From Lentisphaeria bacterium (GTDB lineage: Bacteria; Verrucomicrobiota; Lentisphaeria; JABSQK01; JAWLHB01), in contig JAWLHB010000009.1 in NCBI GenBank assembly GCA_041690595.1, forward strand, positions 142,538 to 206,537: a stretch of DNA of 64,000 nt, given 5' to 3'. Numbering within the stretch: position 1 is the stretch's first letter; each line of letters opens with the position of its first letter. The notes beneath the pieces were generated by a model. That model was not told the DNA's origin, made no database searches, and saw only the letters and a list, made by a program, of their open reading frames with translations. The translations under genes and the position numbers were made by a program. This document shows, in pieces, positions 1 to 64,000 of this stretch.

Positions 1-28
1 CATGGGAAGGGGGAAGAGCGGGGATGTA

Positions 29-565
29 CTAGTCGAGGTAGAACCCGGCATGATTGTGCAGGCGCATGCGACTGCCGAAATCGATTGTATCGTTGCGGAT
101 ATACGCGCGATGCATGGGCATTTCCAGCGGATACTCGTTCACGTGGATGCGAATGTTTGCCTCACCCTCGCCGCCAAGCATGGGGAGATCGGCGCTGATA
201 TGCGGCCAGTGCTGATACCAGAGGGTGTAGCCCCGGGTCTGCAGGAACTCTTCGATCAATTGCGGCTCCATGGCGCCAAGCTGCGCGGGGCTGAGGTTGC
301 TGAACGCCACGGGCTGCTCGATGTGTCCGGACATGGGGATCGTGCCGACTTCCCGGGCCCGCTGCACAATATCGTTGTCAAAGCCGACGATATAGCTGCG
401 GGCGGTGACAAAGGAGGCATGATCCGAGACCATCTGCGCCATGTAAAGGATGGCCACCTGCAGCAGGGCAAAGAAGATCAGCAGCAGGAGCATGATGCCC
501 ATGACCGACTCGATGATGGCCTGCCCGCCGCACTTGCGGCGCAGGCGCCTGGGCTTGGCTCGCAT
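29..565 (-). CDS. TadE/TadG-like minor pilin (pseudopilin)
   Basis: Basic leader MRAKPRRLRRKCGG|QAIIE followed by a hydrophobic helix, matching the class IVb prepilin cleavage motif; sits in a Tad context. Confidence 0.8.
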   Translation of the reverse strand: MRAKPRRLRRKCGGQAIIESVMGIMLLLLIFFALLQVAILYMAQMVSDHASFVTARSYIVGFDNDIVQRAREVGTIPMSGHIEQPVAFSNLSPAQLGAMEPQLIEEFLQTRGYTLWYQHWPHISADLPMLGGEGEANIRIHVNEYPLEMPMHRAYIRNDTIDFGSRMRLHNHAGFYLD

Positions 566-612
566 GGCGTGGCTTCCCGGAGTAAATCGATGAACCGTCG
601 CGGCGCTCGCGG

Positions 613-855
613 CTAGTTCGAGCCGCCCGCGCCCAGATCCCTGAACTGTTGCTCGGAACCTTCCCCAGTCTCCTGGTCGACATCACTGGCTTTGGAAGGA
701 TCGAAGACCGTAATGATGCCCCCGATCTTTTCGCGAACCGTATCGCTGAACATGGCCAGAATGCCAATGGCCGCGACAACAACGACCGCGATAATCAGGA
801 CGTATTCGGTGATGGTCTGCCCTTTTCGACGATGTCTGCGATGAAGTCTGTTCAT
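613..855 (-). CDS. flp: Flp family type IVb pilin
   Basis: MNRLHRRHRRKG|QTITEYVLII: G|Q-x3-EY Flp motif followed by a hydrophobic segment, 80 aa. Start moved to the ATG at 855. Confidence 0.85.
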   Translation of the reverse strand: MNRLHRRHRRKGQTITEYVLIIAVVVVAAIGILAMFSDTVREKIGGIITVFDPSKASDVDQETGEGSEQQFRDLGAGGSN

Positions 856-969
856 TCTCGCGATCCTTGGCTGTAGTGTGTGTGGGGATACTGACGGGAT
901 GGGCGCAGGCACACCCCGCTGATACGTTGGACACGCATCTTGATGACAATGTTCACAGGGTCACCGGCG

Positions 970-1146
970 TCATGGATATTCCAGGCCGATAAGCGTCAGT
1001 ATGCGCCACCCATACTCACTGAATACAGCAAGGAAGAGAACAGTCGTCAAGACGATAGAGATGACCATCGCGAGCATGATGGTGAACTCCGTCAGCGCCT
1101 GTCCGCTGATGCGAGCTTTTCTGATGGCGGGAGTATGTTTCTTCAT
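970..1146 (-). CDS. Small Flp/TadE-like prepilin (58 aa, absent from the ORF track)
   Basis: Translated by hand: MKKHTPAIRKARISG|QALTEFTIMLAMVISIVLTTVLFLAVFSEYGWRILTLIGLEYP*. Its ATG overlaps the upstream TGA (ATGA at 1143-1146). Confidence 0.8.
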   Translation of the reverse strand: MKKHTPAIRKARISGQALTEFTIMLAMVISIVLTTVLFLAVFSEYGWRILTLIGLEYP

Positions 1147-1718
1147 GGTGAGGCAGAGGGTTGGTTATCGAAGCGAAATCCAGGCATCACCGCATTGTCA
1201 GTCAAAGTCAGTTGGGAAACTTGCCGGAACATGAGCAACTGAAGAGCGGGTTCCACCTCGAGGGAACGATTTTCGGAGCCGCCATACAGATTGGCGGCAC
1301 TGGCGAGTGAATCAAGGTCAAGCAGTAGCGGGAGACTGCCGGTCATGCCGTACTGGGGCGTACCAGCCAGCGTGGAGAGTGAAAGTGGCCACTGCACCTG
1401 GTTGCGGAAAACATTCAGGCTGTCAGGTGAGGCACTGGTGCCGTCAAGAGTGGCGAGAGTCGGCACGTCATCACGGGTATAGCGTAGCTCGTCAGGACCA
1501 TTTTGCCAGTCTGTAACATAGGAATTGCGGGCGCTGAGTTGATCGCCGAGAGCGGCTCGGTCCGCTTCAGAGCGGGCAGCATGTGCATTGAGGATGCTCT
1601 CGTGGCCCAGGCGGGCGACCTGAATGAGACCAAAGAAAATAAAGGAGAGACCTATCAACGCAATCACGATCTCAGCTGTCGCTTGACCTTTACAGGATGC
1701 CCGGTAGGATGTTCTCAT
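1143..1718 (-). CDS. TadE-like minor pilin
   Basis: MRTSYRASCKG|QATAEIVIALIGL prepilin motif plus TM helix; first gene of the pilin run. Confidence 0.75.
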   Translation of the reverse strand: MRTSYRASCKGQATAEIVIALIGLSFIFFGLIQVARLGHESILNAHAARSEADRAALGDQLSARNSYVTDWQNGPDELRYTRDDVPTLATLDGTSASPDSLNVFRNQVQWPLSLSTLAGTPQYGMTGSLPLLLDLDSLASAANLYGGSENRSLEVEPALQLLMFRQVSQLTLTDNAVMPGFRFDNQPSASP

Positions 1719-1912
1719 GGTTTGACAGTCTTGCCTCAGCGAATGGATGGCGATAAACCGAGTCTACTTTAGGCGATCAAAGCGTGGGTGTCCACCCATG
1801 GAACGTGGAAGAGGTGTAATTATTGTGTAGACTGGTTGCGACAAGGGCGGCTGTGGGTATATTCTGCAATACCCGGCCCTACTTCGACACTGCAACTTCC
1901 GAGCCAACTTCC

Positions 1913-2719
1913 ATGCGCAACTACATCTTGCTGACGCTGGCGGTGCTTGCCGGCATATTGGCCTTCTTCATTTCCAAGCGTCAACTGGCCCAGGAGTACG
2001 CGAAGATCAAAAGCCAGACCGAGACGGTGAGTGTCGTGGCAGTGACGCGGGATATCGTGGCGGGGGAAAAAATCGAAGCCGGCGACCTGGCGGCTATCGA
2101 CATGCTGCGCAACCAGATGACGGCGAACCATGACTACGTTCTGGAATCCCAGGAATGGCGGGTTGTGGTCGGAGAGCGGCTGCTGGTGCCTTTGCGCCGC
2201 GGCGACGCCTTGCGCTGGGGCTACCTCAATCTCCAGGACATGGGCCTTGGCGCCAACCTGCTCACACGCCGCATCCCCAAAGGTGAGCGCGCCCTCAGTA
2301 TCGCGGTCGATAGTGTCTCGTCCGTCTCCTCCATGGTTCGGCCAAATGATCGCGTCGATCTCATCGCCACCTTCCGTTTTCCTCCCGAGGCCGACGGCAG
2401 CGGCCTCGATCAGGTCACCATGACTATTCTGCAGAACGTGACTGTTCTGGCAGTCGGGCAGCAGCTCGCCGGAGCAGTCGGCCCGACCGGAACCAATCGT
2501 TCCTACTCCACCGTGACACTCAGCGTCACGCCCGAGGAGGCGGAGATGCTCGTTTTTGCCCAGCAGAAAGGGACTATGGTCCTGACGCTGAGAACGCCAG
2601 CTGACATCGAGGCCGTCGAGAACCCCCAGAACGTGAACTTCGACTATCTGAAACGAAACCTGAACCGCTATAATGAGCTGCGCAGGGAGCGGATCGGCCC
2701 GGCGGCGGTGAGTCCGTAG
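1913..2719 (+). CDS. cpaB: Flp pilus assembly protein CpaB/RcpC
   Basis: N-terminal TM helix, SAF-like VVAVTRDI motif, and RcpC motifs IPKGERALSI, VRPNDRVDLI, ILQNVTVLAVG, VTLSVTPEEAE. Confidence 0.9.
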   Translation: MRNYILLTLAVLAGILAFFISKRQLAQEYAKIKSQTETVSVVAVTRDIVAGEKIEAGDLAAIDMLRNQMTANHDYVLESQEWRVVVGERLLVPLRRGDALRWGYLNLQDMGLGANLLTRRIPKGERALSIAVDSVSSVSSMVRPNDRVDLIATFRFPPEADGSGLDQVTMTILQNVTVLAVGQQLAGAVGPTGTNRSYSTVTLSVTPEEAEMLVFAQQKGTMVLTLRTPADIEAVENPQNVNFDYLKRNLNRYNELRRERIGPAAVSP

Positions 2720-2750
2720 GCACACCAGGCGGCAACGCATTGGCACTCCC

Positions 2751-4478
2751 ATGTACGAGATCGTTATAAAGCTGCCGGGAAAACCGGAAACCACTGGTAA
2801 GCTGATGCCGGGCACGTACCGCATCGGCAGCAGTCCCGCCGCCCACATACAGATCGAGCTACCAGAGGTATCGAACCGGCATGCCGCGCTCATTGTGCGG
2901 GAAAACCAGGTTCTGGTTGAAGATCTCGGCAGCACCAATGGTACCCGCCTCGATGAGAAGCCCGTCAGCGGCGGTCCGGTAACGGTGCGTCCCGGTGGTG
3001 TCATCCACATCGGGCAGGCGACGATAACCGTGCGCGACAAGGTGGGCGTCGATCGTGCCGTCAAAATGAACGACACGATGATCGGCGCCGAGCTTTCGCG
3101 GGCCAAACATGACCCCGCCGTGAGCAGCCATGCCGCCACCCCCTCCCAGCGCATCAATCAGAGCGCCGCCATGCTGCTGGTATCCGGTATTCCCTACGAG
3201 TACCGCAAAGTCGTCCAGCAATTGAAGCGCGAGGTTCATGAGGAACTCCTGAAACGCATGAACCTCAAGAACCTGACGCTCTCCGGTGCAAACGCGGAAG
3301 AAGTGCGTCGCCAGGCAGGCGAAACCGTGCGCGCCATCCTGCTGGAAAGACGGGATCGCATTCCCGCTGCCGTCAAGATGGACGTGCTGCAGGAGGAATT
3401 GGTCAACGAAGCCGTGGCTCTGGGGCCCTTGGAAGGACTGCTCGCCAACCCCGATGTCACGGAAATCATGGCCAACGGCAGCACGAATATCTACGTTGAA
3501 ATGAAGGGGACTCTCCATCGCACCGACCACATGTTTGCCGATGATGACCAGTTGCTCACTGTGATCGAACGCATCGTCGCCCCCCTCGGCCGGCGCATTG
3601 ACGAGAGCCAACCTCTGGTCGACGCGCGACTTCCCGACGGCAGCCGCGTCAACGCCATTATCCCCCCCCTCGCGATCGACGGCCCAACCCTCACCATCCG
3701 CAAGTTCTCCAGTGAAGTCATGACCGCGGACATGCTGATTGGCTTCGGCTCCATGAACCAGGAGATGGCCGAGTTCCTCCGTCTGGCCGTCCTCTTGCGC
3801 AAGAACATCCTGATCTCCGGCGGTACCGGCTCCGGAAAGACAACCCTGCTGAACATGCTGAGCAACTTCCTGCCCAACACGGACCGCATCGTGACCATCG
3901 AGGATGCGGCGGAGCTGAAGTTGCAGAAGGACCATGTGGTGCGCCTCGAGTCGCGGCCGCCAAACATCGAAGGTCGCGGCGCGATCGCCATTCGCGACCT
4001 GGTGCGCAACTCGTTGCGCATGCGCCCGGATCGCATCGTGGTCGGCGAGTGTCGTGGCGGCGAGGCGCTCGACATGCTTCAGGCCATGAATACCGGCCAC
4101 GACGGCTCGCTGACCACGGTCCATGCGAACTCTCCCCGCGATGCCCTCTCCCGCCTCGAAACCCTCGTCCTGATGGCCGGCTTCGACCTACCGCTGCGGG
4201 CAATCCGCGAACAGATCACCAGCGCCATCGCCCTCATCGTCCACATCAGCCGCATGAAGGACGGCACCCGCAAGGTACGGGCTATCACCGAAGTCACCGG
4301 AATGGAGACGGATGTGATCACTACCCAGGAGATCTTCGAATTCGAGCCGCAGGGGCTGGACGAGAATGGCAAGGTGCTTGGCCGCCACAAGGCCAGCGGC
4401 GTGGTGCCCACCTTCATCGACGAGATGCAGTCGGCGGGCGTTCCCTTCGACATCGGAATCTTCAACGATGGGCAATAA
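2751..4478 (+). CDS. cpaF: FHA-domain-fused CpaF/TadA pilus ATPase
   Basis: N-terminal FHA-like segment (VSNRHA...DLGSTNGT), Walker A GGTGSGKT, LRMRPDRIVVGECRG, MNTGHDGSLTTVHAN. Confidence 0.92.
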   Translation: MYEIVIKLPGKPETTGKLMPGTYRIGSSPAAHIQIELPEVSNRHAALIVRENQVLVEDLGSTNGTRLDEKPVSGGPVTVRPGGVIHIGQATITVRDKVGVDRAVKMNDTMIGAELSRAKHDPAVSSHAATPSQRINQSAAMLLVSGIPYEYRKVVQQLKREVHEELLKRMNLKNLTLSGANAEEVRRQAGETVRAILLERRDRIPAAVKMDVLQEELVNEAVALGPLEGLLANPDVTEIMANGSTNIYVEMKGTLHRTDHMFADDDQLLTVIERIVAPLGRRIDESQPLVDARLPDGSRVNAIIPPLAIDGPTLTIRKFSSEVMTADMLIGFGSMNQEMAEFLRLAVLLRKNILISGGTGSGKTTLLNMLSNFLPNTDRIVTIEDAAELKLQKDHVVRLESRPPNIEGRGAIAIRDLVRNSLRMRPDRIVVGECRGGEALDMLQAMNTGHDGSLTTVHANSPRDALSRLETLVLMAGFDLPLRAIREQITSAIALIVHISRMKDGTRKVRAITEVTGMETDVITTQEIFEFEPQGLDENGKVLGRHKASGVVPTFIDEMQSAGVPFDIGIFNDGQ

Positions 4479-4484
4479 CTCGCC

Positions 4485-5369
4485 ATGAGCATCTCCTTAC
4501 GCATAGCCATTCTGCTGGCGGCACTCGCGGCCTTCTGCGCGGTCTGGGCGATCGGGGACATCCTCTACCGCATCATCCATCGCTGGCAGGAGCGGTATGT
4601 GCGCGAAGCCGAATCCCAGATGCAGGAGATGCTCTTGCAGATGTCCGCGCGCCAGCTCCTCAACTACACTCTCATGGGAGGCGGGCTTGTCGCGCTGATT
4701 TTGTTCGGGCTCGTCTCGATGGCCGGTACCGAGTTCAACTGGCGGATAGGGATCATCTTCGCCATGGTCGGCTTCTGCGGCGTCGTCATGCTGACCCGCT
4801 GGATACTCAAGTTCCTCAAGCAACGACGCTTGCAGGCATTCAACGACCAACTCGAAGAAGCGTTGATGAGCATGAGCAACTCCCTCAAGGCAGGCTTCAG
4901 CATCACTCAGGCGATCGAGTTGGTCATCCGCCAGAAGCGCTATCCCATCTCCATCGAGTTCCGCCTCATGGTCCAGCAGACACAGCTCGGCATGTCCTTC
5001 GACAATGCCCTGAACGTCATGGCCCTGCGCGTCGGCAGCGAGGATTTCCGTCTCGTCGCCAGCGCCATCAGTACGGCCCGCGTGACGGGCGGTGACCTGA
5101 CCGGTGTCTTCGACCGCCTGGCGCACTTGATCCGAGAGCGCCTCCGCATCCAGCGACGCGTCCATTCACTCTCGGCGCAGGGGCGCTTGCAGGGGATGGT
5201 GCTGGGCGCCCTTCCCCTCCTGCTTCTCGGCATCATGCTGGTTCTGGATCCCCCCCTGATCATCGGCTTCTTCACCCAACCCATCGGCATTGTCATGTTC
5301 GTGCTGGTCTTGCTCCTCGAAGTCGGCGGTTTCTACACCATCCGCAAAATTGTCAACATCGATATCTGA
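4485..5369 (+). CDS. tadB: TadB (T2SSF-domain) inner membrane protein
   Basis: QLEEAL..MSNSLKAGFS, TGGDL..VFDRLA..IRER, LSAQGRLQG; follows cpaF. Confidence 0.9.
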   Translation: MSISLRIAILLAALAAFCAVWAIGDILYRIIHRWQERYVREAESQMQEMLLQMSARQLLNYTLMGGGLVALILFGLVSMAGTEFNWRIGIIFAMVGFCGVVMLTRWILKFLKQRRLQAFNDQLEEALMSMSNSLKAGFSITQAIELVIRQKRYPISIEFRLMVQQTQLGMSFDNALNVMALRVGSEDFRLVASAISTARVTGGDLTGVFDRLAHLIRERLRIQRRVHSLSAQGRLQGMVLGALPLLLLGIMLVLDPPLIIGFFTQPIGIVMFVLVLLLEVGGFYTIRKIVNIDI

Positions 5370-6250
5370 TGAACGAAAGCCTGACCATCCTGATCTGTTC
5401 ACTGCTCTGGGGCATGAGTGTCCTGACGCTTACCTATATGGGGCTGAAGCGCATCTCGGGCTTTCGTCTCGAGAAACGAAATTTCAGCACCAAGCTGCCG
5501 CTTTTCTTCAGGCTCTTCCTTCCCTTCGCGCAACCGGTGAGCAAGCTTCTCCAGCGTCCCGGTTTCGAGCGAATCCGCACGAATACGGACATCCGCCTCA
5601 TCCAAGGGGGCCTCGATCAATCCATCTCGCCCGAAGAATTCCTGGGCCTTCGCCTGCTGTACCTCTTCTTCTTCTCCTTTCTGGGCCTCTTCTTCCTGAT
5701 CAGCAATACTCGCGTACTTGTGCTGCTCGGACTCATCTTTCTGATCTATGGCATCGCCTATCCCACCGTCTGGCTCACCCTGCACATCCGCGCCCGTCAC
5801 CGCTCCATCCAGCGCGCCCTCCCCAATGTGCTCGACCTCCTCACCCTCTCCGTCGAAGCAGGCCGCGATTTCATGACTGCCCTCCGAGATATTCTTCAGC
5901 ACCGCGAAAACGACGCGCTCGGCATTGAACTCGAGCGTGTTTTCCGCGAAGTCCAACTTGGAAAGCAGCGGCGCCAGGCTCTGCGCAATCTCTCCGATCG
6001 CGTTCGCCAGTCTGATCTCTCCTCTGTCGTCGAAACTCTGGTACAGGCGGATGAGCTCGGCGTAAGCATCGGCCACATTCTGCGCATTCTGGGCGACCAG
6101 ATGCGCCAGAAACGCTTTCAGCACGCTGAAAAGCTGGCCAATGAATCACCGACAAAACTCCTCTTTCCCCTCTTTGTTTTCATCTTTCCGGCGGTGCTGA
6201 TCGTCATGCTGGGGCCGGTCATGATGCGCGCCTTCAGTCAGTTCCTTTGA
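5369..6250 (+). CDS. tadC: TadC (T2SSF-domain) inner membrane protein
   Basis: LPNVLDLLTLSVEAG, QADELGVSI, KLLFPLFVFIFPA; its ATG shares one base with the tadB stop (TGATG). Confidence 0.9.
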   Translation: MNESLTILICSLLWGMSVLTLTYMGLKRISGFRLEKRNFSTKLPLFFRLFLPFAQPVSKLLQRPGFERIRTNTDIRLIQGGLDQSISPEEFLGLRLLYLFFFSFLGLFFLISNTRVLVLLGLIFLIYGIAYPTVWLTLHIRARHRSIQRALPNVLDLLTLSVEAGRDFMTALRDILQHRENDALGIELERVFREVQLGKQRRQALRNLSDRVRQSDLSSVVETLVQADELGVSIGHILRILGDQMRQKRFQHAEKLANESPTKLLFPLFVFIFPAVLIVMLGPVMMRAFSQFL

Positions 6251-6297
6251 CACTGGGCCTGACCCGCGCCAGCCGCCATCACGCCCGCGTCACCAGC

Positions 6298-7536
6298 TCA
6301 GGCAGTTATCAGATGACGGTACAATTCCGGGGCCGCCTTGTCGCGATACCCCACCGGATCCAGCCGAAGCTCCGTGACGAGGGCGTCCGCGGGGGCATGC
6401 ACCAGTGCTTCACTGCAACTGAGCTGCCCAATAAGGACCTGCTGCACCCCGGGATCGATGAGGATTCCGTGCTCCCCGGTGAAACTACACCCCTCGATGC
6501 GCAGCCGACTGGCCGCGGCCTGCAAACGCAGCTGCGCCCCCGCCATCCTGCCGGACTTGCCATTGTTCCTGAATTGCGACCGGTAAAGGTGAATATCGCT
6601 CACCTGAGACGGCTCAGGACAGGCGCGCGCCAGCACCCCCGGACCATGATTGGCGTTGAACTGGCAGCGCTCGATCAGGTTGTGACAATCCCGCGTGCCG
6701 ATCGACATCCCAAGGTCGTTCCCGGCAAAGCTGCAGTCGCGAACCGTAATGTGATTCGCGCGTACGCAGAAGAAAAAGCCGGCTCCCGCATTCCCGTCCG
6801 CCGTGCAGTTCTCGAAAAGCGTGTTGGTGCTCCCCGCGCCGGGATGAAAGCCATTGCCCGTATTCTGGTGGAAGTGGCAGTCGATCACCCGAATGTCCCG
6901 GCACATCTGGTACCCAAGCCCTTCCCCCCCAAAGTTTTTCTCCCTAAGCTGCCGGAAGGTGCAGTCGCGGCTTTCATAGAGATAAACTGCCGCCCCTCGG
7001 CACGCATCCATCGTCGCGCCATCTTCGTTCCGACTCCCTTCGAGCGTGAGCTGCGAGACCGTTGCCCCCGTGATCCGATGTCCGCAGATCAGTGGGTGCG
7101 CCGTCGTCAAGACTGGCGCGGCATCCGCCAGCAGATCAGCCTGCAGCCCCCGATCCAAACCCACCCACTTCTCGTCAACCCAACGAATTGTGGCAAAGGT
7201 GGAGTAAAAACCCCGCCGCAGATCGTCAAGTACGGAAACCGTCATACCCGGTTTCAGTCCCGCGGTTGTCCGTAGCGGCACATCGCACATCCCATAGTTG
7301 TGGTACCCATCCATCGGATAGCAGCGCGCCGGGAGCTTCCGCAGCAGGGTTCCATCCTGATGCCCCCGAAGATGAATCCCAGAACGCAGGTGCAGCGCTC
7401 GATCCAAGGTGATCACCCCCGCGGCCAGGATAATCGTGCCTCCCCCAGCCGCCCCCATGGTATCCATCGCGTGCTGGATGTCCGCGGCGAATTCACTTTG
7501 CCGCGGCGTCAGGGAAACTGTCTCCATAGGGCTCAT
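6298..7536 (-). CDS. Right-handed parallel beta-helix (pectin lyase-like) protein
   Basis: IQHAMD..AAGGGTIIL..G N-terminal motif and repeated I.nC.F..N..G strands; no signal peptide apparent. Confidence 0.7.
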   Translation of the reverse strand: MSPMETVSLTPRQSEFAADIQHAMDTMGAAGGGTIILAAGVITLDRALHLRSGIHLRGHQDGTLLRKLPARCYPMDGYHNYGMCDVPLRTTAGLKPGMTVSVLDDLRRGFYSTFATIRWVDEKWVGLDRGLQADLLADAAPVLTTAHPLICGHRITGATVSQLTLEGSRNEDGATMDACRGAAVYLYESRDCTFRQLREKNFGGEGLGYQMCRDIRVIDCHFHQNTGNGFHPGAGSTNTLFENCTADGNAGAGFFFCVRANHITVRDCSFAGNDLGMSIGTRDCHNLIERCQFNANHGPGVLARACPEPSQVSDIHLYRSQFRNNGKSGRMAGAQLRLQAAASRLRIEGCSFTGEHGILIDPGVQQVLIGQLSCSEALVHAPADALVTELRLDPVGYRDKAAPELYRHLITA

Positions 7537-7864
7537 CCTCCCGAAAGGCGTGAAAAAGTTTACATAGTGTATCCCATGGAATTATCATCGACAAGCTCCG
7601 TCCGGAATGCCACTCGATACTGGCGGATAATTCGTGTGGCTCTCCCTTTCCTGAGCGCCAGCCCCCCGCGGGCAGCGGCACCTGCGCGGGGATTGACCGC
7701 CGGATTCCTGTGACCAACCGACACGGCTTATTCATCATATGGCTGGAATGCCTGCCGTTGCGAGGTTATACTTCATTCTGCGTGCGACCGTCGGCAATGA
7801 TGTACGAGTCGTGATGGAGTGGCGCCGGAGGGCGTGAACTTTCAAGTCGGCAAATGGAGGCTCC

Positions 7865-8305
7865 ATGAGTGAACTGGTAGTCCTGATAGCGGAAGACGAT
7901 GATGGGCATGCTCGCCTGATCGAGCGAAATCTCCAGCGGGCCGGTCTCGCCAATAAACTCCTCCGATTTCGCGATGGCGAAGAAATCCTGAACTTCCTCG
8001 AACACCCCGGACAACCGAATTGTCGAGACCTCAACCAGGCTTATCTCCTCCTCCTCGACATCCGCATGCCCAAAGTCGAAGGAACGGAAGTTCTGAGACG
8101 CATCAAGAATAACAGCGCCCTGCGAAAGATGCCCGTGATCATGGTCACCACTACAGACGATCCGCGGGAAATCGATTTCTGTCACGACTTGGGCTGCAAT
8201 CACTACATAACGAAACCGGTCGATTACGAGAAGTTCGTCCATGTGATTCGTCAGCTGGGCCTCTTTCTGGCTGTCGTCGAAGTCCCCAAATTGAATAGTC
8301 TCTGA
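7865..8305 (+). CDS. Single-domain response regulator (CheY/Rcp1-like)
   Basis: LIAEDD, LLDIRMP, VIMVTT, YITKPV; GGAGG Shine-Dalgarno upstream. Confidence 0.92.
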   Translation: MSELVVLIAEDDDGHARLIERNLQRAGLANKLLRFRDGEEILNFLEHPGQPNCRDLNQAYLLLLDIRMPKVEGTEVLRRIKNNSALRKMPVIMVTTTDDPREIDFCHDLGCNHYITKPVDYEKFVHVIRQLGLFLAVVEVPKLNSL

Positions 8306-8325
8306 AGCGTGTAACGGGAAATCAT

Positions 8326-10335
8326 ATGTCAGCGCAATCCGATAATCTGGACCCTGAGAAGAAGGATGCCGCATTTGGGCGCGACGCCATCCCCGTCCTT
8401 GTCGGGGAAGATGATGAAGGCATGTGTCGGCTGATTCAGCGGGTCCTCGAACGCGAAGGCTTTCGCGTCACCACCGCCACCAGCGGCAACGGCGTTCTCG
8501 CACAGCTTGAATCCCTGCAGGGAGAAGCTGTCCTCCTTCTCGATTATGATCTCACCGACATGCAGGCCGACGCCGTCGCGCTGGAGTGGCAGAAACGCCG
8601 GCGCCGTCCCACCTTCGTCATCATGACCGGCAAGGGCGACGAATCCCTTGCCGTCAAGCTCATGAAGCTCGGAGCCACCGATTACCTCGTCAAGGACTCC
8701 ACCCTCCTCAACCGCTTGCCGCGTGTCCTGGACGCCGCCCTCGAACGACGTTCCACGCAACAACGCCTGGAAGACGCCGAAGAACTCCTCCGCCAGAACC
8801 AGGCCCGCATGGACCTCGCCCTCTGGGCCGCCGAAGCCACCCCCTGGGAATGGCAGGTTCACAACGACGAGCTGCGCTTCGGCAAACTCCTCTCTTCCCT
8901 GCTTGGCGAAGATGAGCACGAACAATGCCTGCCCTTCGCCGATTGGCTGGCACGCATCCACGTCGACGATCGCGATCGTACCGCCGCCGCCTTCGCCCGC
9001 CTGAAATCCGGTCGCCGCCCGCTCCTCGAGGTCGACTACCGCGTTGCCGGTACCGCTGGTCGTTGGCACTGGCTCATGCAGCGCGGCAAAGGGGTTGATT
9101 ATGCCGACGGCGGACAGCTGCTTCGGGCAGCGGGAACCATCGTCGAAACCACCGCCCAGCGGGAGTTGGAAGGGCAGCTTCGCGATGCGCAGAAGATGGA
9201 GGCCATCGGCCGACTGGCGGGCGGAATCGCCCACGACTTCAACAATCTCATGACCATCGTCATCGGCAACTGCCAGCTGGGTCTGCAGCGGCCCGATGAG
9301 CCAGCCAAGATGTGCGAACGCTTCGAACGCATCATGAAAGCCGCCAAACGGGCCGGCGATCTCACTCGACAACTCCTCGCCTTCAGCCGCCGACAGGTTC
9401 TCCTCCCCAGGCAGGTCGCCGTCAACGACGTCATCGGCAATTTCATCGAGATGGTCGACCGAACCATCGGGGAAGATATCGAGCTACAGGCCAAGCTCGG
9501 TACCGAGAAGATGACCGTCTACGCGGATCCCGGACAGCTTGAACAGGTTCTCCTCAATCTCGCCATCAACTCGCGTGAAGCCATGCCGGGTGGCGGCAAG
9601 CTGGTCGTCCGCACCTTCTCCCTGAACCGCGCCGAATACTACCTCCGCTATACCGAAAAGACCGACGCGGCCAACATGGTTTGCATCCAGGTCGAAGATA
9701 ACGGCAAGGGCATCGACGCAGAGCAGCTCAAGAACATCTTCGAACCCTTCTACACCACCAAGGAACCGGGCAGCGGCACCGGGCTCGGCCTCGCCACCGT
9801 CTATGGCATCATCAAGCAGAGCGGCGGCCATGTCGCCGTGCGCAGCGCCCCCGGTCAGGGCACCTGCTTCGACATCTGTCTTCCCATGATCAATGGCGAC
9901 GGCACCGACGAAAAGGCCGATACCGGCGAGCTGCCCGGTCTTGGCGCCGGCACCGAACATGTCCTCGTCGTGGAAGATGAACTGCTCGTCCGCCAGATGG
10001 CCAGGGAATCCCTGGAATCGCTTGGGTACCGCGTCCTCGAAGCCGAAAATGGTGCCGAGGCCCTCCGCGTCTATCTCGAACATCGGGATGAGATAGACAT
10101 CGTGGTCTCCGACATGATCATGCCCGTGATGAGCGGTCAGGAACTGGCCACGCGTCTCCGCGCCATCGCCCCCAGCCTCCCCCTCATCTTCATGTCCGGC
10201 TATCCCCTCCAGCACGACAAGATCCTCAACCAGCTCGGCGATTACACCGTGTACCTGCAGAAGCCCTTTTCCCCCATCCGCCTCTGCAACCTCGTCCGCT
10301 CCACCCTTGACGCCATCCCCAGTTCCAGCGATTAG
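8326..10335 (+). CDS. Hybrid sensor histidine kinase REC-PAS-HisKA-HATPase-REC (CckA-like)
   Basis: N-terminal receiver, PAS/PAC (IHVDDR), H-box GGIAHDFNN, N-box QVLLNLAINS, G boxes DNGKG and FYTTK..G.GTGLGL, C-terminal receiver; no TM segment. Confidence 0.92.
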   Translation: MSAQSDNLDPEKKDAAFGRDAIPVLVGEDDEGMCRLIQRVLEREGFRVTTATSGNGVLAQLESLQGEAVLLLDYDLTDMQADAVALEWQKRRRRPTFVIMTGKGDESLAVKLMKLGATDYLVKDSTLLNRLPRVLDAALERRSTQQRLEDAEELLRQNQARMDLALWAAEATPWEWQVHNDELRFGKLLSSLLGEDEHEQCLPFADWLARIHVDDRDRTAAAFARLKSGRRPLLEVDYRVAGTAGRWHWLMQRGKGVDYADGGQLLRAAGTIVETTAQRELEGQLRDAQKMEAIGRLAGGIAHDFNNLMTIVIGNCQLGLQRPDEPAKMCERFERIMKAAKRAGDLTRQLLAFSRRQVLLPRQVAVNDVIGNFIEMVDRTIGEDIELQAKLGTEKMTVYADPGQLEQVLLNLAINSREAMPGGGKLVVRTFSLNRAEYYLRYTEKTDAANMVCIQVEDNGKGIDAEQLKNIFEPFYTTKEPGSGTGLGLATVYGIIKQSGGHVAVRSAPGQGTCFDICLPMINGDGTDEKADTGELPGLGAGTEHVLVVEDELLVRQMARESLESLGYRVLEAENGAEALRVYLEHRDEIDIVVSDMIMPVMSGQELATRLRAIAPSLPLIFMSGYPLQHDKILNQLGDYTVYLQKPFSPIRLCNLVRSTLDAIPSSSD

Positions 10336-10344
10336 CTGGAGCCG

Positions 10345-11127
10345 TCAGCGTGACTTGGGGGACCAGGGAATGAAGGCGCTGGTGGTACGGCAGTAATCGG
10401 CATAGTCGGATCGGTGACTGAGAGCCTGCTTCTCGGTATGCGGTATGCCGGTGACCTTCCACAGAAAGAGGAGCATGATCAACGGACCTGCCACGCCCCA
10501 TCCCCACCAGGGGGAGCCGATCGCGAAGCAGAGATAGGCAAACCAGTGCAGCCACTCGAAGAAGTAGTTGGGGTGGCGCGAGTAGCGCCAGAGCCCCTGG
10601 CGGCAGGTAGTCCCACGGTTGGCGGCGTTTTCGCGAAAGCGAGTCAACTGGCGATCGGCGATGAATTCCCCGACCAGCGCAACGCCGCCGATGAGAAGTC
10701 CGATCATATCCCAGCCACGCATCCAGGGTGCGGGGTTGGCGGCCGCGGCGAAGATCGGGGCGGCAAAGAGCAAGATGAAGCCGGCCTGGAGCTGAAAGAA
10801 GAGAAAGAAGCCCACCTGAGCGTAGGCCCCCATGGCGCGCCGCATGCGATCATATCGCCCATCCTCCTCAGCCTTGCCGTTGAAAACGCGTTTGAAGAGA
10901 ATGAAGCTGCCCAGGCGGGCGGACCAGATGAAGGCCAGCAGACAAACGACGAGGGTCCGCGCCGACTCTCCAGGTGCCCAGAGAAAGAAGGCGATGGCTG
11001 CCCCGGTCAGGCCGTAGGCCCAGCCGGCATCGACGATGCCCGCGTCGTGGGTGAAGAATTGTATGAGCCAGAGGAGGGTCATCCAGACAGCGGCACCGAT
11101 AGCCAGATAGAGGAAGATCGATATCAT
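10345..11127 (-). CDS. DUF1295 family (steroid 5-alpha-reductase-like) membrane protein
   Basis: IVDAGW, EDGRY, ADRQL..F, GLWRYSRHPNYFFEW, Y...TSAFIPW. Confidence 0.9.
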   Translation of the reverse strand: MISIFLYLAIGAAVWMTLLWLIQFFTHDAGIVDAGWAYGLTGAAIAFFLWAPGESARTLVVCLLAFIWSARLGSFILFKRVFNGKAEEDGRYDRMRRAMGAYAQVGFFLFFQLQAGFILLFAAPIFAAAANPAPWMRGWDMIGLLIGGVALVGEFIADRQLTRFRENAANRGTTCRQGLWRYSRHPNYFFEWLHWFAYLCFAIGSPWWGWGVAGPLIMLLFLWKVTGIPHTEKQALSHRSDYADYCRTTSAFIPWSPKSR

Positions 11128-11663
11128 GATGAACGCTCGGGGTTGACGGTATTGGATTGGCAGTGGCTTTCAATTGCGGCATGTGCAAAGAGCAGCAGTG
11201 GCATGCAGAGAGCCCATTCGATGGCCACCGGAAACAGGCCGGCAGGCAGGCTGACCGCACCGAGTCTGGCACCGCTGGCGTAGGCAAGCGGCCCACCGAC
11301 CGCGCCAAGGAGCGCCGCCAGAACATAGCGCTGGCGCAGCCAGCCCAGTGAGCAGGGAAGAGCAGTAGCCAGATTTACCCAGAGGCAGATCATGAAGGGC
11401 GGGCTGAGAGGGTATGACCAGCGAGGATAGGTGATCGCGCCAGTCTGTGCAAGGATGGTATCGGCCATCAACCCCAAGGCAGCGGCCGCTGCGGCAACGG
11501 CAAGGATCTGGCATCCAGGCGTCAGCCAGCGGCGGTGCACTTCCAGGCTGAGCGCGACCGTCACGGGTCCTGCCCAGCCTGGCCCAACCGCGGCGTCCAG
11601 GACAACCACGAACCAGACGAGTTGGACGAGGATCAGATTGGCGATGAAAGGGCTCATCTTCAT
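11124..11663 (-). CDS. DUF2878 family membrane protein
   Basis: N.IL.Q..WF, PP.MICLW, SLGWL, GAVGGPLAY.SGARLGAV. Confidence 0.85.
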   Translation of the reverse strand: MKMSPFIANLILVQLVWFVVVLDAAVGPGWAGPVTVALSLEVHRRWLTPGCQILAVAAAAAALGLMADTILAQTGAITYPRWSYPLSPPFMICLWVNLATALPCSLGWLRQRYVLAALLGAVGGPLAYASGARLGAVSLPAGLFPVAIEWALCMPLLLFAHAAIESHCQSNTVNPERSS

Positions 11664-12949
11664 ACGCTCAATACGGGGGGTAGTTGGCAGCGGGGCTTGG
11701 TCAGCAGCATCTGCACATCGCCCAGGCAGCGTTCGGCAAAGCCCCCCTCGCAGTAGGAGAAGTAATAGTCCCAGAGCCGGATGAACGCGTCAGAGAAGCC
11801 GAGGGCGCGTACCTCGTCGAGGCGGTCGAAAAAGCGCTGCCGCCAATCGTGAAGCGTACGGGCGTAGTGTGGGCCGATATCTTCAAGATGAAAGAGGCGC
11901 AGGTCGCTCTCCTGGCGGATGGCGGTGGTCATCGAGTGGATCGACGGGATGCTGCTGCCGGGGAAAACGTAACGCTGTATGAAGTCAACGGAACGCCGGG
12001 CACCATCGTAGAGCCGGTCGTCGATCGTGATTGCCTGCAGGAGCATGCTGCCGTCGGGCTTGAGCAGTCGTGAGCAGGTACGGAAATATTCACCCACATA
12101 CTGCCAGCCAACGGCCTCGATCATCTCGATCGATACCAGCTTGTCGTACTGACCTTTCAACTGGCGGTAGTCGTTGAGCAGGACGCTGACACGGTCCGCG
12201 AGACCGGCGTCGGCGACACGCTCGACCGCCAGTTTGTGCTGTTCGGCGGAGATGGTCGTGGTCGTGACGCGGCAGCCATACCGGGTAGCTGCATGGATGG
12301 CGAAGCCCCCCCACCCGGTACCGATCTCCAGAACATGATCGGCCGGCGTCAGAGCCAGCTTGCGGCAGATGCGGTCGACCTTTTCGATGGCAGCCTCTTC
12401 CAGGCTGGTGTCGGCGCGCGGATAGACGGCGGCTGAATACATCATCGTCGGGTCGAGAAAGAGCGCAAAGAAGTCGTTGCTCAGATCGTAGTGCGTGGCG
12501 ATGTTTCGGCGGCTACCGGCGACGGTGTTGCGGTGCATGGCGTGGATGGCTTTGCGTACGGGGGAGGCTAACCTGGCGAAGCCGCCCTCCATGCCGTCGA
12601 GCACCTCGCGGTTGCGAATGAAGAGGCGGACGAGGTCAGTCAGGTTGGGGCTGCGCCAGAACCCCCGCATGAATGCTTCGGCGGCGCCAATGCTGCCGCC
12701 GAGCACGGTATCCGCGTAGAAAGCGGGATCGTCGACGATCAGTTCTGTATCGAGATCGGTGTCGCCGGGCTGTCCGTAGGTCGCGGTGGTGCCATCTTCA
12801 TGGAGGCGGAGGCGCCCGTGGCGAAGGCGGCTGAGTTGGCGATGCAGAAGGGAACGGCAAACGCTGGTTACCCAATCGGACGAGCGGACGCGGTTCACGG
12901 CGGCGGGGCGTATGAGATCGGTGGCCAGAGTAGCGGAACGGAGGGTCAT
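11660..12949 (-). CDS. cfa: Cyclopropane-fatty-acyl-phospholipid synthase family SAM methyltransferase (UfaM-like)
   Basis: NIATHYDLSNDFF.LFLD..MMYS, VLEIGTGWGG, DYR, SIEMIEAVG, FIQRYVFPG, W.YY..YCEGGF. Confidence 0.9.
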   Translation of the reverse strand: MTLRSATLATDLIRPAAVNRVRSSDWVTSVCRSLLHRQLSRLRHGRLRLHEDGTTATYGQPGDTDLDTELIVDDPAFYADTVLGGSIGAAEAFMRGFWRSPNLTDLVRLFIRNREVLDGMEGGFARLASPVRKAIHAMHRNTVAGSRRNIATHYDLSNDFFALFLDPTMMYSAAVYPRADTSLEEAAIEKVDRICRKLALTPADHVLEIGTGWGGFAIHAATRYGCRVTTTTISAEQHKLAVERVADAGLADRVSVLLNDYRQLKGQYDKLVSIEMIEAVGWQYVGEYFRTCSRLLKPDGSMLLQAITIDDRLYDGARRSVDFIQRYVFPGSSIPSIHSMTTAIRQESDLRLFHLEDIGPHYARTLHDWRQRFFDRLDEVRALGFSDAFIRLWDYYFSYCEGGFAERCLGDVQMLLTKPRCQLPPVLSV

Positions 12950-12962
12950 GACATCGACTCCA

Positions 12963-13739
12963 TTAGTCAGTGGTGGCTGTCTGAGGGTGGTGATGGAAAG
13001 GGGTGCCCTTGCACCAGTGGCGAAAAGCCTGCCAGTAGATGCCGGCCACCACGCGGATGGTCATCAGCGGATACTCCGCGAGGACGCGGGTCAGGGCCAG
13101 ACCGGTTATCGGTCGGCGCTTCAGGGTGAGCGTTGCGTCGAAGACTTTGTCGCCCTGCCGCCAGTTCTCCATGTGCACATTGAGATGCTCACCGGGCTGC
13201 CGGAAGCGCCAGTCATAGGTCATGTCCATGCCCATGAACGGGGAAACATGGAAGCGCTTGGGCATCCGCCATTGGAGGAAGTGGGGGCTGGGGTGCTCGC
13301 TGTGGCGCCGGTCCAGAACGTAGGCGTGGCGCTCGCCCCACGGGGTGTTGGTGATCTCCGCGACAATCGCCTCGACCTGCTGCCCATCGGCGCTGAAGCA
13401 GTAGTAGAAGCTGACCGGGTTAAAAATGTGCCCCGCGTATCGCAGATGGGTGAGCAGGCGTATCGGACCGACCGGCTCCCAGCCGAGGCGACGCTTGACC
13501 AACTCCCGCACGGCCTCGTCCAGCGGCAGCGTGGCCGGACCAAGATAATCGGCACGGCGAAACCAGGCCGGGGCCGGCCGTCGCGCCGACCAGAGCGGAT
13601 TGACGTCGAAGAGGTCAGGCAATTCCGCAAGGTCGATATACATCATGCAGAGCCGGTAGCGGAAGGCGTGGGGACGCAAGCCGTTGCGGCGGTGGCGTAC
13701 CCAACCGGCGTAGATGCAGCTTTTCGGATCGGTAATCAT
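12963..13739 (-). CDS. DUF1365 family protein (UfaO-like)
   Basis: G.VRHRR...HAFRY, FNPVSFYYC, EITNTPWGERH.Y, K.FHVSPFM, IYWQA. Confidence 0.92.
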   Translation of the reverse strand: MITDPKSCIYAGWVRHRRNGLRPHAFRYRLCMMYIDLAELPDLFDVNPLWSARRPAPAWFRRADYLGPATLPLDEAVRELVKRRLGWEPVGPIRLLTHLRYAGHIFNPVSFYYCFSADGQQVEAIVAEITNTPWGERHAYVLDRRHSEHPSPHFLQWRMPKRFHVSPFMGMDMTYDWRFRQPGEHLNVHMENWRQGDKVFDATLTLKRRPITGLALTRVLAEYPLMTIRVVAGIYWQAFRHWCKGTPFHHHPQTATTD

Positions 13740-14995
13740 GCGATGACACTCTCCTGATTGTACGCCAGACCTCGACAGACTTCCAGAGCGCTCACGACCC
13801 CATCCTCATGGAAGCCGTTGCGCCAGTAGGCTCCGCAATAGTGGGTGCGCTCGCGGCCACTGATCTCGCCGTGACGGGCCTGCGCGGCCACTCCCGCCGC
13901 TGTCATGAGCGGATGATGATACGTGTAGCTGCCGAGAATCGTGGCGGGATCGATGCGGTCGCGGCAGTTGAGGCTGACAAGGTACTCCTCGTCGGCGGTG
14001 AGCGATTGCAGGATGTTCATGTTGTAGGTCACCGCGACGCGTTCCCGAGCATGGCGCGGCAGGTGGTAGTTCCAGGCGGCCCAGGCAAGGCGACGGCGCG
14101 GCATCAGGGAAGCGTCCGTGTGCAGCACCACGTCGTTCTCCTGGTAAGGAAGGGCTCCCAGGATCGCCCGCTCACTGGGCGTGGGGTCGGCCAGCAGGCG
14201 CAGCGCCTGGTCGCTGTGGGTCGCCACGATGACATGGTCGAACTCTTCCGCTTCACCGTTGACCGGGATCACCTGCACATGGTCCTCGGAACGACGGATC
14301 CCGGCGACCGGCGTCCGCAGTCGAATACGATGTCCGAAGGGTTTGATGAGCGCATCCACGTAGCGGCGCGAGCCGCCCTGTACGACCCGCCACCGCGGCC
14401 GGTCGCTGACGCTCAGCATGCCGTGGTTCTTGAAAAAGCGAATGAAGAAGCGAACCGGAAAGCGGAGCATGGCATCCGCCGGCGCGGACCATATGGCGGC
14501 CCCCATGGGAATGACGTAGTGCTCTCGGAAGTGGTCCGAGTAACCGTTGGCGGTCAGATAGTCACCGAGCGTAAGGGTATCTTCACCGTCGGTAGCCATG
14601 GCAGGAGCTTCGCGGTTGAAGCGAAGGATGTCGCGGATCATCCGGTGAAAGCTTGGTCGGAAAAGGTTGCTTCGCTGGGCAAAGAGCGTGTTGAGGCTGG
14701 TACCGTTGTACTCCAGGCCGCTGCGCTCGCAACGCACACTGAAGCTCATCTCCGTCGGCTGAGAATCGACGCCCAATTCGTCCAGCAGGCGGATGAAGTT
14801 GGGATAGGTCCAGTCGTTGAAGACGATGAAACCGGTGTCGATCTCCCAGGTGCGCCCGCCGCGCTCCACCTCGACCGTGTGGGTGTGGCCGCCGACCCAG
14901 TCGCTGCTTTCGAAGAGGGTCAGGTCATGCTCGCGATGCAGGCGGTGGGCGCAGGTCAGGCCGGCGATGCCGGTACCGATAATGGCTATCTTCAT
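13736..14995 (-). CDS. FAD-dependent oxidoreductase, amine-oxidase family (UfaD-like)
   Basis: MKIAIIGTGIAGL Rossmann motif, GGHTHT, DTGFIVFN..TYPNF, AWAAWNY, CGAYW.NGFHEDG. True start at 14995, an ATGA overlap with the desaturase stop. Confidence 0.92.
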   Translation of the reverse strand: MKIAIIGTGIAGLTCAHRLHREHDLTLFESSDWVGGHTHTVEVERGGRTWEIDTGFIVFNDWTYPNFIRLLDELGVDSQPTEMSFSVRCERSGLEYNGTSLNTLFAQRSNLFRPSFHRMIRDILRFNREAPAMATDGEDTLTLGDYLTANGYSDHFREHYVIPMGAAIWSAPADAMLRFPVRFFIRFFKNHGMLSVSDRPRWRVVQGGSRRYVDALIKPFGHRIRLRTPVAGIRRSEDHVQVIPVNGEAEEFDHVIVATHSDQALRLLADPTPSERAILGALPYQENDVVLHTDASLMPRRRLAWAAWNYHLPRHARERVAVTYNMNILQSLTADEEYLVSLNCRDRIDPATILGSYTYHHPLMTAAGVAAQARHGEISGRERTHYCGAYWRNGFHEDGVVSALEVCRGLAYNQESVIA

Positions 14996-15924
14996 CGAGT
15001 CTTCTCCAGAAGGTTGCGATGGCGGACTTCGACGGGTACTGGGCGAATTGCCCACACCAGCCCCAGCCGGCCGAACAGACGCAGGATGTAGTAGGTGATG
15101 TCGATCTCCCACCAGTAATGACTCTGTCGGCAGGAGACAGCATAGCTGTGGTGGTTGTTGTGCCACCCTTCGCCCAGCGTAAGCAGGGCGAGCAGCAGGC
15201 TGTTGCGGCTGTCGTCGCCGGTGGCGTAGCGGGCACGTCCCAGCCGGTGGGCCAGCGAATTGATGCAGCAGGTCGCGTGGAAAACGATCACCGTCGAGAT
15301 TGCCCCTCCCCAGACCAGCAGTTGCCATCCGGAAGTCCCAAGAGCGGGCACGTATGCCCGCAGTACCTCACCCATCAGGTAGAGCAGCGCGAAGTAGAGC
15401 GCCGGGGCCACGATGTCATAGCGATCGAGGAAGCGCAGCTCCGGATACTTTGCCAGGTCGCGAACGGCAGACAAATCCGTTCGAAAATTGCGAGGGGTCA
15501 GAAACCAGAGGACATGACTCCACCAGAACCCATGCTGGCGAGGCGAATGAACGTCTTCGGTCGTGTCGGAGTACTGATGGTGCCTCCGGTGATGGGCGGC
15601 CCACCAGAGCGGACCGCGTTGGGCAGCGGAATTCCCCAGGACGGCAAAGACAAACTGGGTCACCCGTCCCGTCTGGAAGCTCTTGTGACTGAAATACCGA
15701 TGGTAGAATCCAGTTATCGCGAACATGCGGACCAGGTAACCCGCAACTGCCACGATCAGCGCCGTCCAACTCCAACCCACCCAGATGATGCCGAGACAAG
15801 CCGCATGCAGCGCAACGAAGGGAAGGACTCGAAGTCGATCGATCCGGTTCGCGTCGGCTGGAACCGGATCTTCGGCGGCGCCGGAATCGATCCAGAGCCG
15901 GATGGTATTCAATGGGCTCCTCAT
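14992..15924 (-). CDS. Fatty acid (delta-9-like) desaturase
   Basis: Three His boxes HRYFSH, HHRRHH and HNNHH (GEGWHNNHH). ATG at 15924 is preceded by GAGGAG; a GTG at 15969 is an alternative start. Confidence 0.92.
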   Translation of the reverse strand: MRSPLNTIRLWIDSGAAEDPVPADANRIDRLRVLPFVALHAACLGIIWVGWSWTALIVAVAGYLVRMFAITGFYHRYFSHKSFQTGRVTQFVFAVLGNSAAQRGPLWWAAHHRRHHQYSDTTEDVHSPRQHGFWWSHVLWFLTPRNFRTDLSAVRDLAKYPELRFLDRYDIVAPALYFALLYLMGEVLRAYVPALGTSGWQLLVWGGAISTVIVFHATCCINSLAHRLGRARYATGDDSRNSLLLALLTLGEGWHNNHHSYAVSCRQSHYWWEIDITYYILRLFGRLGLVWAIRPVPVEVRHRNLLEKTR

Positions 15925-15983
15925 GCTTCTCCTCAAAGGGTGCGCGGGTTGGTCGGGGATCTTCTTCACCTACAATAGCCGCA

Positions 15984-16013
15984 TGTCTAAGTTTTGTCTA
16001 TCTTGATCGTCAA
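15984..16013 (-). promoter_or_regulatory. Putative CarH operator and sigma70 promoter of the lipid operon
   Basis: On the minus strand TAGACA occurs at 15995-16000 and 15984-15989, exactly 11 bp apart; a -35-like TTGACG lies at 16008-16013. Confidence 0.65.
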
Positions 16014-16042
16014 AGCTTTGGCAATATATTTTGTTTTTTATA

Positions 16043-16075
16043 TCGACAACTTATAGAAACTTCTTCGACAACGAC
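16043..16075 (+). promoter_or_regulatory. Putative CarH autoregulatory operator (three 11-bp direct repeats)
   Basis: TCGACA(16043) actta TAGAAA(16054) cttct TCGACA(16065): 11-bp phasing of TnnACA-type hexamers just upstream of the regulator ATG at 16088. Confidence 0.7.
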
Positions 16076-16087
16076 TACTGTAAAGAT

Positions 16088-17035
16088 ATGAAAGACACCT
16101 CGAACTATCCGATTCGGGCGGTGAGCCAGCGCACCGGGCTGAGCGCTCATGTGATACGTGCCTGGGAGAAGCGGTATGGCTTCCCGGAGCCAGCTCGCAG
16201 CGAGACCAATCGCCGCTTTTACAGCCAGACTGACATCGAGACGCTGCTGCTGTTGAAGCAGCTTATCGACAAAGGTTACGCGATAGGCCAGATCGCCCGC
16301 CTGCAACCCGACGAGCTGCGTCAGCTGCTGGCTACAGTCTCTGGTTCCAAGGCGAACCGAGCGGAGGCAGGCACGGAGGCAGGAAGCGTCGCGGAGGAAA
16401 GTCTGGTCCGCTGCCTGGATGCCGTCAACGCGTTGTCTGCCGAAACGCTGCTGGCGGTTTTGCGCCAGGCCACGCTGACCCTCAGCAAGCCTCACCTGCT
16501 CGAAAAACTGATTTCACCGTTGATGGAGGAGATCGGTAACCGCTGGGAACGCGGCGAGCTGCGCGTGGCAAACGAACACATGGCGTCGGCCGTGGTGCGC
16601 ACCTTTCTGGTCAACCTGCTCGATGCCGCGACGCCTGACGCCGAGGCACCGGCCATCGTGGTGACCACACCGCGCGGGCAGACGCACGAGATCGGAGCGC
16701 TGATGGTCGCAGTTCGGGCCGCTTCGCTGGGTTGGCGGGTCACCTACCTGGGGGCCGATCTGCCGAGCGACGAAATCGGCGCCGCCGCGCTAACCCTGAA
16801 GGCAACGGCCATCGCGCTCAGCCTGGTGCATCCCGCGGGCCGCATCGAGGTGGTTCACGAGATACACGCGCTACATGATGCCTTACCGGCAGTACCGATC
16901 ATCGTCGGCGGCAGATCCATCGAGAGCTATCGTCTCCTTCTCGAAGCTCGTGGCATCGACTGTCTCGCCAGTCTGGCCGATCTGCCCGGCGCCCTCCAGC
17001 GCAAGGTCCATTCCCAGAAGCCCTCATTGCATTGA
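16088..17035 (+). CDS. CarH/LitR-type MerR-family regulator with cobalamin-binding domain (putative AdoB12 photoreceptor)
   Basis: MerR HTH with IRAWEKRYG; W-x9-EH (WERGELRVANEH); B12 motif QTHEIG...YLGADLP...ALSLV...IVGG. Confidence 0.9.
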   Translation: MKDTSNYPIRAVSQRTGLSAHVIRAWEKRYGFPEPARSETNRRFYSQTDIETLLLLKQLIDKGYAIGQIARLQPDELRQLLATVSGSKANRAEAGTEAGSVAEESLVRCLDAVNALSAETLLAVLRQATLTLSKPHLLEKLISPLMEEIGNRWERGELRVANEHMASAVVRTFLVNLLDAATPDAEAPAIVVTTPRGQTHEIGALMVAVRAASLGWRVTYLGADLPSDEIGAAALTLKATAIALSLVHPAGRIEVVHEIHALHDALPAVPIIVGGRSIESYRLLLEARGIDCLASLADLPGALQRKVHSQKPSLH

Positions 17036-17092
17036 TCGAGATCCCGTGGCAAACGAGGGACGAGCTTCTCGTTGCCCCGGAGAAGTGACGGA

Positions 17093-18247
17093 TCAACCGA
17101 ACTGAACGAACTCCGGGGTGTCGAGGAAGGCGGGTGTCGTGCCGCGCCATTGCCGACGATAAAGCTGGCGACGCTCGAGGAGCCAGATGTCCATGAAGAG
17201 CGTGCAGCCGGGCGCGGTATCGTCCGGGTGGCAGGGGGTGCCTGTCAAGCACATGGGACCTGACGAATCGCGCTGCTCCATGAGTTGCTTGAGATTGTCA
17301 TAGCTGGGATTGAGGGAAAGCTCATCGATGTAACGGGCCATATTGCACCACGTACCGTCGCAGAGACGCCAGAAGGCGGCATCGGCACAGTTTTCGTCCT
17401 GGCCTGTCAGCTCGAGGTGTCGGCGGCGCATGGCCCGCTGATGGGCGCTGATGCCGGGATCGAGCGCGCCCATGCCGGTGATCCAGTTGATGCCGTTGGC
17501 GTTCGGACCGCGAGCCGCCACCCGGCAGCGGGTCTTCTCGAAGGCCACGGAGTTGCCCTTCTGGTCGTGCACCAGCAGATTCTGGCTGCTCCAGAAGTAT
17601 GTGTACCGTACCAGGAACTCACGCGCCTCGTCGACCGTGGTGCAGAGTTCCTTCGCCATTTCGCGCGCATCGGCGGGAAAGATCTCGGGCGGTGGCTCGT
17701 CGATATGCAGCCCGCTGCCGACGCCGTCGAAGCAGAGTGGCTCGTTCCAAGGCCAGGGGGTGCCCGGAGCAATGGGCGGACGCGGCGTGAAATAGGTCAG
17801 CGGATCATCGACGTTCTTGGCGTGCAAAGCGCCGCGATCGCTCTCTGGAACGTAAACGATGCGGCATTTCTCCGGCTGGGGAGCCGCATGCCAGGCGCGG
17901 CCAGTCTCTTCCACCAGACGCACATCCCGCCAGAAGTTGAGCGAGACGCTGTAGGCGATGGTCAGCTCATCGACGCCGGCATCGCGCATGCCGCAGTACT
18001 CCTCCTCGAGTAACTCACGGTAGCCGCGAAGCTCGGGGTAGATAGAGAGATCCGGTACCGCATCGAGCCGCTCCCGGTGATAACAGCTGACCCGCGTCGC
18101 GATCTCTTCATCGGAGATGTCCAGCAGTAACGCCAGGCCATGCGCGGCATCCAGCCAGTAGCGCCGCCCAACATAGCTGTCCGCCAACATCCTGCGCCCC
18201 CTGGAAAGCCCCTTGGCGTAAGCCCTTTCTTTCCGCTCTGTTTGCAT
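17093..18247 (-). CDS. Hypothetical protein, possible Ntn-hydrolase (peptidase C45/AAT-like)
   Basis: Internal K-C-RIVY...LHAKNVD resembles the C45 Cys-nucleophile ...hxxNxD pattern; a later NLLVHD.KGNSV.FE strand pair. Confidence 0.5.
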   Translation of the reverse strand: MQTERKERAYAKGLSRGRRMLADSYVGRRYWLDAAHGLALLLDISDEEIATRVSCYHRERLDAVPDLSIYPELRGYRELLEEEYCGMRDAGVDELTIAYSVSLNFWRDVRLVEETGRAWHAAPQPEKCRIVYVPESDRGALHAKNVDDPLTYFTPRPPIAPGTPWPWNEPLCFDGVGSGLHIDEPPPEIFPADAREMAKELCTTVDEAREFLVRYTYFWSSQNLLVHDQKGNSVAFEKTRCRVAARGPNANGINWITGMGALDPGISAHQRAMRRRHLELTGQDENCADAAFWRLCDGTWCNMARYIDELSLNPSYDNLKQLMEQRDSSGPMCLTGTPCHPDDTAPGCTLFMDIWLLERRQLYRRQWRGTTPAFLDTPEFVQFG

Positions 18248-18420
18248 GAGTCGCGATCTCCAGAAGTTAAGTCGATGATGCGATGCCGTGATTGCTAACT
18301 ATGCGCTGCCGCCTACCCGCTCGCCACTCTTTTTCTCGCTGCCGCTGATGATTTTTACTGGAATGCTGTCTATCTTTCAGCTGCAATTCAGTCACAACGC
18401 GCCCAATCCCGGAGAGATCC

Positions 18421-20769
18421 ATGAGCCCGATACCCAGCCTGACTATCCATGAACCCGATCTTCCTTTTGCGACGGGGATGCCGGTGCCGGCAGCCGAAGC
18501 CGAAAGCTTCCTCTCGGGCGCGCTGCTGACCGATGCCGACGGAGCGGTTCATCCCCTGCAGGTGGCAGCGCTGATGCCGCCGACGCCGGATGGATGCCGC
18601 TGGCTGGAGATTGCGGGCGCTGGCGCTGCTGCCGGTCCGGCCACGGTGGCGCCGGGCAGTATCGATGCCGGAACAAGCCTGGTGGCCGGCGAAGCGGGGG
18701 CGGCGCTGCTGACGGTGGGTAAGCTGCGCCTGACCTTGAAGACGGATCCCGCGTCAGCCCCTCTGGTCGTGGAGAGGCGCTGCGACGAGGGCAAGTGGAC
18801 ATGCCTGGGCGAGTTGTCACCGGAGGTCGTCACCGAAGGTGGTCTGGTGCATCTGGAAGGGCCACGAGCCGAGCGGGAGCTCCGGGTGCTGCGGAACGGA
18901 GCCGTACGCGGCCAGGCGGAACTTACTGGCCGCCTCGAGCAGCGGCCCGGCGAGCCGTCCATGCACTACCGGCTGACCGTCGAGGTCTGGCAGGGAGTGA
19001 CTGGAGCGCGCATCGACTTCATGCTTACCCACGCGGTGGCCGGGGTTGCCGAGATGGCCGTGCAACGCGCCACTCTGCGCGGACTATGGGAGGTGGGAGA
19101 ACCCACCTTGCGTCGCTTTCTGCAACAGAATCACGGCCCCTACTACAAGCGCCGCGAAGTCGCCAATCCGCGTAGCGTGGCGCTGATCACTGACGACAGC
19201 TGTGGCCCCGTCCATGTGCGCGACGCCCAGATGCTGCTCGATACCGTCGCTTATGCCCACTATCTGCAGGCGCCGTTGATCCAGACGGGCGACTGGCTCA
19301 CCCTTGCCGGCCCTGAACGCTGGGTGACCATGCGACTGCGCGATTTCGTTGCCACGCGTCCGAATCAATTGCGCAGCGAGGGACAGGAGTTGAGCTACGA
19401 CCTGCTGCCGGACGGCCATGGTTGCTCCTGGCCACAAGGGCGACGCAAGGAACAGACGTTGCTCCTGACCTTCGGCACAGGCGAATCGACGCAAGCTGCC
19501 GGCGCCATGGCCAATCTTGAAGCCCTGCTCGTCGATGGCCGGGCACAGCCGGCGCCGGCCTACCTCGCAGCCATGCGCAATTTTGACCTTCACCACGCGA
19601 TGCCGGCAGTCAAAGGGGAGAACGTGCGTCTGAGCATCATCCTGCGTCGTCTCTGCCAGTTGAAGACGCCAAGCTGCAAGTGGGATCTGGGGGATACGAT
19701 TGACCCTGGCTATACGCGCACCTATCCAGCGGTGCCGCACCGGCTCGAATGGCTGCCGGGTGCGCCGGAGGTGCCGGTTCGCTTCGATGCCGCCGGCCGC
19801 TCGCTCTGGGGTGACAGTGTGCCGCACCTCATCGAGCCGGTCTGGACAAACAACGAGTACGACATCCTGCATGCGCTGGCCAGCGAAACAATGCGCTGCG
19901 GCGGCAATGACCACCTGCAGATGCTGCGCTGGGCCTCCAGGCACGTTATCGAGATTGACTTCCGCAGCTACTCCGACGACCGCTGGCACCACCAGGCGCA
20001 GCCCGCGCATTCCGCTCATCACAACACCACCGGCGCCTACCCCAGTCATTTCTGGACGCAGGGCCTGCTCCAGTATTACGCCTTGACAGGTGACCGGGAC
20101 GCGGAGCAGGTGGCCCTGGCGCTTGGCGACAAGATCATCGAGCACAATCACGTGCCGGAGATGCGTCAATGGGGCTTCGATCGGGAGTTGGGGTGGGGTT
20201 TGCTCTCGCTGGTCTGCCTGCTCGAAGCCGGTTATTCACGTTACCGACAGGAGGCCGATGCCATCGTCGAGTACCTGATGGCCTACGACCGGGCCGCCTA
20301 TGCCGGTGCCGTCAACCTCTCCGCCGGCCGCGCCGGCCGCAGTCTCGAACGCCAGATGGTCGACAATGGCTTCGGCTATTCATCCATGGTCGAGGCAATC
20401 GACCGCTACCAGCGGGTGACTGGGCGTGACGATACCGCCGCGTGGCTCGAGACACTTCTCCGCCAGCTCAAGGGCGAGTGCTGGAATGCCATCGACGACG
20501 GAGAAGTACCGGGTGTTCGCGGCATGATGCCGATGGTCATGTCGATCGGCTACGCGCGGACCGCAGACGAGGATTTCATCGCGGTCGGGCTGATCATGCT
20601 GGAGTCCTTCTTCGATGCGCTTTCCATGGGAGAGGAGGCGCACTTCGGCTACGTGAAGTCGAATGCCATGCTCTACCGTGGTCTGGCACGCTTCCTGGGC
20701 GACGCACACCGGCTCGACCGACTGGCCCCCTTCGAGTTCGCCTCACTCCTCCGGCGACGCGGGAGATAG
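18421..20769 (+). CDS. Large hypothetical protein, beta-sandwich plus alpha/alpha barrel (YetA/exo-rhamnogalacturonan lyase-like)
   Basis: 782 aa with GGAGA SD; motifs NNEYD, SHFWTQGLLQYY.LTGD, RELGWGL. Confidence 0.55.
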   Translation: MSPIPSLTIHEPDLPFATGMPVPAAEAESFLSGALLTDADGAVHPLQVAALMPPTPDGCRWLEIAGAGAAAGPATVAPGSIDAGTSLVAGEAGAALLTVGKLRLTLKTDPASAPLVVERRCDEGKWTCLGELSPEVVTEGGLVHLEGPRAERELRVLRNGAVRGQAELTGRLEQRPGEPSMHYRLTVEVWQGVTGARIDFMLTHAVAGVAEMAVQRATLRGLWEVGEPTLRRFLQQNHGPYYKRREVANPRSVALITDDSCGPVHVRDAQMLLDTVAYAHYLQAPLIQTGDWLTLAGPERWVTMRLRDFVATRPNQLRSEGQELSYDLLPDGHGCSWPQGRRKEQTLLLTFGTGESTQAAGAMANLEALLVDGRAQPAPAYLAAMRNFDLHHAMPAVKGENVRLSIILRRLCQLKTPSCKWDLGDTIDPGYTRTYPAVPHRLEWLPGAPEVPVRFDAAGRSLWGDSVPHLIEPVWTNNEYDILHALASETMRCGGNDHLQMLRWASRHVIEIDFRSYSDDRWHHQAQPAHSAHHNTTGAYPSHFWTQGLLQYYALTGDRDAEQVALALGDKIIEHNHVPEMRQWGFDRELGWGLLSLVCLLEAGYSRYRQEADAIVEYLMAYDRAAYAGAVNLSAGRAGRSLERQMVDNGFGYSSMVEAIDRYQRVTGRDDTAAWLETLLRQLKGECWNAIDDGEVPGVRGMMPMVMSIGYARTADEDFIAVGLIMLESFFDALSMGEEAHFGYVKSNAMLYRGLARFLGDAHRLDRLAPFEFASLLRRRGR

Positions 20770-21375
20770 TCGCTGGCCACGATGCGATTCCAGGAGGGCG
20801 GCGGCGCCCCAGATCAGCAGCAGCAATGCGAGGGTCACGGATGAATAGAGCAGTCGTGCGTCGAGCAGCGGTTCAGCCTCACGCATGAAGCTGAGCCCGC
20901 CGCTCGACCACCAGGCCATCTGGAAGAAGCCGGCGGCAAGGAGGGCGAAGCCGAACCAGGCCGCGCCGACGCCGATAAGGACGAGCCCCACCGCGAGCAT
21001 GCCCAGCCCCCACATCCAGAGCGTGCGCAGCGCCTGCACGCGGGCCTCCGTCTGCTCGCGATCCAGGATTGTCTGGCGCAGCTGGGCTTCGCGTGCGTAG
21101 TCGCTTGCATACAACTCGCGCAGGGCCTGCCGCAGATGCTCTGGCTTGCCGCTCGCCTCTGCCTCACGCTCGTTAATGCGCCAGCGCGCCTCCTCGTACA
21201 GGGGCCTGAGTTCCCGCACCGAACCGGCCGGTTCCACGGCCGGTTTGTCGAAGTCATCCAGCAGCGAAACGCGGGGCTGCAGGAACTTGACATAGAGGAT
21301 CCGGCTGGTCTGCGCCGTCAACACGACCAGTGCGCCTAGCAGGAAGAGTCTCTCGATTAGTCGTAGCGCGCCCAT
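20743..21375 (-). CDS. Hypothetical membrane protein
   Basis: One N-terminal TM, a helical soluble region and about three C-terminal TMs. ATG at 21375 follows AGGAAGG; convergent overlap of 27 nt with the previous gene. Confidence 0.65.
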   Translation of the reverse strand: MGALRLIERLFLLGALVVLTAQTSRILYVKFLQPRVSLLDDFDKPAVEPAGSVRELRPLYEEARWRINEREAEASGKPEHLRQALRELYASDYAREAQLRQTILDREQTEARVQALRTLWMWGLGMLAVGLVLIGVGAAWFGFALLAAGFFQMAWWSSGGLSFMREAEPLLDARLLYSSVTLALLLLIWGAAALLESHRGQRLSPASPEE

Positions 21376-21392
21376 CGGCACCTTCCTGTGGG

Positions 21393-22664
21393 TCACGCGG
21401 TGGCGGTGGTGGCTTCGGCAACTGCTTCGCGCGCCAACTCCACCCAGCGCGGCAGACGCTCCGGCTCGTTGTTGAGAGTATGAACATCCTTCATGACGAT
21501 CTCCAAGCGGCAATTCCCCGCCGCGGCCAGAGTCTGGCGAAGGTCCTCCCGGATCGCTCCCTCGTTGAACCGGTCAGTACTGATCAGCGTCGGGTTCGGC
21601 TTGCGGGAGAAGACGATGCGATCGCCGCAAGCCTTGGCCATGACCTGCTGATCCGCCCATGGCGAGACGGAGACTCGGGCCAGGTTGGGCATCTTGGCCA
21701 GCACCTGCCAGCGGCTGTGCACCGGTTCGCAACAGCCATAGTAGACCTTGCCAAACTGCTCCGCGATGCGAGCCTGATAGGGAAAGATGAATTCCTCGAA
21801 CTGCCGAGGGCCAACCCCCACCGTCTCCTGCGACTCGAGAAGGGCCCACTGGTCGCGGGTGGTGACCGGCGCGCCGGAGCCTTGCGGCAGATCGCGGGTG
21901 TAGCCCATGCTGCCCGAGCCGATGTAGTCATTCTCGTTGTTGAGGCAGAGCAACCCTTCCGCTTCCAGCCACTTCGCGTAGTCGAGATGGTCCTTGCAGA
22001 GGAACTCCATCAGGCGGTGCAGCCCGCTGGGATTGTCGAACATGAAGAGCATCAGGTTATCAAGGCCGATCAGGTCGATGGCCCGGATGGTCATGCCAAG
22101 GGTCCACCAGTATGCGCCGCGTATGCGGACCGGGAGAATGCCGTCAAAGATCGCTTCCAGTCGCTCGACCGCCGCATGAGTGGCGGCCCGGTCAACCGAA
22201 AATTTCCGCGGCCGCAGCTTGTGGAAATCGCGGTCGAGGTCGACCAGCGGCGCATCCCACTTTTTCGAGCCCATGCGCTCGGTTTCATCGGGACGATGAA
22301 CGACAGCTTCGACGCCATACCCCGTGGTGGTGACGCGCCACGGGGTGTTGATGACAGGCTCCACGATGTGATCGTCACGCAGGTTCTCGAAAAGATAGAC
22401 CGTGGTGCGGAGGCCGCGCTCCAGGCCGCGGGCGAATTCGTCCTTGCAGAGGAGTAGTTCCTCGGGCAGGGGCCGCCTGGGGTCACGCACCCCGCCATGC
22501 TCGGCAAGGATCATGGGCCGGCGATCGGGCGCGCCGCTGTCCAGCTTGTACCAGGCATGACGCCGTTCGACGTTGATGGGATCGGCGGCAATTTCCGCCT
22601 GCCTTTCGGCCAGGCGGCGCAAGATGGTCAGGTCATGAGAAGAAAGCTGGCTCGAATCGTTCAT
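21393..22664 (-). CDS. Uroporphyrinogen decarboxylase/methyltransferase-like TIM-barrel protein
   Basis: LIGLDNLM..M.DNP..LH, FEEFIFPYQ, YYGCCEPVH, VSVSPW, SRKPNP. Confidence 0.65.
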   Translation of the reverse strand: MNDSSQLSSHDLTILRRLAERQAEIAADPINVERRHAWYKLDSGAPDRRPMILAEHGGVRDPRRPLPEELLLCKDEFARGLERGLRTTVYLFENLRDDHIVEPVINTPWRVTTTGYGVEAVVHRPDETERMGSKKWDAPLVDLDRDFHKLRPRKFSVDRAATHAAVERLEAIFDGILPVRIRGAYWWTLGMTIRAIDLIGLDNLMLFMFDNPSGLHRLMEFLCKDHLDYAKWLEAEGLLCLNNENDYIGSGSMGYTRDLPQGSGAPVTTRDQWALLESQETVGVGPRQFEEFIFPYQARIAEQFGKVYYGCCEPVHSRWQVLAKMPNLARVSVSPWADQQVMAKACGDRIVFSRKPNPTLISTDRFNEGAIREDLRQTLAAAGNCRLEIVMKDVHTLNNEPERLPRWVELAREAVAEATTATA

Positions 22665-22695
22665 CGAAATGGTTCCCGGCAAGTTCAGGCTAGGT

Positions 22696-23667
22696 CTAAA
22701 CGTGATTACGCAACATTAGCTCTTTCGGATACGGGTTCAAGTACGCCTGCTGATGGACCCACTCCGGGGCATGGTGGTGGAGGAGGTGGTGTTTGAGCAG
22801 GGTGATCGGGACGATCAAGGGGACGAGTCCCTCCCGATAGTCATCAATGAGGGCGAGCAACTCCTGTTTGTCGTCGCTGCCCAGACTCTCCTTGATGAAC
22901 CCCATCACGTGCTGGAGCACATTGGCATGGCGGCCGCGACTGCCCACTTCCCGCATGGCCTCCATGAGGAGGAGGCGATAGGTGTCGTGCAGGGGCTGCC
23001 ACTCGCTCTTTCCCGCGGTCGCCACCAGGCGCCCCAACTCCCCATACGCCTCAGGGCTGTGCGCCATGACCGTCATCTTCATGGTGGTGTGGAAAGCGAC
23101 CAGGCCGCCTGGCGTGGGCTTCTCCCGCATGGCGAGCTGAAAACGGTAGCAGGTGAAGATGCGATCGATGAAGTTCTCCCGCAGTGGCTGATCGTTGAGA
23201 CGACCTTCCTCTTCGACCGGCAGCCATGGGAATCGCGCCATGAAGGCGCCGGCAAACATCCCCGAGCCGCTGCGTTCCGCCATGCCGCTCTCGTTATAAA
23301 CCTTGACCCTGAAGGCGCCCGAGCTGGGAGAGTCCTTCTTGAAGACGAAGCCGTGCAGCTCTTCGCCTGCCAGTTGCGTGAGCCGCTGAGAGACCCAGCT
23401 CTGCATCTTGTCGGTGAGGTCGACGCCAGAGCGGCTCGTCACGAGCCGGGGCGCCTCCGGGCTCCCCATCAGTCGCATGCTTTCCCGCGGAATCGGCAGG
23501 CCGCATTCCACCTCGGGGCATACCGGCACCCATTCGACAAACTCGCCGAGCACCCCCGTCAGATAGCGGTCATGCTTGTGACCGCCATCGTAGCGGACGC
23601 TCTGCCCGAGCAGACAACTGCTGACACCCAGGCGCAAGGGAGGAGGTGGTGCGGAGGAACCGTTCAT
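22696..23667 (-). CDS. DUF523 (TudS)-DUF1722 fusion, YbgA/RudS-like
   Basis: GVSSCLLG..VRYDGGHK, CPEVECGL.IPRE, SPSSG, EEEGRL, NVLQH..G, YLNPYPKELMLRNHV. Confidence 0.88.
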   Translation of the reverse strand: MNGSSAPPPPLRLGVSSCLLGQSVRYDGGHKHDRYLTGVLGEFVEWVPVCPEVECGLPIPRESMRLMGSPEAPRLVTSRSGVDLTDKMQSWVSQRLTQLAGEELHGFVFKKDSPSSGAFRVKVYNESGMAERSGSGMFAGAFMARFPWLPVEEEGRLNDQPLRENFIDRIFTCYRFQLAMREKPTPGGLVAFHTTMKMTVMAHSPEAYGELGRLVATAGKSEWQPLHDTYRLLLMEAMREVGSRGRHANVLQHVMGFIKESLGSDDKQELLALIDDYREGLVPLIVPITLLKHHLLHHHAPEWVHQQAYLNPYPKELMLRNHV

Positions 23668-23676
23668 GATGCTGCC

Positions 23677-24108
23677 TCAGTTCTGGTTTGGGCCCTGGGA
23701 GGGCGGTGGCTGATTTGGGTTGTGCTGCGCCAGAAAGAGGCGCCGCATCATCACGGGAATGTCGTCAAGAAGAAACTCCAGCCAGTATTCGCCTTCGCTT
23801 TCGAAGCGCGGCTGCTGAACGTTGAAGGTGACTTCGACAACTTGGAGGGGATCTTGAAAACGCAGTTTCCCCTTGATGCTGAATGCCACGGCCCCGCTTT
23901 CCTGATGCCGGCAACGGACCTCCGCATCATACTCGCCGCGACCACTGGTGGCGGAAACAAAAATGGAGAGCGCCGGATGCACACAGGGAAAACGCGATGC
24001 GGCCAGCCGGTCGAAAAGTCCGATAAGGCTGCGTTTATTGGTGGCTTTGTCCTGAATGACACTGTCGCACAGGATCAAGGCCAGCCCGATCGGTGTTTCC
24101 TTCTTCAT
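23677..24108 (-). CDS. DUF6941-like hypothetical protein
   Basis: LILCDSVIQD..TNK.SLIGLFD.L....FP and F..EGEYW.EF. Confidence 0.7.
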   Translation of the reverse strand: MKKETPIGLALILCDSVIQDKATNKRSLIGLFDRLAASRFPCVHPALSIFVSATSGRGEYDAEVRCRHQESGAVAFSIKGKLRFQDPLQVVEVTFNVQQPRFESEGEYWLEFLLDDIPVMMRRLFLAQHNPNQPPPSQGPNQN

Positions 24109-24245
24109 GAATAGAGATCCTGATGGTTGGCGCCGCGGCTGCCAACGCTTTTTTGGTCGGGGCAATTTACAATCTGCCCAGACGCGCTATTATTGTTAGC
24201 TTTTCCTGTTGTGAGATCAGTGAACCATGCGGAGACCACGCGGAG

Positions 24246-24731
24246 TTGAATACCCCTAATCGGCTCATCATCCACACAACGCAAATTAAGGACGAAGGGC
24301 TGGAAGTCAAGGGAGAACTGCCCGCTTCCGTTCTCGACCTTGGTGACGGCGAGACGGATCGCCAGTCCTGTCCGAACCCGTTGATGTACGACTTGACTGC
24401 CCGTCTGGTCAGCCAGGGGCTGCTGGTGCAGGGGCAGGCCAGCACTGTCGCGCGCTGTCGTTGCGACCGGTGTCTGCGCTTCTACGACCTTGAACTTCGC
24501 GCCGACGATATCTGTCACTTCGAAGAAGATATCAGCGAGGGCATGGTCGATCTGACTGACGAGCTGCGTGAGGATCTGCTGATCCTGCTGCCCACCCGCA
24601 ACCTCTGCGAGGAGGAATGCCAGGGCATCTGCCCGAAGTGTGGCTGCAACCTCAATGCGCGCGAGTGCGAATGTCCACCGGCAGAAGGTGAAGATGACGT
24701 CTGGCATCAACTGGATGACCTCAATATATGA
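24246..24731 (+). CDS. yceD: YceD/DUF177 family protein
   Basis: CDRCL and LC.EECQGICPKCG.NLN...C.C; lies upstream of plsX. Start (TTG at 24246) is uncertain. Confidence 0.88.
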   Translation: MNTPNRLIIHTTQIKDEGLEVKGELPASVLDLGDGETDRQSCPNPLMYDLTARLVSQGLLVQGQASTVARCRCDRCLRFYDLELRADDICHFEEDISEGMVDLTDELREDLLILLPTRNLCEEECQGICPKCGCNLNARECECPPAEGEDDVWHQLDDLNI

Positions 24732-25759
24732 GACTAGCTATCGACGCGATGGGCGGGGATTACGCGCCGCAGTCTATTATAAAAGGTTTGGCTCTCGCTT
24801 TCCGGGACTTTCCAGAGATCGAGAAGTTCCTGGTTGTCGGCGTTCCCGAGCGTATCGGCTGCGAGTTGCAGGCATGTGAGCTGGATCCGGCACACCATCG
24901 GCTGGAAATCGTGCCGGCAAGCCAGGTCGTGGAGATGAACGAGCCCTCTTCGGTGGCCTTGCGGCAAAAGAAGGATTCCTCGATGACGGTGACCGCCAAC
25001 CTGCTCAAGGAGGGGCGTGCCGATGCGATCATCAGCGCCGGGCATACCGGGGCCGCCGTCGCCGCCACGGTCGTCAAGGTCCGTATGCTTCCGGGCATCG
25101 ACCGGCCCGGCATCGCCACGGTTTTTCCGGCGCCGCCAGGGAGATTCGTCCTTCTCGACGCGGGTGCCAACGTGGACAGCAAGCCACTGCACCTGGCCCA
25201 GTACGCGCTCCTCGGCGAAGCCTATTCCCGCTACGTCCTTGGCATCGCGGAGCCACGTATCGGTCTCCTTTCGGTGGGGGCGGAGGAGGGCAAAGGCAAC
25301 GAGAGCACCAAGTTGACCAGTCGCCTGCTGAAGCAATTACCCATCAACTACGTGGGCAATGTAGAAGGGCACGACCTTTTCGCCAATCATGTCGACGTTG
25401 CGGTCTGTGACGGCTTCGTTGGCAATGTCACCCTGAAGTGCTGCGAAAGCATCGCCAAAATGATATCTTCGCTGCTTCGCGACAATCTGCGGAAGACGCC
25501 CGTGCGGATGGCCGGGGCGCTGCTTTCCAAGAACGCCTTCAGGGAACTGAAGGAGATGACCGATCACGAGGAATATGGGGGAGCGCCGCTGCTGGGTATC
25601 GACGGCACCTGTATCATCGCCCATGGCTCCTCGTCTCCCAAGGCTATTCGCAACGCGATCCGAGTCGCTAAGGAAATGGTCCGGCAACAACTGAACACGC
25701 GGATCACGAGCAAAGCACAACTGGTGGATTGGCAAGCGCTGATCGCCGGCAATGCGTAA
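24728..25759 (+). CDS. plsX: Phosphate acyltransferase PlsX
   Basis: MRLAIDAMGGDYAP, KKDSS, LDAGAN, CDGFVGN, YGGAPLLG, AHGSS. Confidence 0.96.
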   Translation: MRLAIDAMGGDYAPQSIIKGLALAFRDFPEIEKFLVVGVPERIGCELQACELDPAHHRLEIVPASQVVEMNEPSSVALRQKKDSSMTVTANLLKEGRADAIISAGHTGAAVAATVVKVRMLPGIDRPGIATVFPAPPGRFVLLDAGANVDSKPLHLAQYALLGEAYSRYVLGIAEPRIGLLSVGAEEGKGNESTKLTSRLLKQLPINYVGNVEGHDLFANHVDVAVCDGFVGNVTLKCCESIAKMISSLLRDNLRKTPVRMAGALLSKNAFRELKEMTDHEEYGGAPLLGIDGTCIIAHGSSSPKAIRNAIRVAKEMVRQQLNTRITSKAQLVDWQALIAGNA

Positions 25760-25822
25760 GCGCCTGCCGCGCCTTCAACCGCGCGGCCCCGTATGCAACT
25801 GTCCAGGCAACCAGAGATCACT

Positions 25823-26809
25823 ATGGATATTGGAGTGAAAATCGCGGGCACCGGATCTTACTTGCCCGAGCGGATTCTGACCAACTTCGACCTCGAAAAG
25901 ATGGTCGACACAACAGACGAGTGGATACGCTCCCGCACGGGTATTCTGGAGCGCCATGTCGCCGCGCCCGAGCAGGCCACCAGTGATCTTGGCGCCGAGG
26001 CCGCCCTCCGCGCACTTGACGCCGCCGGCATGTCGCCGGCAGACGTTCAACTCATCATCGTGGCCACCATCACTCCCGACAAGATCTTTCCGAATACCGC
26101 CTGCTTCGTGCAGAAGCGCATTGGCGCCCTGCGCGCCGTCTGTTTTTCCATCGAGGCTGCTTGTTCGGGCTTCACCTATATGATGGAGATCGCCTCCTCG
26201 CTGCTGCGCACGGGCGCTTATCAGAACGCGCTGATTATCGGCGCGGAGAAACTCTCCTGCATGCTCAACTGGACGGACCGCACGACCTGCGTCCTCTTCG
26301 GCGACGGCGCGGGGGCGGTGGTGCTGAAGGCTTGCCAGGCCGAGGAGAACAGCTACATCGCCTCCACTCTGGGTTCGGATGGTCGATACACCGAGATTCT
26401 CCACACGCCGGCGGGAGGCACCCGCACCCCGGTCACCCATGAGAATCTGGATGCGCATCTGAACACCCTGACCATGTCCGGCCCGGAAGTCTTCAAGCTC
26501 GCCGTCAACAAGATGGGAAGCGCCGCCAAGGAGACACTGCGCAAGGCCCGCATCGGCGTCGATCAGGTGCGTTGGCTCATTCCCCATCAGGCCAACACCC
26601 GCATCATCGGCAGCATCGCCAAGCGGGTCGGCATTGACGACGATCACGTCTATATGAATCTCGACAAGTACGGCAACACATCCGCGGCCTCCATCCCCAT
26701 CGCGCTCGACGAGCTGGTGCGCGGCGGACTGGTGAGCCACGGTGATTATCTGCTCTTCGTCGCCTTCGGCGGCGGTCTCACGTGGGGCGCCAACCTCGTT
26801 CGGTGGTAG
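25823..26809 (+). CDS. fabH: Beta-ketoacyl-ACP synthase III
   Basis: Catalytic triad motifs AACSGF, PHQAN and GNTSAAS; FGGGLTWG. Confidence 0.96.
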   Translation: MDIGVKIAGTGSYLPERILTNFDLEKMVDTTDEWIRSRTGILERHVAAPEQATSDLGAEAALRALDAAGMSPADVQLIIVATITPDKIFPNTACFVQKRIGALRAVCFSIEAACSGFTYMMEIASSLLRTGAYQNALIIGAEKLSCMLNWTDRTTCVLFGDGAGAVVLKACQAEENSYIASTLGSDGRYTEILHTPAGGTRTPVTHENLDAHLNTLTMSGPEVFKLAVNKMGSAAKETLRKARIGVDQVRWLIPHQANTRIIGSIAKRVGIDDDHVYMNLDKYGNTSAASIPIALDELVRGGLVSHGDYLLFVAFGGGLTWGANLVRW

Positions 26810-26867
26810 CCTCATCAATGCCTTCGGCAATCGCGTTCCTTAGTATGAACAAGAGGGAGTTTTGCAC

Positions 26868-27608
26868 ATGAAACTGAAAGATCGAGTCGCCATCGTCACC
26901 GGTGGTGCGCAAGGCATCGGCAAGGCGATCAGTCGCCGTCTAGCCGACGAAGGCGCCAAGCTGGCCATCGTCGACATCAACCTTCAGGTCGCCCAGCAGA
27001 CCGCTTCGGAGTTCGCCGCCAGCGGCGTGGAAGCGCGTGCCTACCAGGCCAATGTCGTCAAATTCGACGATGTGGATGCCATGGTCAAGCAGGTGATCGA
27101 CGACTTTGGCTCACTGGATATTCTCGTCAACAACGCCGGCATCACCAAGGATGATTTGATCATCCGGATGAAGGAAGACGCCTGGGACGCGGTCATCGCC
27201 GTCAACCTCAAAGGGGTCTTCAACTGCACCAAGGCGGTCGCCCGGCCGATGATGAAGTCGCGCTACGGCAAGATCGTCAACATCGCCTCCGTCGTCGGCG
27301 TCATGGGCAATGCGGGTCAGGCGAACTACGCGGCCAGCAAGGCCGGCGTCATCGGCTTGACCAAGTCGACGGCCAAGGAGCTGGCATCGCGGAACATCAA
27401 CGTCAATGCGGTGGCCCCCGGTTACATCCAGACCGAGATGACTGCCCACCTCTCGGACGAGCAGAAGGCGATGTTCCTGCAGAATTCGCCCATCAAGCGA
27501 CCAGGCAGCCCGGAAGACGTTGCGGCTGTCGTCGCCTTCCTGGCGAGCGCCGACGCCGATTTCGTGACCGGTCAGACCATCAACGTCGATGGCGGGCTGG
27601 TTATGTAG
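26868..27608 (+). CDS. fabG: 3-oxoacyl-ACP reductase
   Basis: TGGAQGIG, NNAGITKD, GNAGQANYAASK; fab context. Confidence 0.95.
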   Translation: MKLKDRVAIVTGGAQGIGKAISRRLADEGAKLAIVDINLQVAQQTASEFAASGVEARAYQANVVKFDDVDAMVKQVIDDFGSLDILVNNAGITKDDLIIRMKEDAWDAVIAVNLKGVFNCTKAVARPMMKSRYGKIVNIASVVGVMGNAGQANYAASKAGVIGLTKSTAKELASRNINVNAVAPGYIQTEMTAHLSDEQKAMFLQNSPIKRPGSPEDVAAVVAFLASADADFVTGQTINVDGGLVM

Positions 27609-27616
27609 AAAGCGAT

Positions 27617-27646
27617 TTGACTTTTGGTCCGGTAATCCCATATTAC
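27617..27646 (+). promoter_or_regulatory. Possible internal sigma70 promoter for acpP
   Basis: TTGACT at 27617 followed 16-18 bp later by CATATT/TATTAC in an AT-rich spacer. Confidence 0.35.
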
Positions 27647-27724
27647 CGTTCTATCCAAACGCTTTCTTTGCTCAAAAACTTGTTTTTGACCACCCTTAGT
27701 CATGGTAAATCTGGAGGATAACGA

Positions 27725-27964
27725 ATGGCTTCTATTGCAGACCGCGTGAAAGAGATTGTGGCCGATCAGCTTGGTGTGAGTGCGGACCGGGTTACGCCGG
27801 ACGCGAAGTTTATCGACGACCTTGGTGCTGACTCCCTCGACACCGTCGAGCTGGTTATGGCACTGGAAGAAGAATTCGGAGCCGAAATTCCTGACGAGGA
27901 CGCGGAGAATCTGCGGACCGTCCAGGATGCTATCACCTATATCGAGCAGAACTGCAAGGCCTGA
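27725..27964 (+). CDS. acpP: Acyl carrier protein
   Basis: [20 protein letters not shown]; GGAGG SD. Confidence 0.97.
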
Positions 27965-28047
27965 GTCGCCTGAGTTTTGCCGTTTGGCTGCCTTCAGTGG
28001 CGATTCCCGCTGATCTCAACCGCAATCTTTCCTAATTGCCTTAGTTT

Positions 28048-29295
28048 ATGTCATTCTCTAAACGCGTGGTCATCACCGGAACCGGTGCTGTAAGCAGTCT
28101 CGGAAATTCCGTCGATGCATTGTGGCAGGGCGTCATCAGCGGACGCAGTGGTATTGGACCGATCACTCAGTTCGATGCCACCGAATATCGCTCCCGTATC
28201 GCCGGCGAAGTGAGGGATTTTGACGTGACGAGCGTCATCCCCGCTAAAGACGCGAAACGGTACGATCCCTTCTGCCATTATGCTCTGGCTGCTGCCGATG
28301 AGGCACTGAAGGAAGCCAAACTCGATCTCGATTCCACGGACAAGAGCCGCATCGGCGTCTTTGTCGGCAGTGGAATCGGGGGCATCCTGACCCTCGAAGC
28401 CCAGCTGAGGCGCTTCGTTGAAGGCGGCCCCGGCAAAGTCTCTCCGTTTCTTATTCCCATGATGATTGGGGACATGGCGGCCGGCAGCATCTCGATGTTG
28501 TTCGGCGCCAACGGCCCGAACTTCAGTATCGTGAGCGCCTGCGCCACGGCTACCCATTCCATTGGGGAAGCCTTCTGGTGCATCAAGCGCGGCGATGCGG
28601 ACGTCATGTTCGCCGGCGGGGCCGAAGCGTGTATTTCGCGCATTGGCATAGCCGGTTTCTGCGCCATGAAGGCGCTCTCCGAACGTAATGACGATCCACT
28701 GCACGCCAGTCGTCCGTTCGACGCGGGCCGCGACGGTTTTGTCATTGGCGAAGGCGCCGGTGTCGTGTTGCTGGAAGGTCTCGATCATGCCCAGGCGCGC
28801 GGCGCCAGAATCCTCGCCGAAGTGGTTGGCTATGGAGCCAGCGCGGACGCTCATCATCTGACCGCACCCTGCCCCGGTGGGGAGGGTGCTGCTCTTGCCT
28901 TGACCGCGGCCATGAAGTGCGGCGGTTTGAAGCCGGAGGATATCGGTTATATTAACGCCCATGGAACAAGTACGCCGCTCAATGACAAGTACGAGACTAT
29001 GGCGGTGAAGCGCGCACTTGGCGATCATGCCTACAAGGTGCCCGTGACCAGCACGAAAGCGTTGACTGGACATGCCCTTGGAGCCGCGGGCGGCCTCGAA
29101 ACCATTATCTGTGTCAAGGTCCTCAACGAAGGCATTATTCCCGGAACCTATAACCACGAGACTCCGGACCCCGACTGCGATCTGCAGATCTTGCCGAATC
29201 AGAACCTGAAGGCGGATGTAAAAGTGGCTTTGAATTCCAACTTTGGGTTTGGGGGGCACAACGGCGTCCTGGCGCTCCGCAAATATGAAGACTGA
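28048..29295 (+). CDS. fabF: Beta-ketoacyl-ACP synthase II
   Basis: SACAT, NAHGTST, GHALGAAG, NFGFGGHN. Confidence 0.96.
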   Translation: MSFSKRVVITGTGAVSSLGNSVDALWQGVISGRSGIGPITQFDATEYRSRIAGEVRDFDVTSVIPAKDAKRYDPFCHYALAAADEALKEAKLDLDSTDKSRIGVFVGSGIGGILTLEAQLRRFVEGGPGKVSPFLIPMMIGDMAAGSISMLFGANGPNFSIVSACATATHSIGEAFWCIKRGDADVMFAGGAEACISRIGIAGFCAMKALSERNDDPLHASRPFDAGRDGFVIGEGAGVVLLEGLDHAQARGARILAEVVGYGASADAHHLTAPCPGGEGAALALTAAMKCGGLKPEDIGYINAHGTSTPLNDKYETMAVKRALGDHAYKVPVTSTKALTGHALGAAGGLETIICVKVLNEGIIPGTYNHETPDPDCDLQILPNQNLKADVKVALNSNFGFGGHNGVLALRKYED

Positions 29296-30043
29296 TGCAT
29301 CCGGAGAGCGATCCGCGCTGCCGCGCGCCGCTCTTCGCCCATATCTGGCGGCATTGCTGCTCGGGCTTCTTTACGGGAGCGGCTGCGCCACCCAAGACTC
29401 TCCCGCACTGACCGCGCCTTCGCAGGTCGCGGAGCGGGACGAGTGGGCTGCCGTATTGCGCCGCTGGTATCCGGAATGGGAGCATGACGGAGCAGTGGAG
29501 GAGGAGCGTGTTCCACTTACCGACGAACAATTGCTCTGGGCTTACCGGTTGCGGCAGTGGTATCCCGACTGGCAGCCGTCGCCGCTGCCGCAAGCCGTGC
29601 GCTCATCGTCATCGACCTTCCGGCAGCCGCACCGGCGCGAGAGCGCGGCGCCGCCCGCCAGCCGCGCGCCTCGGGTGCAACCGACGCCTGCCGTGGCGCC
29701 GCCCCCGTCAGCCGCCGTGGAAGCTCCCAAGCCTGACGCCAAGGCCCTGCCGGCGCTGAGTATCCAGATCCCCGCTCCTGCCCCCGATCCCGATCCCGAT
29801 CCTGGCGCTGCCGGTCCGTCCGGTGAGACTCCTGCCCAGTTGCAGCCTTTCAAGATCGTTCCGGAAGGCGAAGCCAACACCACTGCGAGGAGTTACGTGA
29901 TTCAACGCGGCGATACCCTTTCGCGGATCGCGGAGAAGTTCTATGGCGACGCAGGGGAATGGCGGCGCATTCGTGACGCCAATCGGAACCTCATCACCAA
30001 TCCGAATCAACTGACCGCGGGCGTTACGATCCGGATTCCCTGA
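29285..30043 (+). CDS. LysM-domain lipoprotein
   Basis: Lipobox-like LLYGSG|C, Pro/Ala linker, C-terminal LysM YVIQRGDTLSRIA..FYG...W..I..AN...I.NPN.L..G..IRIP. Confidence 0.85.
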   Translation: MKTDASGERSALPRAALRPYLAALLLGLLYGSGCATQDSPALTAPSQVAERDEWAAVLRRWYPEWEHDGAVEEERVPLTDEQLLWAYRLRQWYPDWQPSPLPQAVRSSSSTFRQPHRRESAAPPASRAPRVQPTPAVAPPPSAAVEAPKPDAKALPALSIQIPAPAPDPDPDPGAAGPSGETPAQLQPFKIVPEGEANTTARSYVIQRGDTLSRIAEKFYGDAGEWRRIRDANRNLITNPNQLTAGVTIRIP

Positions 30044-30075
30044 TCGTCGTAACTCCTTCCTGGACAGATGCCGTC

Positions 30076-32583
30076 ATGTCTTTTCTCAAGCTATTCAAAT
30101 GGCGCAAGCGCAGCGAGTTGGAGCGTAAAGGCCCCGCCAGCAAGAAGCGCCGCAACGGCGACACGGCCACACAGGTCATTCGCCGCCCGGTGATGGGGCG
30201 TGTCCTTCCCAGCCTGGTGGTTCTGCTTACCTGGCTGGTCTGCGCCTTTACCATCCTTTATCGCGCCCCCCAGAACACGCTCGACCTGGTACGCGGCCAG
30301 CGCTCGCCCACCAGCGTCGTCGCGCAGGTCGACTTCTCCTATATCGACGAGGCCGAGACCCAGGAGGCGCGGCAGCGCGAGGCCCAGAAGGTCCTCGACT
30401 ATTACCGCCTCGATACCACCCGGAAGGAGCAGAGCCTGCAGGCCTTCCAGCGCCTCTTCGACTTTCTTCAACAGGAGAGCGAAGGACCACCGCCGGCTGG
30501 CGGTAGTGATACCCTGGCTGCCGTGCTGGACAATCTTGGTGAGCGCGAGCGCGCCGTATTGATCGCCATTTTTCGTGATGCGGACAACCAACGCACCTTC
30601 CTGGAGACGCTGAACGATTATCTGCAGAATGGTGTGGTCCAGGCGGACAAGGAGTGGATCACCGACCGCACCGAGCGCATCATTGTCGTCGATCAGCACA
30701 ATCGTAAGCCGCTCGATCAAAGCAAGCAGGGTGTGAGCACGTCGGACTTGCTCACACCTGAAGCCGCCGCGGCTAAAGCGCTCGATAGTGTGATCGGCAA
30801 TCGCGGGCGAATCGACGGCATCGATCTCAGGGGGTTGAATCTGGCGGCGGCACTCGCGCCTCTGGTCAAGCCCAACCTCGCGTTCGATGCCGATCTGCGG
30901 CGGGTGGCGCGCGAGCAGGCGATGGAGCGTGTGCAGCCGGAGATGCGGCTGGTCAACAAGGGAACCGTCTTCATTGCCCGCGGCAGCACCGTCAGCGAGC
31001 AGGATATCAACAAGCTGAAAGCGCATGCGCTGATGATCGAATCGAGCCGCGACCTCATGCTGGAGATGAAGCAGGACATCAAGCTTCTCGTCATCAGCCT
31101 GCTGTTGCTGCTGATCGCTGCCATCTATGTGCGGCATCAGCATCCAGAGCTGGTGGCCCGCAAGCTCAGCCTGATCATGCTGGGGACGGTTGGCTCGCTG
31201 CAGCTGCTGATTGTCTGGGCAACCGAGGAGGCGATGCACTTCTTCCAGGCGGGGATACCGGTCTTCGTCTATCCGGCGCTGCCCTTGACCCTGGCGCCGT
31301 TGCTGCTGGCGCTCCTTGTCGGCAAGAAGGCCGGCCTGAGCGCCGCCATACTGCTGCCACCGCTGATAATCGTGGTGGGAGACAAGCCCTCGGAAGTGCT
31401 TGTCCTCGCGATCGTGACCTCACTGGTCGGGGTTATCGCCATCTACAAGTCGCGGACACGGGTGCAGACCTTTCGCGCGGCCTTGTGGATTCTCCTGGCC
31501 GGCTATCTGGTGGAGGCGGCCTACCTGTTGCACAATGGCCTTCCGTGGCACCACTTCCTTTATGTACTGGGCGTTCTGGCGGCCTCCGCCTTCCTGACGA
31601 TTCTGCTCGTCAATCTGTTGCTGCCTCTCTGCGAGTTTCTCTTCCGGTTGACCACCAACATCAGCTTGCTGGAGTTGAGTGACCTGAATCATCCACTGCT
31701 CAAGCGTCTGCAGCTGGAGGCACCAGGGACCTATCATCATACGCTCATGGTGGCCACCCTCGCCGAGCATGGCGCCCAGGCCGTTGGCGCCAACACGTTG
31801 CTTACCCGTGTCGCGGCTTATTTCCACGATATCGGTAAATTAGCCAACCCCAGCTACTTCACCGAAAACAGTTTCGGCCAGAACCGACACGAGGAACTCA
31901 GCCCCCGAATGAGCTCGATGGTCATCCTCAACCATGTGAAGGAAGGGCTGGCCATGGCAGCCAAGTACAAGCTCAAGGAGCCGATTCGCGAGGCAATTGC
32001 CACTCATCACGGAACCAGTCTCGTCTATTATTTCTATCGCCGCGCGCTCGACAGCAACCAGATCAACGATGCCGCCGATGAGGAAAACTTCCGCTATCCC
32101 GGCCCCGCGCCCCAAAGCCGCGAAGCCAGCATCATCAGCCTCGCCGATTCCTGCGAGGCCGCCTCGCGATCCCTCGAAAAGCCGACTCCCCAGAAGATCG
32201 ACGCACAGGTCGAAGAGATCTTTCACAACAAATTGCTCAACGGCCAGCTCGACCATAGCCAACTGACCATGGCCGAACTCAAGATCGTCGTCGAAACCAT
32301 AAAGAAAACCCTCCACACGATGCTCCATGGAAGAGTCGCTTATCCCAAATTCTCCGATACTGAACCTGGTGAACAGGCAAAGAAAACAGCCGCTCGCAAA
32401 CCGCGAAGTGCTGATGAAGGCACTGAGACGGTCGATGAGCCGCGTCGACCTCAGCCGGAAGCCGGTGGCGGATCGACCGACGCCAGTGACCGTGCCGCCT
32501 CCATTCGCGGAGGCGACACCATCATCATCGAACCTGGAACTTATGATAACCCTGATCGGAAAGAAGCGGATCGGTTACATTAA
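30076..32583 (+). CDS. 7TM-HD (HDIG) phosphohydrolase, PgpH/YqfF-like
   Basis: Extracellular 7TM-HD domain, TM bundle, EAPGTYHH, HDIGK, HHGT, FRYPGP.P, LADSCEAASRS. Confidence 0.92.
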   Translation: MSFLKLFKWRKRSELERKGPASKKRRNGDTATQVIRRPVMGRVLPSLVVLLTWLVCAFTILYRAPQNTLDLVRGQRSPTSVVAQVDFSYIDEAETQEARQREAQKVLDYYRLDTTRKEQSLQAFQRLFDFLQQESEGPPPAGGSDTLAAVLDNLGERERAVLIAIFRDADNQRTFLETLNDYLQNGVVQADKEWITDRTERIIVVDQHNRKPLDQSKQGVSTSDLLTPEAAAAKALDSVIGNRGRIDGIDLRGLNLAAALAPLVKPNLAFDADLRRVAREQAMERVQPEMRLVNKGTVFIARGSTVSEQDINKLKAHALMIESSRDLMLEMKQDIKLLVISLLLLLIAAIYVRHQHPELVARKLSLIMLGTVGSLQLLIVWATEEAMHFFQAGIPVFVYPALPLTLAPLLLALLVGKKAGLSAAILLPPLIIVVGDKPSEVLVLAIVTSLVGVIAIYKSRTRVQTFRAALWILLAGYLVEAAYLLHNGLPWHHFLYVLGVLAASAFLTILLVNLLLPLCEFLFRLTTNISLLELSDLNHPLLKRLQLEAPGTYHHTLMVATLAEHGAQAVGANTLLTRVAAYFHDIGKLANPSYFTENSFGQNRHEELSPRMSSMVILNHVKEGLAMAAKYKLKEPIREAIATHHGTSLVYYFYRRALDSNQINDAADEENFRYPGPAPQSREASIISLADSCEAASRSLEKPTPQKIDAQVEEIFHNKLLNGQLDHSQLTMAELKIVVETIKKTLHTMLHGRVAYPKFSDTEPGEQAKKTAARKPRSADEGTETVDEPRRPQPEAGGGSTDASDRAASIRGGDTIIIEPGTYDNPDRKEADRLH

Positions 32584-32902
32584 CCAGGCGTTTCTTGGCC
32601 ATCACGGAGCCACTGATGTCATCACGTTCGACTATCGTTCCGACGGTTCGCCTGCTGAGGGTGACAGCGAGGAGGCAACCGTCATCGGCGACATTCTCGT
32701 CTGCCCTGAAGTGGCCGCCGAGGCGGCAACAGTCGCCGGGACGAGTGTCGGCTACGAAGTGGTGCTCTACGCCATACATGGCATGCTGCACCTTGCCGGA
32801 TATGACGATCACGAGGTGGCGGATGTCGCCGCCATGCGCGAGGCCGAGTCCTCGATCATGAACGACCTTTGCCATCATTACAACCTGGACAGCATCTTCT
32901 GA
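32327..32902 (+). CDS. ybeY: rRNA maturation endoribonuclease YbeY
   Basis: N..FLGH.GATDVITF, GDI.VCP, HGMLHLAGYDDH. Start uncertain (ATG 32327 or downstream CTG/GTG/ATG codons). Confidence 0.9.
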   Translation: MEESLIPNSPILNLVNRQRKQPLANREVLMKALRRSMSRVDLSRKPVADRPTPVTVPPPFAEATPSSSNLELMITLIGKKRIGYINQAFLGHHGATDVITFDYRSDGSPAEGDSEEATVIGDILVCPEVAAEAATVAGTSVGYEVVLYAIHGMLHLAGYDDHEVADVAAMREAESSIMNDLCHHYNLDSIF

Positions 32903-32971
32903 TGCATCCGGCGGCGAAGGGCAACCTGCCTTCACCGTCCTCATTTCTAGTTGGAGACGCTCTCGCAACGT

Positions 32972-34285
32972 ATGCAACCTGAGTACTTGCTGATACTGCT
33001 GCTGAACCTGGCACTGGGTACCTGGCTGACCGCCGTGTCAACCGCGGTGACAGAGCTAAGCTGGGGGAAGATCAAAAAACTGGATGCTCAGAAGAAGCGT
33101 CACCTGATTTCGATGGCGGAGACGTTGCTGGAGGGACGCCGCGAGCACATTCTCGCGCTGCGGCTGCTCAGTCTGGCCAACATCGTCCTCTTCGCCATCC
33201 TCTGCTATCGGCAGCTGTATCCATTTCTGATGGAGGCAACGCCGGCTGGAATTGCCATCAGTGCAGCGATCACGACGTTGAGCTTTCTTCTGGTCACGGA
33301 GATCGCGGGAAACGGGCTGCTCGCCTCGCACCCGTGGTCGCTTCTCTACGTGTCGCATCCGCCGGTGAGACTCATCTACTTCATCCTCTTCCCGCTGGTG
33401 CAGCCGACTCTCTGGCTCCAGGAGCATGTCCACAGCCTGCATGAGCTGGAAGACGAAGAGGAAAAGACGACCACGGCCGACGAGATCATCTCCCTTGTGG
33501 AGCAGGACGCCCATGAGGAAGACGAGGAGAGCGATCTGGAGGACAGCGAAAGGCGGATGATCCGCGGCATCTTCGATCTGGACGAGACTCTGGTCAAGGA
33601 GATCATGAGCCCGCGCGTCGATGTCGATGCGCTCAGCATCGGCTCCAGCGTCGCCGAAGCAAAGCGGCTGATCGTCGCCTGCGGCCACAGCCGTATCCCC
33701 ATCTATCGCGATTCCATCGATCACATTGTCGGCATCGTCTATGCGAAGGATCTGCTCAATGACGACCGCATCGGCGTCGATGGGCAACTCGACACCTTCC
33801 TGCACGAGCCGGTCTTTGTGCCCGAGACGAAGAACATCGGCGATTTGCTCGACGAGTTCAAGCAGAGCAAGAAGCAGATTGCGGTCATCATCGACGAGTA
33901 CGGCGGCACGGCCGGGCTGGTGACGATCGAGGACATCCTCGAAGAGATCGTCGGTGAGATCCGCGATGAGTACGACATGCATGAAGTGGAAGAACTGTAT
34001 ACGATCGACGCCGAGGGGCGAGTTGCCGCGGATGCCCGCACCCCCATCGACGAGATCAACGAGCTGCTGAACGTCAACATCCCGGAAGATGAAGACTATG
34101 ATACGATCGGCGGCTACATCAGCAGCAAGCTCGGTCGAATCCCCCGCGCCAGTGAGGTCATCCAGCTCGACAACCTGGAAGTGCAGATCATTGAAGCAGA
34201 CGAGCGGAAGATCGCGCGCCTCAATATCCGGAAGCTTGATCTGGAAGAGCCGGTTTCCGAGAATGGACGCAACGGCACAAAGTGA
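32972..34285 (+). CDS. HlyC/CorC family protein (DUF21-CBS-CorC)
   Basis: N-terminal TMs, VKEIMSPR, HSRIPIY, DEYGGTAGLVTIEDILEEIVGEIRDEYD, YDTIGG. Confidence 0.93.
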   Translation: MQPEYLLILLLNLALGTWLTAVSTAVTELSWGKIKKLDAQKKRHLISMAETLLEGRREHILALRLLSLANIVLFAILCYRQLYPFLMEATPAGIAISAAITTLSFLLVTEIAGNGLLASHPWSLLYVSHPPVRLIYFILFPLVQPTLWLQEHVHSLHELEDEEEKTTTADEIISLVEQDAHEEDEESDLEDSERRMIRGIFDLDETLVKEIMSPRVDVDALSIGSSVAEAKRLIVACGHSRIPIYRDSIDHIVGIVYAKDLLNDDRIGVDGQLDTFLHEPVFVPETKNIGDLLDEFKQSKKQIAVIIDEYGGTAGLVTIEDILEEIVGEIRDEYDMHEVEELYTIDAEGRVAADARTPIDEINELLNVNIPEDEDYDTIGGYISSKLGRIPRASEVIQLDNLEVQIIEADERKIARLNIRKLDLEEPVSENGRNGTK

Positions 34286-34377
34286 CGCGAGTCGTTTGCC
34301 CATGATGCCCGCAGGGGTTATTGTACGCGGACTTTGTTTCAGACGCAATACGCAACCCTCAAGGGCTCTTCTTACCG

Positions 34378-35538
34378 ATGACGCAATCACGTTGGAACTG
34401 GCGCGAAAAGCGGGAAAAAGCCGCCTTTCTGGCAATGGAAGATGGCACTGTCATGCGCGGTTGGGCCTTTGGTGCCCGTGTCGACACCGTCGGCGAGGTC
34501 GTCTTCAACACCGGCATGACCGGATATCAGGAAGTCCTGACCGATCCCTCCTACAGCGGTCAGATTGTCACCATGACCTATACCGAGATCGGCAACACGG
34601 GCATCAATGCCGCCGACGCCGAGTCCCGGCAGACCTTTCTGAGCGGCTTCATCGTACATGAGACCAATGAACCCGCCAACTGGCGTTCCGAGGTGAGCCT
34701 CGACCAGTTCCTCAAGGACCAGAAGGTCCCCGGCATTGGCGGCCTCGATACCCGTGCGCTCACCAGCATGTTGCGCGACAAGGGAACGCAGAAAGCCTTC
34801 CTCTGCGTTACCGGCGAAAAGAGCCCCGAAGAGGGGATCGAGATCGCCCGCCGGTGGCCCGGTCTCGATGGGCAGGATTATGCCAGCAAAGTCACCTGCG
34901 CCGAGATGCACGGCTGGGATCCCGACAATGCCCACACCATCAGTTGGGGAATTGCCGACGATCTGCCGCCCGTCGACCTCAAGCTCGTCGCCTTCGACTA
35001 TGGCATCAAGTGGAACATCCTGCGCTGCCTGCGCAAGCTGGGCATGGACATCACCGTCGTACCCGCCAAGACGAGCGCGGAAGAGGTGCTGGCGCTGAAG
35101 GCGGATGCGGTCTTCTACTCCAACGGCCCCGCCGATCCGGCTGCCGTCCTGTATGCCATCGAGACAGCCCGCCAATTGATCGGCAAGACACCGATCATGG
35201 GTATCTGCCTCGGACACCAGTTGCTGGGGCTGGCGTGCGGCGCCAAGACCTATCGCCTGAAGTTCGGCCATCATGGCTGCAACCATCCGGTGATGGATTT
35301 GGAGACGCGTGCGGTGGAGATCACCACGCAGAACCACAACTTCGCGATCGATCCAGCGAGCATTGAAGCCGCCAATCTGCAGGTGACCCACCTGAACCTG
35401 AACGATCAGACCATCGAGGGCATCCGTCACAGGAGTGAGCCCGTCTTCGCGGTGCAGCACCATCCCGAAGCCGGTCCCGGCCCCCACGACTCGTCCTATC
35501 TCTTTACCCGCTTCAAAGAGCTGATCGCCAAGGCGTAG
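34378..35538 (+). CDS. carA: Carbamoyl-phosphate synthase small subunit
   Basis: GEVVFNTGMTGYQEVLTDPSY, SNGPADP, GICLGHQ, QHHPEAGPGPHD. Confidence 0.96.
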   Translation: MTQSRWNWREKREKAAFLAMEDGTVMRGWAFGARVDTVGEVVFNTGMTGYQEVLTDPSYSGQIVTMTYTEIGNTGINAADAESRQTFLSGFIVHETNEPANWRSEVSLDQFLKDQKVPGIGGLDTRALTSMLRDKGTQKAFLCVTGEKSPEEGIEIARRWPGLDGQDYASKVTCAEMHGWDPDNAHTISWGIADDLPPVDLKLVAFDYGIKWNILRCLRKLGMDITVVPAKTSAEEVLALKADAVFYSNGPADPAAVLYAIETARQLIGKTPIMGICLGHQLLGLACGAKTYRLKFGHHGCNHPVMDLETRAVEITTQNHNFAIDPASIEAANLQVTHLNLNDQTIEGIRHRSEPVFAVQHHPEAGPGPHDSSYLFTRFKELIAKA

Positions 35539-35565
35539 GAGCCGGGTCGGACGAGGGGGACGTTC

Positions 35566-35958
35566 TCAGGGCTGCTCCTGGAGGGGCTTGGGGAGGCGGA
35601 CGGGGCGTTTTTTGTCGACGGAGATGCAGGCGTGGATCGTGTGGCCGGTGGCCAGGAGGGTGCCTTCGCGCCACACTTCGCAGTTGACCTTGATGCGGGT
35701 GCGGCCGAGGGCGGAGGCGCTGCCGCGAATGCTGAGCAGGTCGTCATAGCGGGCTGGGGACTTGTACTCGCAGTGGGCCTCGAGAACGGGCAACTGGAGA
35801 CCGTCGGCCTCCATTTCACGGTAGGTGTAGCCGGCGCCACGCAGGATCTCGTTGCGGACGCGCTCGAAGTAGACGAGGAAGTTGGCGTAGTAAACGACGC
35901 CCATCTGGTCGGAGTCGGCGTAGGGGACGCGGTAATCGATCTGTGCGGTGAAGGGCAC
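35566..35958 (-). CDS. YbgC/FadM family acyl-CoA thioesterase
   Basis: RVPYADSDQMGVVYYANFLVYFE, PARYDD. GTG start at 35958 with GGGAG SD. Confidence 0.9.
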   Translation of the reverse strand: MPFTAQIDYRVPYADSDQMGVVYYANFLVYFERVRNEILRGAGYTYREMEADGLQLPVLEAHCEYKSPARYDDLLSIRGSASALGRTRIKVNCEVWREGTLLATGHTIHACISVDKKRPVRLPKPLQEQP

Positions 35959-35959
35959 G

Positions 35960-36925
35960 TCAGACTCCCTGGTTGTCGAAGCGCAGTTCGCGGGTCGGGC
36001 GCTCGTCGCCGGTGGGCATGGCCAGGGGGCCGTAGAGTTCGGGGCGGCGGGTGCGTATCCAGCGGCGGCCGGTGGCGTTGCGCAGGAGGGAGGCATCGAG
36101 GTCGGCAGTCACCATGAGGTCGGCGGCGCGCCAGCTTTCGGTGAGGATGCGACCATAGCAGTCGAGGATCATGGCATTGCCGGTGCGGATCTCGTCATCG
36201 TCGACGCCGACGCCGTTGGCGAAGGCGAGGAAGAGGCCGGAATCGTGAGCGCGGGCGGGCAGCCAGCGCATCAGCCATCCGCGTCCCTTGCAGCCGTAGA
36301 ACTCGGCCTCGATGGCGGCCGGGTTGGTGTGGCGCTCGTCCCAGAGGCGGCGGTCGATGAGCCCCATGGTATGCGGATCGGGCGTGGTGCAGCCGCCGGT
36401 CTGGTGGGGTGCGAGCAAGAGTTCGGCCCCGTGCAGCGCGGTCATGCGCACATTCTCGACGATGTTGTTGTCGTAGCAGATGAGGATGCCGACGCGGCAA
36501 CCATGGGGGGTATCGAAGACGGTATAGGTGTCGCCGCTCGACATGTGTTCGCTGACAAAGCAATGGAGCTTGCGGTGGCAGGCGAAGGTCCCGTCGGGCA
36601 TGGCCACGACATAGGAGTTGTAGAGGGAGCCATCGACGGCGATTTCAACGAGGCCGGCGCCGATGGTCAGACCATACTGGCGGGAGAGGTCGAGCAATTC
36701 GGCGGTGGAGGGACCTTCGGGGATCGGTTCCGCCAGCGCCACCAGCTGAGCGCGATCGAGATGGCGCAGGTACCAGTAGCCGGTGATGCAGCATTCGGGA
36801 AAGGCGACGATCTGGAGCTTCTGCTCGGCGGCCTGCTGGACAAAGCGCCGGATGACGGCAAGGTTTGCCGCCTTGTCACCATCGCGATGCTCCATCTGGA
36901 CCGCGCCAATGCGAATGTCCTTCAT
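35960..36925 (-). CDS. Nitrilase/carbon-nitrogen hydrolase family protein
   Basis: Catalytic triad motifs FPE, HRKLH and ICYD. Confidence 0.92.
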   Translation of the reverse strand: MKDIRIGAVQMEHRDGDKAANLAVIRRFVQQAAEQKLQIVAFPECCITGYWYLRHLDRAQLVALAEPIPEGPSTAELLDLSRQYGLTIGAGLVEIAVDGSLYNSYVVAMPDGTFACHRKLHCFVSEHMSSGDTYTVFDTPHGCRVGILICYDNNIVENVRMTALHGAELLLAPHQTGGCTTPDPHTMGLIDRRLWDERHTNPAAIEAEFYGCKGRGWLMRWLPARAHDSGLFLAFANGVGVDDDEIRTGNAMILDCYGRILTESWRAADLMVTADLDASLLRNATGRRWIRTRRPELYGPLAMPTGDERPTRELRFDNQGV

Positions 36926-38463
36926 GATTGGTCGCCCTCTTTGCCTGGTTGATCGGCTTCGGGGAGGAGTCCACAGGCGGCCATGGCTTCGCGAGCCACC
37001 TCCACGTCATTGAAGGGATACTCCACGCCCTGAATCTCCTGGTAGCATTCATGTCCTTTGCCGGCGATGAGGATCGTGTCGTCGGGGAGGGCATGCTCCA
37101 TGGCATAGTGGATGGCGGCGCGACGATCCGCGATACGGTGATACGGCACCTCCGGCGGAATGCCGGCGGCTATCTGGTCGAGAATGGCCTCGGGATCCTC
37201 GCCGCGTGGATTGTCGCTGGTGATGATCAACTGGTCGGCGGCTTCGGCGGCGAGGCGCGCCATTTCGGGACGTTTCGTCGTATCCCGGTCGCCACCGCAG
37301 CCGAAGATGACGACCAGCCGCCCCGGCTTGTGCGGCGTCAGGGCCGAGAGGCAGTTGGCGATGGCGTCGCCGGTGTGCGCATAGTCAACAAAGACGGCGA
37401 TGCCCTTGCGCCCGTCGATGCGTTGCAGCCGTCCGGGTACGCCGGTGAAGAGCTGCAGGGCATCGTGGATGGCACCGGAGGAGAGACCGAGCGCCCATGC
37501 CGCCGCGGACGCAGCCAGCGCATTGCCGATGTTGTACCTGCCGGTGATGTCCCAGCGGATCGGCAGGATCTCCCCTTCCAGCACCAGCGTGAAGTCGGCG
37601 CCCTCGCGATACAGGTCGATGTTCCGGGCCTGCACATCGGCGGCGGGATCCAGACCGTAGGTGAGGATCAGCAGATCCGGGCGCTTCGCGGGAAGCTCCT
37701 CCGCGAGGCGTCGTCCATACGTATCGTCGATATTGATGATGGCATGGCCGCCGGGAGCCAGGTACTCCTCGAAAAGTATCCGCTTGGCGACGAAGTAGGC
37801 CTCCATCGTATGGTGGTAGTCGAGGTGCTCGCTGGTCAGATTGGTAAAGATCGCGGCGTGAACCTGGGCACTGCCGAGGCGTCGCTGATGCAGGGCGTGG
37901 CTGGAAGCCTCCATGACCACATCGTTTAGCCCCGCTTTCACCATCTGGGCCAGCAGCTCCTGCAGCTCGAGGGGGGTCGGCGTTGTACGGCGGGCGCTGA
38001 TCACCCGATCGCCCACCTCGTATTGAATGGTGCTGATCAGCCCGACCTCCCGCTCCTGCCGGCGCAGCATGGAGGTCAGCAGGGTGGCGACGGTGGTCTT
38101 GCCATTGGTACCGGTGACGGCGCTCACCCGCATCTGCTGGGCGGGATAACCATAGGCCAGCTCGGCAAGTCGACCGAGGGCGGCATAGTCATCGTTGAGC
38201 AGGAGGTGGGGGACGGAGATCTCGCAGGGGGCGGGAGGCATGAAGGCGACCGCGGCGACGCCGGCCTCCTGAGCCGCGGCCAGATAGCGACGCCCGTCCT
38301 GCCTGGCGCCGACGATGGCGACAAAGAGATCACCCGGGCGTGCCTGCCGGGAGTCGCTGATCACGCGCCGGATCGCTGTCTCCGGTTCCCCTGTCAGCTC
38401 ATCCGCCCACTTGCCGCAGGCGCGGAAGTACTCGTTGAGCGTGTTTTGCCTTTGTTCCGTCAT
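36922..38463 (-). CDS. murE: UDP-MurNAc-tripeptide synthetase (meso-DAP ligase)
   Basis: VTGTNGKTT, TTP, MEASSH, EHLDYH, DYAHT, FGCGGDRD, DNPR (meso-DAP specificity motif), AGKGHE. Confidence 0.95.
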   Translation of the reverse strand: MTEQRQNTLNEYFRACGKWADELTGEPETAIRRVISDSRQARPGDLFVAIVGARQDGRRYLAAAQEAGVAAVAFMPPAPCEISVPHLLLNDDYAALGRLAELAYGYPAQQMRVSAVTGTNGKTTVATLLTSMLRRQEREVGLISTIQYEVGDRVISARRTTPTPLELQELLAQMVKAGLNDVVMEASSHALHQRRLGSAQVHAAIFTNLTSEHLDYHHTMEAYFVAKRILFEEYLAPGGHAIINIDDTYGRRLAEELPAKRPDLLILTYGLDPAADVQARNIDLYREGADFTLVLEGEILPIRWDITGRYNIGNALAASAAAWALGLSSGAIHDALQLFTGVPGRLQRIDGRKGIAVFVDYAHTGDAIANCLSALTPHKPGRLVVIFGCGGDRDTTKRPEMARLAAEAADQLIITSDNPRGEDPEAILDQIAAGIPPEVPYHRIADRRAAIHYAMEHALPDDTILIAGKGHECYQEIQGVEYPFNDVEVAREAMAACGLLPEADQPGKEGDQS

Positions 38464-38523
38464 CCGTGCTTGCTCCTGGCGGGTACTATAGCCATGTTGG
38501 TGCCTCGACGCCATATCCGGGAA

Positions 38524-39708
38524 TCAGCCATCTTCCACTTTCTTCGGGTTGAACCAGCCGGCGGCATTGTCTGGACGGATATCGGTGAGATCGCCACGAT
38601 AATGGCGCAGCTCGCGCGGCTCGAAGGGATGCTCGGCAATGGCCTCCTCGTTCAGCTCGATGCCCAGCCCCGGGCGATCCGGAACCCACATGCGACCACC
38701 TTCGAAGCGGATGCTTTCGTCACAGATATCCTTGCGCCAGGGGACATCGCTGGCCATGGTTTCGAGCAAGTGGAAGTTGGTGGTGGAGGCGGCGATCTGC
38801 AGGGCCGCGGCATTGGCCACCGGGCCGCTTGGATTGTGAGGGCAGATGGCGATGTGGTTGGCTTCCGCCTGGGCGGCGATCTTCTTCACCTCGCCGATGC
38901 CACCCACGTGGCTCAGGTCGGGCTGCACATAGTCTGCACATCGCAACTGAAAGAAGCGCTGGTAGTCCCAGCGACTGTAGATGCGTTCGCCGGCGGCAAT
39001 GGGCACGCGCACCCGCTGCTTGACCTCGAGGAGGGCTTCCAGGTTGTCCGGAGGGACCGGCTCCTCAAACCAGGTGATGTCGAAGGCTTCGAGCGCGCGC
39101 CCGATGCGCACCGCCGTCGCCACGTTGAATCGCCCATGTCCTTCGACGAGGATCTCCACGTCGTCGCCGACGGCATCGACCACGGCTTCGACGCAAGCCA
39201 GCGCCTGGCGGAGCTGGCTCTTCTCGATGTTCAGGTAGGCGGCGCCGAAGGGATCCCACTTGAGACCTCGGAAGCCTTGCGCAACGGCCGCGCGGGCCTT
39301 CTCGGCGAACTCCTCCGGCCGCTTCGCCGGCGCAAACCAGCCGTTTGCGTAGCAGGGCACGCTCTCATGCACGCGCCCGCCGAGAAGCTGGTAGACGGGA
39401 ACGCCGAGCGCCTTGCCCTTGATGTCCCAGAGCGCCATCTCTATCCCGGAGAGGGCACTCATGAGGACGGGGCCGCCCCGCCAGTAGACGTTGCGGTAGG
39501 TCTCGTGCCAGATGGCTTCGATGTCGTGGGGATCGCGCCCGATCAGGCTCCGCTCCAGTTCCAGCATCGCCTGGGCGACGGTCTGTTCGCGGTACTCCAG
39601 GGTCGCTTCGCCGACGCCGTGGATTCCCTCGTCGGTGGAGACCTTGACGAAGACCCAGTTGGTGCGGTAGGCGTGGCAGATCAGGGGACGAATCGAGGTG
39701 ATCTTCAT
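38524..39708 (-). CDS. Mandelate racemase/enolase-superfamily acid-sugar dehydratase (galactonate dehydratase-like)
   Basis: GVGEATLE, ALWDIKGK.LG.PVY.LLGG, KWDPF, EEP, GER, QPD, PHNP.GP, PGLGIE. Confidence 0.88.
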   Translation of the reverse strand: MKITSIRPLICHAYRTNWVFVKVSTDEGIHGVGEATLEYREQTVAQAMLELERSLIGRDPHDIEAIWHETYRNVYWRGGPVLMSALSGIEMALWDIKGKALGVPVYQLLGGRVHESVPCYANGWFAPAKRPEEFAEKARAAVAQGFRGLKWDPFGAAYLNIEKSQLRQALACVEAVVDAVGDDVEILVEGHGRFNVATAVRIGRALEAFDITWFEEPVPPDNLEALLEVKQRVRVPIAAGERIYSRWDYQRFFQLRCADYVQPDLSHVGGIGEVKKIAAQAEANHIAICPHNPSGPVANAAALQIAASTTNFHLLETMASDVPWRKDICDESIRFEGGRMWVPDRPGLGIELNEEAIAEHPFEPRELRHYRGDLTDIRPDNAAGWFNPKKVEDG

Positions 39709-41792
39709 GGGGTTGACTCCGGCGCTTTGAGCAGAGCAAGGACGGACTCGCTCCGCAAGGTGAAGGTGCCGCGCAGGTCACGTCCCTCGCCGGTCTCGAA
39801 GTCGACCCAGGGACCGCTGTCAGCCAGCTCCACATCGATCGAGACATCGTGCGCATTATGGTTGATGATGAAGTAGAGCAGGCCACCGGGGCCGGTCAAG
39901 CGGCAGACCTCGACGTTCTGGGAGTCGCCGGATACGCGGGCGGTGGGTTGCACACCCGAGGCGAGAATCTCGCGCTGGAGCAGGGCGGTCATGGCGGGTT
40001 GCGGATCGTTGACGTACTGGCGGAAGATCTCGGTTCCGGCGAGGAGGGTCCGCCCCTTGCCGAAGGAGTTGCCGACCACCGCCACACCACCATCCGCATA
40101 GTGGGCTATGGCCTGGCCGCTACTGAGGGTGAACTCGTGCCAGAAGAAATGGACCTTGGCCTGGCCGTCCGGGCACATCATGGGGGAGGCCGTCTCCCAG
40201 CCCTCGCGGTCGCTTGTCCACCCGCCGAAGAGCTTGTCGAGGCCGAAGCCCGGGGCGCGGTATTGCAGATAGTTGTCGCTATCCTTGAAGGCGAAGGGAC
40301 TCTCGGCGATCAGCGTCCCACCTGCTTCGACGTAGCGGCGGAGCCGTTCGGCCATGGAGGCGCTCATGTTCTCCACCATCGGCAGGAGGATGACCGCGAA
40401 CTCACCCATCTGATCCAGATTGTTTTCCGCCAGGCAGTCGACGGGGATGTTCAGATCCCAGAGGAGCTTGTAGGCGCCGAAGCGCGAAACGTGCTGGTCC
40501 ACGTAATGGCCGCCGTGGGTGACGCTCGAGAGCAGCTGCTGTTCCTCGGTTACCAGCACGGCCGCGGCCCGCTGTGGATAGACCCGGTTGAGGGTGCGCG
40601 CATGGCGTTGGAGCAGCCCGGCGAAGTCGCCGATGCTTCGGGCGCGGCGGCTTGGGGTGCCATCCCATTTCTGCAGGTGAAAATAGCCAACCTGACCGTC
40701 GGAGAGCCGGCTGCGATAGTTCCACAGGATGATCGACTTGGCGTTGTGGCCAAGGAGGTGGTAGAAGCGTTGCCGGCGCTGGTGGTCGGTGATCATGCGC
40801 ACGTAGGGCCCCGCCTCCGTCTCCAGCACGAGCGTGCGTCGCGCGGGATCGCGGGAGGCGCTGCGCAAACGGCTCAGCTTGTAGGCGGTTTCCCAGGCTG
40901 GTCGCGGATCGAAGGGGTGGGCAATAGTGTAGCAGGAGACGCCCATGATGCCGAGGGCCTGGCCAACCTGCGCCACGTCCAGCCCGAGGCGCGGGCCGTG
41001 CATCTCCGCTTCGTTCGCGGTGTGATGGTAGACGAGGTTGGCGGTGGTCGGGCGCCGGTGCGGATCGTACTCACCCACCAACTGATCGATTTCGCTCATG
41101 GTCTGCGCCAGGCGGTGCTGGTTGAAGGCCAGCCAGTCCCGCCGCGCATTGAGGGTGGGCACCCCAATGGGAGAGATCTCGTCCCAGCAGTCGAACTCGA
41201 TGGGGGACTCGGTGCTCCAGCAACGATTGAGAGCGTCGAGGTTCTGGTACCGGTGTTTCAGCCAATGGCGAAAGAGGTCGAGGGTGTGGGTGCAGCAGCA
41301 GGCTTCGCGCCGATCCGGTTCGTTCCAGATCATCCAGGCAATGAGGGCATCGGCCTTGGCGTAGCGCTCGATCGTCCGGGCCATGAAATTCATGGCCTTA
41401 TCCAGATGGATGGGGTCGTCCGGGCAGATGCGGTTGGGCATGGGGGCCGTCACGCCCGGTGCCGTCTGATACTGGTGGCAGGAATGGTTCTCCGCGAGCC
41501 AGCGGGGTTGGTAGCAGCCGCACGGATTGCGGAAGAGCCCACCCATGTTGAGGATCACCTTCATGTCGTGCCGGGCGGCGATCTCCAGCATGTAATCCTG
41601 CTTACTGAAGTCGAACTCGCCCTCCCGCCTCTCGATGCGGTCCCAGGGTGCGAAAATGCGCACGGTGTTGAAGTTCAGTTCGCGCATGGTGAGCAGGTCT
41701 TTCTCCCACTCTTGCATCGGCCAATCCTGGGCTTTCGCGTACGGTGCGGTCGAAGCTCCGACAAGAAAGAGCCCATCGTCATCAAGCTGCAT
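39705..41792 (-). CDS. GH42-like beta-galactosidase (trimerisation domain)
   Basis: W.KDL..MRE.NFNTVR...W..IE..EG.FDF, WNEP, F..WLK.RY..L.ALN..W, YV.AGG.LI. Confidence 0.8.
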   Translation of the reverse strand: MQLDDDGLFLVGASTAPYAKAQDWPMQEWEKDLLTMRELNFNTVRIFAPWDRIERREGEFDFSKQDYMLEIAARHDMKVILNMGGLFRNPCGCYQPRWLAENHSCHQYQTAPGVTAPMPNRICPDDPIHLDKAMNFMARTIERYAKADALIAWMIWNEPDRREACCCTHTLDLFRHWLKHRYQNLDALNRCWSTESPIEFDCWDEISPIGVPTLNARRDWLAFNQHRLAQTMSEIDQLVGEYDPHRRPTTANLVYHHTANEAEMHGPRLGLDVAQVGQALGIMGVSCYTIAHPFDPRPAWETAYKLSRLRSASRDPARRTLVLETEAGPYVRMITDHQRRQRFYHLLGHNAKSIILWNYRSRLSDGQVGYFHLQKWDGTPSRRARSIGDFAGLLQRHARTLNRVYPQRAAAVLVTEEQQLLSSVTHGGHYVDQHVSRFGAYKLLWDLNIPVDCLAENNLDQMGEFAVILLPMVENMSASMAERLRRYVEAGGTLIAESPFAFKDSDNYLQYRAPGFGLDKLFGGWTSDREGWETASPMMCPDGQAKVHFFWHEFTLSSGQAIAHYADGGVAVVGNSFGKGRTLLAGTEIFRQYVNDPQPAMTALLQREILASGVQPTARVSGDSQNVEVCRLTGPGGLLYFIINHNAHDVSIDVELADSGPWVDFETGEGRDLRGTFTLRSESVLALLKAPESTP

Positions 41793-41806
41793 CTGCCTCT
41801 CCCCGA

Positions 41807-44701
41807 TTAGTCTGCAATCACACTCAAGGGGCCTCGCATGAGGCGCCCTTCAACGTCGACGTCCCCTTCCCGCGACGTACTCAAGATCAGGTAGCTGCCG
41901 CCCGGAGTGGTGACGCGGATGGCGAGAGCCTCGGTCGGCGTCAGGGGTTGTCCGTCACGACTGACGTTAAGGCGCTGGAGGGTGGCGCCGGCCTCCGCCG
42001 CCGCTTCACTGCCGGTATAGGCCGCCGCAAACCAGGTGTTTTGAACAGCTTCCTGACGCATGGCAAGAACCGGCACTTCGCGCGGATGCCATCCGGTGGG
42101 GGCGCGCATGCGCACGACCTTCGTACCCTCGGGATAAAGCAGGCTAAGTTCGCCATGGGCGGCAGCTTTCGCGCCGAGTACATAGGGGAAGCGGCGCGGC
42201 GCATCGCCATCGGCCATCTCCGGGGAGAGGAAGTACTGGTAACCACTGCCTTGTTCACTGAAGTCGGGGATGGGTCGCCAGGCGGTAGTCTCGCCATCCG
42301 CCGCTTGCAGCTCGCCGGAGAGGTAGGTCAGCCAGTCCAGGCGGACTGGGCGCTTGGCTTCGACCTGATCGAGGACGACGGCGGTATCGCCGCAGAGGGC
42401 GAGGGTGCGCGCCCACTGCACGCCCTGCGCCGGAGGGCGGGTGAAGGGAGCCAGCCAGCGTCCGGCGGGATAGTCGCCATCGAGCACGGCGACCTGATCC
42501 GCCCGCAACATCGAGTGCACCTGCCCATCGATGACGATGCTGTTGCCGGCCGCGGTGGTGTAGGAGAAGCCGCTCTGCTCATAGCCGTAGCCGATGCGGG
42601 CCACCATGGTGTTCAGTTCGTGGCCGTGCCAGGTGAAGTGGGGATTGAGGAGGACGCGGCCGCCACGATGGCTGGGCTCACCCCAATTGATGGTGGCAGT
42701 GACGAGGTTGGCGTCGCTGGTTCCCGCCCGCAAGACGGTGAAGCCGCCCTCCGGCAGCACGCTGTTCGGAAAGCCTTCGGGCATCGGCGGCAGGGGCTGA
42801 CGACGTGCCGCGGCAAGGGTGCGCGCATAGAGCGGGTCCCCGTACTTCTCCAATCCTTCCAGGAAAGGCATGCCGATCAGGTCGCGGCTCCGCAGTACCG
42901 GCGCATCGAAGAGCTTCTTCAGGCGCTCGTCGAAGACAGGCACGCCGTTGGCATCGAGGGCGAGGGCGAAATCGAGAAAGGGCTTGGCGGCGGCGCGATG
43001 GTAGCCCAAGTCGCGCTCCATGGTCCAGCCGTCGGCATCGAAATCGAGTCGCCACTGGGCGCGCATGCCGTATTCGCCGTCGAGAGCCTCAGCTGCCAGC
43101 ACGTGGTGGCGGATAGCCAGGGAGCCGATGCCGACGCTGCGATTGTACTCTGCCTGCTGATTGGCAACCGAGCGATGGACCCGCATGGCCATCACCCCTT
43201 CGAGGACGAGGTCGCGGCGCACCAACTCTTCCTCGTCCTCGCTCCAGATACCGGCTGCGCGCACCAGGTCGTAGGCATGTGGAATGGGGTCGAACCACCA
43301 GCTCTCCTGCAGGACGCCCCAGCCGATCCGCGACTGGAAGCCGGTGGCGCTCGGCTCGGAGACCGGGTAGGTCGGATAAAGGCGCGCAATGGTCAGCAGG
43401 ATTTCGCTTGCCTTGTTCATGTATTTGCGATCGCCACTCTTCCAGCCGGCATCGGCGAGGGTGTGGGCGGCTTTCGCCAGGTAGCCGTGGTGAGCGTAGG
43501 CCGAGGCGCGCTGGACCTTCTCGGGCACCGTGGTCAGATCGACAATGTGATCGCCACGCTCGCACCAGTCCTTGCCGGGGCCGCGGAAGCGGATTACCGA
43601 GTTGTGTACTGGGCAGAAGTAGTGGTTGGGGTTGCCGTGAAGGAGCGTGGGCGGGGTGGGATCGAGGGTCAGCAAGGCATCGGCCTGCTGGAGCAGGCGG
43701 GCCTCGGCCGTCGAGTCAGCCTCCCCGGCCAGTCGGCGGCGTCCAGCTTCGGCTTCTTCGCGCGGGAGCAGCACAGGCGCTTCGCGATCCGGCAGCGGCA
43801 CGGCTCCGCGAAGGCGATTGAGCATGTAGCCGCCATTCCACGGTGTCGTCCAGTCCGGCTCGCCGACTACCCTTGCGAAGACGGCGGCCTCTTCAAGGTA
43901 AAGTGGCGTCAGGCGGGTGGCCTGCTCGGCATCCATGGTGATGCGCGCCTCGACGGAGCGGCTCTCGCCAGGCGCGAGGGTGAGCGCGTCTTCGGCCAGG
44001 GAAACCTGGAAATGGACCAGGTTGGCAGTGTCGACATGAAGGGTCGTCTGACGCGGAGTCTCACTTTCGTTGGTGAGCAGGAGGGTGTAGAGCTGGCCGA
44101 TGCGTCCCCCTTCATCGAGGTCCCGCACCGTACGCATATCGCTGGTGAGTTCAACGGGGAGATCCACCAGTTTGACGTCGGACAGGCGCAGCCCGATCCG
44201 AGGGGTCGCGGAAGGAATGGCGACGGGGTTGAGGCGCAGGAGGAAGCGCAGGCGCAGCTTGCCTTCCGGCAACTCCACCTTCGGCAGGTAGACACCGTCG
44301 TCATCCAGGCCGAGATCCAGCCATACATGCTGCCAGGTGCCGGGGGTGGAGGGGTTCTTGAAGAGGTAATAGTTCCGTCGCAGCCCATCGGGATAGCCCT
44401 CCAACGCCACTTGCGCGAGCATCTCGTCGCCGGTGCTCCGCCAGTCGAAGGTAAGCAGGTCATACCGGCGCAGATCCTGCCAATCGAAGTCGAGCACGAT
44501 CTCGGTGCCGGAGGAATCGAGCGTCTCGGTATAATCGAGGGCCAGCCGCCCTGTCTTTTCGTCGACTACGTGTTGGAAGGTGCCGGCGCCCTGCCAGTCG
44601 CCGCGGAATTCAGGCGTCTCCAGTGGCAGGACAGGGGCCTGCGCTCCAAGGCGCAGGGAAAGGCATAGAATCAACAGGGAGTACCAGATGTTGCGTGACA
44701 T
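41807..44701 (-). CDS. Secreted alginate lyase/heparinase II/III-like polysaccharide lyase
   Basis: Signal peptide, N-terminal beta-rich module, helical domain (ANQQ, ERDLGYH), C-terminal GGFTVLR...H...NSIVIDG heparinase-like segment. Confidence 0.6.
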   Translation of the reverse strand: MSRNIWYSLLILCLSLRLGAQAPVLPLETPEFRGDWQGAGTFQHVVDEKTGRLALDYTETLDSSGTEIVLDFDWQDLRRYDLLTFDWRSTGDEMLAQVALEGYPDGLRRNYYLFKNPSTPGTWQHVWLDLGLDDDGVYLPKVELPEGKLRLRFLLRLNPVAIPSATPRIGLRLSDVKLVDLPVELTSDMRTVRDLDEGGRIGQLYTLLLTNESETPRQTTLHVDTANLVHFQVSLAEDALTLAPGESRSVEARITMDAEQATRLTPLYLEEAAVFARVVGEPDWTTPWNGGYMLNRLRGAVPLPDREAPVLLPREEAEAGRRRLAGEADSTAEARLLQQADALLTLDPTPPTLLHGNPNHYFCPVHNSVIRFRGPGKDWCERGDHIVDLTTVPEKVQRASAYAHHGYLAKAAHTLADAGWKSGDRKYMNKASEILLTIARLYPTYPVSEPSATGFQSRIGWGVLQESWWFDPIPHAYDLVRAAGIWSEDEEELVRRDLVLEGVMAMRVHRSVANQQAEYNRSVGIGSLAIRHHVLAAEALDGEYGMRAQWRLDFDADGWTMERDLGYHRAAAKPFLDFALALDANGVPVFDERLKKLFDAPVLRSRDLIGMPFLEGLEKYGDPLYARTLAAARRQPLPPMPEGFPNSVLPEGGFTVLRAGTSDANLVTATINWGEPSHRGGRVLLNPHFTWHGHELNTMVARIGYGYEQSGFSYTTAAGNSIVIDGQVHSMLRADQVAVLDGDYPAGRWLAPFTRPPAQGVQWARTLALCGDTAVVLDQVEAKRPVRLDWLTYLSGELQAADGETTAWRPIPDFSEQGSGYQYFLSPEMADGDAPRRFPYVLGAKAAAHGELSLLYPEGTKVVRMRAPTGWHPREVPVLAMRQEAVQNTWFAAAYTGSEAAAEAGATLQRLNVSRDGQPLTPTEALAIRVTTPGGSYLILSTSREGDVDVEGRLMRGPLSVIAD

Positions 44702-44819
44702 GGAGAATCCTCATCATGTTCAGGTTAGCCAGCAGGGCGATACGTACCATGGCGTCAGCGGAGGCAGTCGGCAAGCCGCCGAACGCCTCTTTCTGCAATC
44801 TTCGCGGCTTCTTTTGCTG

Positions 44820-46046
44820 CTATTGCAGTCGCGGATCGCCGAGGGGGAGATAGAGGGTTTCGCCGGCGCGTTCCACGACGAAGGTGTCGGGATCCAGGCG
44901 GCAGGCGGCGAGGTCGACGTCGGCGGGATCGCACCAGTCGATGCCAACGCGCTCGCAGGCTTCACGCGGGATGCCGGTGGCGAAGGTCACCTTGATGCGG
45001 GGATGTTCGCGCCCATCGCGGTAGGTGCCGCTCCCCTTGACCAGCGAGCAGTAGGCCATGACCGCGCGGGATTCCTTGGCATAACGCTCCCAGTGGGCGG
45101 TGTAATAGTCCGCCACATGATAGCCGACTCGCTCCACCGTCCGGCCATGTACCTCCGAGAAGGCAGTGACATGGGGCGCGTAAATGATCAGCTCGCCGCC
45201 GTTCCGGACGATCATCTCGCATTTGTACATGCACTTGCCGCCAGTCCAGAGGTCGGGATACATGGCGGGACAGCAGGCGATGAGACGCGAGTACATCCGC
45301 GGCTGCGGCGTCAGGTGACTGCGTGCGGCAACGTCGGCTGCCCGCCCCCACGCCGCGTGCAGTGAGCCGCTCTCGAAAGCGACGATCTCGTCGTCGTGGA
45401 CGACGAAACATGCTCCCAGAACGGGAAAGGGGAGGCGGTCCACGGCAGCATTGAGGACCCGCCGAATGGGGGTGTCCTTGAAGCCGATGGTGCCGGCGCT
45501 GGTGCGCAACGCTCCCAGCCAGTGGGTGAAGTCGATCATCTCCGGACCGGAGATCCCCGGAAAGATATACTTGCTGCCACCGGAAAAGCCGACCAGCTCA
45601 TGCGGAAAGACCGGCCCCAGGACGAGTACCGTATCGTAGTCGGCGACCTGGCGGTTGACGGTCAGGGCCACCCGCTCGCTGAGCAGGCCATCACAGAGTT
45701 CCGCCACCTCGTCAGCCTCGAGATGGCCAAGGGTGACGAGCGCGGCAGGCTCATCCCAGACATGGTTGAAGCAGTTGACGCCGTCCCAGTGTTCGCTGTC
45801 GTCGATGCCCAGGTGGGCGACGATCTGCCCATCGTCGAGAGGACGGTGGGTCCCGAGGGCGATCATGAAGTCACAGCGGGCGCCCCGGTCGCGCAGCCAG
45901 CGTGCCGCCAGCGGGGCCAGGCGGGCCATCGGTGCGGTGCGGGTGCGATCGGGAACGAGCACCAGGACCCGCGAATCGGGGCCAATGTCATGGTCGAGGC
46001 CGGCGGTGAGTCTGGCAAGGATGGCAGCATCGTCAAGAGGGGTCAT
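44820..46046 (-). CDS. LarA-family nickel-pincer-dependent racemase/epimerase
   Basis: PDRTR, ALGTH, PHE..GFSGGSK..FPG, a conserved His (FTHW) and a conserved Lys (WTGGK). Confidence 0.85.
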   Translation of the reverse strand: MTPLDDAAILARLTAGLDHDIGPDSRVLVLVPDRTRTAPMARLAPLAARWLRDRGARCDFMIALGTHRPLDDGQIVAHLGIDDSEHWDGVNCFNHVWDEPAALVTLGHLEADEVAELCDGLLSERVALTVNRQVADYDTVLVLGPVFPHELVGFSGGSKYIFPGISGPEMIDFTHWLGALRTSAGTIGFKDTPIRRVLNAAVDRLPFPVLGACFVVHDDEIVAFESGSLHAAWGRAADVAARSHLTPQPRMYSRLIACCPAMYPDLWTGGKCMYKCEMIVRNGGELIIYAPHVTAFSEVHGRTVERVGYHVADYYTAHWERYAKESRAVMAYCSLVKGSGTYRDGREHPRIKVTFATGIPREACERVGIDWCDPADVDLAACRLDPDTFVVERAGETLYLPLGDPRLQ

Positions 46047-47086
46047 GGGCAATCTCCGAGGGTAAAAACGGTGCGAATGGTGGCCAGTTGCTCCATCTGG
46101 TGAAAAGCATCCTGCCATCGATCGATGGAAAGCGAGTCAGTGATCAAGGCTTCGGCCGGGACTCTGCCGTCCCGCAGATACTCCATTGCCTTGCACCAGT
46201 TGCGGCGGCGTGAGCTGTACGAGAAGGCGAGGGTGGCTGCCTTGGCCACCAGTGTGTCCCATGCAACCGGAATGGTCGGTTTGCCGGTGATGCCGATGGC
46301 CACCATCCTGCCGGCGCGTCGCACCAGCCTGGTCGCCAGATCGATGGAGGCGGCGGCTCCCGCGGCTTCCACAACGACATCGGCGCCGAGCCCGTTCGTC
46401 AGTTCCAGAAGGTGAGCGGCAAGGTCGTCGGTCTGCACGTTGAAGCAGTCCAGCCCGAGCTTAGCGGCACAGGCGAGGCGGTCGTCGTCGCGATCGGTGC
46501 CTGCCATGATGACGCGCCCGGCTCCTTCGGCGCGGGCGACCAATCCGGCGAGCAGGCCGATGGCGCCCGGCCCGAGCACCACGACCACGTCGCCCCGGGT
46601 GATTCCGCAGCGGTCCTCGACGGCATGCGTAGCCACCGCCAGCGGCTCCGATAGTGCGGCGGCCTGCCAGCTCACCCCGTCCGGAATGTGGTGAAGCAGC
46701 ACGGCGGGCAGCACGACGTAATCCGCGAAGCAGCCGTCCCGCCTGAAACCGATTGCCCGCTTCTCCGGGCAGAGGTTGGGATAGCCGGAGGCGCAGACGC
46801 CGCACGTTCCACATGCCTGAGGATTGTTCTCGCTGACGATGCGGTCGCCAACGCTCACCTCCACCACCCCAGGACCCAGCTCACATACTTCTCCGGAGAA
46901 CTCGTGGCCCAGGATCAGCGGCGGCTCACAGGGAAAGCTGTCATGATAGAGATGCAGGTCGGATGCGCAGACTGCCGCCACCTTTACCCGCACCAGCACC
47001 TCGCCCGGCCCGGGCACGGGTGTCGCCACCTCGCGCAACTCCGTCAGCCCGGGACCTTTCGCATATTTGACCAGCGCTCGCATCAT
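46043..47086 (-). CDS. Zinc-dependent alcohol/polyol dehydrogenase
   Basis: CASD.H, GHEFSG, C..C..C......C, EP, GPGAIG. Confidence 0.92.
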   Translation of the reverse strand: MMRALVKYAKGPGLTELREVATPVPGPGEVLVRVKVAAVCASDLHLYHDSFPCEPPLILGHEFSGEVCELGPGVVEVSVGDRIVSENNPQACGTCGVCASGYPNLCPEKRAIGFRRDGCFADYVVLPAVLLHHIPDGVSWQAAALSEPLAVATHAVEDRCGITRGDVVVVLGPGAIGLLAGLVARAEGAGRVIMAGTDRDDDRLACAAKLGLDCFNVQTDDLAAHLLELTNGLGADVVVEAAGAAASIDLATRLVRRAGRMVAIGITGKPTIPVAWDTLVAKAATLAFSYSSRRRNWCKAMEYLRDGRVPAEALITDSLSIDRWQDAFHQMEQLATIRTVFTLGDCP

Positions 47087-48849
47087 GGTTGCTCCACGCG
47101 GCTGGCGGGCGTTCCGATCGCCAGCGATGTAAGGTTTTCATCTTCCACGGCAGCAGCATCACCGCCATCGAACCAGGTCGCGCAGCCTTCCGGATCGGGA
47201 AATTCCGTAAGCTCGACCTCGAGCGTCTCCCCGGCAGCTGGATGCGATGCTCTCAAGCGACAGGCCATGCCGTCCGGTCGAATCGCCGGCGAGTCGGCCA
47301 CCGCCAGGCTATCCGGAATGATGCGCAGCGCGGCCGGATCGAGGATCGGGCTCGGCTGACGGCTTGGCGCAAGGCAGAAGAGGCTTGGGCCGCGCATCAC
47401 GGCCACTTTGCCTTCCTGGCGGCGAATGCCGCGAATGAAGCGCCATGGCATCGCCATCTCCACATCCAGGCAATCGCCCGGCTTCCAGAGCCGGCGGATC
47501 GACACAAAATGTCCCGCCTCCTCCATCTCCGCCACCTCGCCCTTAGCGATTGCCTGAAAGCTCCCGCACCAGCCAGGACGGCGAAGCCGCAGCGTCAACT
47601 CTGTTGGGCGATCTGGCGCGACGACGATGCGGATGCGGCCGGAGTTCGGATAGTCGGTCATCATCTGGAAGGTGACACCGCGGCTCCGAAGCTCGCACTG
47701 GGTGTAGAGGTTGATGGTGAGGCCATCGGCCTGCTCGAAGGCGATCATTGCCGGGAGTTCGCCGATGATGCGGCGGAAGTTGCCGGGGCAGCAGTAGGTA
47801 TCGCGATCCCAGTAGACGCGCTCGCCTTCGAAAGGGGCGTAGTAGCGCAGCTTTCGACCATCCGGGGATTGGGCGGCAAAGAGGGCGTTGTAGATGCTTC
47901 GCTCCATCCAGTCGCCGAAAGGGCCGTCGCCCTGGATGCAGAGCAGCTTGGCGAGGAGGCGGATGAGGTAGGCGGTGGCGCACGTTTCACCGAGATCGCC
48001 GCTGCCCGTGTGGTCGGAATGCCAGCACTCGGCGATGCTGTTGGTGCCGGTGATGACCATCGCCTGCTCCTTGCCCAGATAATCGAGCGCCCGTCGGGTG
48101 GGCCCGAGCAGTCGCTCATCACCGGTAAGCGCGTACAACTCGACCTGCGCCAGGCAGCGGGTCAGGTACGCATACATGTGGCCCTCCACCGGCAGGAAGC
48201 GTCCTTCGACGATGGGGAAATCCCACTCGGGCAACCGCAACGTATCGGTCACGAAATCCAGGAACTGGCGATCGCCGGTCATGCGATAGAGGTTCAGCAA
48301 GGCGCGATCGAGGCCGAGTATCGCCAGATGGGGGCAGACCTCGCCCCAGGATTCCTGCCGCCCAACCTTCGCCATGGTCGCCTCGTCGAGTTGGCCAATC
48401 AGGTAAAGGCCAAGCCGCTCCGCCGCCAGCAGAGAGTGCTGCTCGCCAAAACACTCCCAGTCGACGAGGAGGGCCATCAGGACATACGCCTGCTCGTGAA
48501 GATCCCAGAGGCGAATGGTGCGCACTTCAGGGGCGTAGATGCCGAGGTAGCCGTCGCTTCCCTGCGCTGCGAGGAGGGCATCGAGTATCCGGTGGCGCAG
48601 ATCGAGCAGGCGCGGTTCGCGCGTATGCGCGGCCAGGCGAATGAGTCCATCCAGGCTCTTTCCCATCCCGACGTAACCGCCTGAAGCCACCGGCTCGCGG
48701 AAGGGCTTGACGAAGTCTTCCTCCCAGTCCAGCGCGAGGAGATTGGCGCGCCAGGTCAGCTCGATGCGCTGGCCGATGAGGCCGCCAACCTTCACGTCTG
48801 ATCCCGAAAGGGGCCGCATGGCAGGAGCGATACGTGGTGAGACGGGCAT
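47083..48849 (-). CDS. GH127 family glycoside hydrolase (beta-L-arabinofuranosidase/aceric acid hydrolase-like)
   Basis: ETCA, ER..YN, CCPGN, T.YP.SG, RRP.W, RGP..FC. Start moved to 48849. Confidence 0.85.
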   Translation of the reverse strand: MPVSPRIAPAMRPLSGSDVKVGGLIGQRIELTWRANLLALDWEEDFVKPFREPVASGGYVGMGKSLDGLIRLAAHTREPRLLDLRHRILDALLAAQGSDGYLGIYAPEVRTIRLWDLHEQAYVLMALLVDWECFGEQHSLLAAERLGLYLIGQLDEATMAKVGRQESWGEVCPHLAILGLDRALLNLYRMTGDRQFLDFVTDTLRLPEWDFPIVEGRFLPVEGHMYAYLTRCLAQVELYALTGDERLLGPTRRALDYLGKEQAMVITGTNSIAECWHSDHTGSGDLGETCATAYLIRLLAKLLCIQGDGPFGDWMERSIYNALFAAQSPDGRKLRYYAPFEGERVYWDRDTYCCPGNFRRIIGELPAMIAFEQADGLTINLYTQCELRSRGVTFQMMTDYPNSGRIRIVVAPDRPTELTLRLRRPGWCGSFQAIAKGEVAEMEEAGHFVSIRRLWKPGDCLDVEMAMPWRFIRGIRRQEGKVAVMRGPSLFCLAPSRQPSPILDPAALRIIPDSLAVADSPAIRPDGMACRLRASHPAAGETLEVELTEFPDPEGCATWFDGGDAAAVEDENLTSLAIGTPASRVEQP

Positions 48850-48865
48850 GGAGTTGTCCTTCGTA

Positions 48866-49852
48866 TCAGTAGCGGTTGAAGCAATCGTGATGTGGACGCA
48901 GGGAGCCATCTTTTTCGACGAAGGCCATGTAGCCGGCCGGGCTGATCGGGCCATGGCCGGGACGATGTCCGTCCGCCACCAAGGTATGATGGAGCAGGTG
49001 GGCGGTGAAGCCGATGCCGCGTGCCGCCAGTGCGCCCAACTCGACCGCGAGGACCTCCGCGCGCTTGGCATCGTCGAGGGCACCCCAGCCGGTTTCAGTA
49101 CCGAGGAGAGCCTTGCCCTTGGCGTTCGCCAGTTCGACGGTGGCATCGACATTCTGCTCGAAGTGTTCCGGCGAGGGGCACCAGGCAGTGTTCCATGCAT
49201 AGTAGGGATGGAAGGTTATGACATCGGAGATCGGTTCAAGCTGCCGCACCGTCTCCACGCTTGGGATGCTGCCCACGCAGACCGGCGCGGTCGCTCCCAA
49301 TTCCTTGCAGCGCGCGTAGAGTCCCTCCAGCCACTGGTAGATCGTGGCGGTGGCTTCGGCGCTGCGCACCGTGTTGAACGGCTCGTTGCACAGGTCCCAG
49401 AGGAGGATGCGCGGGTCGTCGCGGTGGGCGCTGACCATGGCGTCGAGGAACGGGGTGAAGACATCTTCGGCGCCCTCTTTGCTGCGCCATGCGAACATCT
49501 GCTCCACGGTGATGCCGCCGAAGTTGGGCCAGCTGTGCCAGCCGTTGAAGAGGGTGGCGATCACCTTGAGGTCGTGGCTGGCGGCCGCGGCGAGGGCCGC
49601 CTCGAAGCGCTCCGCGACGACTTGGCCATGGCGAATCCATGCATCGTGGGAGAGCCAGAGGCGCAGGGTGTTGATGCCGGGGAAGTGACGCTTGCCGTGG
49701 CCCATTTCGACGGCGATCAGCTCGGCGTCGAAGGCATCTCCCCAGATCTCCAGACCACTGCTGCCGTAGCTGGGCTGGTAGTTGAAGCCGCGCACCTGTG
49801 CATGGGACTGATTCTGAAGGATCTTCATCGTCATGACTCTGTTATGATTCAA
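48866..49852 (-). CDS. Clan GH-A glycoside hydrolase (GH5-like)
   Basis: RGFNYQP, NTLRLW, DPRILLWDLCNEP, TFHPY, TETG. Confidence 0.75.
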   Translation of the reverse strand: MNHNRVMTMKILQNQSHAQVRGFNYQPSYGSSGLEIWGDAFDAELIAVEMGHGKRHFPGINTLRLWLSHDAWIRHGQVVAERFEAALAAAASHDLKVIATLFNGWHSWPNFGGITVEQMFAWRSKEGAEDVFTPFLDAMVSAHRDDPRILLWDLCNEPFNTVRSAEATATIYQWLEGLYARCKELGATAPVCVGSIPSVETVRQLEPISDVITFHPYYAWNTAWCPSPEHFEQNVDATVELANAKGKALLGTETGWGALDDAKRAEVLAVELGALAARGIGFTAHLLHHTLVADGHRPGHGPISPAGYMAFVEKDGSLRPHHDCFNRY

Positions 49853-51303
49853 CGATACTTGATGTAAGCGACCTTGTGCTCGGTAAAGAACTCGATGCCC
49901 GACTGGCCCGCCTCCGGCAGGCCCGCGCCCGACTCCTTCACCCCGCCGAAGCTAAGCTGCGGCTCCTTGTGCGCCGTGTGCATGTTGACATGGGCGAGCC
50001 CCACGTCGGTATGCTCCAGAAAAGTCAGCGCCCGGCTCAGATCCTGGGTGTAGATCGCCGAGGACAAGCCGTACCTGACGTCGTTCGCCAGCTCCAGCGC
50101 CGCTTCGAAGCTGTCGACCGACATGATCGCGAGGACCGGTCCGAAGACCTCCTCCCGCGCCAGTGTCATCGTGGGTGTTACCTGATCGAAGATGGTAGGT
50201 GCGATAAAGCAGCCATCGTCATAGCCGTCGCCGGTCAGCGCCTCGCCACCGCAGAGCAGCCGCGCCCCTTCTTTCCTTGCGGTCTCGATGTGCGCCAGAA
50301 TTCCGCGCTTCTGAGCGGTGCCGCAGACGGGGCCCATGTGGACGGATGGATCGGTGCCGCGCCCGACACGGATTGCCCTGGCTCCCGCCACCACCTTCTC
50401 GGTGAAGGCGTCGACAACGCTCGCCTCGACAATGGCACGACTCGTGGAGGTGCACCATTGCCCCGCGCAGGCAAAGGCCGCCTTCACCGCCGCCGCCGCC
50501 GCCTCGTCGAGATTGGCATCCGCCAGCACGACCAATGGATTCTTGCCGCCGAGTTCGAGCTGGGTACGGGTCAGGTTGGCGGCGGCTTCGCGCTGGATCT
50601 GCTTGCCGACCTCCGTCGAACCGGTAAAGGAGATGGCCCTGACGCGCGGATCGCGGACGATCTGGTTGCCGATCCGGCTGCCGGAGCCGAAGACGCAGTT
50701 CCAGACGCCGGCCGGCAGTCCAGCGTCGGCCAGCAGCTCGGTGAAGAGCCGCCCGCTGGCGGGGGTCAGTTGGGCCGGCTTGAAGACGACGGTGTTGCCG
50801 GCCATGAGCGCCGGAGTGCCCTTGCGGCCGGGCACGTTGAAGGGGAAGTTCCACGGGCTGATGATGGCGACGACACCCAGGGGGACGCGCAGGTGGAGCC
50901 CCATGGCGCCCGACATGCCGATTGGCACCGTCTGCCCGTAGAGGCGCAGCCCCTCGCCGATCTGGAAGTCCATCTCGGCGATGGCGGCGTCGATCTCGGC
51001 CCGCGATTCGTCGAGTGTCTTGCCATTTTCGTTGGTGAGGGCAAGGGCAATTTCCTCGCGGCGTTCACCCATGGCCACCAGGGCCCGACGCAGGATGGCC
51101 GCGCGTCGTGCCGGCGGCATGTCGCGCCAGGCCGGGCAGGCTGCGCTGGCGGCGGCAAGCGCGCGCTCGACATCCGTCTCGTCCGAGCAGGGATAGTCGC
51201 CGGTGATCTCACTCAGGCAGGCCGGATTGCGTTGCGGCGCATGGTCGCCGCTCGCCGGCGCGATCCACTCGCCATCGATGTAGTTACGGTAGGGCATCTT
51301 CAT
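49849..51303 (-). CDS. Aldehyde dehydrogenase (2,5-dioxopentanoate DH-like)
   Basis: PWNFP, FKPA, FTGSTEVG, ELGGKN, GQWCT, EEVFGP, FGG.K.SG. Confidence 0.93.
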   Translation of the reverse strand: MKMPYRNYIDGEWIAPASGDHAPQRNPACLSEITGDYPCSDETDVERALAAASAACPAWRDMPPARRAAILRRALVAMGERREEIALALTNENGKTLDESRAEIDAAIAEMDFQIGEGLRLYGQTVPIGMSGAMGLHLRVPLGVVAIISPWNFPFNVPGRKGTPALMAGNTVVFKPAQLTPASGRLFTELLADAGLPAGVWNCVFGSGSRIGNQIVRDPRVRAISFTGSTEVGKQIQREAAANLTRTQLELGGKNPLVVLADANLDEAAAAAVKAAFACAGQWCTSTSRAIVEASVVDAFTEKVVAGARAIRVGRGTDPSVHMGPVCGTAQKRGILAHIETARKEGARLLCGGEALTGDGYDDGCFIAPTIFDQVTPTMTLAREEVFGPVLAIMSVDSFEAALELANDVRYGLSSAIYTQDLSRALTFLEHTDVGLAHVNMHTAHKEPQLSFGGVKESGAGLPEAGQSGIEFFTEHKVAYIKYR

Positions 51304-53495
51304 TTCCACTGCCTCCTTGCCACGTCGGTGACGAGCCGCTCGATCTCCGCGTCCTGAAGCATCACCGCGGCTTCCAGCCAGCGGGACACCGAGGGCGGCA
51401 CATCCTTCGATGTGAGGCAACAGACAGGGCCGTCCAGGTCGTCGAAGAAGCGCTCGGTGATCTCGCGTGCGATGGTACTGCCCAGAGTCTGGCTGCGGGC
51501 GCCCTCCTCGGCAATGACGACCGCGCCGGTCTTGCGGAGACTCTCCCCGATCAGGGCGTAGTCGATGGAGGGATAATCGAGGGTGCGCAGGTCGATCAAC
51601 TCGACGCTGACCCCCGCCTTTTCCCAGGCAGGCAGCAGCTTCCGGCAGCGGGGCACGAGGTGGCTGTAGGTAAGCAGGGTGACGTCGCTGCCCTCGGCAA
51701 CGCGGCGCGCCTTGCCAAGCTCGATCAGGTAGTCGAGGTCGTCCTCCGGCAGTTCCGTCACCTGGTCATAGAGGGCATGGTGTTCGAGCACCAGCACCGG
51801 GTCGAGTGAGGTCATGGCGGCGTTGAAGAGGCCGACATAGTCGAAGGCATCGGCGGGCGCCACGATACGCCAGCCGGCAAAGAGCGCATAGAGGCCGGCG
51901 GGATTCATCGAATGCTGGCCACCATAGCCGCATCCGGTCGCCACGCGGGTTCGCAGCACCAACGGCAGATCGGTGGTATTGCCATACATGTGGCGTGCTT
52001 TGGCGGCCTGGTTGAAGACCTGATCCGCGGCGACAAAGGTGAAGTCGGGGAACATGATCTCGACAACCGTCGGGAGGCCCGACATGGCCATGCCAAGACC
52101 GAGGCCCATGAAGCCGCCCTCGGATATGGGCATGTTGAGGACCCGATCCGGATACTTGCCAGGCAAGTTCTTCGTGGCCCCGTAGGCGCCGCCGCCGAAG
52201 TTGGCGACTTCTTCGCCGATCACCATGCACTCTGGGTGGCGCTCCAGCCAACGGCCGGTGGCGGCAGCAATGGCGTCGTTGAACTTCATCTTGCGGAAGG
52301 CGGTGAAGTCGTCGCGTTCGCGGTAGACAGCCGCTTTGAACTCGCTGCCGTCGCTGCGAAAGCCGTCACCCGCGGAGGCCGGATCGGGGATGAGGCTGGC
52401 GCGTACGGTGCGGGGCGAGGTGTTCTCGGTGTTGGCCTCGACGGCGGCATCGACGGCGGAGCGGCTGAGCTGGCGAATGTGCGCCACCTGCGCCTCGCTC
52501 AGCACCGCCGTCTCGATCAACACTCTGGGGAAGCAGGTGACGACTTCTTTCTCCAGCCAGTCGGCCTCCTCTTCCTTGCTTCGGTACTTGTAGGAGCTGC
52601 CGGTGTTGTCGCCAGCGTGGTGATAGCGTCGATAGCAGTGTGCGTCGACGAAGACCGGCTGGCCGCCGCGCGCCCGCCGCACCGCTTCGCGCATCAGGGC
52701 GTGAAGGGCGACGATATCGCTGCCGTCCACACTCATGGCGGGCATGCCATAGGCCTGCGCCCGCAGTGCCAGGTCGGAAACCGCGCAGACATCGTCGATA
52801 CGCGTCGCTACCGCATAGTAGTTGTTTTCCAGAAAGAAGATGACCGGCAGGTGAAAGCAACCGGCCAGGTTAGCGGCTTCATGGAAGGCTCCCTGGTTGA
52901 TGGCACCGTCGCCAAAGAAGGCGACGGTCACATCCCCGGTGCCGCGGAACTTGTCGGCAAAAGCGGCCCCGACGGAGAGGGGAATGCCCCCTGCCACAAT
53001 GGCGTTCGAGCCAAGGAAGCCAGCTTCCTTCCAGCGCAGGTGCATGGAGCCGCCGCGCCCGCCGCCGAAGCCGCTCTTCAGGCCCATGATCTCGGCCAGG
53101 CCGCGGCGAACCACGGTCAGCCCTTCCTCGGGCAAGGCTTGGTCGGCTGGATTCCATTCGGCCGGCAAGGCGTAGTTGATGGCCTTCGCCAGGAACTGAT
53201 GGTGAGCCCGATGGGTGCCGGTGAACTTGTCGCTGTCGCGGCATGCGGCCGCGCTCGCCGCGGCGATCGCTTCCTGACCGACGCTTGTGTGGGCCGGTCC
53301 CCAGATGCAATCCTCTTTTTTGAGCGCCAGGACGGCGTGCTCGAAGTCCTGGATCAGCATGACATCGAAGAGCATGCGGGCCGCGAGCTTCGGGTTGAGA
53401 GCCGCAACATCGTCGCGGCTGGAACTCCAGGTTGTCCAGTCGAAGGTGGCGGTCAAGGGACGCGCCATCGAGCTGGTCGCTACAGGTGCATTCAT
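51300..53495 (-). CDS. Fused ThDP-dependent dehydrogenase E1 alpha/beta subunit
   Basis: GQEA, THR.H, GRGGSMH, GDGA..QG.FHE..N...ENN (ThDP motif), PISE, EIMF.DF, GGQHS, IDLR. Confidence 0.92.
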   Translation of the reverse strand: MNAPVATSSMARPLTATFDWTTWSSSRDDVAALNPKLAARMLFDVMLIQDFEHAVLALKKEDCIWGPAHTSVGQEAIAAASAAACRDSDKFTGTHRAHHQFLAKAINYALPAEWNPADQALPEEGLTVVRRGLAEIMGLKSGFGGGRGGSMHLRWKEAGFLGSNAIVAGGIPLSVGAAFADKFRGTGDVTVAFFGDGAINQGAFHEAANLAGCFHLPVIFFLENNYYAVATRIDDVCAVSDLALRAQAYGMPAMSVDGSDIVALHALMREAVRRARGGQPVFVDAHCYRRYHHAGDNTGSSYKYRSKEEEADWLEKEVVTCFPRVLIETAVLSEAQVAHIRQLSRSAVDAAVEANTENTSPRTVRASLIPDPASAGDGFRSDGSEFKAAVYRERDDFTAFRKMKFNDAIAAATGRWLERHPECMVIGEEVANFGGGAYGATKNLPGKYPDRVLNMPISEGGFMGLGLGMAMSGLPTVVEIMFPDFTFVAADQVFNQAAKARHMYGNTTDLPLVLRTRVATGCGYGGQHSMNPAGLYALFAGWRIVAPADAFDYVGLFNAAMTSLDPVLVLEHHALYDQVTELPEDDLDYLIELGKARRVAEGSDVTLLTYSHLVPRCRKLLPAWEKAGVSVELIDLRTLDYPSIDYALIGESLRKTGAVVIAEEGARSQTLGSTIAREITERFFDDLDGPVCCLTSKDVPPSVSRWLEAAVMLQDAEIERLVTDVARRQWK

Positions 53496-53496
53496 C

Positions 53497-53934
53497 TTAA
53501 TCCTCGGGGGTTTCGCGGAGTTCGACGACTTCACCGTCGGGACCGCGGAAGTAGACGATCCAAACATGCGGCCGAAATTCGACCGGATCGCTGAGAAAAT
53601 CGACGCCCAGAGCGGCGAGCTTGGCATGATCGCCGCGTACGTCGTTGGAGCGCAGGCCGATGTGTATCCAGCCATGGTCGGCCTGCCGTCGGGTGGGTGG
53701 GATGGGTTCGCCCTCGGGGGTCAGGTACTGAAAAAGCTCCAGCATGACGGCGCCCAGCTTCAGGTGGGCGATTCGGGCTTTGGCGCCGGGAATCCCGACG
53801 ACGGTGCCCAGCGGCAGGGCCGGATTGGGCTCCAGGATGCGGATCACCTCGAAACCGAGCAGATCCCGGTAGAACGCCAAGGCGCGTTCGAGGTCGGCGA
53901 CACTCAGCGCCGTATGGTCAAAAGCTTTGATCAT
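53497..53934 (-). CDS. VOC (glyoxalase/epimerase) family protein
   Basis: FDHTALSVADLE....FY, LELFQY, G..HIGL, GPDGE..EL. Confidence 0.9.
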   Translation of the reverse strand: MIKAFDHTALSVADLERALAFYRDLLGFEVIRILEPNPALPLGTVVGIPGAKARIAHLKLGAVMLELFQYLTPEGEPIPPTRRQADHGWIHIGLRSNDVRGDHAKLAALGVDFLSDPVEFRPHVWIVYFRGPDGEVVELRETPED

Positions 53935-53943
53935 GACTCTCCT

Positions 53944-54756
53944 TTATACTCCGGAAAAGGCGGTGAAGCCGCCATCGAGAGGGATCACGGCGCCGGTCAT
54001 GAAGCTTGCCATGGGTGAGACCAGCCAGAGCGCCAGCGCGGCGATCTCTTCGGGTTCGCCAAAGCGCTTCATCGGCACCTGGTTGATGATGGTCCGGCCG
54101 CGCTCGGTCAGTTCGCCGCTTGCTTCGTCCACCAGCAGGAAGCGGTTCTGATCGGTCAGGACGAAGCCCGGGGCGATGGCATTGACGCGAATGCGGGGCG
54201 AGTACTCCTGGGCCATGTGGACCGCCAGCCATTGGGTGAAGCTGGCGATCGCCGCCTTCGCGTTCGAATAGCTGATGGCGCGAGTCAGCGGCTGCCCGCC
54301 CGCGATGGAGCCGATGTTGAGGATCGCCCCCTCGCCCTGCTTCGCCATCAGTCTCCCGATAGCCTGTGCCGGCAAGACGGCGCTGAAGTAGTTGAGCGCC
54401 ATCACGGCTTCCATCGCCTGCGCATCGAGGTCGAAGAAGGGGAGCTGGGGCGAGGTGGTCGTTTCGCGGCGACTGCCGCCGGCGGCATTGACCAGAATGT
54501 CCACTCTGCCGAAGCGTTCGACGGTAGCCGCCAATGCCGCATCGACGGCCGGTCGATCGGTCACGTCACAGAGGCAGGCGAGCGCGTCGCCGCCGCCGTT
54601 GCGCAGCGTGGTACAGCGGGCCTCTCCGGCGGTCGGGGAGATATCCCAGATGGCAACGCGCGCCCCCTCGGCAGCGAGCCCGGCCGCGATGGCACCTCCA
54701 ATCGCGCCACCGGCACCCGTCAGCACCGCCACCTTGTCCTTCATGAGCAGATCCAT
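53944..54756 (-). CDS. SDR oxidoreductase, UxuB (D-mannonate oxidoreductase)-like
   Basis: TGAGGAIG, PLTR..SYS.AKAAI..FTQWLAVH, APGF.LT.QNR.LL....G.LT.R...I....PM.RFG. Confidence 0.8.
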   Translation of the reverse strand: MDLLMKDKVAVLTGAGGAIGGAIAAGLAAEGARVAIWDISPTAGEARCTTLRNGGGDALACLCDVTDRPAVDAALAATVERFGRVDILVNAAGGSRRETTTSPQLPFFDLDAQAMEAVMALNYFSAVLPAQAIGRLMAKQGEGAILNIGSIAGGQPLTRAISYSNAKAAIASFTQWLAVHMAQEYSPRIRVNAIAPGFVLTDQNRFLLVDEASGELTERGRTIINQVPMKRFGEPEEIAALALWLVSPMASFMTGAVIPLDGGFTAFSGV

Positions 54757-54757
54757 C

Positions 54758-55936
54758 TCAGCACAACTCCTTCGGCGCGGGACCCAGGACCTCGGCGCCG
54801 GTTTCAGTGATCAGAATGTTCTCTTCGATGCGGATGCCGCCCATTTCGGGCAGGTAGATGCCGGGCTCTACGGAGGTGACCATGCCGATTCGCAGGCGTT
54901 CCTCGCTGCGCGGCAGCAGAGTCGGCGAGGGCTCGTGGTACTTGAAGCCGAGGCCGTGGCCGGTGACGTGGATGAAGGCATCGCCATAGCCGCCGTCCCG
55001 TATGACGCGCCGCGCGGCTTCATCGACCTCGCCAGCGGTGACACCCGGATTCGCGGCGGCAATGGCCGCCTCCTGCGCCTGGCGGATCAGCGCGTGAAGG
55101 CGCCGCTGGGTCTCGGTGGGCGTGCCGGCAACACGTACGCGGGTGCGATCGCTCCAGTAGCCATCGACGACGACGGCCAGTTCGAGCAGGGCCAGCTCAC
55201 CATCCGCAAGGGGACGGCCGGTGCTGATCTCCATCGGGCGATAGCCGATCGAGGTTTCTTCGGCGCCAGTGGCAACCTGGGCAAAGGCGCGGACCCGCCT
55301 GGCACCCTGATATCCGGTCCCCTGCCGCATGATGGCCGACTCGACCGCCGTCACCAGCTCGATGCCCGTGACGCCTGGCGCCACCAGGTCGTGGAAGGTG
55401 CGCAGGCCGATGGCGGCGATCTCGTTGGCGCGGCGCAGCTTCGCCGCTTCGCCGTCGGTCTTACAGGCACGCTGCGAGAGCAGCAGCCCCGTGGCATCCA
55501 CGAGGTTGTCTTCGCCAAAGCATTGCTGGAGCATGGCGTGCGTCACCGCGGCGGGAACAGCTCCTTCGGCCGCATTCCAGGCGGGCGCCACCGTCTCGAA
55601 GCTCCCTTCGTAGCCGATCCGCCGCCAGCCTGGTTCGGCAGCTTCTTTCAGCAAGGCCTGGATCGCCGTGAAGGGATCGCCGCCTGCCAGAACGCCGAAG
55701 AGGAAGGGACGCACCGCTGCTTCCCACAGCTCGGACCGCGCTTCCCGTTCATCGCAATGGGGGGTCACGAGAGTGGGTTTACCGTCACGCGGGAAGAGCA
55801 GGAAGGACCAGCCGATCAAGGGCCAGTGTCCGCTCAGCATGACGATGTTTTCCGGGAGGCGGCAGACGAGAGCGTCAAGGCCGGCGTCCGCCATCGCCTG
55901 GCGTACGCGCTGAAGGCGTTCACGATCCATGATCAT
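54758..55936 (-). CDS. M24 (Xaa-Pro aminopeptidase/creatinase) family protein
   Basis: R..K...E, GYWSDRTR, H..GHGLG, HEP, EPGIY, GGIRIEE. ATGA overlap with the upstream SDR stop. Confidence 0.88.
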   Translation of the reverse strand: MIMDRERLQRVRQAMADAGLDALVCRLPENIVMLSGHWPLIGWSFLLFPRDGKPTLVTPHCDEREARSELWEAAVRPFLFGVLAGGDPFTAIQALLKEAAEPGWRRIGYEGSFETVAPAWNAAEGAVPAAVTHAMLQQCFGEDNLVDATGLLLSQRACKTDGEAAKLRRANEIAAIGLRTFHDLVAPGVTGIELVTAVESAIMRQGTGYQGARRVRAFAQVATGAEETSIGYRPMEISTGRPLADGELALLELAVVVDGYWSDRTRVRVAGTPTETQRRLHALIRQAQEAAIAAANPGVTAGEVDEAARRVIRDGGYGDAFIHVTGHGLGFKYHEPSPTLLPRSEERLRIGMVTSVEPGIYLPEMGGIRIEENILITETGAEVLGPAPKELC

Positions 55937-56715
55937 CCCTCCCAGTAGGCGGCGCCCGGCAGGCTGCCGTCCATCACATAGCCACCATCGATGACGATTA
56001 CCTGCCCCGTCATGTAACGCGATTCGTCGGAAGCCAGGAAGAGCGCACCGCTGGCGATCCATTCGGGCTGGGCGATCTCCTTCATGGGCACCCGCTCGAA
56101 GAGGGATTTCTTGACCTGCTCGGTGTACATCGGGATCGTCAGTTCGGTATAGGTCGCGCCGGGCTGGATACAGTTGACGTTGATCTTGTGGGGTGCCAGC
56201 TCGGTGGCCAGGGTCCGGCTGAAGGCTTCCATTCCGCCCTTTGCCGCCGTATAGGCTCCCGCCGAGGGCTCCGACAGGGTCGCATGGATCGACGAGATGT
56301 TGATGATCTTGCCGCCGGTGCCCTGGGTGATCATCTGTCGTGCGACATTGCGGCTGCAGAGGAAGCAGCTCTTGAGGTTGTTGCGCAGGATGAGGTCCCA
56401 GATCTCCTCGGAGGTGTCGACCACGGCGGCCTGGCGGATGATGCCGGCGTTGTTTACGAGGATGTCGATGGAGCGAAAGACGCTGAGGGTTTCGGCGACC
56501 ATGTCGGCGACATCGCCGCCCATGCCGACGTCGCACTGCATGGCGATCGCCTCGCCTCCTTCACTCCGGATCTGGGCCGCGACCTTTTCGGCGTTTTCCA
56601 AGTTCATATCGGGAATGGCTACCTTTGCCCCTTCGCGGGCGAAGCCAAGGGCAATAGCCTTGCCGATGCCGGAGCCGCCCCCTGTTACGATGGCAGTCTT
56701 ATCTTTCAGTCTCAT
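55933..56715 (-). CDS. SDR family oxidoreductase
   Basis: TGGGSGIG, NNAG, YTAAK, VIDGG. Start at 56715. Confidence 0.92.
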   Translation of the reverse strand: MRLKDKTAIVTGGGSGIGKAIALGFAREGAKVAIPDMNLENAEKVAAQIRSEGGEAIAMQCDVGMGGDVADMVAETLSVFRSIDILVNNAGIIRQAAVVDTSEEIWDLILRNNLKSCFLCSRNVARQMITQGTGGKIINISSIHATLSEPSAGAYTAAKGGMEAFSRTLATELAPHKINVNCIQPGATYTELTIPMYTEQVKKSLFERVPMKEIAQPEWIASGALFLASDESRYMTGQVIVIDGGYVMDGSLPGAAYWEG

Positions 56716-57433
56716 CGTTCTCTCCCTCGGTGACGTGGTGAATCTGCTCTTCGAGTTGTTCGGTAAGATCTGTTTCCGTGATTGCCAGATGCTTTCGCAT
56801 GGCCTCCGCCGCGCCGTCGCCATCGCGGCGGGCGACGGCTTCCACAACGGCCTGATGCGTGAGGTAGGGTCGCTTGAAGCCGGTGCGGGCAATCGTCAGC
56901 TTGCGGCTTTCTCGGCACAGCTCGACGATGCTTTCGAGCATCAGCTTGAGCACGTCATTGCCGCAGTGATTGGCCAACGTCTGGTGGAAGTCCGTATCGG
57001 CCTCCACGGCCTCCTCGACAGTGACCTCGGGGGCGGCCAGCTTTGACTGCGCCTCGAGCAGTTGCCGCAAACCGTCGCCATCCATGCGACTGGCGGCGAG
57101 GCGCGCGATCTCGACCTCGATCAGGAAGCGTGCCGCCATGGCTTGACGGAGGCGTACGGCGAGGTCGGGTATGAGCAGGGAGAGCGACGCCATCACCGGC
57201 TTGTGCAACCGGCGCGAAGCCCGCAGCCCGACGCCGTGCCGCACATCCACCAGCCCCTGCAGTTCGAGCCGATTGATGGCTTCGCGCATCACCGTGCGGC
57301 TGACGCCGTACTTGGTGCTCAGTTCCTGCGTGGTCGGCAGCCACTGGTCATCCTCGCTGGAGATGGCCAGAATGTGCTGCGCCAGACCATCGTAAACGTC
57401 TTCGACCAGCGAAGATCGTGAAGACTCGCTCAT
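56699..57433 (-). CDS. GntR/FadR family transcriptional regulator
   Basis: LPT..EL...YGVSRTV.REA...L...GLV.VRHG.G wHTH; FCD domain D..FH, N..L, H. Confidence 0.92.
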   Translation of the reverse strand: MSESSRSSLVEDVYDGLAQHILAISSEDDQWLPTTQELSTKYGVSRTVMREAINRLELQGLVDVRHGVGLRASRRLHKPVMASLSLLIPDLAVRLRQAMAARFLIEVEIARLAASRMDGDGLRQLLEAQSKLAAPEVTVEEAVEADTDFHQTLANHCGNDVLKLMLESIVELCRESRKLTIARTGFKRPYLTHQAVVEAVARRDGDGAAEAMRKHLAITETDLTEQLEEQIHHVTEGENDETER

Positions 57434-57435
57434 CT

Positions 57436-58488
57436 TTATTCCTTCTCCGGTGGAGTCAGGTGAATCTTGATCCGTTCGTCGGCTTGCGCCTGCTGCAACT
57501 GGAAGGCATCGGGTGCGTCTTCCAGGGCGAAGTGGTGGGTGATCAGCGGCTTGACGTCGAGTCTGCCGGCGGCCATGAGGCGCAGAGTCTGCTCGAAGGC
57601 GTTGGGACTGGCGACGGAGCAGCAGAGGGTGAGATCGCGGACGACCGCCATCCCCAGATCCAGCTTTTCGATCGGCCGTTCGTAGATGCCGACGACGGAG
57701 ATGGTGCCGCTCTGGCGGGTGGCGGCCAGGCAATCGTTGAGCGCCTGGCCCTGGCCGCTGGCCTCCACCGCATAGTCCACCCCGATGCCGCGGGTGTGAT
57801 CCATGATGAACTCGGTCACATTCTCTTCGCGCACATTGACGGTGGCATGTGCGCCGAGGGTTCGTCCCAATGCCAGCTTGGCCGAGCTGGCGCCGCTCAG
57901 CACCACCCAGCCCGCGCCGTAGGCCACCGCCGTCTGCATGGCAAGAAGACCGATCGGGCCATCGCCGGTTACCAGCACGGTCGCCCCCGGATCGAAATGG
58001 GCCTTGCGGATGGCCTTCACCACCGTGGCCGCCGGCTCGACGAGGGCTCCCTCGTCCAGATCGACCTCGGGGGGCAGCTTGTAGCAGTGGCGCGCCGGCA
58101 TGGTGAGGAATTGGGCGAAGGCGCCGTCCTTGTTGCGGCAGAGGCCCACCTCCTGCTTCACGATGCAGACATTGTAGAGCCCGCGCATGCAGTTAACGCA
58201 TTGTCCGCAGCCGATGGTGACGTCGCCCGTTACCTGATCGCCCACGGCAAAGCCATCGACGCCGCTGCCGACCTCGACTACCGTCCCCGACCACTCATGG
58301 CCGAGGATCACGGGGTACTGCGTCCAGCCCAGCCGAAAATAGGGCATGGTTCCGTGCAGCATTTCCAGATCGGTACCGCAGATTCCCACCACGTGCGTGC
58401 GGATCAGCAGTTCATGTTCCGTGGGCCGCGGCCGATCCATCTCCACCAGCTGGCCTGTTTCCGGCCCCGTCAGTTGATAGGCATACAT
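57436..58488 (-). CDS. Zinc-dependent alcohol/polyol dehydrogenase
   Basis: GICGTD, GHEWSG, C..C..C......C, GDGPIG; GGGAGG SD. Confidence 0.92.
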   Translation of the reverse strand: MYAYQLTGPETGQLVEMDRPRPTEHELLIRTHVVGICGTDLEMLHGTMPYFRLGWTQYPVILGHEWSGTVVEVGSGVDGFAVGDQVTGDVTIGCGQCVNCMRGLYNVCIVKQEVGLCRNKDGAFAQFLTMPARHCYKLPPEVDLDEGALVEPAATVVKAIRKAHFDPGATVLVTGDGPIGLLAMQTAVAYGAGWVVLSGASSAKLALGRTLGAHATVNVREENVTEFIMDHTRGIGVDYAVEASGQGQALNDCLAATRQSGTISVVGIYERPIEKLDLGMAVVRDLTLCCSVASPNAFEQTLRLMAAGRLDVKPLITHHFALEDAPDAFQLQQAQADERIKIHLTPPEKE

Positions 58489-58693
58489 GCTGTACCTCCC
58501 GTTGCTTTCGAGATCTCTTTGCGCCTTGGGATCAGAGGATATCCTATCTCTGCACCCATTTCAAGAGATCTTGGATGAAAATCAGCATATTTTTGTCGAC
58601 TCGAAAGCCATAGAGGTAGTATCTCTAGCTGGTGAAGAGATAACAGGAGATTTTTCTTTGTGGGGGGATTGACGGTGGTGGTTGGTGCGGCTA

Positions 58694-58707
58694 CGTGTAA
58701 CTACACG
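58694..58707. promoter_or_regulatory. Palindrome CGTGTA-ac-TACACG, candidate LacI operator
   Basis: Perfect 6-bp inverted repeat overlapping the expected -10 region of TTGACG (58669-58674), upstream of the GH116-lacI operon. Confidence 0.5.
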
Positions 58708-58754
58708 GACAATCTTTTGAGCACACGTTGAGGCCACCAACCCGAGGAGAATCC

Positions 58755-61235
58755 ATGACAACCGCGAGCGGGAAGTTCAACAGCCGGTATGAGGGTCAGC
58801 GCGGCGATTACGTGTCGATGCCGATGGGTGGCTTGGGGGCGGGAATGCTCTGCCTGTCGGGGACGGGAGGGCTCGAACACGTGACGTGGCGTCACAAGCC
58901 AGCACTGGATGGGTTCAAGAGCCTCTTTGCGGCGTTGAGCGTGCGACAGCCGACGGCGTCGGCGAAGGTGCTGGAAGGACCTGTGCCTGGGTGGAAGATT
59001 TTCGGACACAAGCGTGGCGGGAATGGAGGCATCGCCAACAACCATGGTCTGCCGCATCATCGCCACGCCTCCTTTACCAATCGCTTTCCGTTCGGCCAGG
59101 TGGAGTTGGACGATCCGGCCATGCCGCTGGCAAGCAGCGTCACGGGGTGGAGTCCCTTTGTGCCCGGCGATGCGGATGGCTCCAGTCTGCCGGTAGCGGG
59201 TCTCGAGTATACCTTCACGAATCCCGGCAGTGAAGCGGCGGAGGCGGTCTTCTCCTTTCACGTCAGGAATCCGGTCGCATACCAGCATGAATCGAACGTT
59301 ACCGGGGAACCGGCACCTTCCGAGGTCCGGCGAATCGAGAAGGGTTTTATCATTTCGCAGCCCGCCCGCCCCGGGCAGCCGCACGAGGAGGGGCATGCGG
59401 CGGTGATGGTGCTGGATGAGGCAGATGCGGCCATCGACGCGCACTGGTTTCGCGGTGGCTGGTTCGACGCGATGACCATGGTCTGGAACGCCATCGAGAG
59501 TGGCTCGGTGCTGAGCCGTCCGGCGCCGAACGACGGTGGTCAACCTTCCCCCGGCGGGAGCATCTACCTGCCCTTTTCGCTGGAGCCGGGAGCCTCGAAG
59601 ACCGTGCGTGTCCTGCTCGCGTGGTATGTCCCCTACTCGAACGTACACGTGGGCGAGCCAGCGCCTTCGTGTGGCTGCGACGGGGAGTGCGCTCCCGATC
59701 CCGCGTCTTTCTATCGTCCCTGGTATGCGAGCCGCTTTGCGAGCATCGACGCGGTGGCGGCACACTGGTATCGCGACTACGCGGAGTTGCGCCGCAAGAG
59801 CGCGCTTTTCGCGGATGCGTTCTTCGCGGCAGATCTTCCGGCGGAGGTGCTGGAGGCGGTATCCTGCAACCTGTCGATCCTGAAATCCCCGACGGTGCTG
59901 CGTCAGTTCGACGGTCGCCTCTGGGGCTGGGAGGGATGCGGGGAAAGCTCCGGCTGCTGCGCCGGATCGTGTACGCATGTGTGGAACTACGCGCAAGCAA
60001 TCTGCCACCTCTTTCCGAGCTTGGAGCGGAGCCTGCGCGAGACGGAATTCCTGGTCTCGCAAGACGAGCAAGGTCACCAGAACTTCCGCTCCTGGTTGCC
60101 GATCCGGGAGTGCGCTCACAAGAGCCTCGCCGCGTGTGACGGTCAGCTTGGGGGCATTATCAAGGCCTGTCGCGACTGGCGGATCAGCGGCGACAACGAC
60201 TGGCTCTCCCGCCTCTGGCCGGCCATCCGTCAGAGCATGGTCTACTGCATCGAGACCTGGGATCCCAGACATCTGGGCCACATCACCGAGCCGCACCACA
60301 ACACGTACGACATCGAGTTCTGGGGGCCGGACGGCATGTGCATGAGCTTCTATCTGGCGGCGCTCCAGGCCGCCGCGCTCATGGGAGAGGCGCTCAGCGA
60401 CGATACCGCGCTCTTCCGCGAGCTGCTCGCCAAGGGAGTCGACTACTGCGACCGTGAACTCTTCAACGGCGACTACTACAACCAGAAGATCGACTGGTCC
60501 GAAAGCGGGGCGTCGCCCATCGCCTTTTCGGAAGGGAGCAGCGTCATTGCCAGCACGTATTCGCCCGAAGCGCGGGCGCTTCTGGAGAAGGAGGGGCCCA
60601 AATACCAGTATGGCAACGGCTGCCTCTCCGACGGTATTCTCGGAGAATTTCTTGGCTGGGCGGCGGGGTTGCCGGCGGTCCTGCCCGAAGAGCGGCTGAA
60701 GAGCCACCTGCTGGCGGTTCACCGTTACAATCTGAGGAGCGATCTTTCCGATCATCCGAACCCCCAGCGGCCGGGCTTTGCGATCGGCGAAGAAGGAGGG
60801 CTGCTCCTCTGCTCGTGGCCGCATGGGGACGCGCTGAGCCTCCCCTTCGTCTACAGCAACGAGGTGTGGACGGGCATCGAGTACCAGGTGGCGGCGCATC
60901 TCATCGGCCTCGGCGGAGTCGAGCAGGGGCTGGAGATCGTGCGCGCCTGCCGCCAGCGCTATGACGGCACCCGGCGAAATCCGTACAACGAGTACGAATG
61001 CGGCCACTGGTACGCACGGGCCATGTCCAGCTATGCCCTGATGCAGGCGCTCACCGGCTTGCGCTATGACGCCGTGGAGAAGGTGCTGCACCTCGCCCCT
61101 CGCCTGACCGGCGATTTCCAGTCCTTCCTCTCAACGGAAAGTGGCTTCGGCATGGCGGGTGTTCGCGATGGGAAACCGTTCTGCGAGGCACTCCATGGCA
61201 CGATCGAGGTGGCGCGCTTCGAGATGGCCCAGTGA
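58755..61235 (+). CDS. GH116 family glycoside hydrolase
   Basis: PMGGLGAG, F...FPF, SPFVPGD...SSLPV, G.EG......CC.GSCTHVWNYAQ, HNTYD, EVWTG.EY, NEYECGHWYARAM; GAGGAG SD. Confidence 0.88.
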   Translation: MTTASGKFNSRYEGQRGDYVSMPMGGLGAGMLCLSGTGGLEHVTWRHKPALDGFKSLFAALSVRQPTASAKVLEGPVPGWKIFGHKRGGNGGIANNHGLPHHRHASFTNRFPFGQVELDDPAMPLASSVTGWSPFVPGDADGSSLPVAGLEYTFTNPGSEAAEAVFSFHVRNPVAYQHESNVTGEPAPSEVRRIEKGFIISQPARPGQPHEEGHAAVMVLDEADAAIDAHWFRGGWFDAMTMVWNAIESGSVLSRPAPNDGGQPSPGGSIYLPFSLEPGASKTVRVLLAWYVPYSNVHVGEPAPSCGCDGECAPDPASFYRPWYASRFASIDAVAAHWYRDYAELRRKSALFADAFFAADLPAEVLEAVSCNLSILKSPTVLRQFDGRLWGWEGCGESSGCCAGSCTHVWNYAQAICHLFPSLERSLRETEFLVSQDEQGHQNFRSWLPIRECAHKSLAACDGQLGGIIKACRDWRISGDNDWLSRLWPAIRQSMVYCIETWDPRHLGHITEPHHNTYDIEFWGPDGMCMSFYLAALQAAALMGEALSDDTALFRELLAKGVDYCDRELFNGDYYNQKIDWSESGASPIAFSEGSSVIASTYSPEARALLEKEGPKYQYGNGCLSDGILGEFLGWAAGLPAVLPEERLKSHLLAVHRYNLRSDLSDHPNPQRPGFAIGEEGGLLLCSWPHGDALSLPFVYSNEVWTGIEYQVAAHLIGLGGVEQGLEIVRACRQRYDGTRRNPYNEYECGHWYARAMSSYALMQALTGLRYDAVEKVLHLAPRLTGDFQSFLSTESGFGMAGVRDGKPFCEALHGTIEVARFEMAQ

Positions 61236-62182
61236 TCTCTTCGCTCGAACTGGCACGGTTGTGCGGCGTCTCGCAAGGGACGGTCGACCGGGCGCTGCAC
61301 AACCGCCCCGGCATTCGCGCGAGTACCCGGGAGAAGATCCTCCAGATTGCCGCCGAGCATGGCTACCGGCCGAACCCCGCCGTCCAGGAACTGCTGAGCG
61401 GGCAGAGTCAACAGATCGTGGCCATCTTCCCGGGGACGCTCAGCATCTTCTTCATGGATCTGATGAATGCGCTGAGCGGAGCGTTGGCGGCAAACGGTCT
61501 TCGCCTGGTGATGATCCCGGCGGCCGGCGGTCGGGACCTGCTGACGATTCTCGAGGACTGCGCGGCGCGGCGAGCCGCGGGGATCGTCATTGTGCCGCCG
61601 CGCAGCTCGCTGACGATCCCCCAGGCGATCTCGACGCACCTGCCGGTCGCCACGCTGGTCAGCAAATGCCGGGGAACGAGTCTCTGCCACATCGCACCGG
61701 ATGAGGTGCTGACCGGACGAACCGCCGTCGACTATCTGACGGGACTGGGTCATCGGCGCATCCTCCACATCACCTACCCAAGCCGGCACAGCGCCGTGCG
61801 CGAACGTCGCAAAGGGTATGAGCTGCGCATGGGGGAGTTGGGCCTTGCTCCCCGCGTTGCCACTCATCTGGATGCGGCGGCTTTGTCGCAGGCGCTGAAG
61901 CGCCATGCCCCTACAGCGGTCTTCTGTCATAACGACTGGCTGGCACTGTCGGTCATCCGACAACTCCATGCTCTCGGTTGCCGGGTGCCGGAAGCGATCA
62001 GTGTCCTGGGCGTGGATAACAGCCCGGCCTTCCATGACCTCTGCCCCACCATTACCAGCCTTGCCTATCCCATGCGGCAAATCGCCGACGCGACGGTCGC
62101 CTGGCTGCGCGACCGCCAGCCGCCACCGGACTTCGGCGCGCTCCCCGTCATCGAGCGCGAGACGACGCGTCGCCTCGCCTGA
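61232..62182 (+). CDS. LacI family transcriptional regulator
   Basis: LARLCGVSQGTVDRALH HTH, YRPN, LGHRRI, AVFC.ND..A, VPE.ISV.G.D. GTGA overlap with the GH116 stop. Confidence 0.92.
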   Translation: MISSLELARLCGVSQGTVDRALHNRPGIRASTREKILQIAAEHGYRPNPAVQELLSGQSQQIVAIFPGTLSIFFMDLMNALSGALAANGLRLVMIPAAGGRDLLTILEDCAARRAAGIVIVPPRSSLTIPQAISTHLPVATLVSKCRGTSLCHIAPDEVLTGRTAVDYLTGLGHRRILHITYPSRHSAVRERRKGYELRMGELGLAPRVATHLDAAALSQALKRHAPTAVFCHNDWLALSVIRQLHALGCRVPEAISVLGVDNSPAFHDLCPTITSLAYPMRQIADATVAWLRDRQPPPDFGALPVIERETTRRLA

Positions 62183-62207
62183 GGCGGGGAATAGGAGGCG
62201 GGCAGGC

Positions 62208-62255
62208 GGGGCGCTGCCCCGGACCCCGCTGGGGAGGCGCACCTCCCCAGACCCC
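62208..62255. repeat. REP-like double hairpin
   Basis: GGGGC-gct-GCCCC ggacccc g CTGGGGAGG-cgca-CCTCCCCAG acccc: two perfect GC stems, each followed by GACCCC. Confidence 0.6.
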
Positions 62256-62350
62256 ACGATGCTTCTTGTCGATGGGGGTGGCGCGGTTTTGACCCGCCAC
62301 GATCTCGGGGCGAAGGGTTCACATGGTTCAACATCCGACGCTGTTAAAAA

Positions 62351-62443
62351 ACCACGAAGGACACGAAGAGCACGAAGTTACAATAAGGTAACTATTAAAG
62401 ATTTTTTATGGCGTTTTATGCTGCTCTTCACGCACTTCGTGGT
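62351..62443. repeat. CACGAAG 9-bp-period REP-like element with inverted partner
   Basis: CACGAAG at 62353, 62362 and 62371; ACCACGAAG (62351) pairs with CTTCGTGGT (62435-62443) around an AT-rich core. Confidence 0.65.
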
Positions 62444-62474
62444 GATTGCTTTCGCATGTCAGTCTTCGGGACCG

Positions 62475-63008
62475 TCATTCACCTGCCGATCGTGATCTCA
62501 GGATCTCGGCGAGGAAATCATCCACTTCCTTTCTGTCAGATTCTGCCTTACCGTGAAGGTACTGAAAAACATCATTCTCTGCTGCTTCTGCCTCCGCGGC
62601 AGGGATAAGCCTCGGGTGTTCCTCGCGAAATTCAGCCAGACGCCTCAGCGGCCCCATAATAGCAGATCTGGCAGAACGAGGGGCGGAATTGAGCCTGTCC
62701 TTGGAATCAAGGACGCATAGATCGAGCAAAGCATCGATAAGAATCAGGACGCGGTCTTCATCTTTGCTTTCATTCAGTCTCTTTCGGATGACCATGTATT
62801 CCATTATCGGGATACCAAGGGTCGGACGGCTGCTGTCAACGATAAGCTCATCGTCATGGTACCTGGATTGATAAGAGAAGAAGGATTCCTGTTGTTCCTC
62901 CTTGCCAATCAGGAGACCTGCAACGATCACTACCACTATGATTGCCGCGTATATGACGTGGACGCGGCAACGTCTTGCAAGATCAGGCTTGTTAACGGTA
63001 TCTGACAT
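62475..63008 (-). CDS. Hypothetical protein with single N-terminal TM
   Basis: Open frame in the AT-richer region; hydrophobic VIYAAIIVVVIVAGLLI then a helical domain. Start uncertain (63008 or up to 63092). Confidence 0.5.
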   Translation of the reverse strand: MSDTVNKPDLARRCRVHVIYAAIIVVVIVAGLLIGKEEQQESFFSYQSRYHDDELIVDSSRPTLGIPIMEYMVIRKRLNESKDEDRVLILIDALLDLCVLDSKDRLNSAPRSARSAIMGPLRRLAEFREEHPRLIPAAEAEAAENDVFQYLHGKAESDRKEVDDFLAEILRSRSAGE

Positions 63009-63620
63009 TTCTCTGGGGAACCGAGTTATGATCAAGCGGCCACAAGCGATGGAGCCAAGCTGTTTGATGGGCATGGGTAGCCGTGGATACACTACCTTCC
63101 TTCAGGACGCAGTCACAGAGAACCGAGTCGTCCGCGTTGCGGTACTATAACCAATCGCCAACCTCCAAAGCGTATGGGATTACCGTACCAGCGCGGTCAA
63201 GGCGTTGCAAGTGGTATCGGGCGCCAGTGGTGAGATGGACACAATGACAGGCTGGTGGTGCACGTGAGGGGTTCCGGGCCAGGGAGAGGTGCCTCAGCCA
63301 GACACGTGCTGCTCAAGTCGCGGCTCCGAGAGCTCATGCATCCGCCGCGTGAACGTGGCGGGGAGGATGGTTTTTCTTCGGCGACTGGATTTCCTTCAGT
63401 ACAAGACAGGGGCGTTGGCATATCTTTGCTTGACACGACTTTATATGTCGATATGGTGATAGCCATGGACTATGATTCGATTCGGCTTATTACTTGCACT
63501 ATAAACGCACGTCCACAACCTACGGTCATGTCTGCCTTTAGTCCAGATCCCGATTGTCATAATGTCTGGCCGCGGCAGGCGGCCTGACACACCTGGAACC
63601 TGATAAATGGAGAAAATGAT

Positions 63621-64000
63621 ATGTTGGAGGATTGCATCCGCTGCGGCAAACAGGTACGAAAGATGGTGAATGGCGATTGTCCATGCTGTCAGTTGTCGTT
63701 TGATAAAAACTCGGCTAAGGGTTACACAGGAGACCTTGACGAGCAAGATCCTTCTGATGACTTTTCCTGGTTCCATGCTTTTTTCTCACTTTCGGGAAAA
63801 ATAGATCGCGGAACTTGGTGGTGTGGTCATATAGTCAAAATCATCGTCGCTCTATTCTTATGGTTTGAACAACCACTCTTTGCCTATTCGACTAACCTTG
63901 GCCCACATTATATAATCTTTGCAATATTTTCATATGTTAATGTGGCTCTGGATATAAAACGATGCCGTGATCGAGGTTACAGTGGTTGGGTGCTGCTGAT
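63621..64000 (+). CDS. Zinc-ribbon plus DUF805 membrane protein (partial, runs off the window)
   Basis: Translated by hand: MLEDCIRCGK...DCPCCQ...FFSLSGKIDRGTWW...KRCRDRGYSGWVLL. DUF805 motifs FSGRIxR and RxxDxGxSGW; GGAGA SD. Confidence 0.75.
   Translation, partial: MLEDCIRCGKQVRKMVNGDCPCCQLSFDKNSAKGYTGDLDEQDPSDDFSWFHAFFSLSGKIDRGTWWCGHIVKIIVALFLWFEQPLFAYSTNLGPHYIIFAIFSYVNVALDIKRCRDRGYSGWVLL

Follow-up and report, generated by a model that had tools for sequence, protein, structure and literature searches.

In the 64-kb stretch of Lentisphaeria DNA analysed here (64,000 nucleotides, hereafter the window), the gene of a CarH-type repressor lies back-to-back with a six-gene operon that is very probably under the repressor's control. 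Judged from sequence, the locus is probably a light-derepressed lipid-remodelling unit, and furan-type lipids may shield the bacterium's membrane against light. What is new is a variant that joins two known systems, the CarH switch and the furan-fatty-acid genes, through a single regulator, a 22-bp operator and a single operon. To our knowledge, work on CarH-type B12 photoreceptors has treated them almost solely as carotenoid-gene switches, and work on bacterial furan fatty acids has dealt almost solely with control by sigmaE-ChrR or by LOV/class II LitR. A preliminary description of this DNA had proposed a B12-dependent light switch over furan-type lipid genes, acting in place of carotenoids, and that interpretation is favoured in every part open to sequence analysis. 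Beyond it, we found an exact 11-bp repeat pair over the operon -35 and the enrichment of such pairs upstream of homologous regulators. The features of the locus are:

10345-11127, minus strand: DUF1295 membrane protein, 260 aa (Pfam 1e-61)
11124-11663, minus strand: DUF2878 membrane protein, 179 aa (Pfam 3e-29)
11660-12949, minus strand: SAM-dependent acyl-lipid methylase of the CMAS family, 429 aa, with the two-domain build of phospholipid CFA synthases (CMAS 9e-84)
12963-13739, minus strand: UfaO-like DUF1365 protein, 258 aa (DUF1365 6e-83, whole profile)
13736-14995, minus strand: UfaD-like FAD-dependent oxidoreductase, 419 aa (Amino_oxidase/NAD_binding_8 8e-29)
14992-15924, minus strand: SCD-type (delta-9) membrane fatty-acid desaturase, first operon gene, 310 aa (FA_desaturase 4e-19)
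15972-16000, minus strand: operon promoter-like site, -35 TAGACA (16000-15995), 17-nt spacer, -10 TATTGT (15977-15972)
15983-16004, minus strand: predicted operator, a tandem pair of 11-bp direct repeats that fit the CarH consensus nAnnTnnACAn exactly, reading AAGATAGACAAAACTTAGACAT
16003-16030, plus strand: regulator-gene promoter-like site, -35 TTGATC, -10 TATATT (consensus scan)
16039-16071, plus strand: possible second, weaker repeat set in the regulator leader, three 11-mers at 5, 3 and 4 of 5 core positions
16088-17035, plus strand: class I CarH/LitR-type regulator, 315 aa (Pfam, motifs, Thermus CarH alignment)

The regulator has the three-part architecture common to the CarH/class I LitR proteins of Thermus thermophilus, Myxococcus xanthus, Bacillus megaterium and Streptomyces: a MerR winged helix-turn-helix, a four-helix bundle with Wx9EH, and a Rossmann B12-binding domain with His200 (MerR_1 3e-18; B12-binding_2 5e-11; B12-binding PF02310 2e-12, spanning residues 190-292). 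These three profiles, together with DUF1365 and CMAS, had been suggested for searching, and all were matched. The top NCBIfam match is TransRegCarH, at 143 bits and under the 400-bit equivalog cut-off, and Thermus CarH (5c8d) aligns with residues 4-270 (E 4e-34), bringing the Trp, the Glu-His pair and the His ligand into line; no protein in a set of 5.8 billion is more than 49% identical. The CarH motifs reported beforehand are all present. The recognition helix RxWExRY reads RAWEKRY (residues 24-30), and its W26, E27, R29 and Y30 are invariant in 28/28 aligned homologues; Wx9EH is intact as WERGELRVANEH (residues 153-164) and is kept in 77/77 subfamily members; and the His-on B12 motif opens with QTHEIG (residues 198-203). 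This last motif, [Q]xHxxG-x41-SxV-x26-GG, is complete (QTHEIG-x41-SLV-x26-GG from residue 198), its sole departure from the classic D/ExHxxG-x41-SxT/V-x22-27-GG being Gln198 for Asp/Glu. The preliminary description had remarked on this Gln as unusual; it is indeed there, but it is not peculiar to this protein, being invariant in the 28 aligned homologues and present in 58 of the 65 regulators, out of 77, that matched the pattern. All four signature elements given in PMC11796333 (GxxW, EH, GxxH and GxxxP) are found as well.

As set out in PMC9304148, AdoCbl-dependent CarH is separated from B12-independent CarA by the classic B12 motif and an intact Wx9EH, a contact point for the adenosyl group that CarA has lost. 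The regulator carries both and is, by this sequence criterion, of the AdoCbl-dependent kind that had been proposed. The His of the D/ExHxxG motif is the lower axial ligand in the CarH Rossmann domain. The residue directly after the Trp is Glu154 and not His. In Thermus CarH the corresponding His132 forms a bis-His link as the upper ligand after photolysis, and an H132A variant undergoes little light-induced change (PMC10442372). A His is found at this position in 8/28 aligned homologues and 9/77 subfamily regulators, and we treated it as a semi-conserved CarH trait that is not strictly defining; PMC9304148 describes it as present in 'many' CarH homologues only.

A second LitR system invites comparison. 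In Pseudomonas, according to PMC9758184, class II LitR proteins (PplR1-3, PmlR1/2) and short LOV proteins make light-inducible a cluster containing an FAD oxidoreductase and 'ufaM', along with a photolyase and an SDR and with no desaturase listed; these regulators have the four-helix bundle only, are considered unable to bind B12 and receive their signal through the LOV partner. In both systems a LitR-family MerR regulator goes with FAD oxidoreductase and CMAS-type genes, whereas the regulator here includes the Rossmann B12 domain and its operon has neither photolyase nor SDR. A class II identity for the regulator was rejected on its PF02310 match (2e-12).

The 163-bp intergenic stretch is 40% GC, against 61.5% for the genome, and its repeat pair is of the operator type common to CarH/class I LitR, namely tandem 11-bp nAnnTnnACAn repeats (consensus from PMC8156234) over a sigma-70-type -35. 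The exact pair is the sole match in the window (0.06 expected; at least one match in 5 of 100 shuffles); the 8.1-Mb genome has one other exact match, and the 18-position score of this pair is the highest there (17/18, followed by three sites at 15/18). The operon -35 falls within the upstream repeat, and the repeats extend over both the -35 and the spacer; on the minus strand, a consensus scan of 10200-17200 finds no other promoter-like site. The predicted regulator promoter stands back-to-back with that of the operon, its -35 abutting the repeat pair; the two promoters lie within about 30 bp, so that one bound complex should occlude both. Among homologous regulators in 79 other genomes, an exact pair lies no more than 300 bp upstream in 19/79 loci, and the density of pairs (25 in 22.9 kb upstream, 4 in 1.18 Mb elsewhere) amounts to a 323-fold enrichment. 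We predict a CarH-type operator over its target promoter, and the earlier proposal of a B12-type regulator for the operon gains a plausible site of action. The 11-mers flanking the pair score 0/5, leaving two repeats only, where Thermus has three and Bacillus four (PMC8156234); two appears to be the subfamily norm, since for 23 of 27 exact pairs no flanking 11-mer exceeds 3/5. The two-repeat operator and the two substitutions, Glu for Thermus His132 and Gln for Asp/Glu in the B12 motif, together set this system apart from known CarH. The second repeat set, also within the 40%-GC stretch, is the only site of at least 12/15 in the window yet one of 26 such in the genome, and is at best faintly suggestive of a regulatory site.

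The operon (10345-15924, minus strand) is head-to-head with the regulator gene and consists, as previously outlined, of six tightly coupled genes: each named Pfam family was matched, ATGA overlaps occur at four of the five junctions, and 13 bp that include a GGAG separate the DUF1365 gene from the CMAS gene. The desaturase gene, first called as 14992-15969 on the minus strand, holds, although its start most likely moves from the GTG at 15969 to the ATG at 15924, which follows GAGGAG; the GTG is inside the predicted promoter. The enzyme shares three His boxes (HRYFSH, HRRHH and HNNHH) with the mouse and human stearoyl-CoA desaturase structures 4ymk and 4zyo, which it matches over residues 33-294 (E 5e-26), and here it is the first gene of a putative light-switch operon; its delta-9 regiospecificity is presumed from the family. 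That the operon has a dedicated desaturase accords with the genome, where the SCD-like type is single-copy and four other desaturase genes lie elsewhere. The flavoprotein gene, also single-copy, is directly upstream of the DUF1365 gene with an ATGA overlap; the protein does not reach NCBIfam equivalog cut-offs, and its likeness to UfaD is one of family and gene position. The single-copy DUF1365 protein resembles UfaO at the family level. The CMAS protein matches the CFA synthase structures 5z9o (E 1e-53) and 6bqc (E 1e-50), is under every NCBIfam equivalog cut-off and is a candidate UfaM equivalent; the genome has no other true CMAS gene, so that this one must encode the methylase if furans are made at all. 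The DUF1295 protein weakly resembles steroid 5-alpha-reductase and ICMT (Steroid_dh 2e-6).

The assignment of a furan-type operon finds its counterpart in Rhodobacter (Cereibacter) sphaeroides RSP1091-1087 and Rhodopseudomonas palustris RPA2571-2568, which have the same order of FAD oxidoreductase, DUF1365, CMAS and two small genes (PMC7380195). The likeness is by family, order and size, the last four proteins having 258/429/179/260 aa here and 250/402/186/245 aa in RSP1090-1087 (PMC7380195). UfaO is the DUF1365 protein, and ufaD, the gene of an FAD-dependent acyl desaturase, is directly upstream of ufaO (PMC7380195). The known furan-fatty-acid genes are under sigmaE-ChrR and singlet oxygen and include no desaturase, whereas this operon has one and no ChrR cupin (PF12973) was matched in the 97%-complete genome; sigmaE-ChrR control of the operon was rejected accordingly.

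Known CarH targets are carotenoid genes, while the target here is a fatty-acid-modifying operon. The genome is a draft of 8.1 Mb in 99 contigs, and absences are read against its completeness of 97%. At that completeness neither a phytoene/squalene synthase (SQS_PSY) nor CbiB was found, and the sole DNA_photolyase match sits on another contig; this agrees with the preliminary description, which held that the window has no crt or photolyase gene and that lipids serve instead of carotenoids. A PduO adenosyltransferase is encoded, as are two cobalamin riboswitches, one preceding a TonB-receptor plug protein (BtuB-like receptor), and the genome appears to salvage B12 instead of making it.

In the dark, the regulator would bind salvaged adenosylcobalamin and form an oligomer, which would occupy the repeat pair over the operon -35 and spacer, next to its own -35, and block RNA polymerase at both promoters. 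UV, blue or green light would cleave the Co-C bond, the oligomer would dissociate and both promoters would fire. The SCD-like desaturase would then use O2 to turn saturated membrane-lipid chains into cis-unsaturated ones, the CMAS enzyme would methylate the new double bond, the UfaD-like flavoprotein would add a conjugated second double bond, and the UfaO-like protein would insert O2 and close the furan ring, with DUF2878 and DUF1295 as accessory membrane proteins. The resulting furan or methylated chains would scavenge singlet oxygen and radicals in place of carotenoids.

We infer substrate and product from the gene families, and the product could be a furan, methyl-branched or cyclopropane acyl chain. 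Regulation as proposed but with mid-chain methyl-branched, cyclopropane or otherwise oxidised chains, or another lipid, as the outcome is unlikely, though it deserves more weight than the alternatives below. The desaturase and CMAS would then be the effective pair, and DUF1365, DUF2878 and DUF1295 would do something undescribed. The CMAS protein does match cyclopropane synthases best, DUF2878 and DUF1295 are without known role, and the related cluster in G002, a genome of the same order, holds a second CMAS gene, which implies that the chemistry varies between relatives. UfaM itself, a SAM-dependent methylase, gives a methyl-branched trans-olefin, not a cyclopropane. The R. sphaeroides operon CMAS, RSP1089, which has the same position, is dispensable for furan fatty acids together with RSP1088 and RSP1087, and UfaM is located elsewhere (PMC7380195), for which reason the CMAS here may not be UfaM and could be of the RSP1089 type or a true CFA synthase; in R. 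palustris, however, the operon-embedded CMAS is UfaM (PMC7380195), and the UfaD-like and UfaO-like genes adjoin and are translationally coupled here as in both proven pathways.

Alternatives concerning regulation fare worse. Because the subfamily mostly lacks His132 and has Gln in its B12 motif, the regulator could bind the operator yet signal B12 status and not light, or act as a B12-free repressor like CarA; this is improbable. The residue that Glu154 replaces is critical in Thermus for break-up of the tetramer (PMC10442372), and HTH_17-B12 proteins in the same operon of one family of relatives (f9) have lost two His residues, the ligand and that of the EH pair, which indicates that B12-domain regulators of the module drift. 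Set against this are the Wx9EH kept in all 77 subfamily members, the description of the His after the Trp as a feature of no more than 'many' CarH homologues, and the neighbours of the subfamily, most of which are light-protection genes (among 80 loci, CrtI-like desaturase 22, phytoene synthase 12, lycopene cyclase 10 and photolyase 7). Least probable, and very much so, is adjacency without regulatory meaning, in which the repeats would autoregulate the regulator gene and another factor would drive the operon. In most related loci the regulator gene was indeed the reference for scoring repeat pairs, an ECF sigma factor and not a CarH-type regulator stands opposite the module in the relative G003, and in L052 and L087 a related cluster is convergent with the regulator gene. 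The repeats here nevertheless read towards the operon and include its predicted -35, the genome has no comparable second site, and in Latescibacterota (L040 and L067) the operon itself begins with the regulator gene. Of 80 related regulator loci, 7 show the pairing; they belong to Verrucomicrobiota, Latescibacterota and Gemmatimonadota. In G002 the layout is likewise divergent, and both promoters have repeats. For the light-derepressed unit that we prefer, the points against are Glu154, Gln198, the two-repeat operator, the dispensable RSP1089 and the draft nature of the genome behind the absences.

A fuller reading is offered tentatively, as a possibility that we would not yet bet on. The locus would be a B12 photoreceptor with a single target, a pathway leading from saturated acyl chains, through its own delta-9 desaturase, to furan fatty acids as a light-induced photoprotectant replacing carotenoids; the regulator would represent a very large, unstudied CarH subfamily (Gln motif, usually no His132, often-paired two-repeat operators) that senses light by a disassembly unlike that of Thermus CarH. 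More generally, the locus would widen the CarH regulon to membrane-lipid chemistry, and it points to furan-type lipids as a photoprotectant in uncultured, non-pigmented bacteria. Photoprotection would also be tied to B12 from neighbours, because the genome appears to salvage the cofactor. A natural CarH variant without His132 would be useful for work on mechanism and for optogenetics, and the desaturase-first layout suggests a way of rebuilding the furan-lipid pathway in hosts without the right unsaturated substrate.

The two small membrane-protein genes also recur in related clusters: DUF2878 follows the gene for CMAS in L052, L112 and L113, and DUF1295 is found in L033, L040, L052, L055, L067, L087 and L110.

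Judged by its sequence, the locus joins two known systems, CarH photoregulation and a furan-fatty-acid (ufa)-type operon. A CarH/LitR-type regulator stands head-to-head with six lipid genes, and this arrangement as a whole is confirmed by domains, motifs and gene junctions.

Genes and predicted sites of the locus (window coordinates; genes by Pfam, promoter elements by consensus scan)
10345-11127, minus strand: DUF1295 gene, 260 aa
11124-11663, minus strand: DUF2878 gene, 179 aa
11660-12949, minus strand: CMAS gene, 429 aa
12963-13739, minus strand: DUF1365 gene, 258 aa
13736-14995, minus strand: amine-oxidase-type flavoprotein gene, 419 aa
14992-15924, minus strand: fatty-acid desaturase gene
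15977-15972, minus strand: predicted operon promoter, -10
15983-16004, minus strand: predicted operator, two exact tandem 11-bp repeats, AAGATAGACAAAACTTAGACAT
16000-15995, minus strand: predicted operon promoter, -35 (TAGACA), inside the upstream repeat
16003-16008, plus strand: predicted regulator promoter, -35, directly abutting the repeats
16039-16071, plus strand: weaker three-repeat set, scoring 12/15
16088-17035, plus strand: regulator, MerR_1, B12-binding_2 and B12-binding domains, 315 aa

Residues 4-270 of the regulator align with Thermus thermophilus CarH (5c8d, 3whp; E 4e-34) with the Trp, the Glu-His pair and the His ligand in register, and because this is a full-length match to a solved CarH we take the fold as fixed. 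The preliminary description had reported a MerR regulator retaining RxWExRY, W-x9-EH and a B12 His motif, which Pfam and a scripted motif check bear out: RAWEKRY, GNRW, WERGELRVANEH (Wx9EH), GQTH and GADLP are present, covering all four signature elements of the CarH type given in the accessible part of PMC11796333. The classic B12 motif is also whole (QTHEIG-x41-SLV-x26-GG); according to the accessible part of PMC9304148, this motif and an intact Wx9EH mark AdoCbl-dependent CarH as against B12-independent CarA, and the regulator sequence has both. The glutamine noticed earlier within the B12 motif is indeed there and is a trait of the whole subfamily, since Q198, like W153, E163, H164 and H200, is invariant in 28/28 aligned members. 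By homology the regulator falls in a very large family. Of 8000 scored candidates 1058 match at E <= 1e-10, and all 120 homologues listed share its three domains, the best non-self identity being 49%. One difference from Thermus CarH is real. There the Trp is followed by His132, which once photolysis has taken place serves as upper ligand of the cobalt, and in an H132A variant light changes little (PMC10442372, accessible part), whereas here the residue is Glu154; His occupies the position in only 9/77 subfamily regulators.

The six genes are tightly coupled, as first described, with ATGA overlaps at four of the five junctions and a 13-bp gap containing GGAG at the other. The desaturase start in the ORF list is a GTG at 15969; we place it instead at the ATG at 15924, because GAGGAG precedes the latter and the GTG falls within the predicted promoter, which leaves an intergenic stretch of 163 bp with 40% GC (61.5% for the genome). 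Among solved structures the desaturase matches stearoyl-CoA desaturases of mammals (E 5e-26), and it possesses the three His boxes. Its type is single-copy in the genome, as are the flavoprotein, DUF1365 and CMAS genes, and since four further FA_desaturase genes lie elsewhere it is an extra, dedicated enzyme, in agreement with the original suggestion. Like phospholipid cyclopropane synthases, the CMAS protein is built of two domains; it falls below every NCBIfam equivalog cut-off. An Rfam scan of the whole window returned no family at gathering score, so the operon leader has no riboswitch. A look-up of sequencing runs sharing words with 10345-17035 listed no RNA run, only six DNA runs with small shares. 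Converging on the operon, and ending 9 bp from its end, is a hybrid histidine kinase gene (8326-10335, plus strand; two receiver domains and PAS_3) that has no evident link to it.

Compared by family, order and size, the series 419/258/429/179/260 aa fits the ufa layout of R. sphaeroides and R. palustris. In the accessible part of PMC7380195, UfaM, a CMAS-like methylase, methylates cis-vaccenate, the flavoprotein UfaD (RSP1091) adds a second double bond and the DUF1365 protein UfaO (RSP1090) inserts O2 to give the furan; the R. sphaeroides operon continues with RSP1089 (402 aa, CMAS-like), RSP1088 (186 aa) and RSP1087 (245 aa), all dispensable, and in R. palustris UfaM is the operon-embedded CMAS gene RPA2569. 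What sets the locus apart from the two known systems is that a delta-9 desaturase leads the operon, that the operator consists of two repeats and that the regulator comes from a CarH subfamily lacking His132.

The site published for CarH consists of direct repeats of 11 bp with the consensus nAnnTnnACAn (PMC8156234, accessible part). The predicted operator is the sole match to a pair of such repeats in the window (expected 0.06; at least one match in 5/100 shuffles), one of two exact pairs in the 8.1-Mb genome, and clearly first on an extended short-motif consensus score over 18 positions (17/18, where the next three sites reach 15/18). A search for a third repeat gave 0/5 for the 11-mers beside the pair, and the three-repeat set at 16039-16071 is given little weight, since the genome has 26 sites of that kind and this one lies in AT-rich DNA. 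Since the repeats hold the operon -35 and abut that of the regulator, one bound complex should occlude both divergent promoters. The runner-up sites, on contigs C1, C18 and C15, were considered as further regulon members, for which their contexts (the tail of a GntR gene, before an unannotated ORF of 110 aa; inside a gene; between convergent genes) give no support.

We fetched 80 loci encoding regulator homologues from many phyla. Of the 79 with enough upstream DNA, 19 have an exact repeat pair in the 300 bp preceding the regulator gene; these upstream stretches contain 25 exact pairs in 22,856 bp and the remaining 1,182,624 bp only 4, a 323-fold enrichment. A flanking 11-mer reaching at least 4/5 accompanies only 4/27 exact pairs, counting those of the window and of the same-order relative G002, from which we take the two-repeat operator to be the subfamily norm; paired 11-bp repeats are thus typical here, in contrast to the three tandem repeats of Thermus and four of Bacillus megaterium (PMC8156234, accessible part). 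Five loci (L019, L024, L026, L029, L084) have two repeat pairs spaced approximately 85-130 bp, in some cases oppositely oriented, which hints at looping or two controlled promoters.

At least three ufa-like genes are present in 7/80 of these loci (L033, L035, L040, L052, L055, L067, L087), a lower bound because many loci are short. These seven derive from Verrucomicrobiota, Latescibacterota and Gemmatimonadota; four also have the desaturase, and in the two Latescibacterota loci the regulator leads a same-strand gene run. Neighbours within 6 kb of the regulator were clustered across all 80 loci and one representative per cluster was annotated. Carotenoid and photolyase genes recur among them, namely CrtI-like desaturase (22/80), phytoene synthase (12/80), lycopene cyclase (10/80) and photolyase (7/80), and so do fasciclin (13/80), NmrA/DUF2867 (12/80), SRPBCC/polyketide-cyclase-like (11/80) and full-length sigma-70 (9/80) proteins, which look like components, so far uncharacterised, of a gene set responding to light. 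In a tree of 77 regulators, produced by quick search and with L035 outside the 6-kb labelling, the regulators largely track host phyla; the eight rows linked to ufa genes lie dispersed over it, needing 8 changes, a grouping that does not exceed that of shuffled labels.

Of 40 genomes related to that of the window, ten yielded a DUF1365 homologue and only one (G002) a homologue of the regulator over its full length. Desaturase, flavoprotein, DUF1365 and CMAS genes occur together at 7/7 loci fetched around DUF1365 homologues and their regulators differ, so that the lipid module is conserved in the lineage and its light or stress input exchanged. G002 has the divergent CarH layout of the window, with repeats at both promoters. 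In G003, of the same order, an ECF sigma factor (Sigma70_r2 and r4_2; L113:5805-6371) is divergent from a run of desaturase, flavoprotein, DUF1365, CMAS, DUF2878, SnoaL and SDR genes. A third arrangement, in relatives of family f9, places a 297-aa protein (HTH_17, B12-binding_2 and B12-binding) at the operon end in both loci seen (L112:9555-10448 in G040; L111:8301-9182 in G031), behind SDR, flavoprotein, DUF1365, CMAS and DUF2878 genes. Its best PDB match is 8jbs, a 'putative cobalamin binding protein'. Tyr takes the place of the His ligand and ER that of EH, and as a B12-domain regulator the protein has probably lost His-on AdoCbl sensing. Behind the G002 cluster lies a second, divergent CMAS-family gene (L110:14037-15335), 28% identical to that of the window, for which a second, FufM-like methylation step is possible.

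Searches of the 97%-complete, 99-contig draft genome found no SQS_PSY, ChrR cupin, CbiB or FabA above its cut-off. The gene content fits, on present evidence, a bacterium making no carotenoids by the CrtB route, absence from a draft genome not being proof. The window lacks a photolyase, as previously stated, and the only one in the genome is on another contig. A PduO-type adenosyltransferase is encoded, and one of two cobalamin riboswitches precedes a TonB-receptor plug protein gene, a complement that fits salvage of B12 and its conversion to AdoCbl. The second riboswitch (contig C42:260-458; L097) precedes an ORF without Pfam match that is at least 492 aa long and may encode a B12-related transporter or enzyme not yet described.

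No paper in the literature searched connects a CarH of class I, the AdoCbl type, with these lipid genes, though an earlier mention may exist outside it. The accessible parts of two papers describe related cases: in Pseudomonas, a class II LitR with LOV partners puts a ufaM-containing cluster under light control (PMC9758184), and in Vibrio cholerae a CFA-synthase gene is induced by blue light, ChrR-sigmaE and a MerR-type regulator governing the light response (PMC5241685). The reading first proposed, an AdoB12 light switch over a furan/methyl fatty-acid operon, is supported as far as sequence goes, and the top-scoring CarH operator at the promoter of the operon strengthens it; a response to light, binding of B12 and the lipid product are what we infer from these features.

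The remainder of the window includes GH42, GH127 and GH116 glycoside hydrolases (39705-41792, 47083-49200 and 58728-61235) and an FHA-fused type II/IV secretion ATPase (2751-4478), and the source organism looks like a polysaccharide-degrading heterotroph. Adjoining the regulator are two divergent ORFs without Pfam match, of 384 aa (17093-18247, minus strand) and 782 aa (18421-20769, plus strand), duplicated as a pair on contig C41 at 44% and 47% identity. For the 384-aa protein the closest atlas clusters bear the name acyl-CoA:6-APA acyltransferase (Ntn-hydrolase-like); they are commonest in Planctomycetota, which we offer as a taxonomic lead only.

Follow-up and report, generated by a model that had tools for sequence, protein, structure and literature searches.

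What reads the tandem hexamers that separate carH from a divergent set of lipid genes, and which genes would be controlled through them? The question is raised by a 64,000-nt stretch of DNA from a Lentisphaeria bacterium (the window), in which an initial annotation noticed one set of hexamers in 11-bp steps on each strand and read the two sets as a bidirectional CarH operator. The signature of the adjacent protein, the conservation of the repeats at homologous loci and the genome-wide rank of the two sites support that reading, in the form of two separate operators.

Phased hexamers in the carH spacer

The spacer between the minus-strand start at 15924 and the plus-strand start at 16088 encompasses 163 bp at 40% GC, in an 8.1-Mb genome (estimated 97% complete) with a GC content of 61.5%. 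Re-reading of the sequence located all five hexamers where the initial annotation had placed them, with exact 11-bp steps in each set. The plus strand carries TCGACA (16043-16048), TAGAAA (16054-16059), and TCGACA (16065-16070); the minus strand carries TAGACA twice (16000 to 15995 and 15989 to 15984). All five have G as the third base. The minus set comprises two repeats, and the units flanking it match none of the four fixed positions, leaving no pseudo-repeat on either side.

The repeats exceed chance at their location. A pair at 11 bp arises in 0.8% and a DR-x-DR arrangement in 0.7% of 200,000 shuffles of the 163-bp spacer; a T.GACA pair arises in 0.04%, and 0.015% of the shuffles show phased sets on the two strands at once. 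Within the 64-kb window, a three-unit pattern with a relaxed middle matches once, against 0.01 expected. TNNACA-N5-TNNACA matches twice, against 0.49 expected, and 8 of 100 shuffles reach two; the second match, at 38924, falls inside a 648-aa frame of 63% GC. Across both strands of the 8.1-Mb genome the bare TnnACA pair occurs 57 times, with about 73 estimated from base composition, i.e. without enrichment. Among 1053 AT-rich genome windows of 163 bp, 11 hold a pair and five a DR-x-DR arrangement. The initial annotation had proposed to define the regulon by scanning the genome for the bare pattern; at this chance-level count no regulon is definable from it, and the pattern by itself is insufficient for the purpose.

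Coverage by metagenome contigs from four DNA runs is patchy here, with a depth of 2-4; no RNA run contains this DNA. Compared with the window, low-depth contigs of close relatives (X3, X4; 15910-16176) show differences at 16002, 16012, 16014-16016, 16074, and 16075. All seven spacer differences avoid the five hexamers; by estimate this would happen by chance about once in four cases, so we give it no weight.

A B12-type CarH and six lipid genes

The plus-strand gene at 16088-17035 encodes a 315-aa protein with the three domains of a class I LitR. A MerR-type helix-turn-helix occupies the N-terminus (PF13411 MerR_1, E 2.6e-18, residues 7-73). It is followed by a four-helix bundle (PF02607 B12-binding_2, E 4.7e-11) containing the Wx9EH motif as W153-x9-E163-H164, and by a Rossmann domain (PF02310 B12-binding, E 1.8e-12) in which H200, within xHxxG, is the cobalt-binding lower axial ligand. 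The Wx9EH motif caps the adenosyl group. W153, E163, H164, H200, E201, and G203 do not vary among 30 homologues. Of the solved structures, chain 3whp_A from Thermus thermophilus is the closest relative (E 3.4e-34), and the alignment keeps the W...EH and HxxG stretches; 5c8d_A, deposited as CarH, aligns with E 4.3e-34. On the strength of the domains, the invariant residues and the Thermus alignment, the product is, by sequence, a class I, B12-type CarH/LitR. Its nearest relatives are 49% identical at most. The best NCBIfam model, 'HTH-type transcriptional repressor CarH' (NF052513), gives 143.1 bits, below its cut-off of 400, and the window protein is not an equivalog by this narrow model. No other such regulator was found in the genome, where two further B12-binding_2 matches lie in frames of 215 and 1230 aa. 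A PduO-type adenosyltransferase (PF01923) is encoded elsewhere in the genome (C10:68845-69336). The two frames beside carH, at 17093-18247 (minus strand, 384 aa) and 18421-20769 (plus strand, 782 aa), match no Pfam family at E <=0.001.

On the other side of the spacer, six consecutive minus-strand genes overlap or are separated by gaps of at most 13 nt. Gene 1 (14992..15924) encodes a 310-aa membrane fatty acid desaturase (Pfam FA_desaturase, E 6e-19), whose match to the NCBIfam DesA-family model stays below that model's cut-off; GAGGAG precedes its ATG by 4 nt. Gene 2 (13736..15007), which overlaps gene 1 by 16 nt, encodes a UfaD-like FAD/NAD-binding desaturase of the amine-oxidase type (Pfam Amino_oxidase, NAD_binding_8). 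Gene 3 (12963..13739; 4-nt overlap with gene 2) encodes a UfaO-like DUF1365 protein (E 6e-83). The product of gene 4 (11660..12949) is a UfaM-like SAM methyltransferase of the cyclopropane-fatty-acid-synthase family (Pfam CMAS, E 9e-84), below the cut-offs of all NCBIfam CFA-synthase models. Two membrane proteins complete the series, a 179-aa DUF2878 protein (gene 5, 11124..11663; E 3e-29; 4-nt overlap with gene 4) and a 260-aa DUF1295 protein (gene 6, 10345..11127; E 1e-61; 4-nt overlap with gene 5). A 669-aa frame on the plus strand (8326-10335) converges on the end of the operon; its translation reads as a putative hybrid histidine kinase carrying receiver domains at its two ends.

The initial annotation had spoken of a lipid operon. 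Lipid genes do lie divergent from carH, and the description can be narrowed to six genes resembling a furan fatty acid pathway. Families of the UfaM, UfaD, and UfaO type (CMAS, Amino_oxidase, DUF1365; assigned at the Pfam level) are adjacent in the operon. According to parts of PMC7380195, UfaD, UfaO, which contains DUF1365, and UfaM are the enzymes with which Rhodobacter and Rhodopseudomonas produce methylated furan fatty acids, and furan fatty acids are linked to protection from membrane damage. At the Pfam level of comparison, the same three enzyme families that R. sphaeroides and R. palustris possess (PMC7380195, in part) stand side by side in the window. Unlike the Ufa genes of those bacteria, the window operon has a membrane fatty acid desaturase gene at its head, DUF2878 and DUF1295 genes at its end and a predicted CarH operator in front. 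In Rhodobacter, the Ufa operon is part of the singlet-oxygen regulon governed by sigma-E/ChrR.

Repeats at homologous loci and across the genome

A search of 60 relatives of the window genome found a carH match in only one and no partner in the genus or family; the comparison therefore used CarH homologues that are 39-47% identical. Eighty loci were fetched, and 78 upstream regions were used (77 of the 80 plus L002). Their phylum labels, taken from record titles, include Ignavibacteria, Verrucomicrobiota, Poribacteria, Armatimonadota, Calditrichota, Latescibacterota, and Gemmatimonadota. Over the 220 bp upstream of the start codons, TnnACA pairs number 114 at a spacing of 11 bp, 29 at 22, and 21 at 33, vs 1.0 expected at 11 and about one at 22 and 33, with at most 11 at every other spacing up to 40; the loci are not independent, many being Ignavibacteria-type MAGs, and kinship inflates these counts and their z-scores. 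The phased signal is present under many different phylum labels. Fifty-nine of the 78 loci hold a pair at spacing 11 within 220 bp, vs two or three at spacings of 9, 10, 12, or 13. Control segments from the same loci contain no pair at 11 (79 internal to carH, 70 far upstream at 980-1200 bp, and 76 downstream). Conservation upstream of orthologues, which the initial annotation had put forward as a test, is borne out over 300 bp: an exact 11-bp pair precedes carH in 64 of 78 regions, in both orientations in 22, oriented with carH alone in nine and in the opposite orientation alone in 33. The remaining 14 regions lack an exact pair. The third position of the hexamer, free in the search pattern, is occupied by G at 182 of 233 sites, and the commonest hexamers are TAGACA (102) and TTGACA (68); TCGACA accounts for eight.

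The homologous loci also show how the repeats are placed. In 24 of them a carH-oriented pair starts between -45 and -28; its first repeat, mostly TTGACA, lies at about -35 to -33 and coincides with the -35 box. The second repeat falls in the spacer, a TAnnnT box follows 16-17 nt past the -35 element, and about 6 nt then remain to the ATG. This geometry suggests a leaderless carH mRNA across several phyla; the literature searched held nothing relevant on leaderless CarH mRNA. Nine loci, mostly labelled Verrucomicrobiota (L017, L022, L039, L040, L056, L070, L072, L073, L079), have their carH-proximal pair at about -24 to -5 and pointing away from carH, in contrast to the carH-oriented pair at -33 of the Ignavibacteria-type loci and the window.

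Arrays at the homologous loci are short, with two units in 97 of 115 and three units in 18. Where arrays stand back to back (21 loci), the gap between them ranges from 12 to 198 bp. This range rules out a fixed spacing between two operators, and the two window sets are therefore best read as separate operators. Two loci share gene content with the window. In L053 (labelled Latescibacterota), carH faces a desaturase gene (56% identical) and a UfaD-like gene (55% identical), with a desaturase-oriented TTGACA/TAGACA pair 50 bp from a carH-oriented pair. L002 belongs to the same order as the window. It shares the carH/desaturase gene pair and carries a carH-oriented repeat pair at -33; no tandem pair was seen on its desaturase side.

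Divergent neighbours within 450 bp were catalogued at 65 loci (L003-L082). Fasciclin genes are the most frequent (18, three of them fused to CIA30), followed by sigma-70/ECF-type sigma factors (11), DUF4397 and amine-oxidase/CrtI-like genes (five each), NUDIX (four), and Gate (three). Fatty acid desaturase and DUF378 occur twice each and phytoene synthase once; seven neighbours belong to other families and seven to none. Pigment genes are a small minority of carH neighbours in this clade. A literature search on CarH together with fasciclin returned nothing relevant.

To rank the window sites, we used a repeat matrix derived from 232 homologue units, with the window excluded. The minus set, termed O-lipid, consists of repeat 1 (unit AAGATAGACAA, 15994..16004), which at 11.9 is the best-scoring unit of the region, and repeat 2 (unit AACTTAGACAT, 15983..15993), which scores 11.2. 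Their sum, 23.1, puts O-lipid first among the two-unit sites of the 8.1-Mb genome; the runner-up scores 18.4, and four such sites, O-lipid included, reach at least 14. The plus set, O-carH, comprises DR1 (unit TATATCGACAA, 16039..16049; score 9.8), a pseudo-repeat dr2 (16050..16060), and DR3 (unit TTCTTCGACAA, 16061..16071; score 10.1). DR1 and DR3 together score 19.9, the highest of five DR-x-DR sites in the genome (runner-up, 16.8). With its C missing (TAGAAA), dr2 scores -3.1 and is therefore degenerate; among the five sites it is the least bad middle unit.

The three other two-unit sites at or above 14 precede a DUF5122/cadherin-like surface protein gene, a >839-aa frame and a GFO/IDH/MocA oxidoreductase gene, with no evident light link; as regulon members they were rejected, and we take them as chance -35 boxes plus one extra hexamer. 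The second-best two-unit site (C55:13319-13340) is followed by a perfect TTGACA-17-TATAAT promoter and lies about 60 bp before a DUF5122/cadherin-like gene of >833 aa. A photolyase gene was considered as a further member and set aside; it is a single gene (C25:62616-63080) directly behind another gene, with no upstream unit above 4.2. The phytoene/squalene synthase family (PF00494) has no match in this genome, estimated to be 97% complete. Given the matrix ranks, the lack of a site at the photolyase gene and the lack of PF00494, the CarH regulon may be just this locus.

Predicted promoters, proposed dark repression, and alternatives

On the minus strand, a consensus scan predicts a promoter that pairs TAGACA (16000) with TATTGT (-10 element, 15972..15977) across a 17-nt spacer, with 9/12 matches. 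The first TAGACA, i.e. the hexamer of O-lipid repeat 1, is thus itself the likely, predicted -35 box of the lipid promoter, with repeat 2 in the promoter spacer, so that the minus operator would cover both the -35 box and the spacer. The initial annotation had placed the minus set next to a TTGACG -35 box. That box does exist on the minus strand (16013 to 16008) but is probably not the -35 element of the lipid promoter: it has no acceptable -10 partner, and the consensus scan does not report it.

Upstream of the window carH, TAGAAA lies at -34, TCGACA at -23, and TACTGT at -12, with an extra full repeat at -45. By analogy with the 24 homologous loci, TAGAAA within dr2 is likely the -35 box of a leaderless carH promoter and TACTGT (TAnnnT; 16076..16081), 16 nt past TAGAAA and 6 nt ahead of the ATG, its predicted -10 element; DR3 would then lie in the promoter spacer, and the plus set would cover the -35 box and the spacer. 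No Shine-Dalgarno-like sequence precedes the carH ATG, whereas the desaturase gene has GAGGAG. The consensus scan does not report TAGAAA/TACTGT and gives instead an alternative sigma-70-like promoter, TTGATC-16-TATATT (16003..16030, plus strand, 9/12 matches). Given this prediction, a leaderless carH is one of two readings, and the probable one. If TTGATC-16-TATATT is used, O-carH sits just downstream of the transcription start. A protein bound at O-carH would block transcription from either predicted promoter.

Both sets use the repeat unit of known CarH operators. The repeat invoked by the initial annotation, tandem 11-bp units with a TnnACA core, agrees with PMC9304148, parts of which describe the AdoCbl-bound CarH tetramer as binding tandem nnnnTnnACAn repeats in the dark, three in Thermus and four in Bacillus. 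The same parts of PMC9304148 report that CarH operators tolerate pseudo-repeats and can hold the -35 box inside a repeat, and that CarH still binds where one or two DRs are accompanied by drs. T. thermophilus CarH (LitR; PDB 5C8D/5C8E/5C8F, 3WHP) has its architecture and signature residues in common with the window protein. Its operator at the carH/crtB region, as described in parts of PMC9304148, resembles the window in using the same 11-bp unit with the -35 box in one repeat, and the contact of one CarH dimer with the non-adjacent DR1 and DR3 suits the DR1-dr2-DR3 set of the window. Thermus has a single operator of three full repeats, whereas the window has two back-to-back operators, one of two repeats and one with a degenerate centre. 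Operators of Bacillus megaterium and myxobacterial CarH, covered in part by PMC9304148 (Fernandez-Zapata 2018 cited there), are like those of the window mixtures of DRs and drs that overlap the -35 or -10 box; they differ in having four to five units and serving carotenoid genes, whereas two units are present in 97/115 arrays of the window clade. PMC9304148, in the parts concerned, further notes that in CarH systems a single control region can serve two divergent genes. By sequence, the window sets (DR-dr-DR and two DRs) fit this operator grammar, at its short end, and both are very probably docking sites for CarH.

These observations lead to a model that we consider highly probable, in which two back-to-back operators mediate dark repression of carH and the lipid operon by AdoCbl-bound CarH, relieved by light. 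O-lipid (15983-16004, minus strand) would place two TAGACA repeats over the -35 box and spacer of the six-gene promoter. O-carH (16039-16071, plus strand) would place DR1-dr2-DR3 over the -35 box (TAGAAA) and spacer of carH, whose leaderless mRNA would begin with the ATG at 16088 or close to it. Oligomers of CarH carrying adenosylcobalamin would occupy both operators in the dark and exclude RNA polymerase. Upon illumination the Co-C bond would be broken, the oligomer would dissociate and leave the DNA, and both promoters would fire. The outcome would be more CarH together with modified membrane lipids, the probable product being furan fatty acids, which act as scavengers of singlet oxygen. From sequence and comparison we infer binding, repression and its dependence on light and B12, as well as the promoters, the start sites and the lipid product.

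Three other explanations have to be weighed. Improbable, yet the best of them, is that CarH binds here without acting as a light-relieved repressor of both units, e.g. with only the lipid promoter under control and carH expressed constitutively, or with the protein sensing, through AdoCbl, a signal other than light. The degenerate middle unit of the plus set and the different plus-strand promoter predicted upstream would suit this explanation. However, the window CarH keeps Wx9EH and the His ligand, and the plus set is the best DR-x-DR site of the genome, stands where the proximal pair stands in the 24 loci and would block either predicted promoter. Quite unlikely is a second explanation, that the hexamers are mere sigma-70 -35-like boxes in an AT-rich divergent promoter region, phased by chance and read by no protein. 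TnnACA does overlap the -35 consensus (it includes relatives of TTGACA), the bare pair is unenriched genome-wide (57 in 8.1 Mb), and about 1% of AT-rich windows (11/1053) hold one. Chance phasing is countered by the rarity of both-strand sets among the spacer shuffles (0.015%), by 114 pairs at spacing 11 vs one expected at the 78 carH homologues with none in the controls, and by the top genome-wide rank of both sites on an independent matrix. OmpR/PhoB-type response regulators use 11-bp direct repeats as well. That such a regulator reads the repeats in place of CarH, with the putative hybrid histidine kinase adjoining the operon (8326-10335, from its translation) as a point in its favour, is the least likely explanation: the repeats accompany carH across many phylum labels regardless of the neighbouring gene and fit the published CarH repeat, and of the four two-unit sites scoring at least 14, the three outside the spacer include none at a phosphate-uptake gene, as judged by annotation of the downstream genes.

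With dark repression by CarH at two operators as the preferred reading, the mechanism is a textbook one and the gain incremental. Of most interest are the apparent rewiring of CarH from pigment genes to furan-type lipid genes, how common two-repeat operators are, and the predicted absence of a leader on the carH mRNA. CarH/LitR usually targets pigment genes (PMC9304148, in part), whereas its predicted target in the window is a lipid operon. A light-controlled cluster with UfaM, an FAD-dependent oxidoreductase and unnamed proteins is described for the class II LitR of Pseudomonas (PplR/PmlR) in parts of PMC9758184 (Sumi 2020 cited there). Class II LitR is devoid of the Rossmann B12 domain and acts together with LOV photoreceptors; the window CarH, in contrast, is of class I by its B12 signature residues. 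In the literature searched, the link to Ufa-type genes was found for class II LitR only, and no operon of this kind was described under a B12-dependent CarH of class I.

Belief and doubt are evenly balanced for a broader proposal that joins these points: that the regulon consists of carH and the furan-type operon, with the B12 switch driving singlet-oxygen defence of membrane lipids and not pigments; that the basic operator throughout the clade has two repeats, the first serving as the -35 box, in front of a leaderless carH; and that the fasciclin, sigma factor, and DUF4397 partners represent unstudied light-controlled functions. For an uncultured lineage, the locus provides a testable operator map of a B12 photoreceptor, comprising five repeats, the predicted positions of two promoters and a start predicted to be leaderless. 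That two repeats are usual for the operators of a large CarH clade spanning many phyla bears on the number of DNA-binding domains that an oligomer needs to engage. In this organism, where no pigment pathway was found, the arrangement suggests that CarH light sensing is wired to a furan-type defence of membrane lipids.
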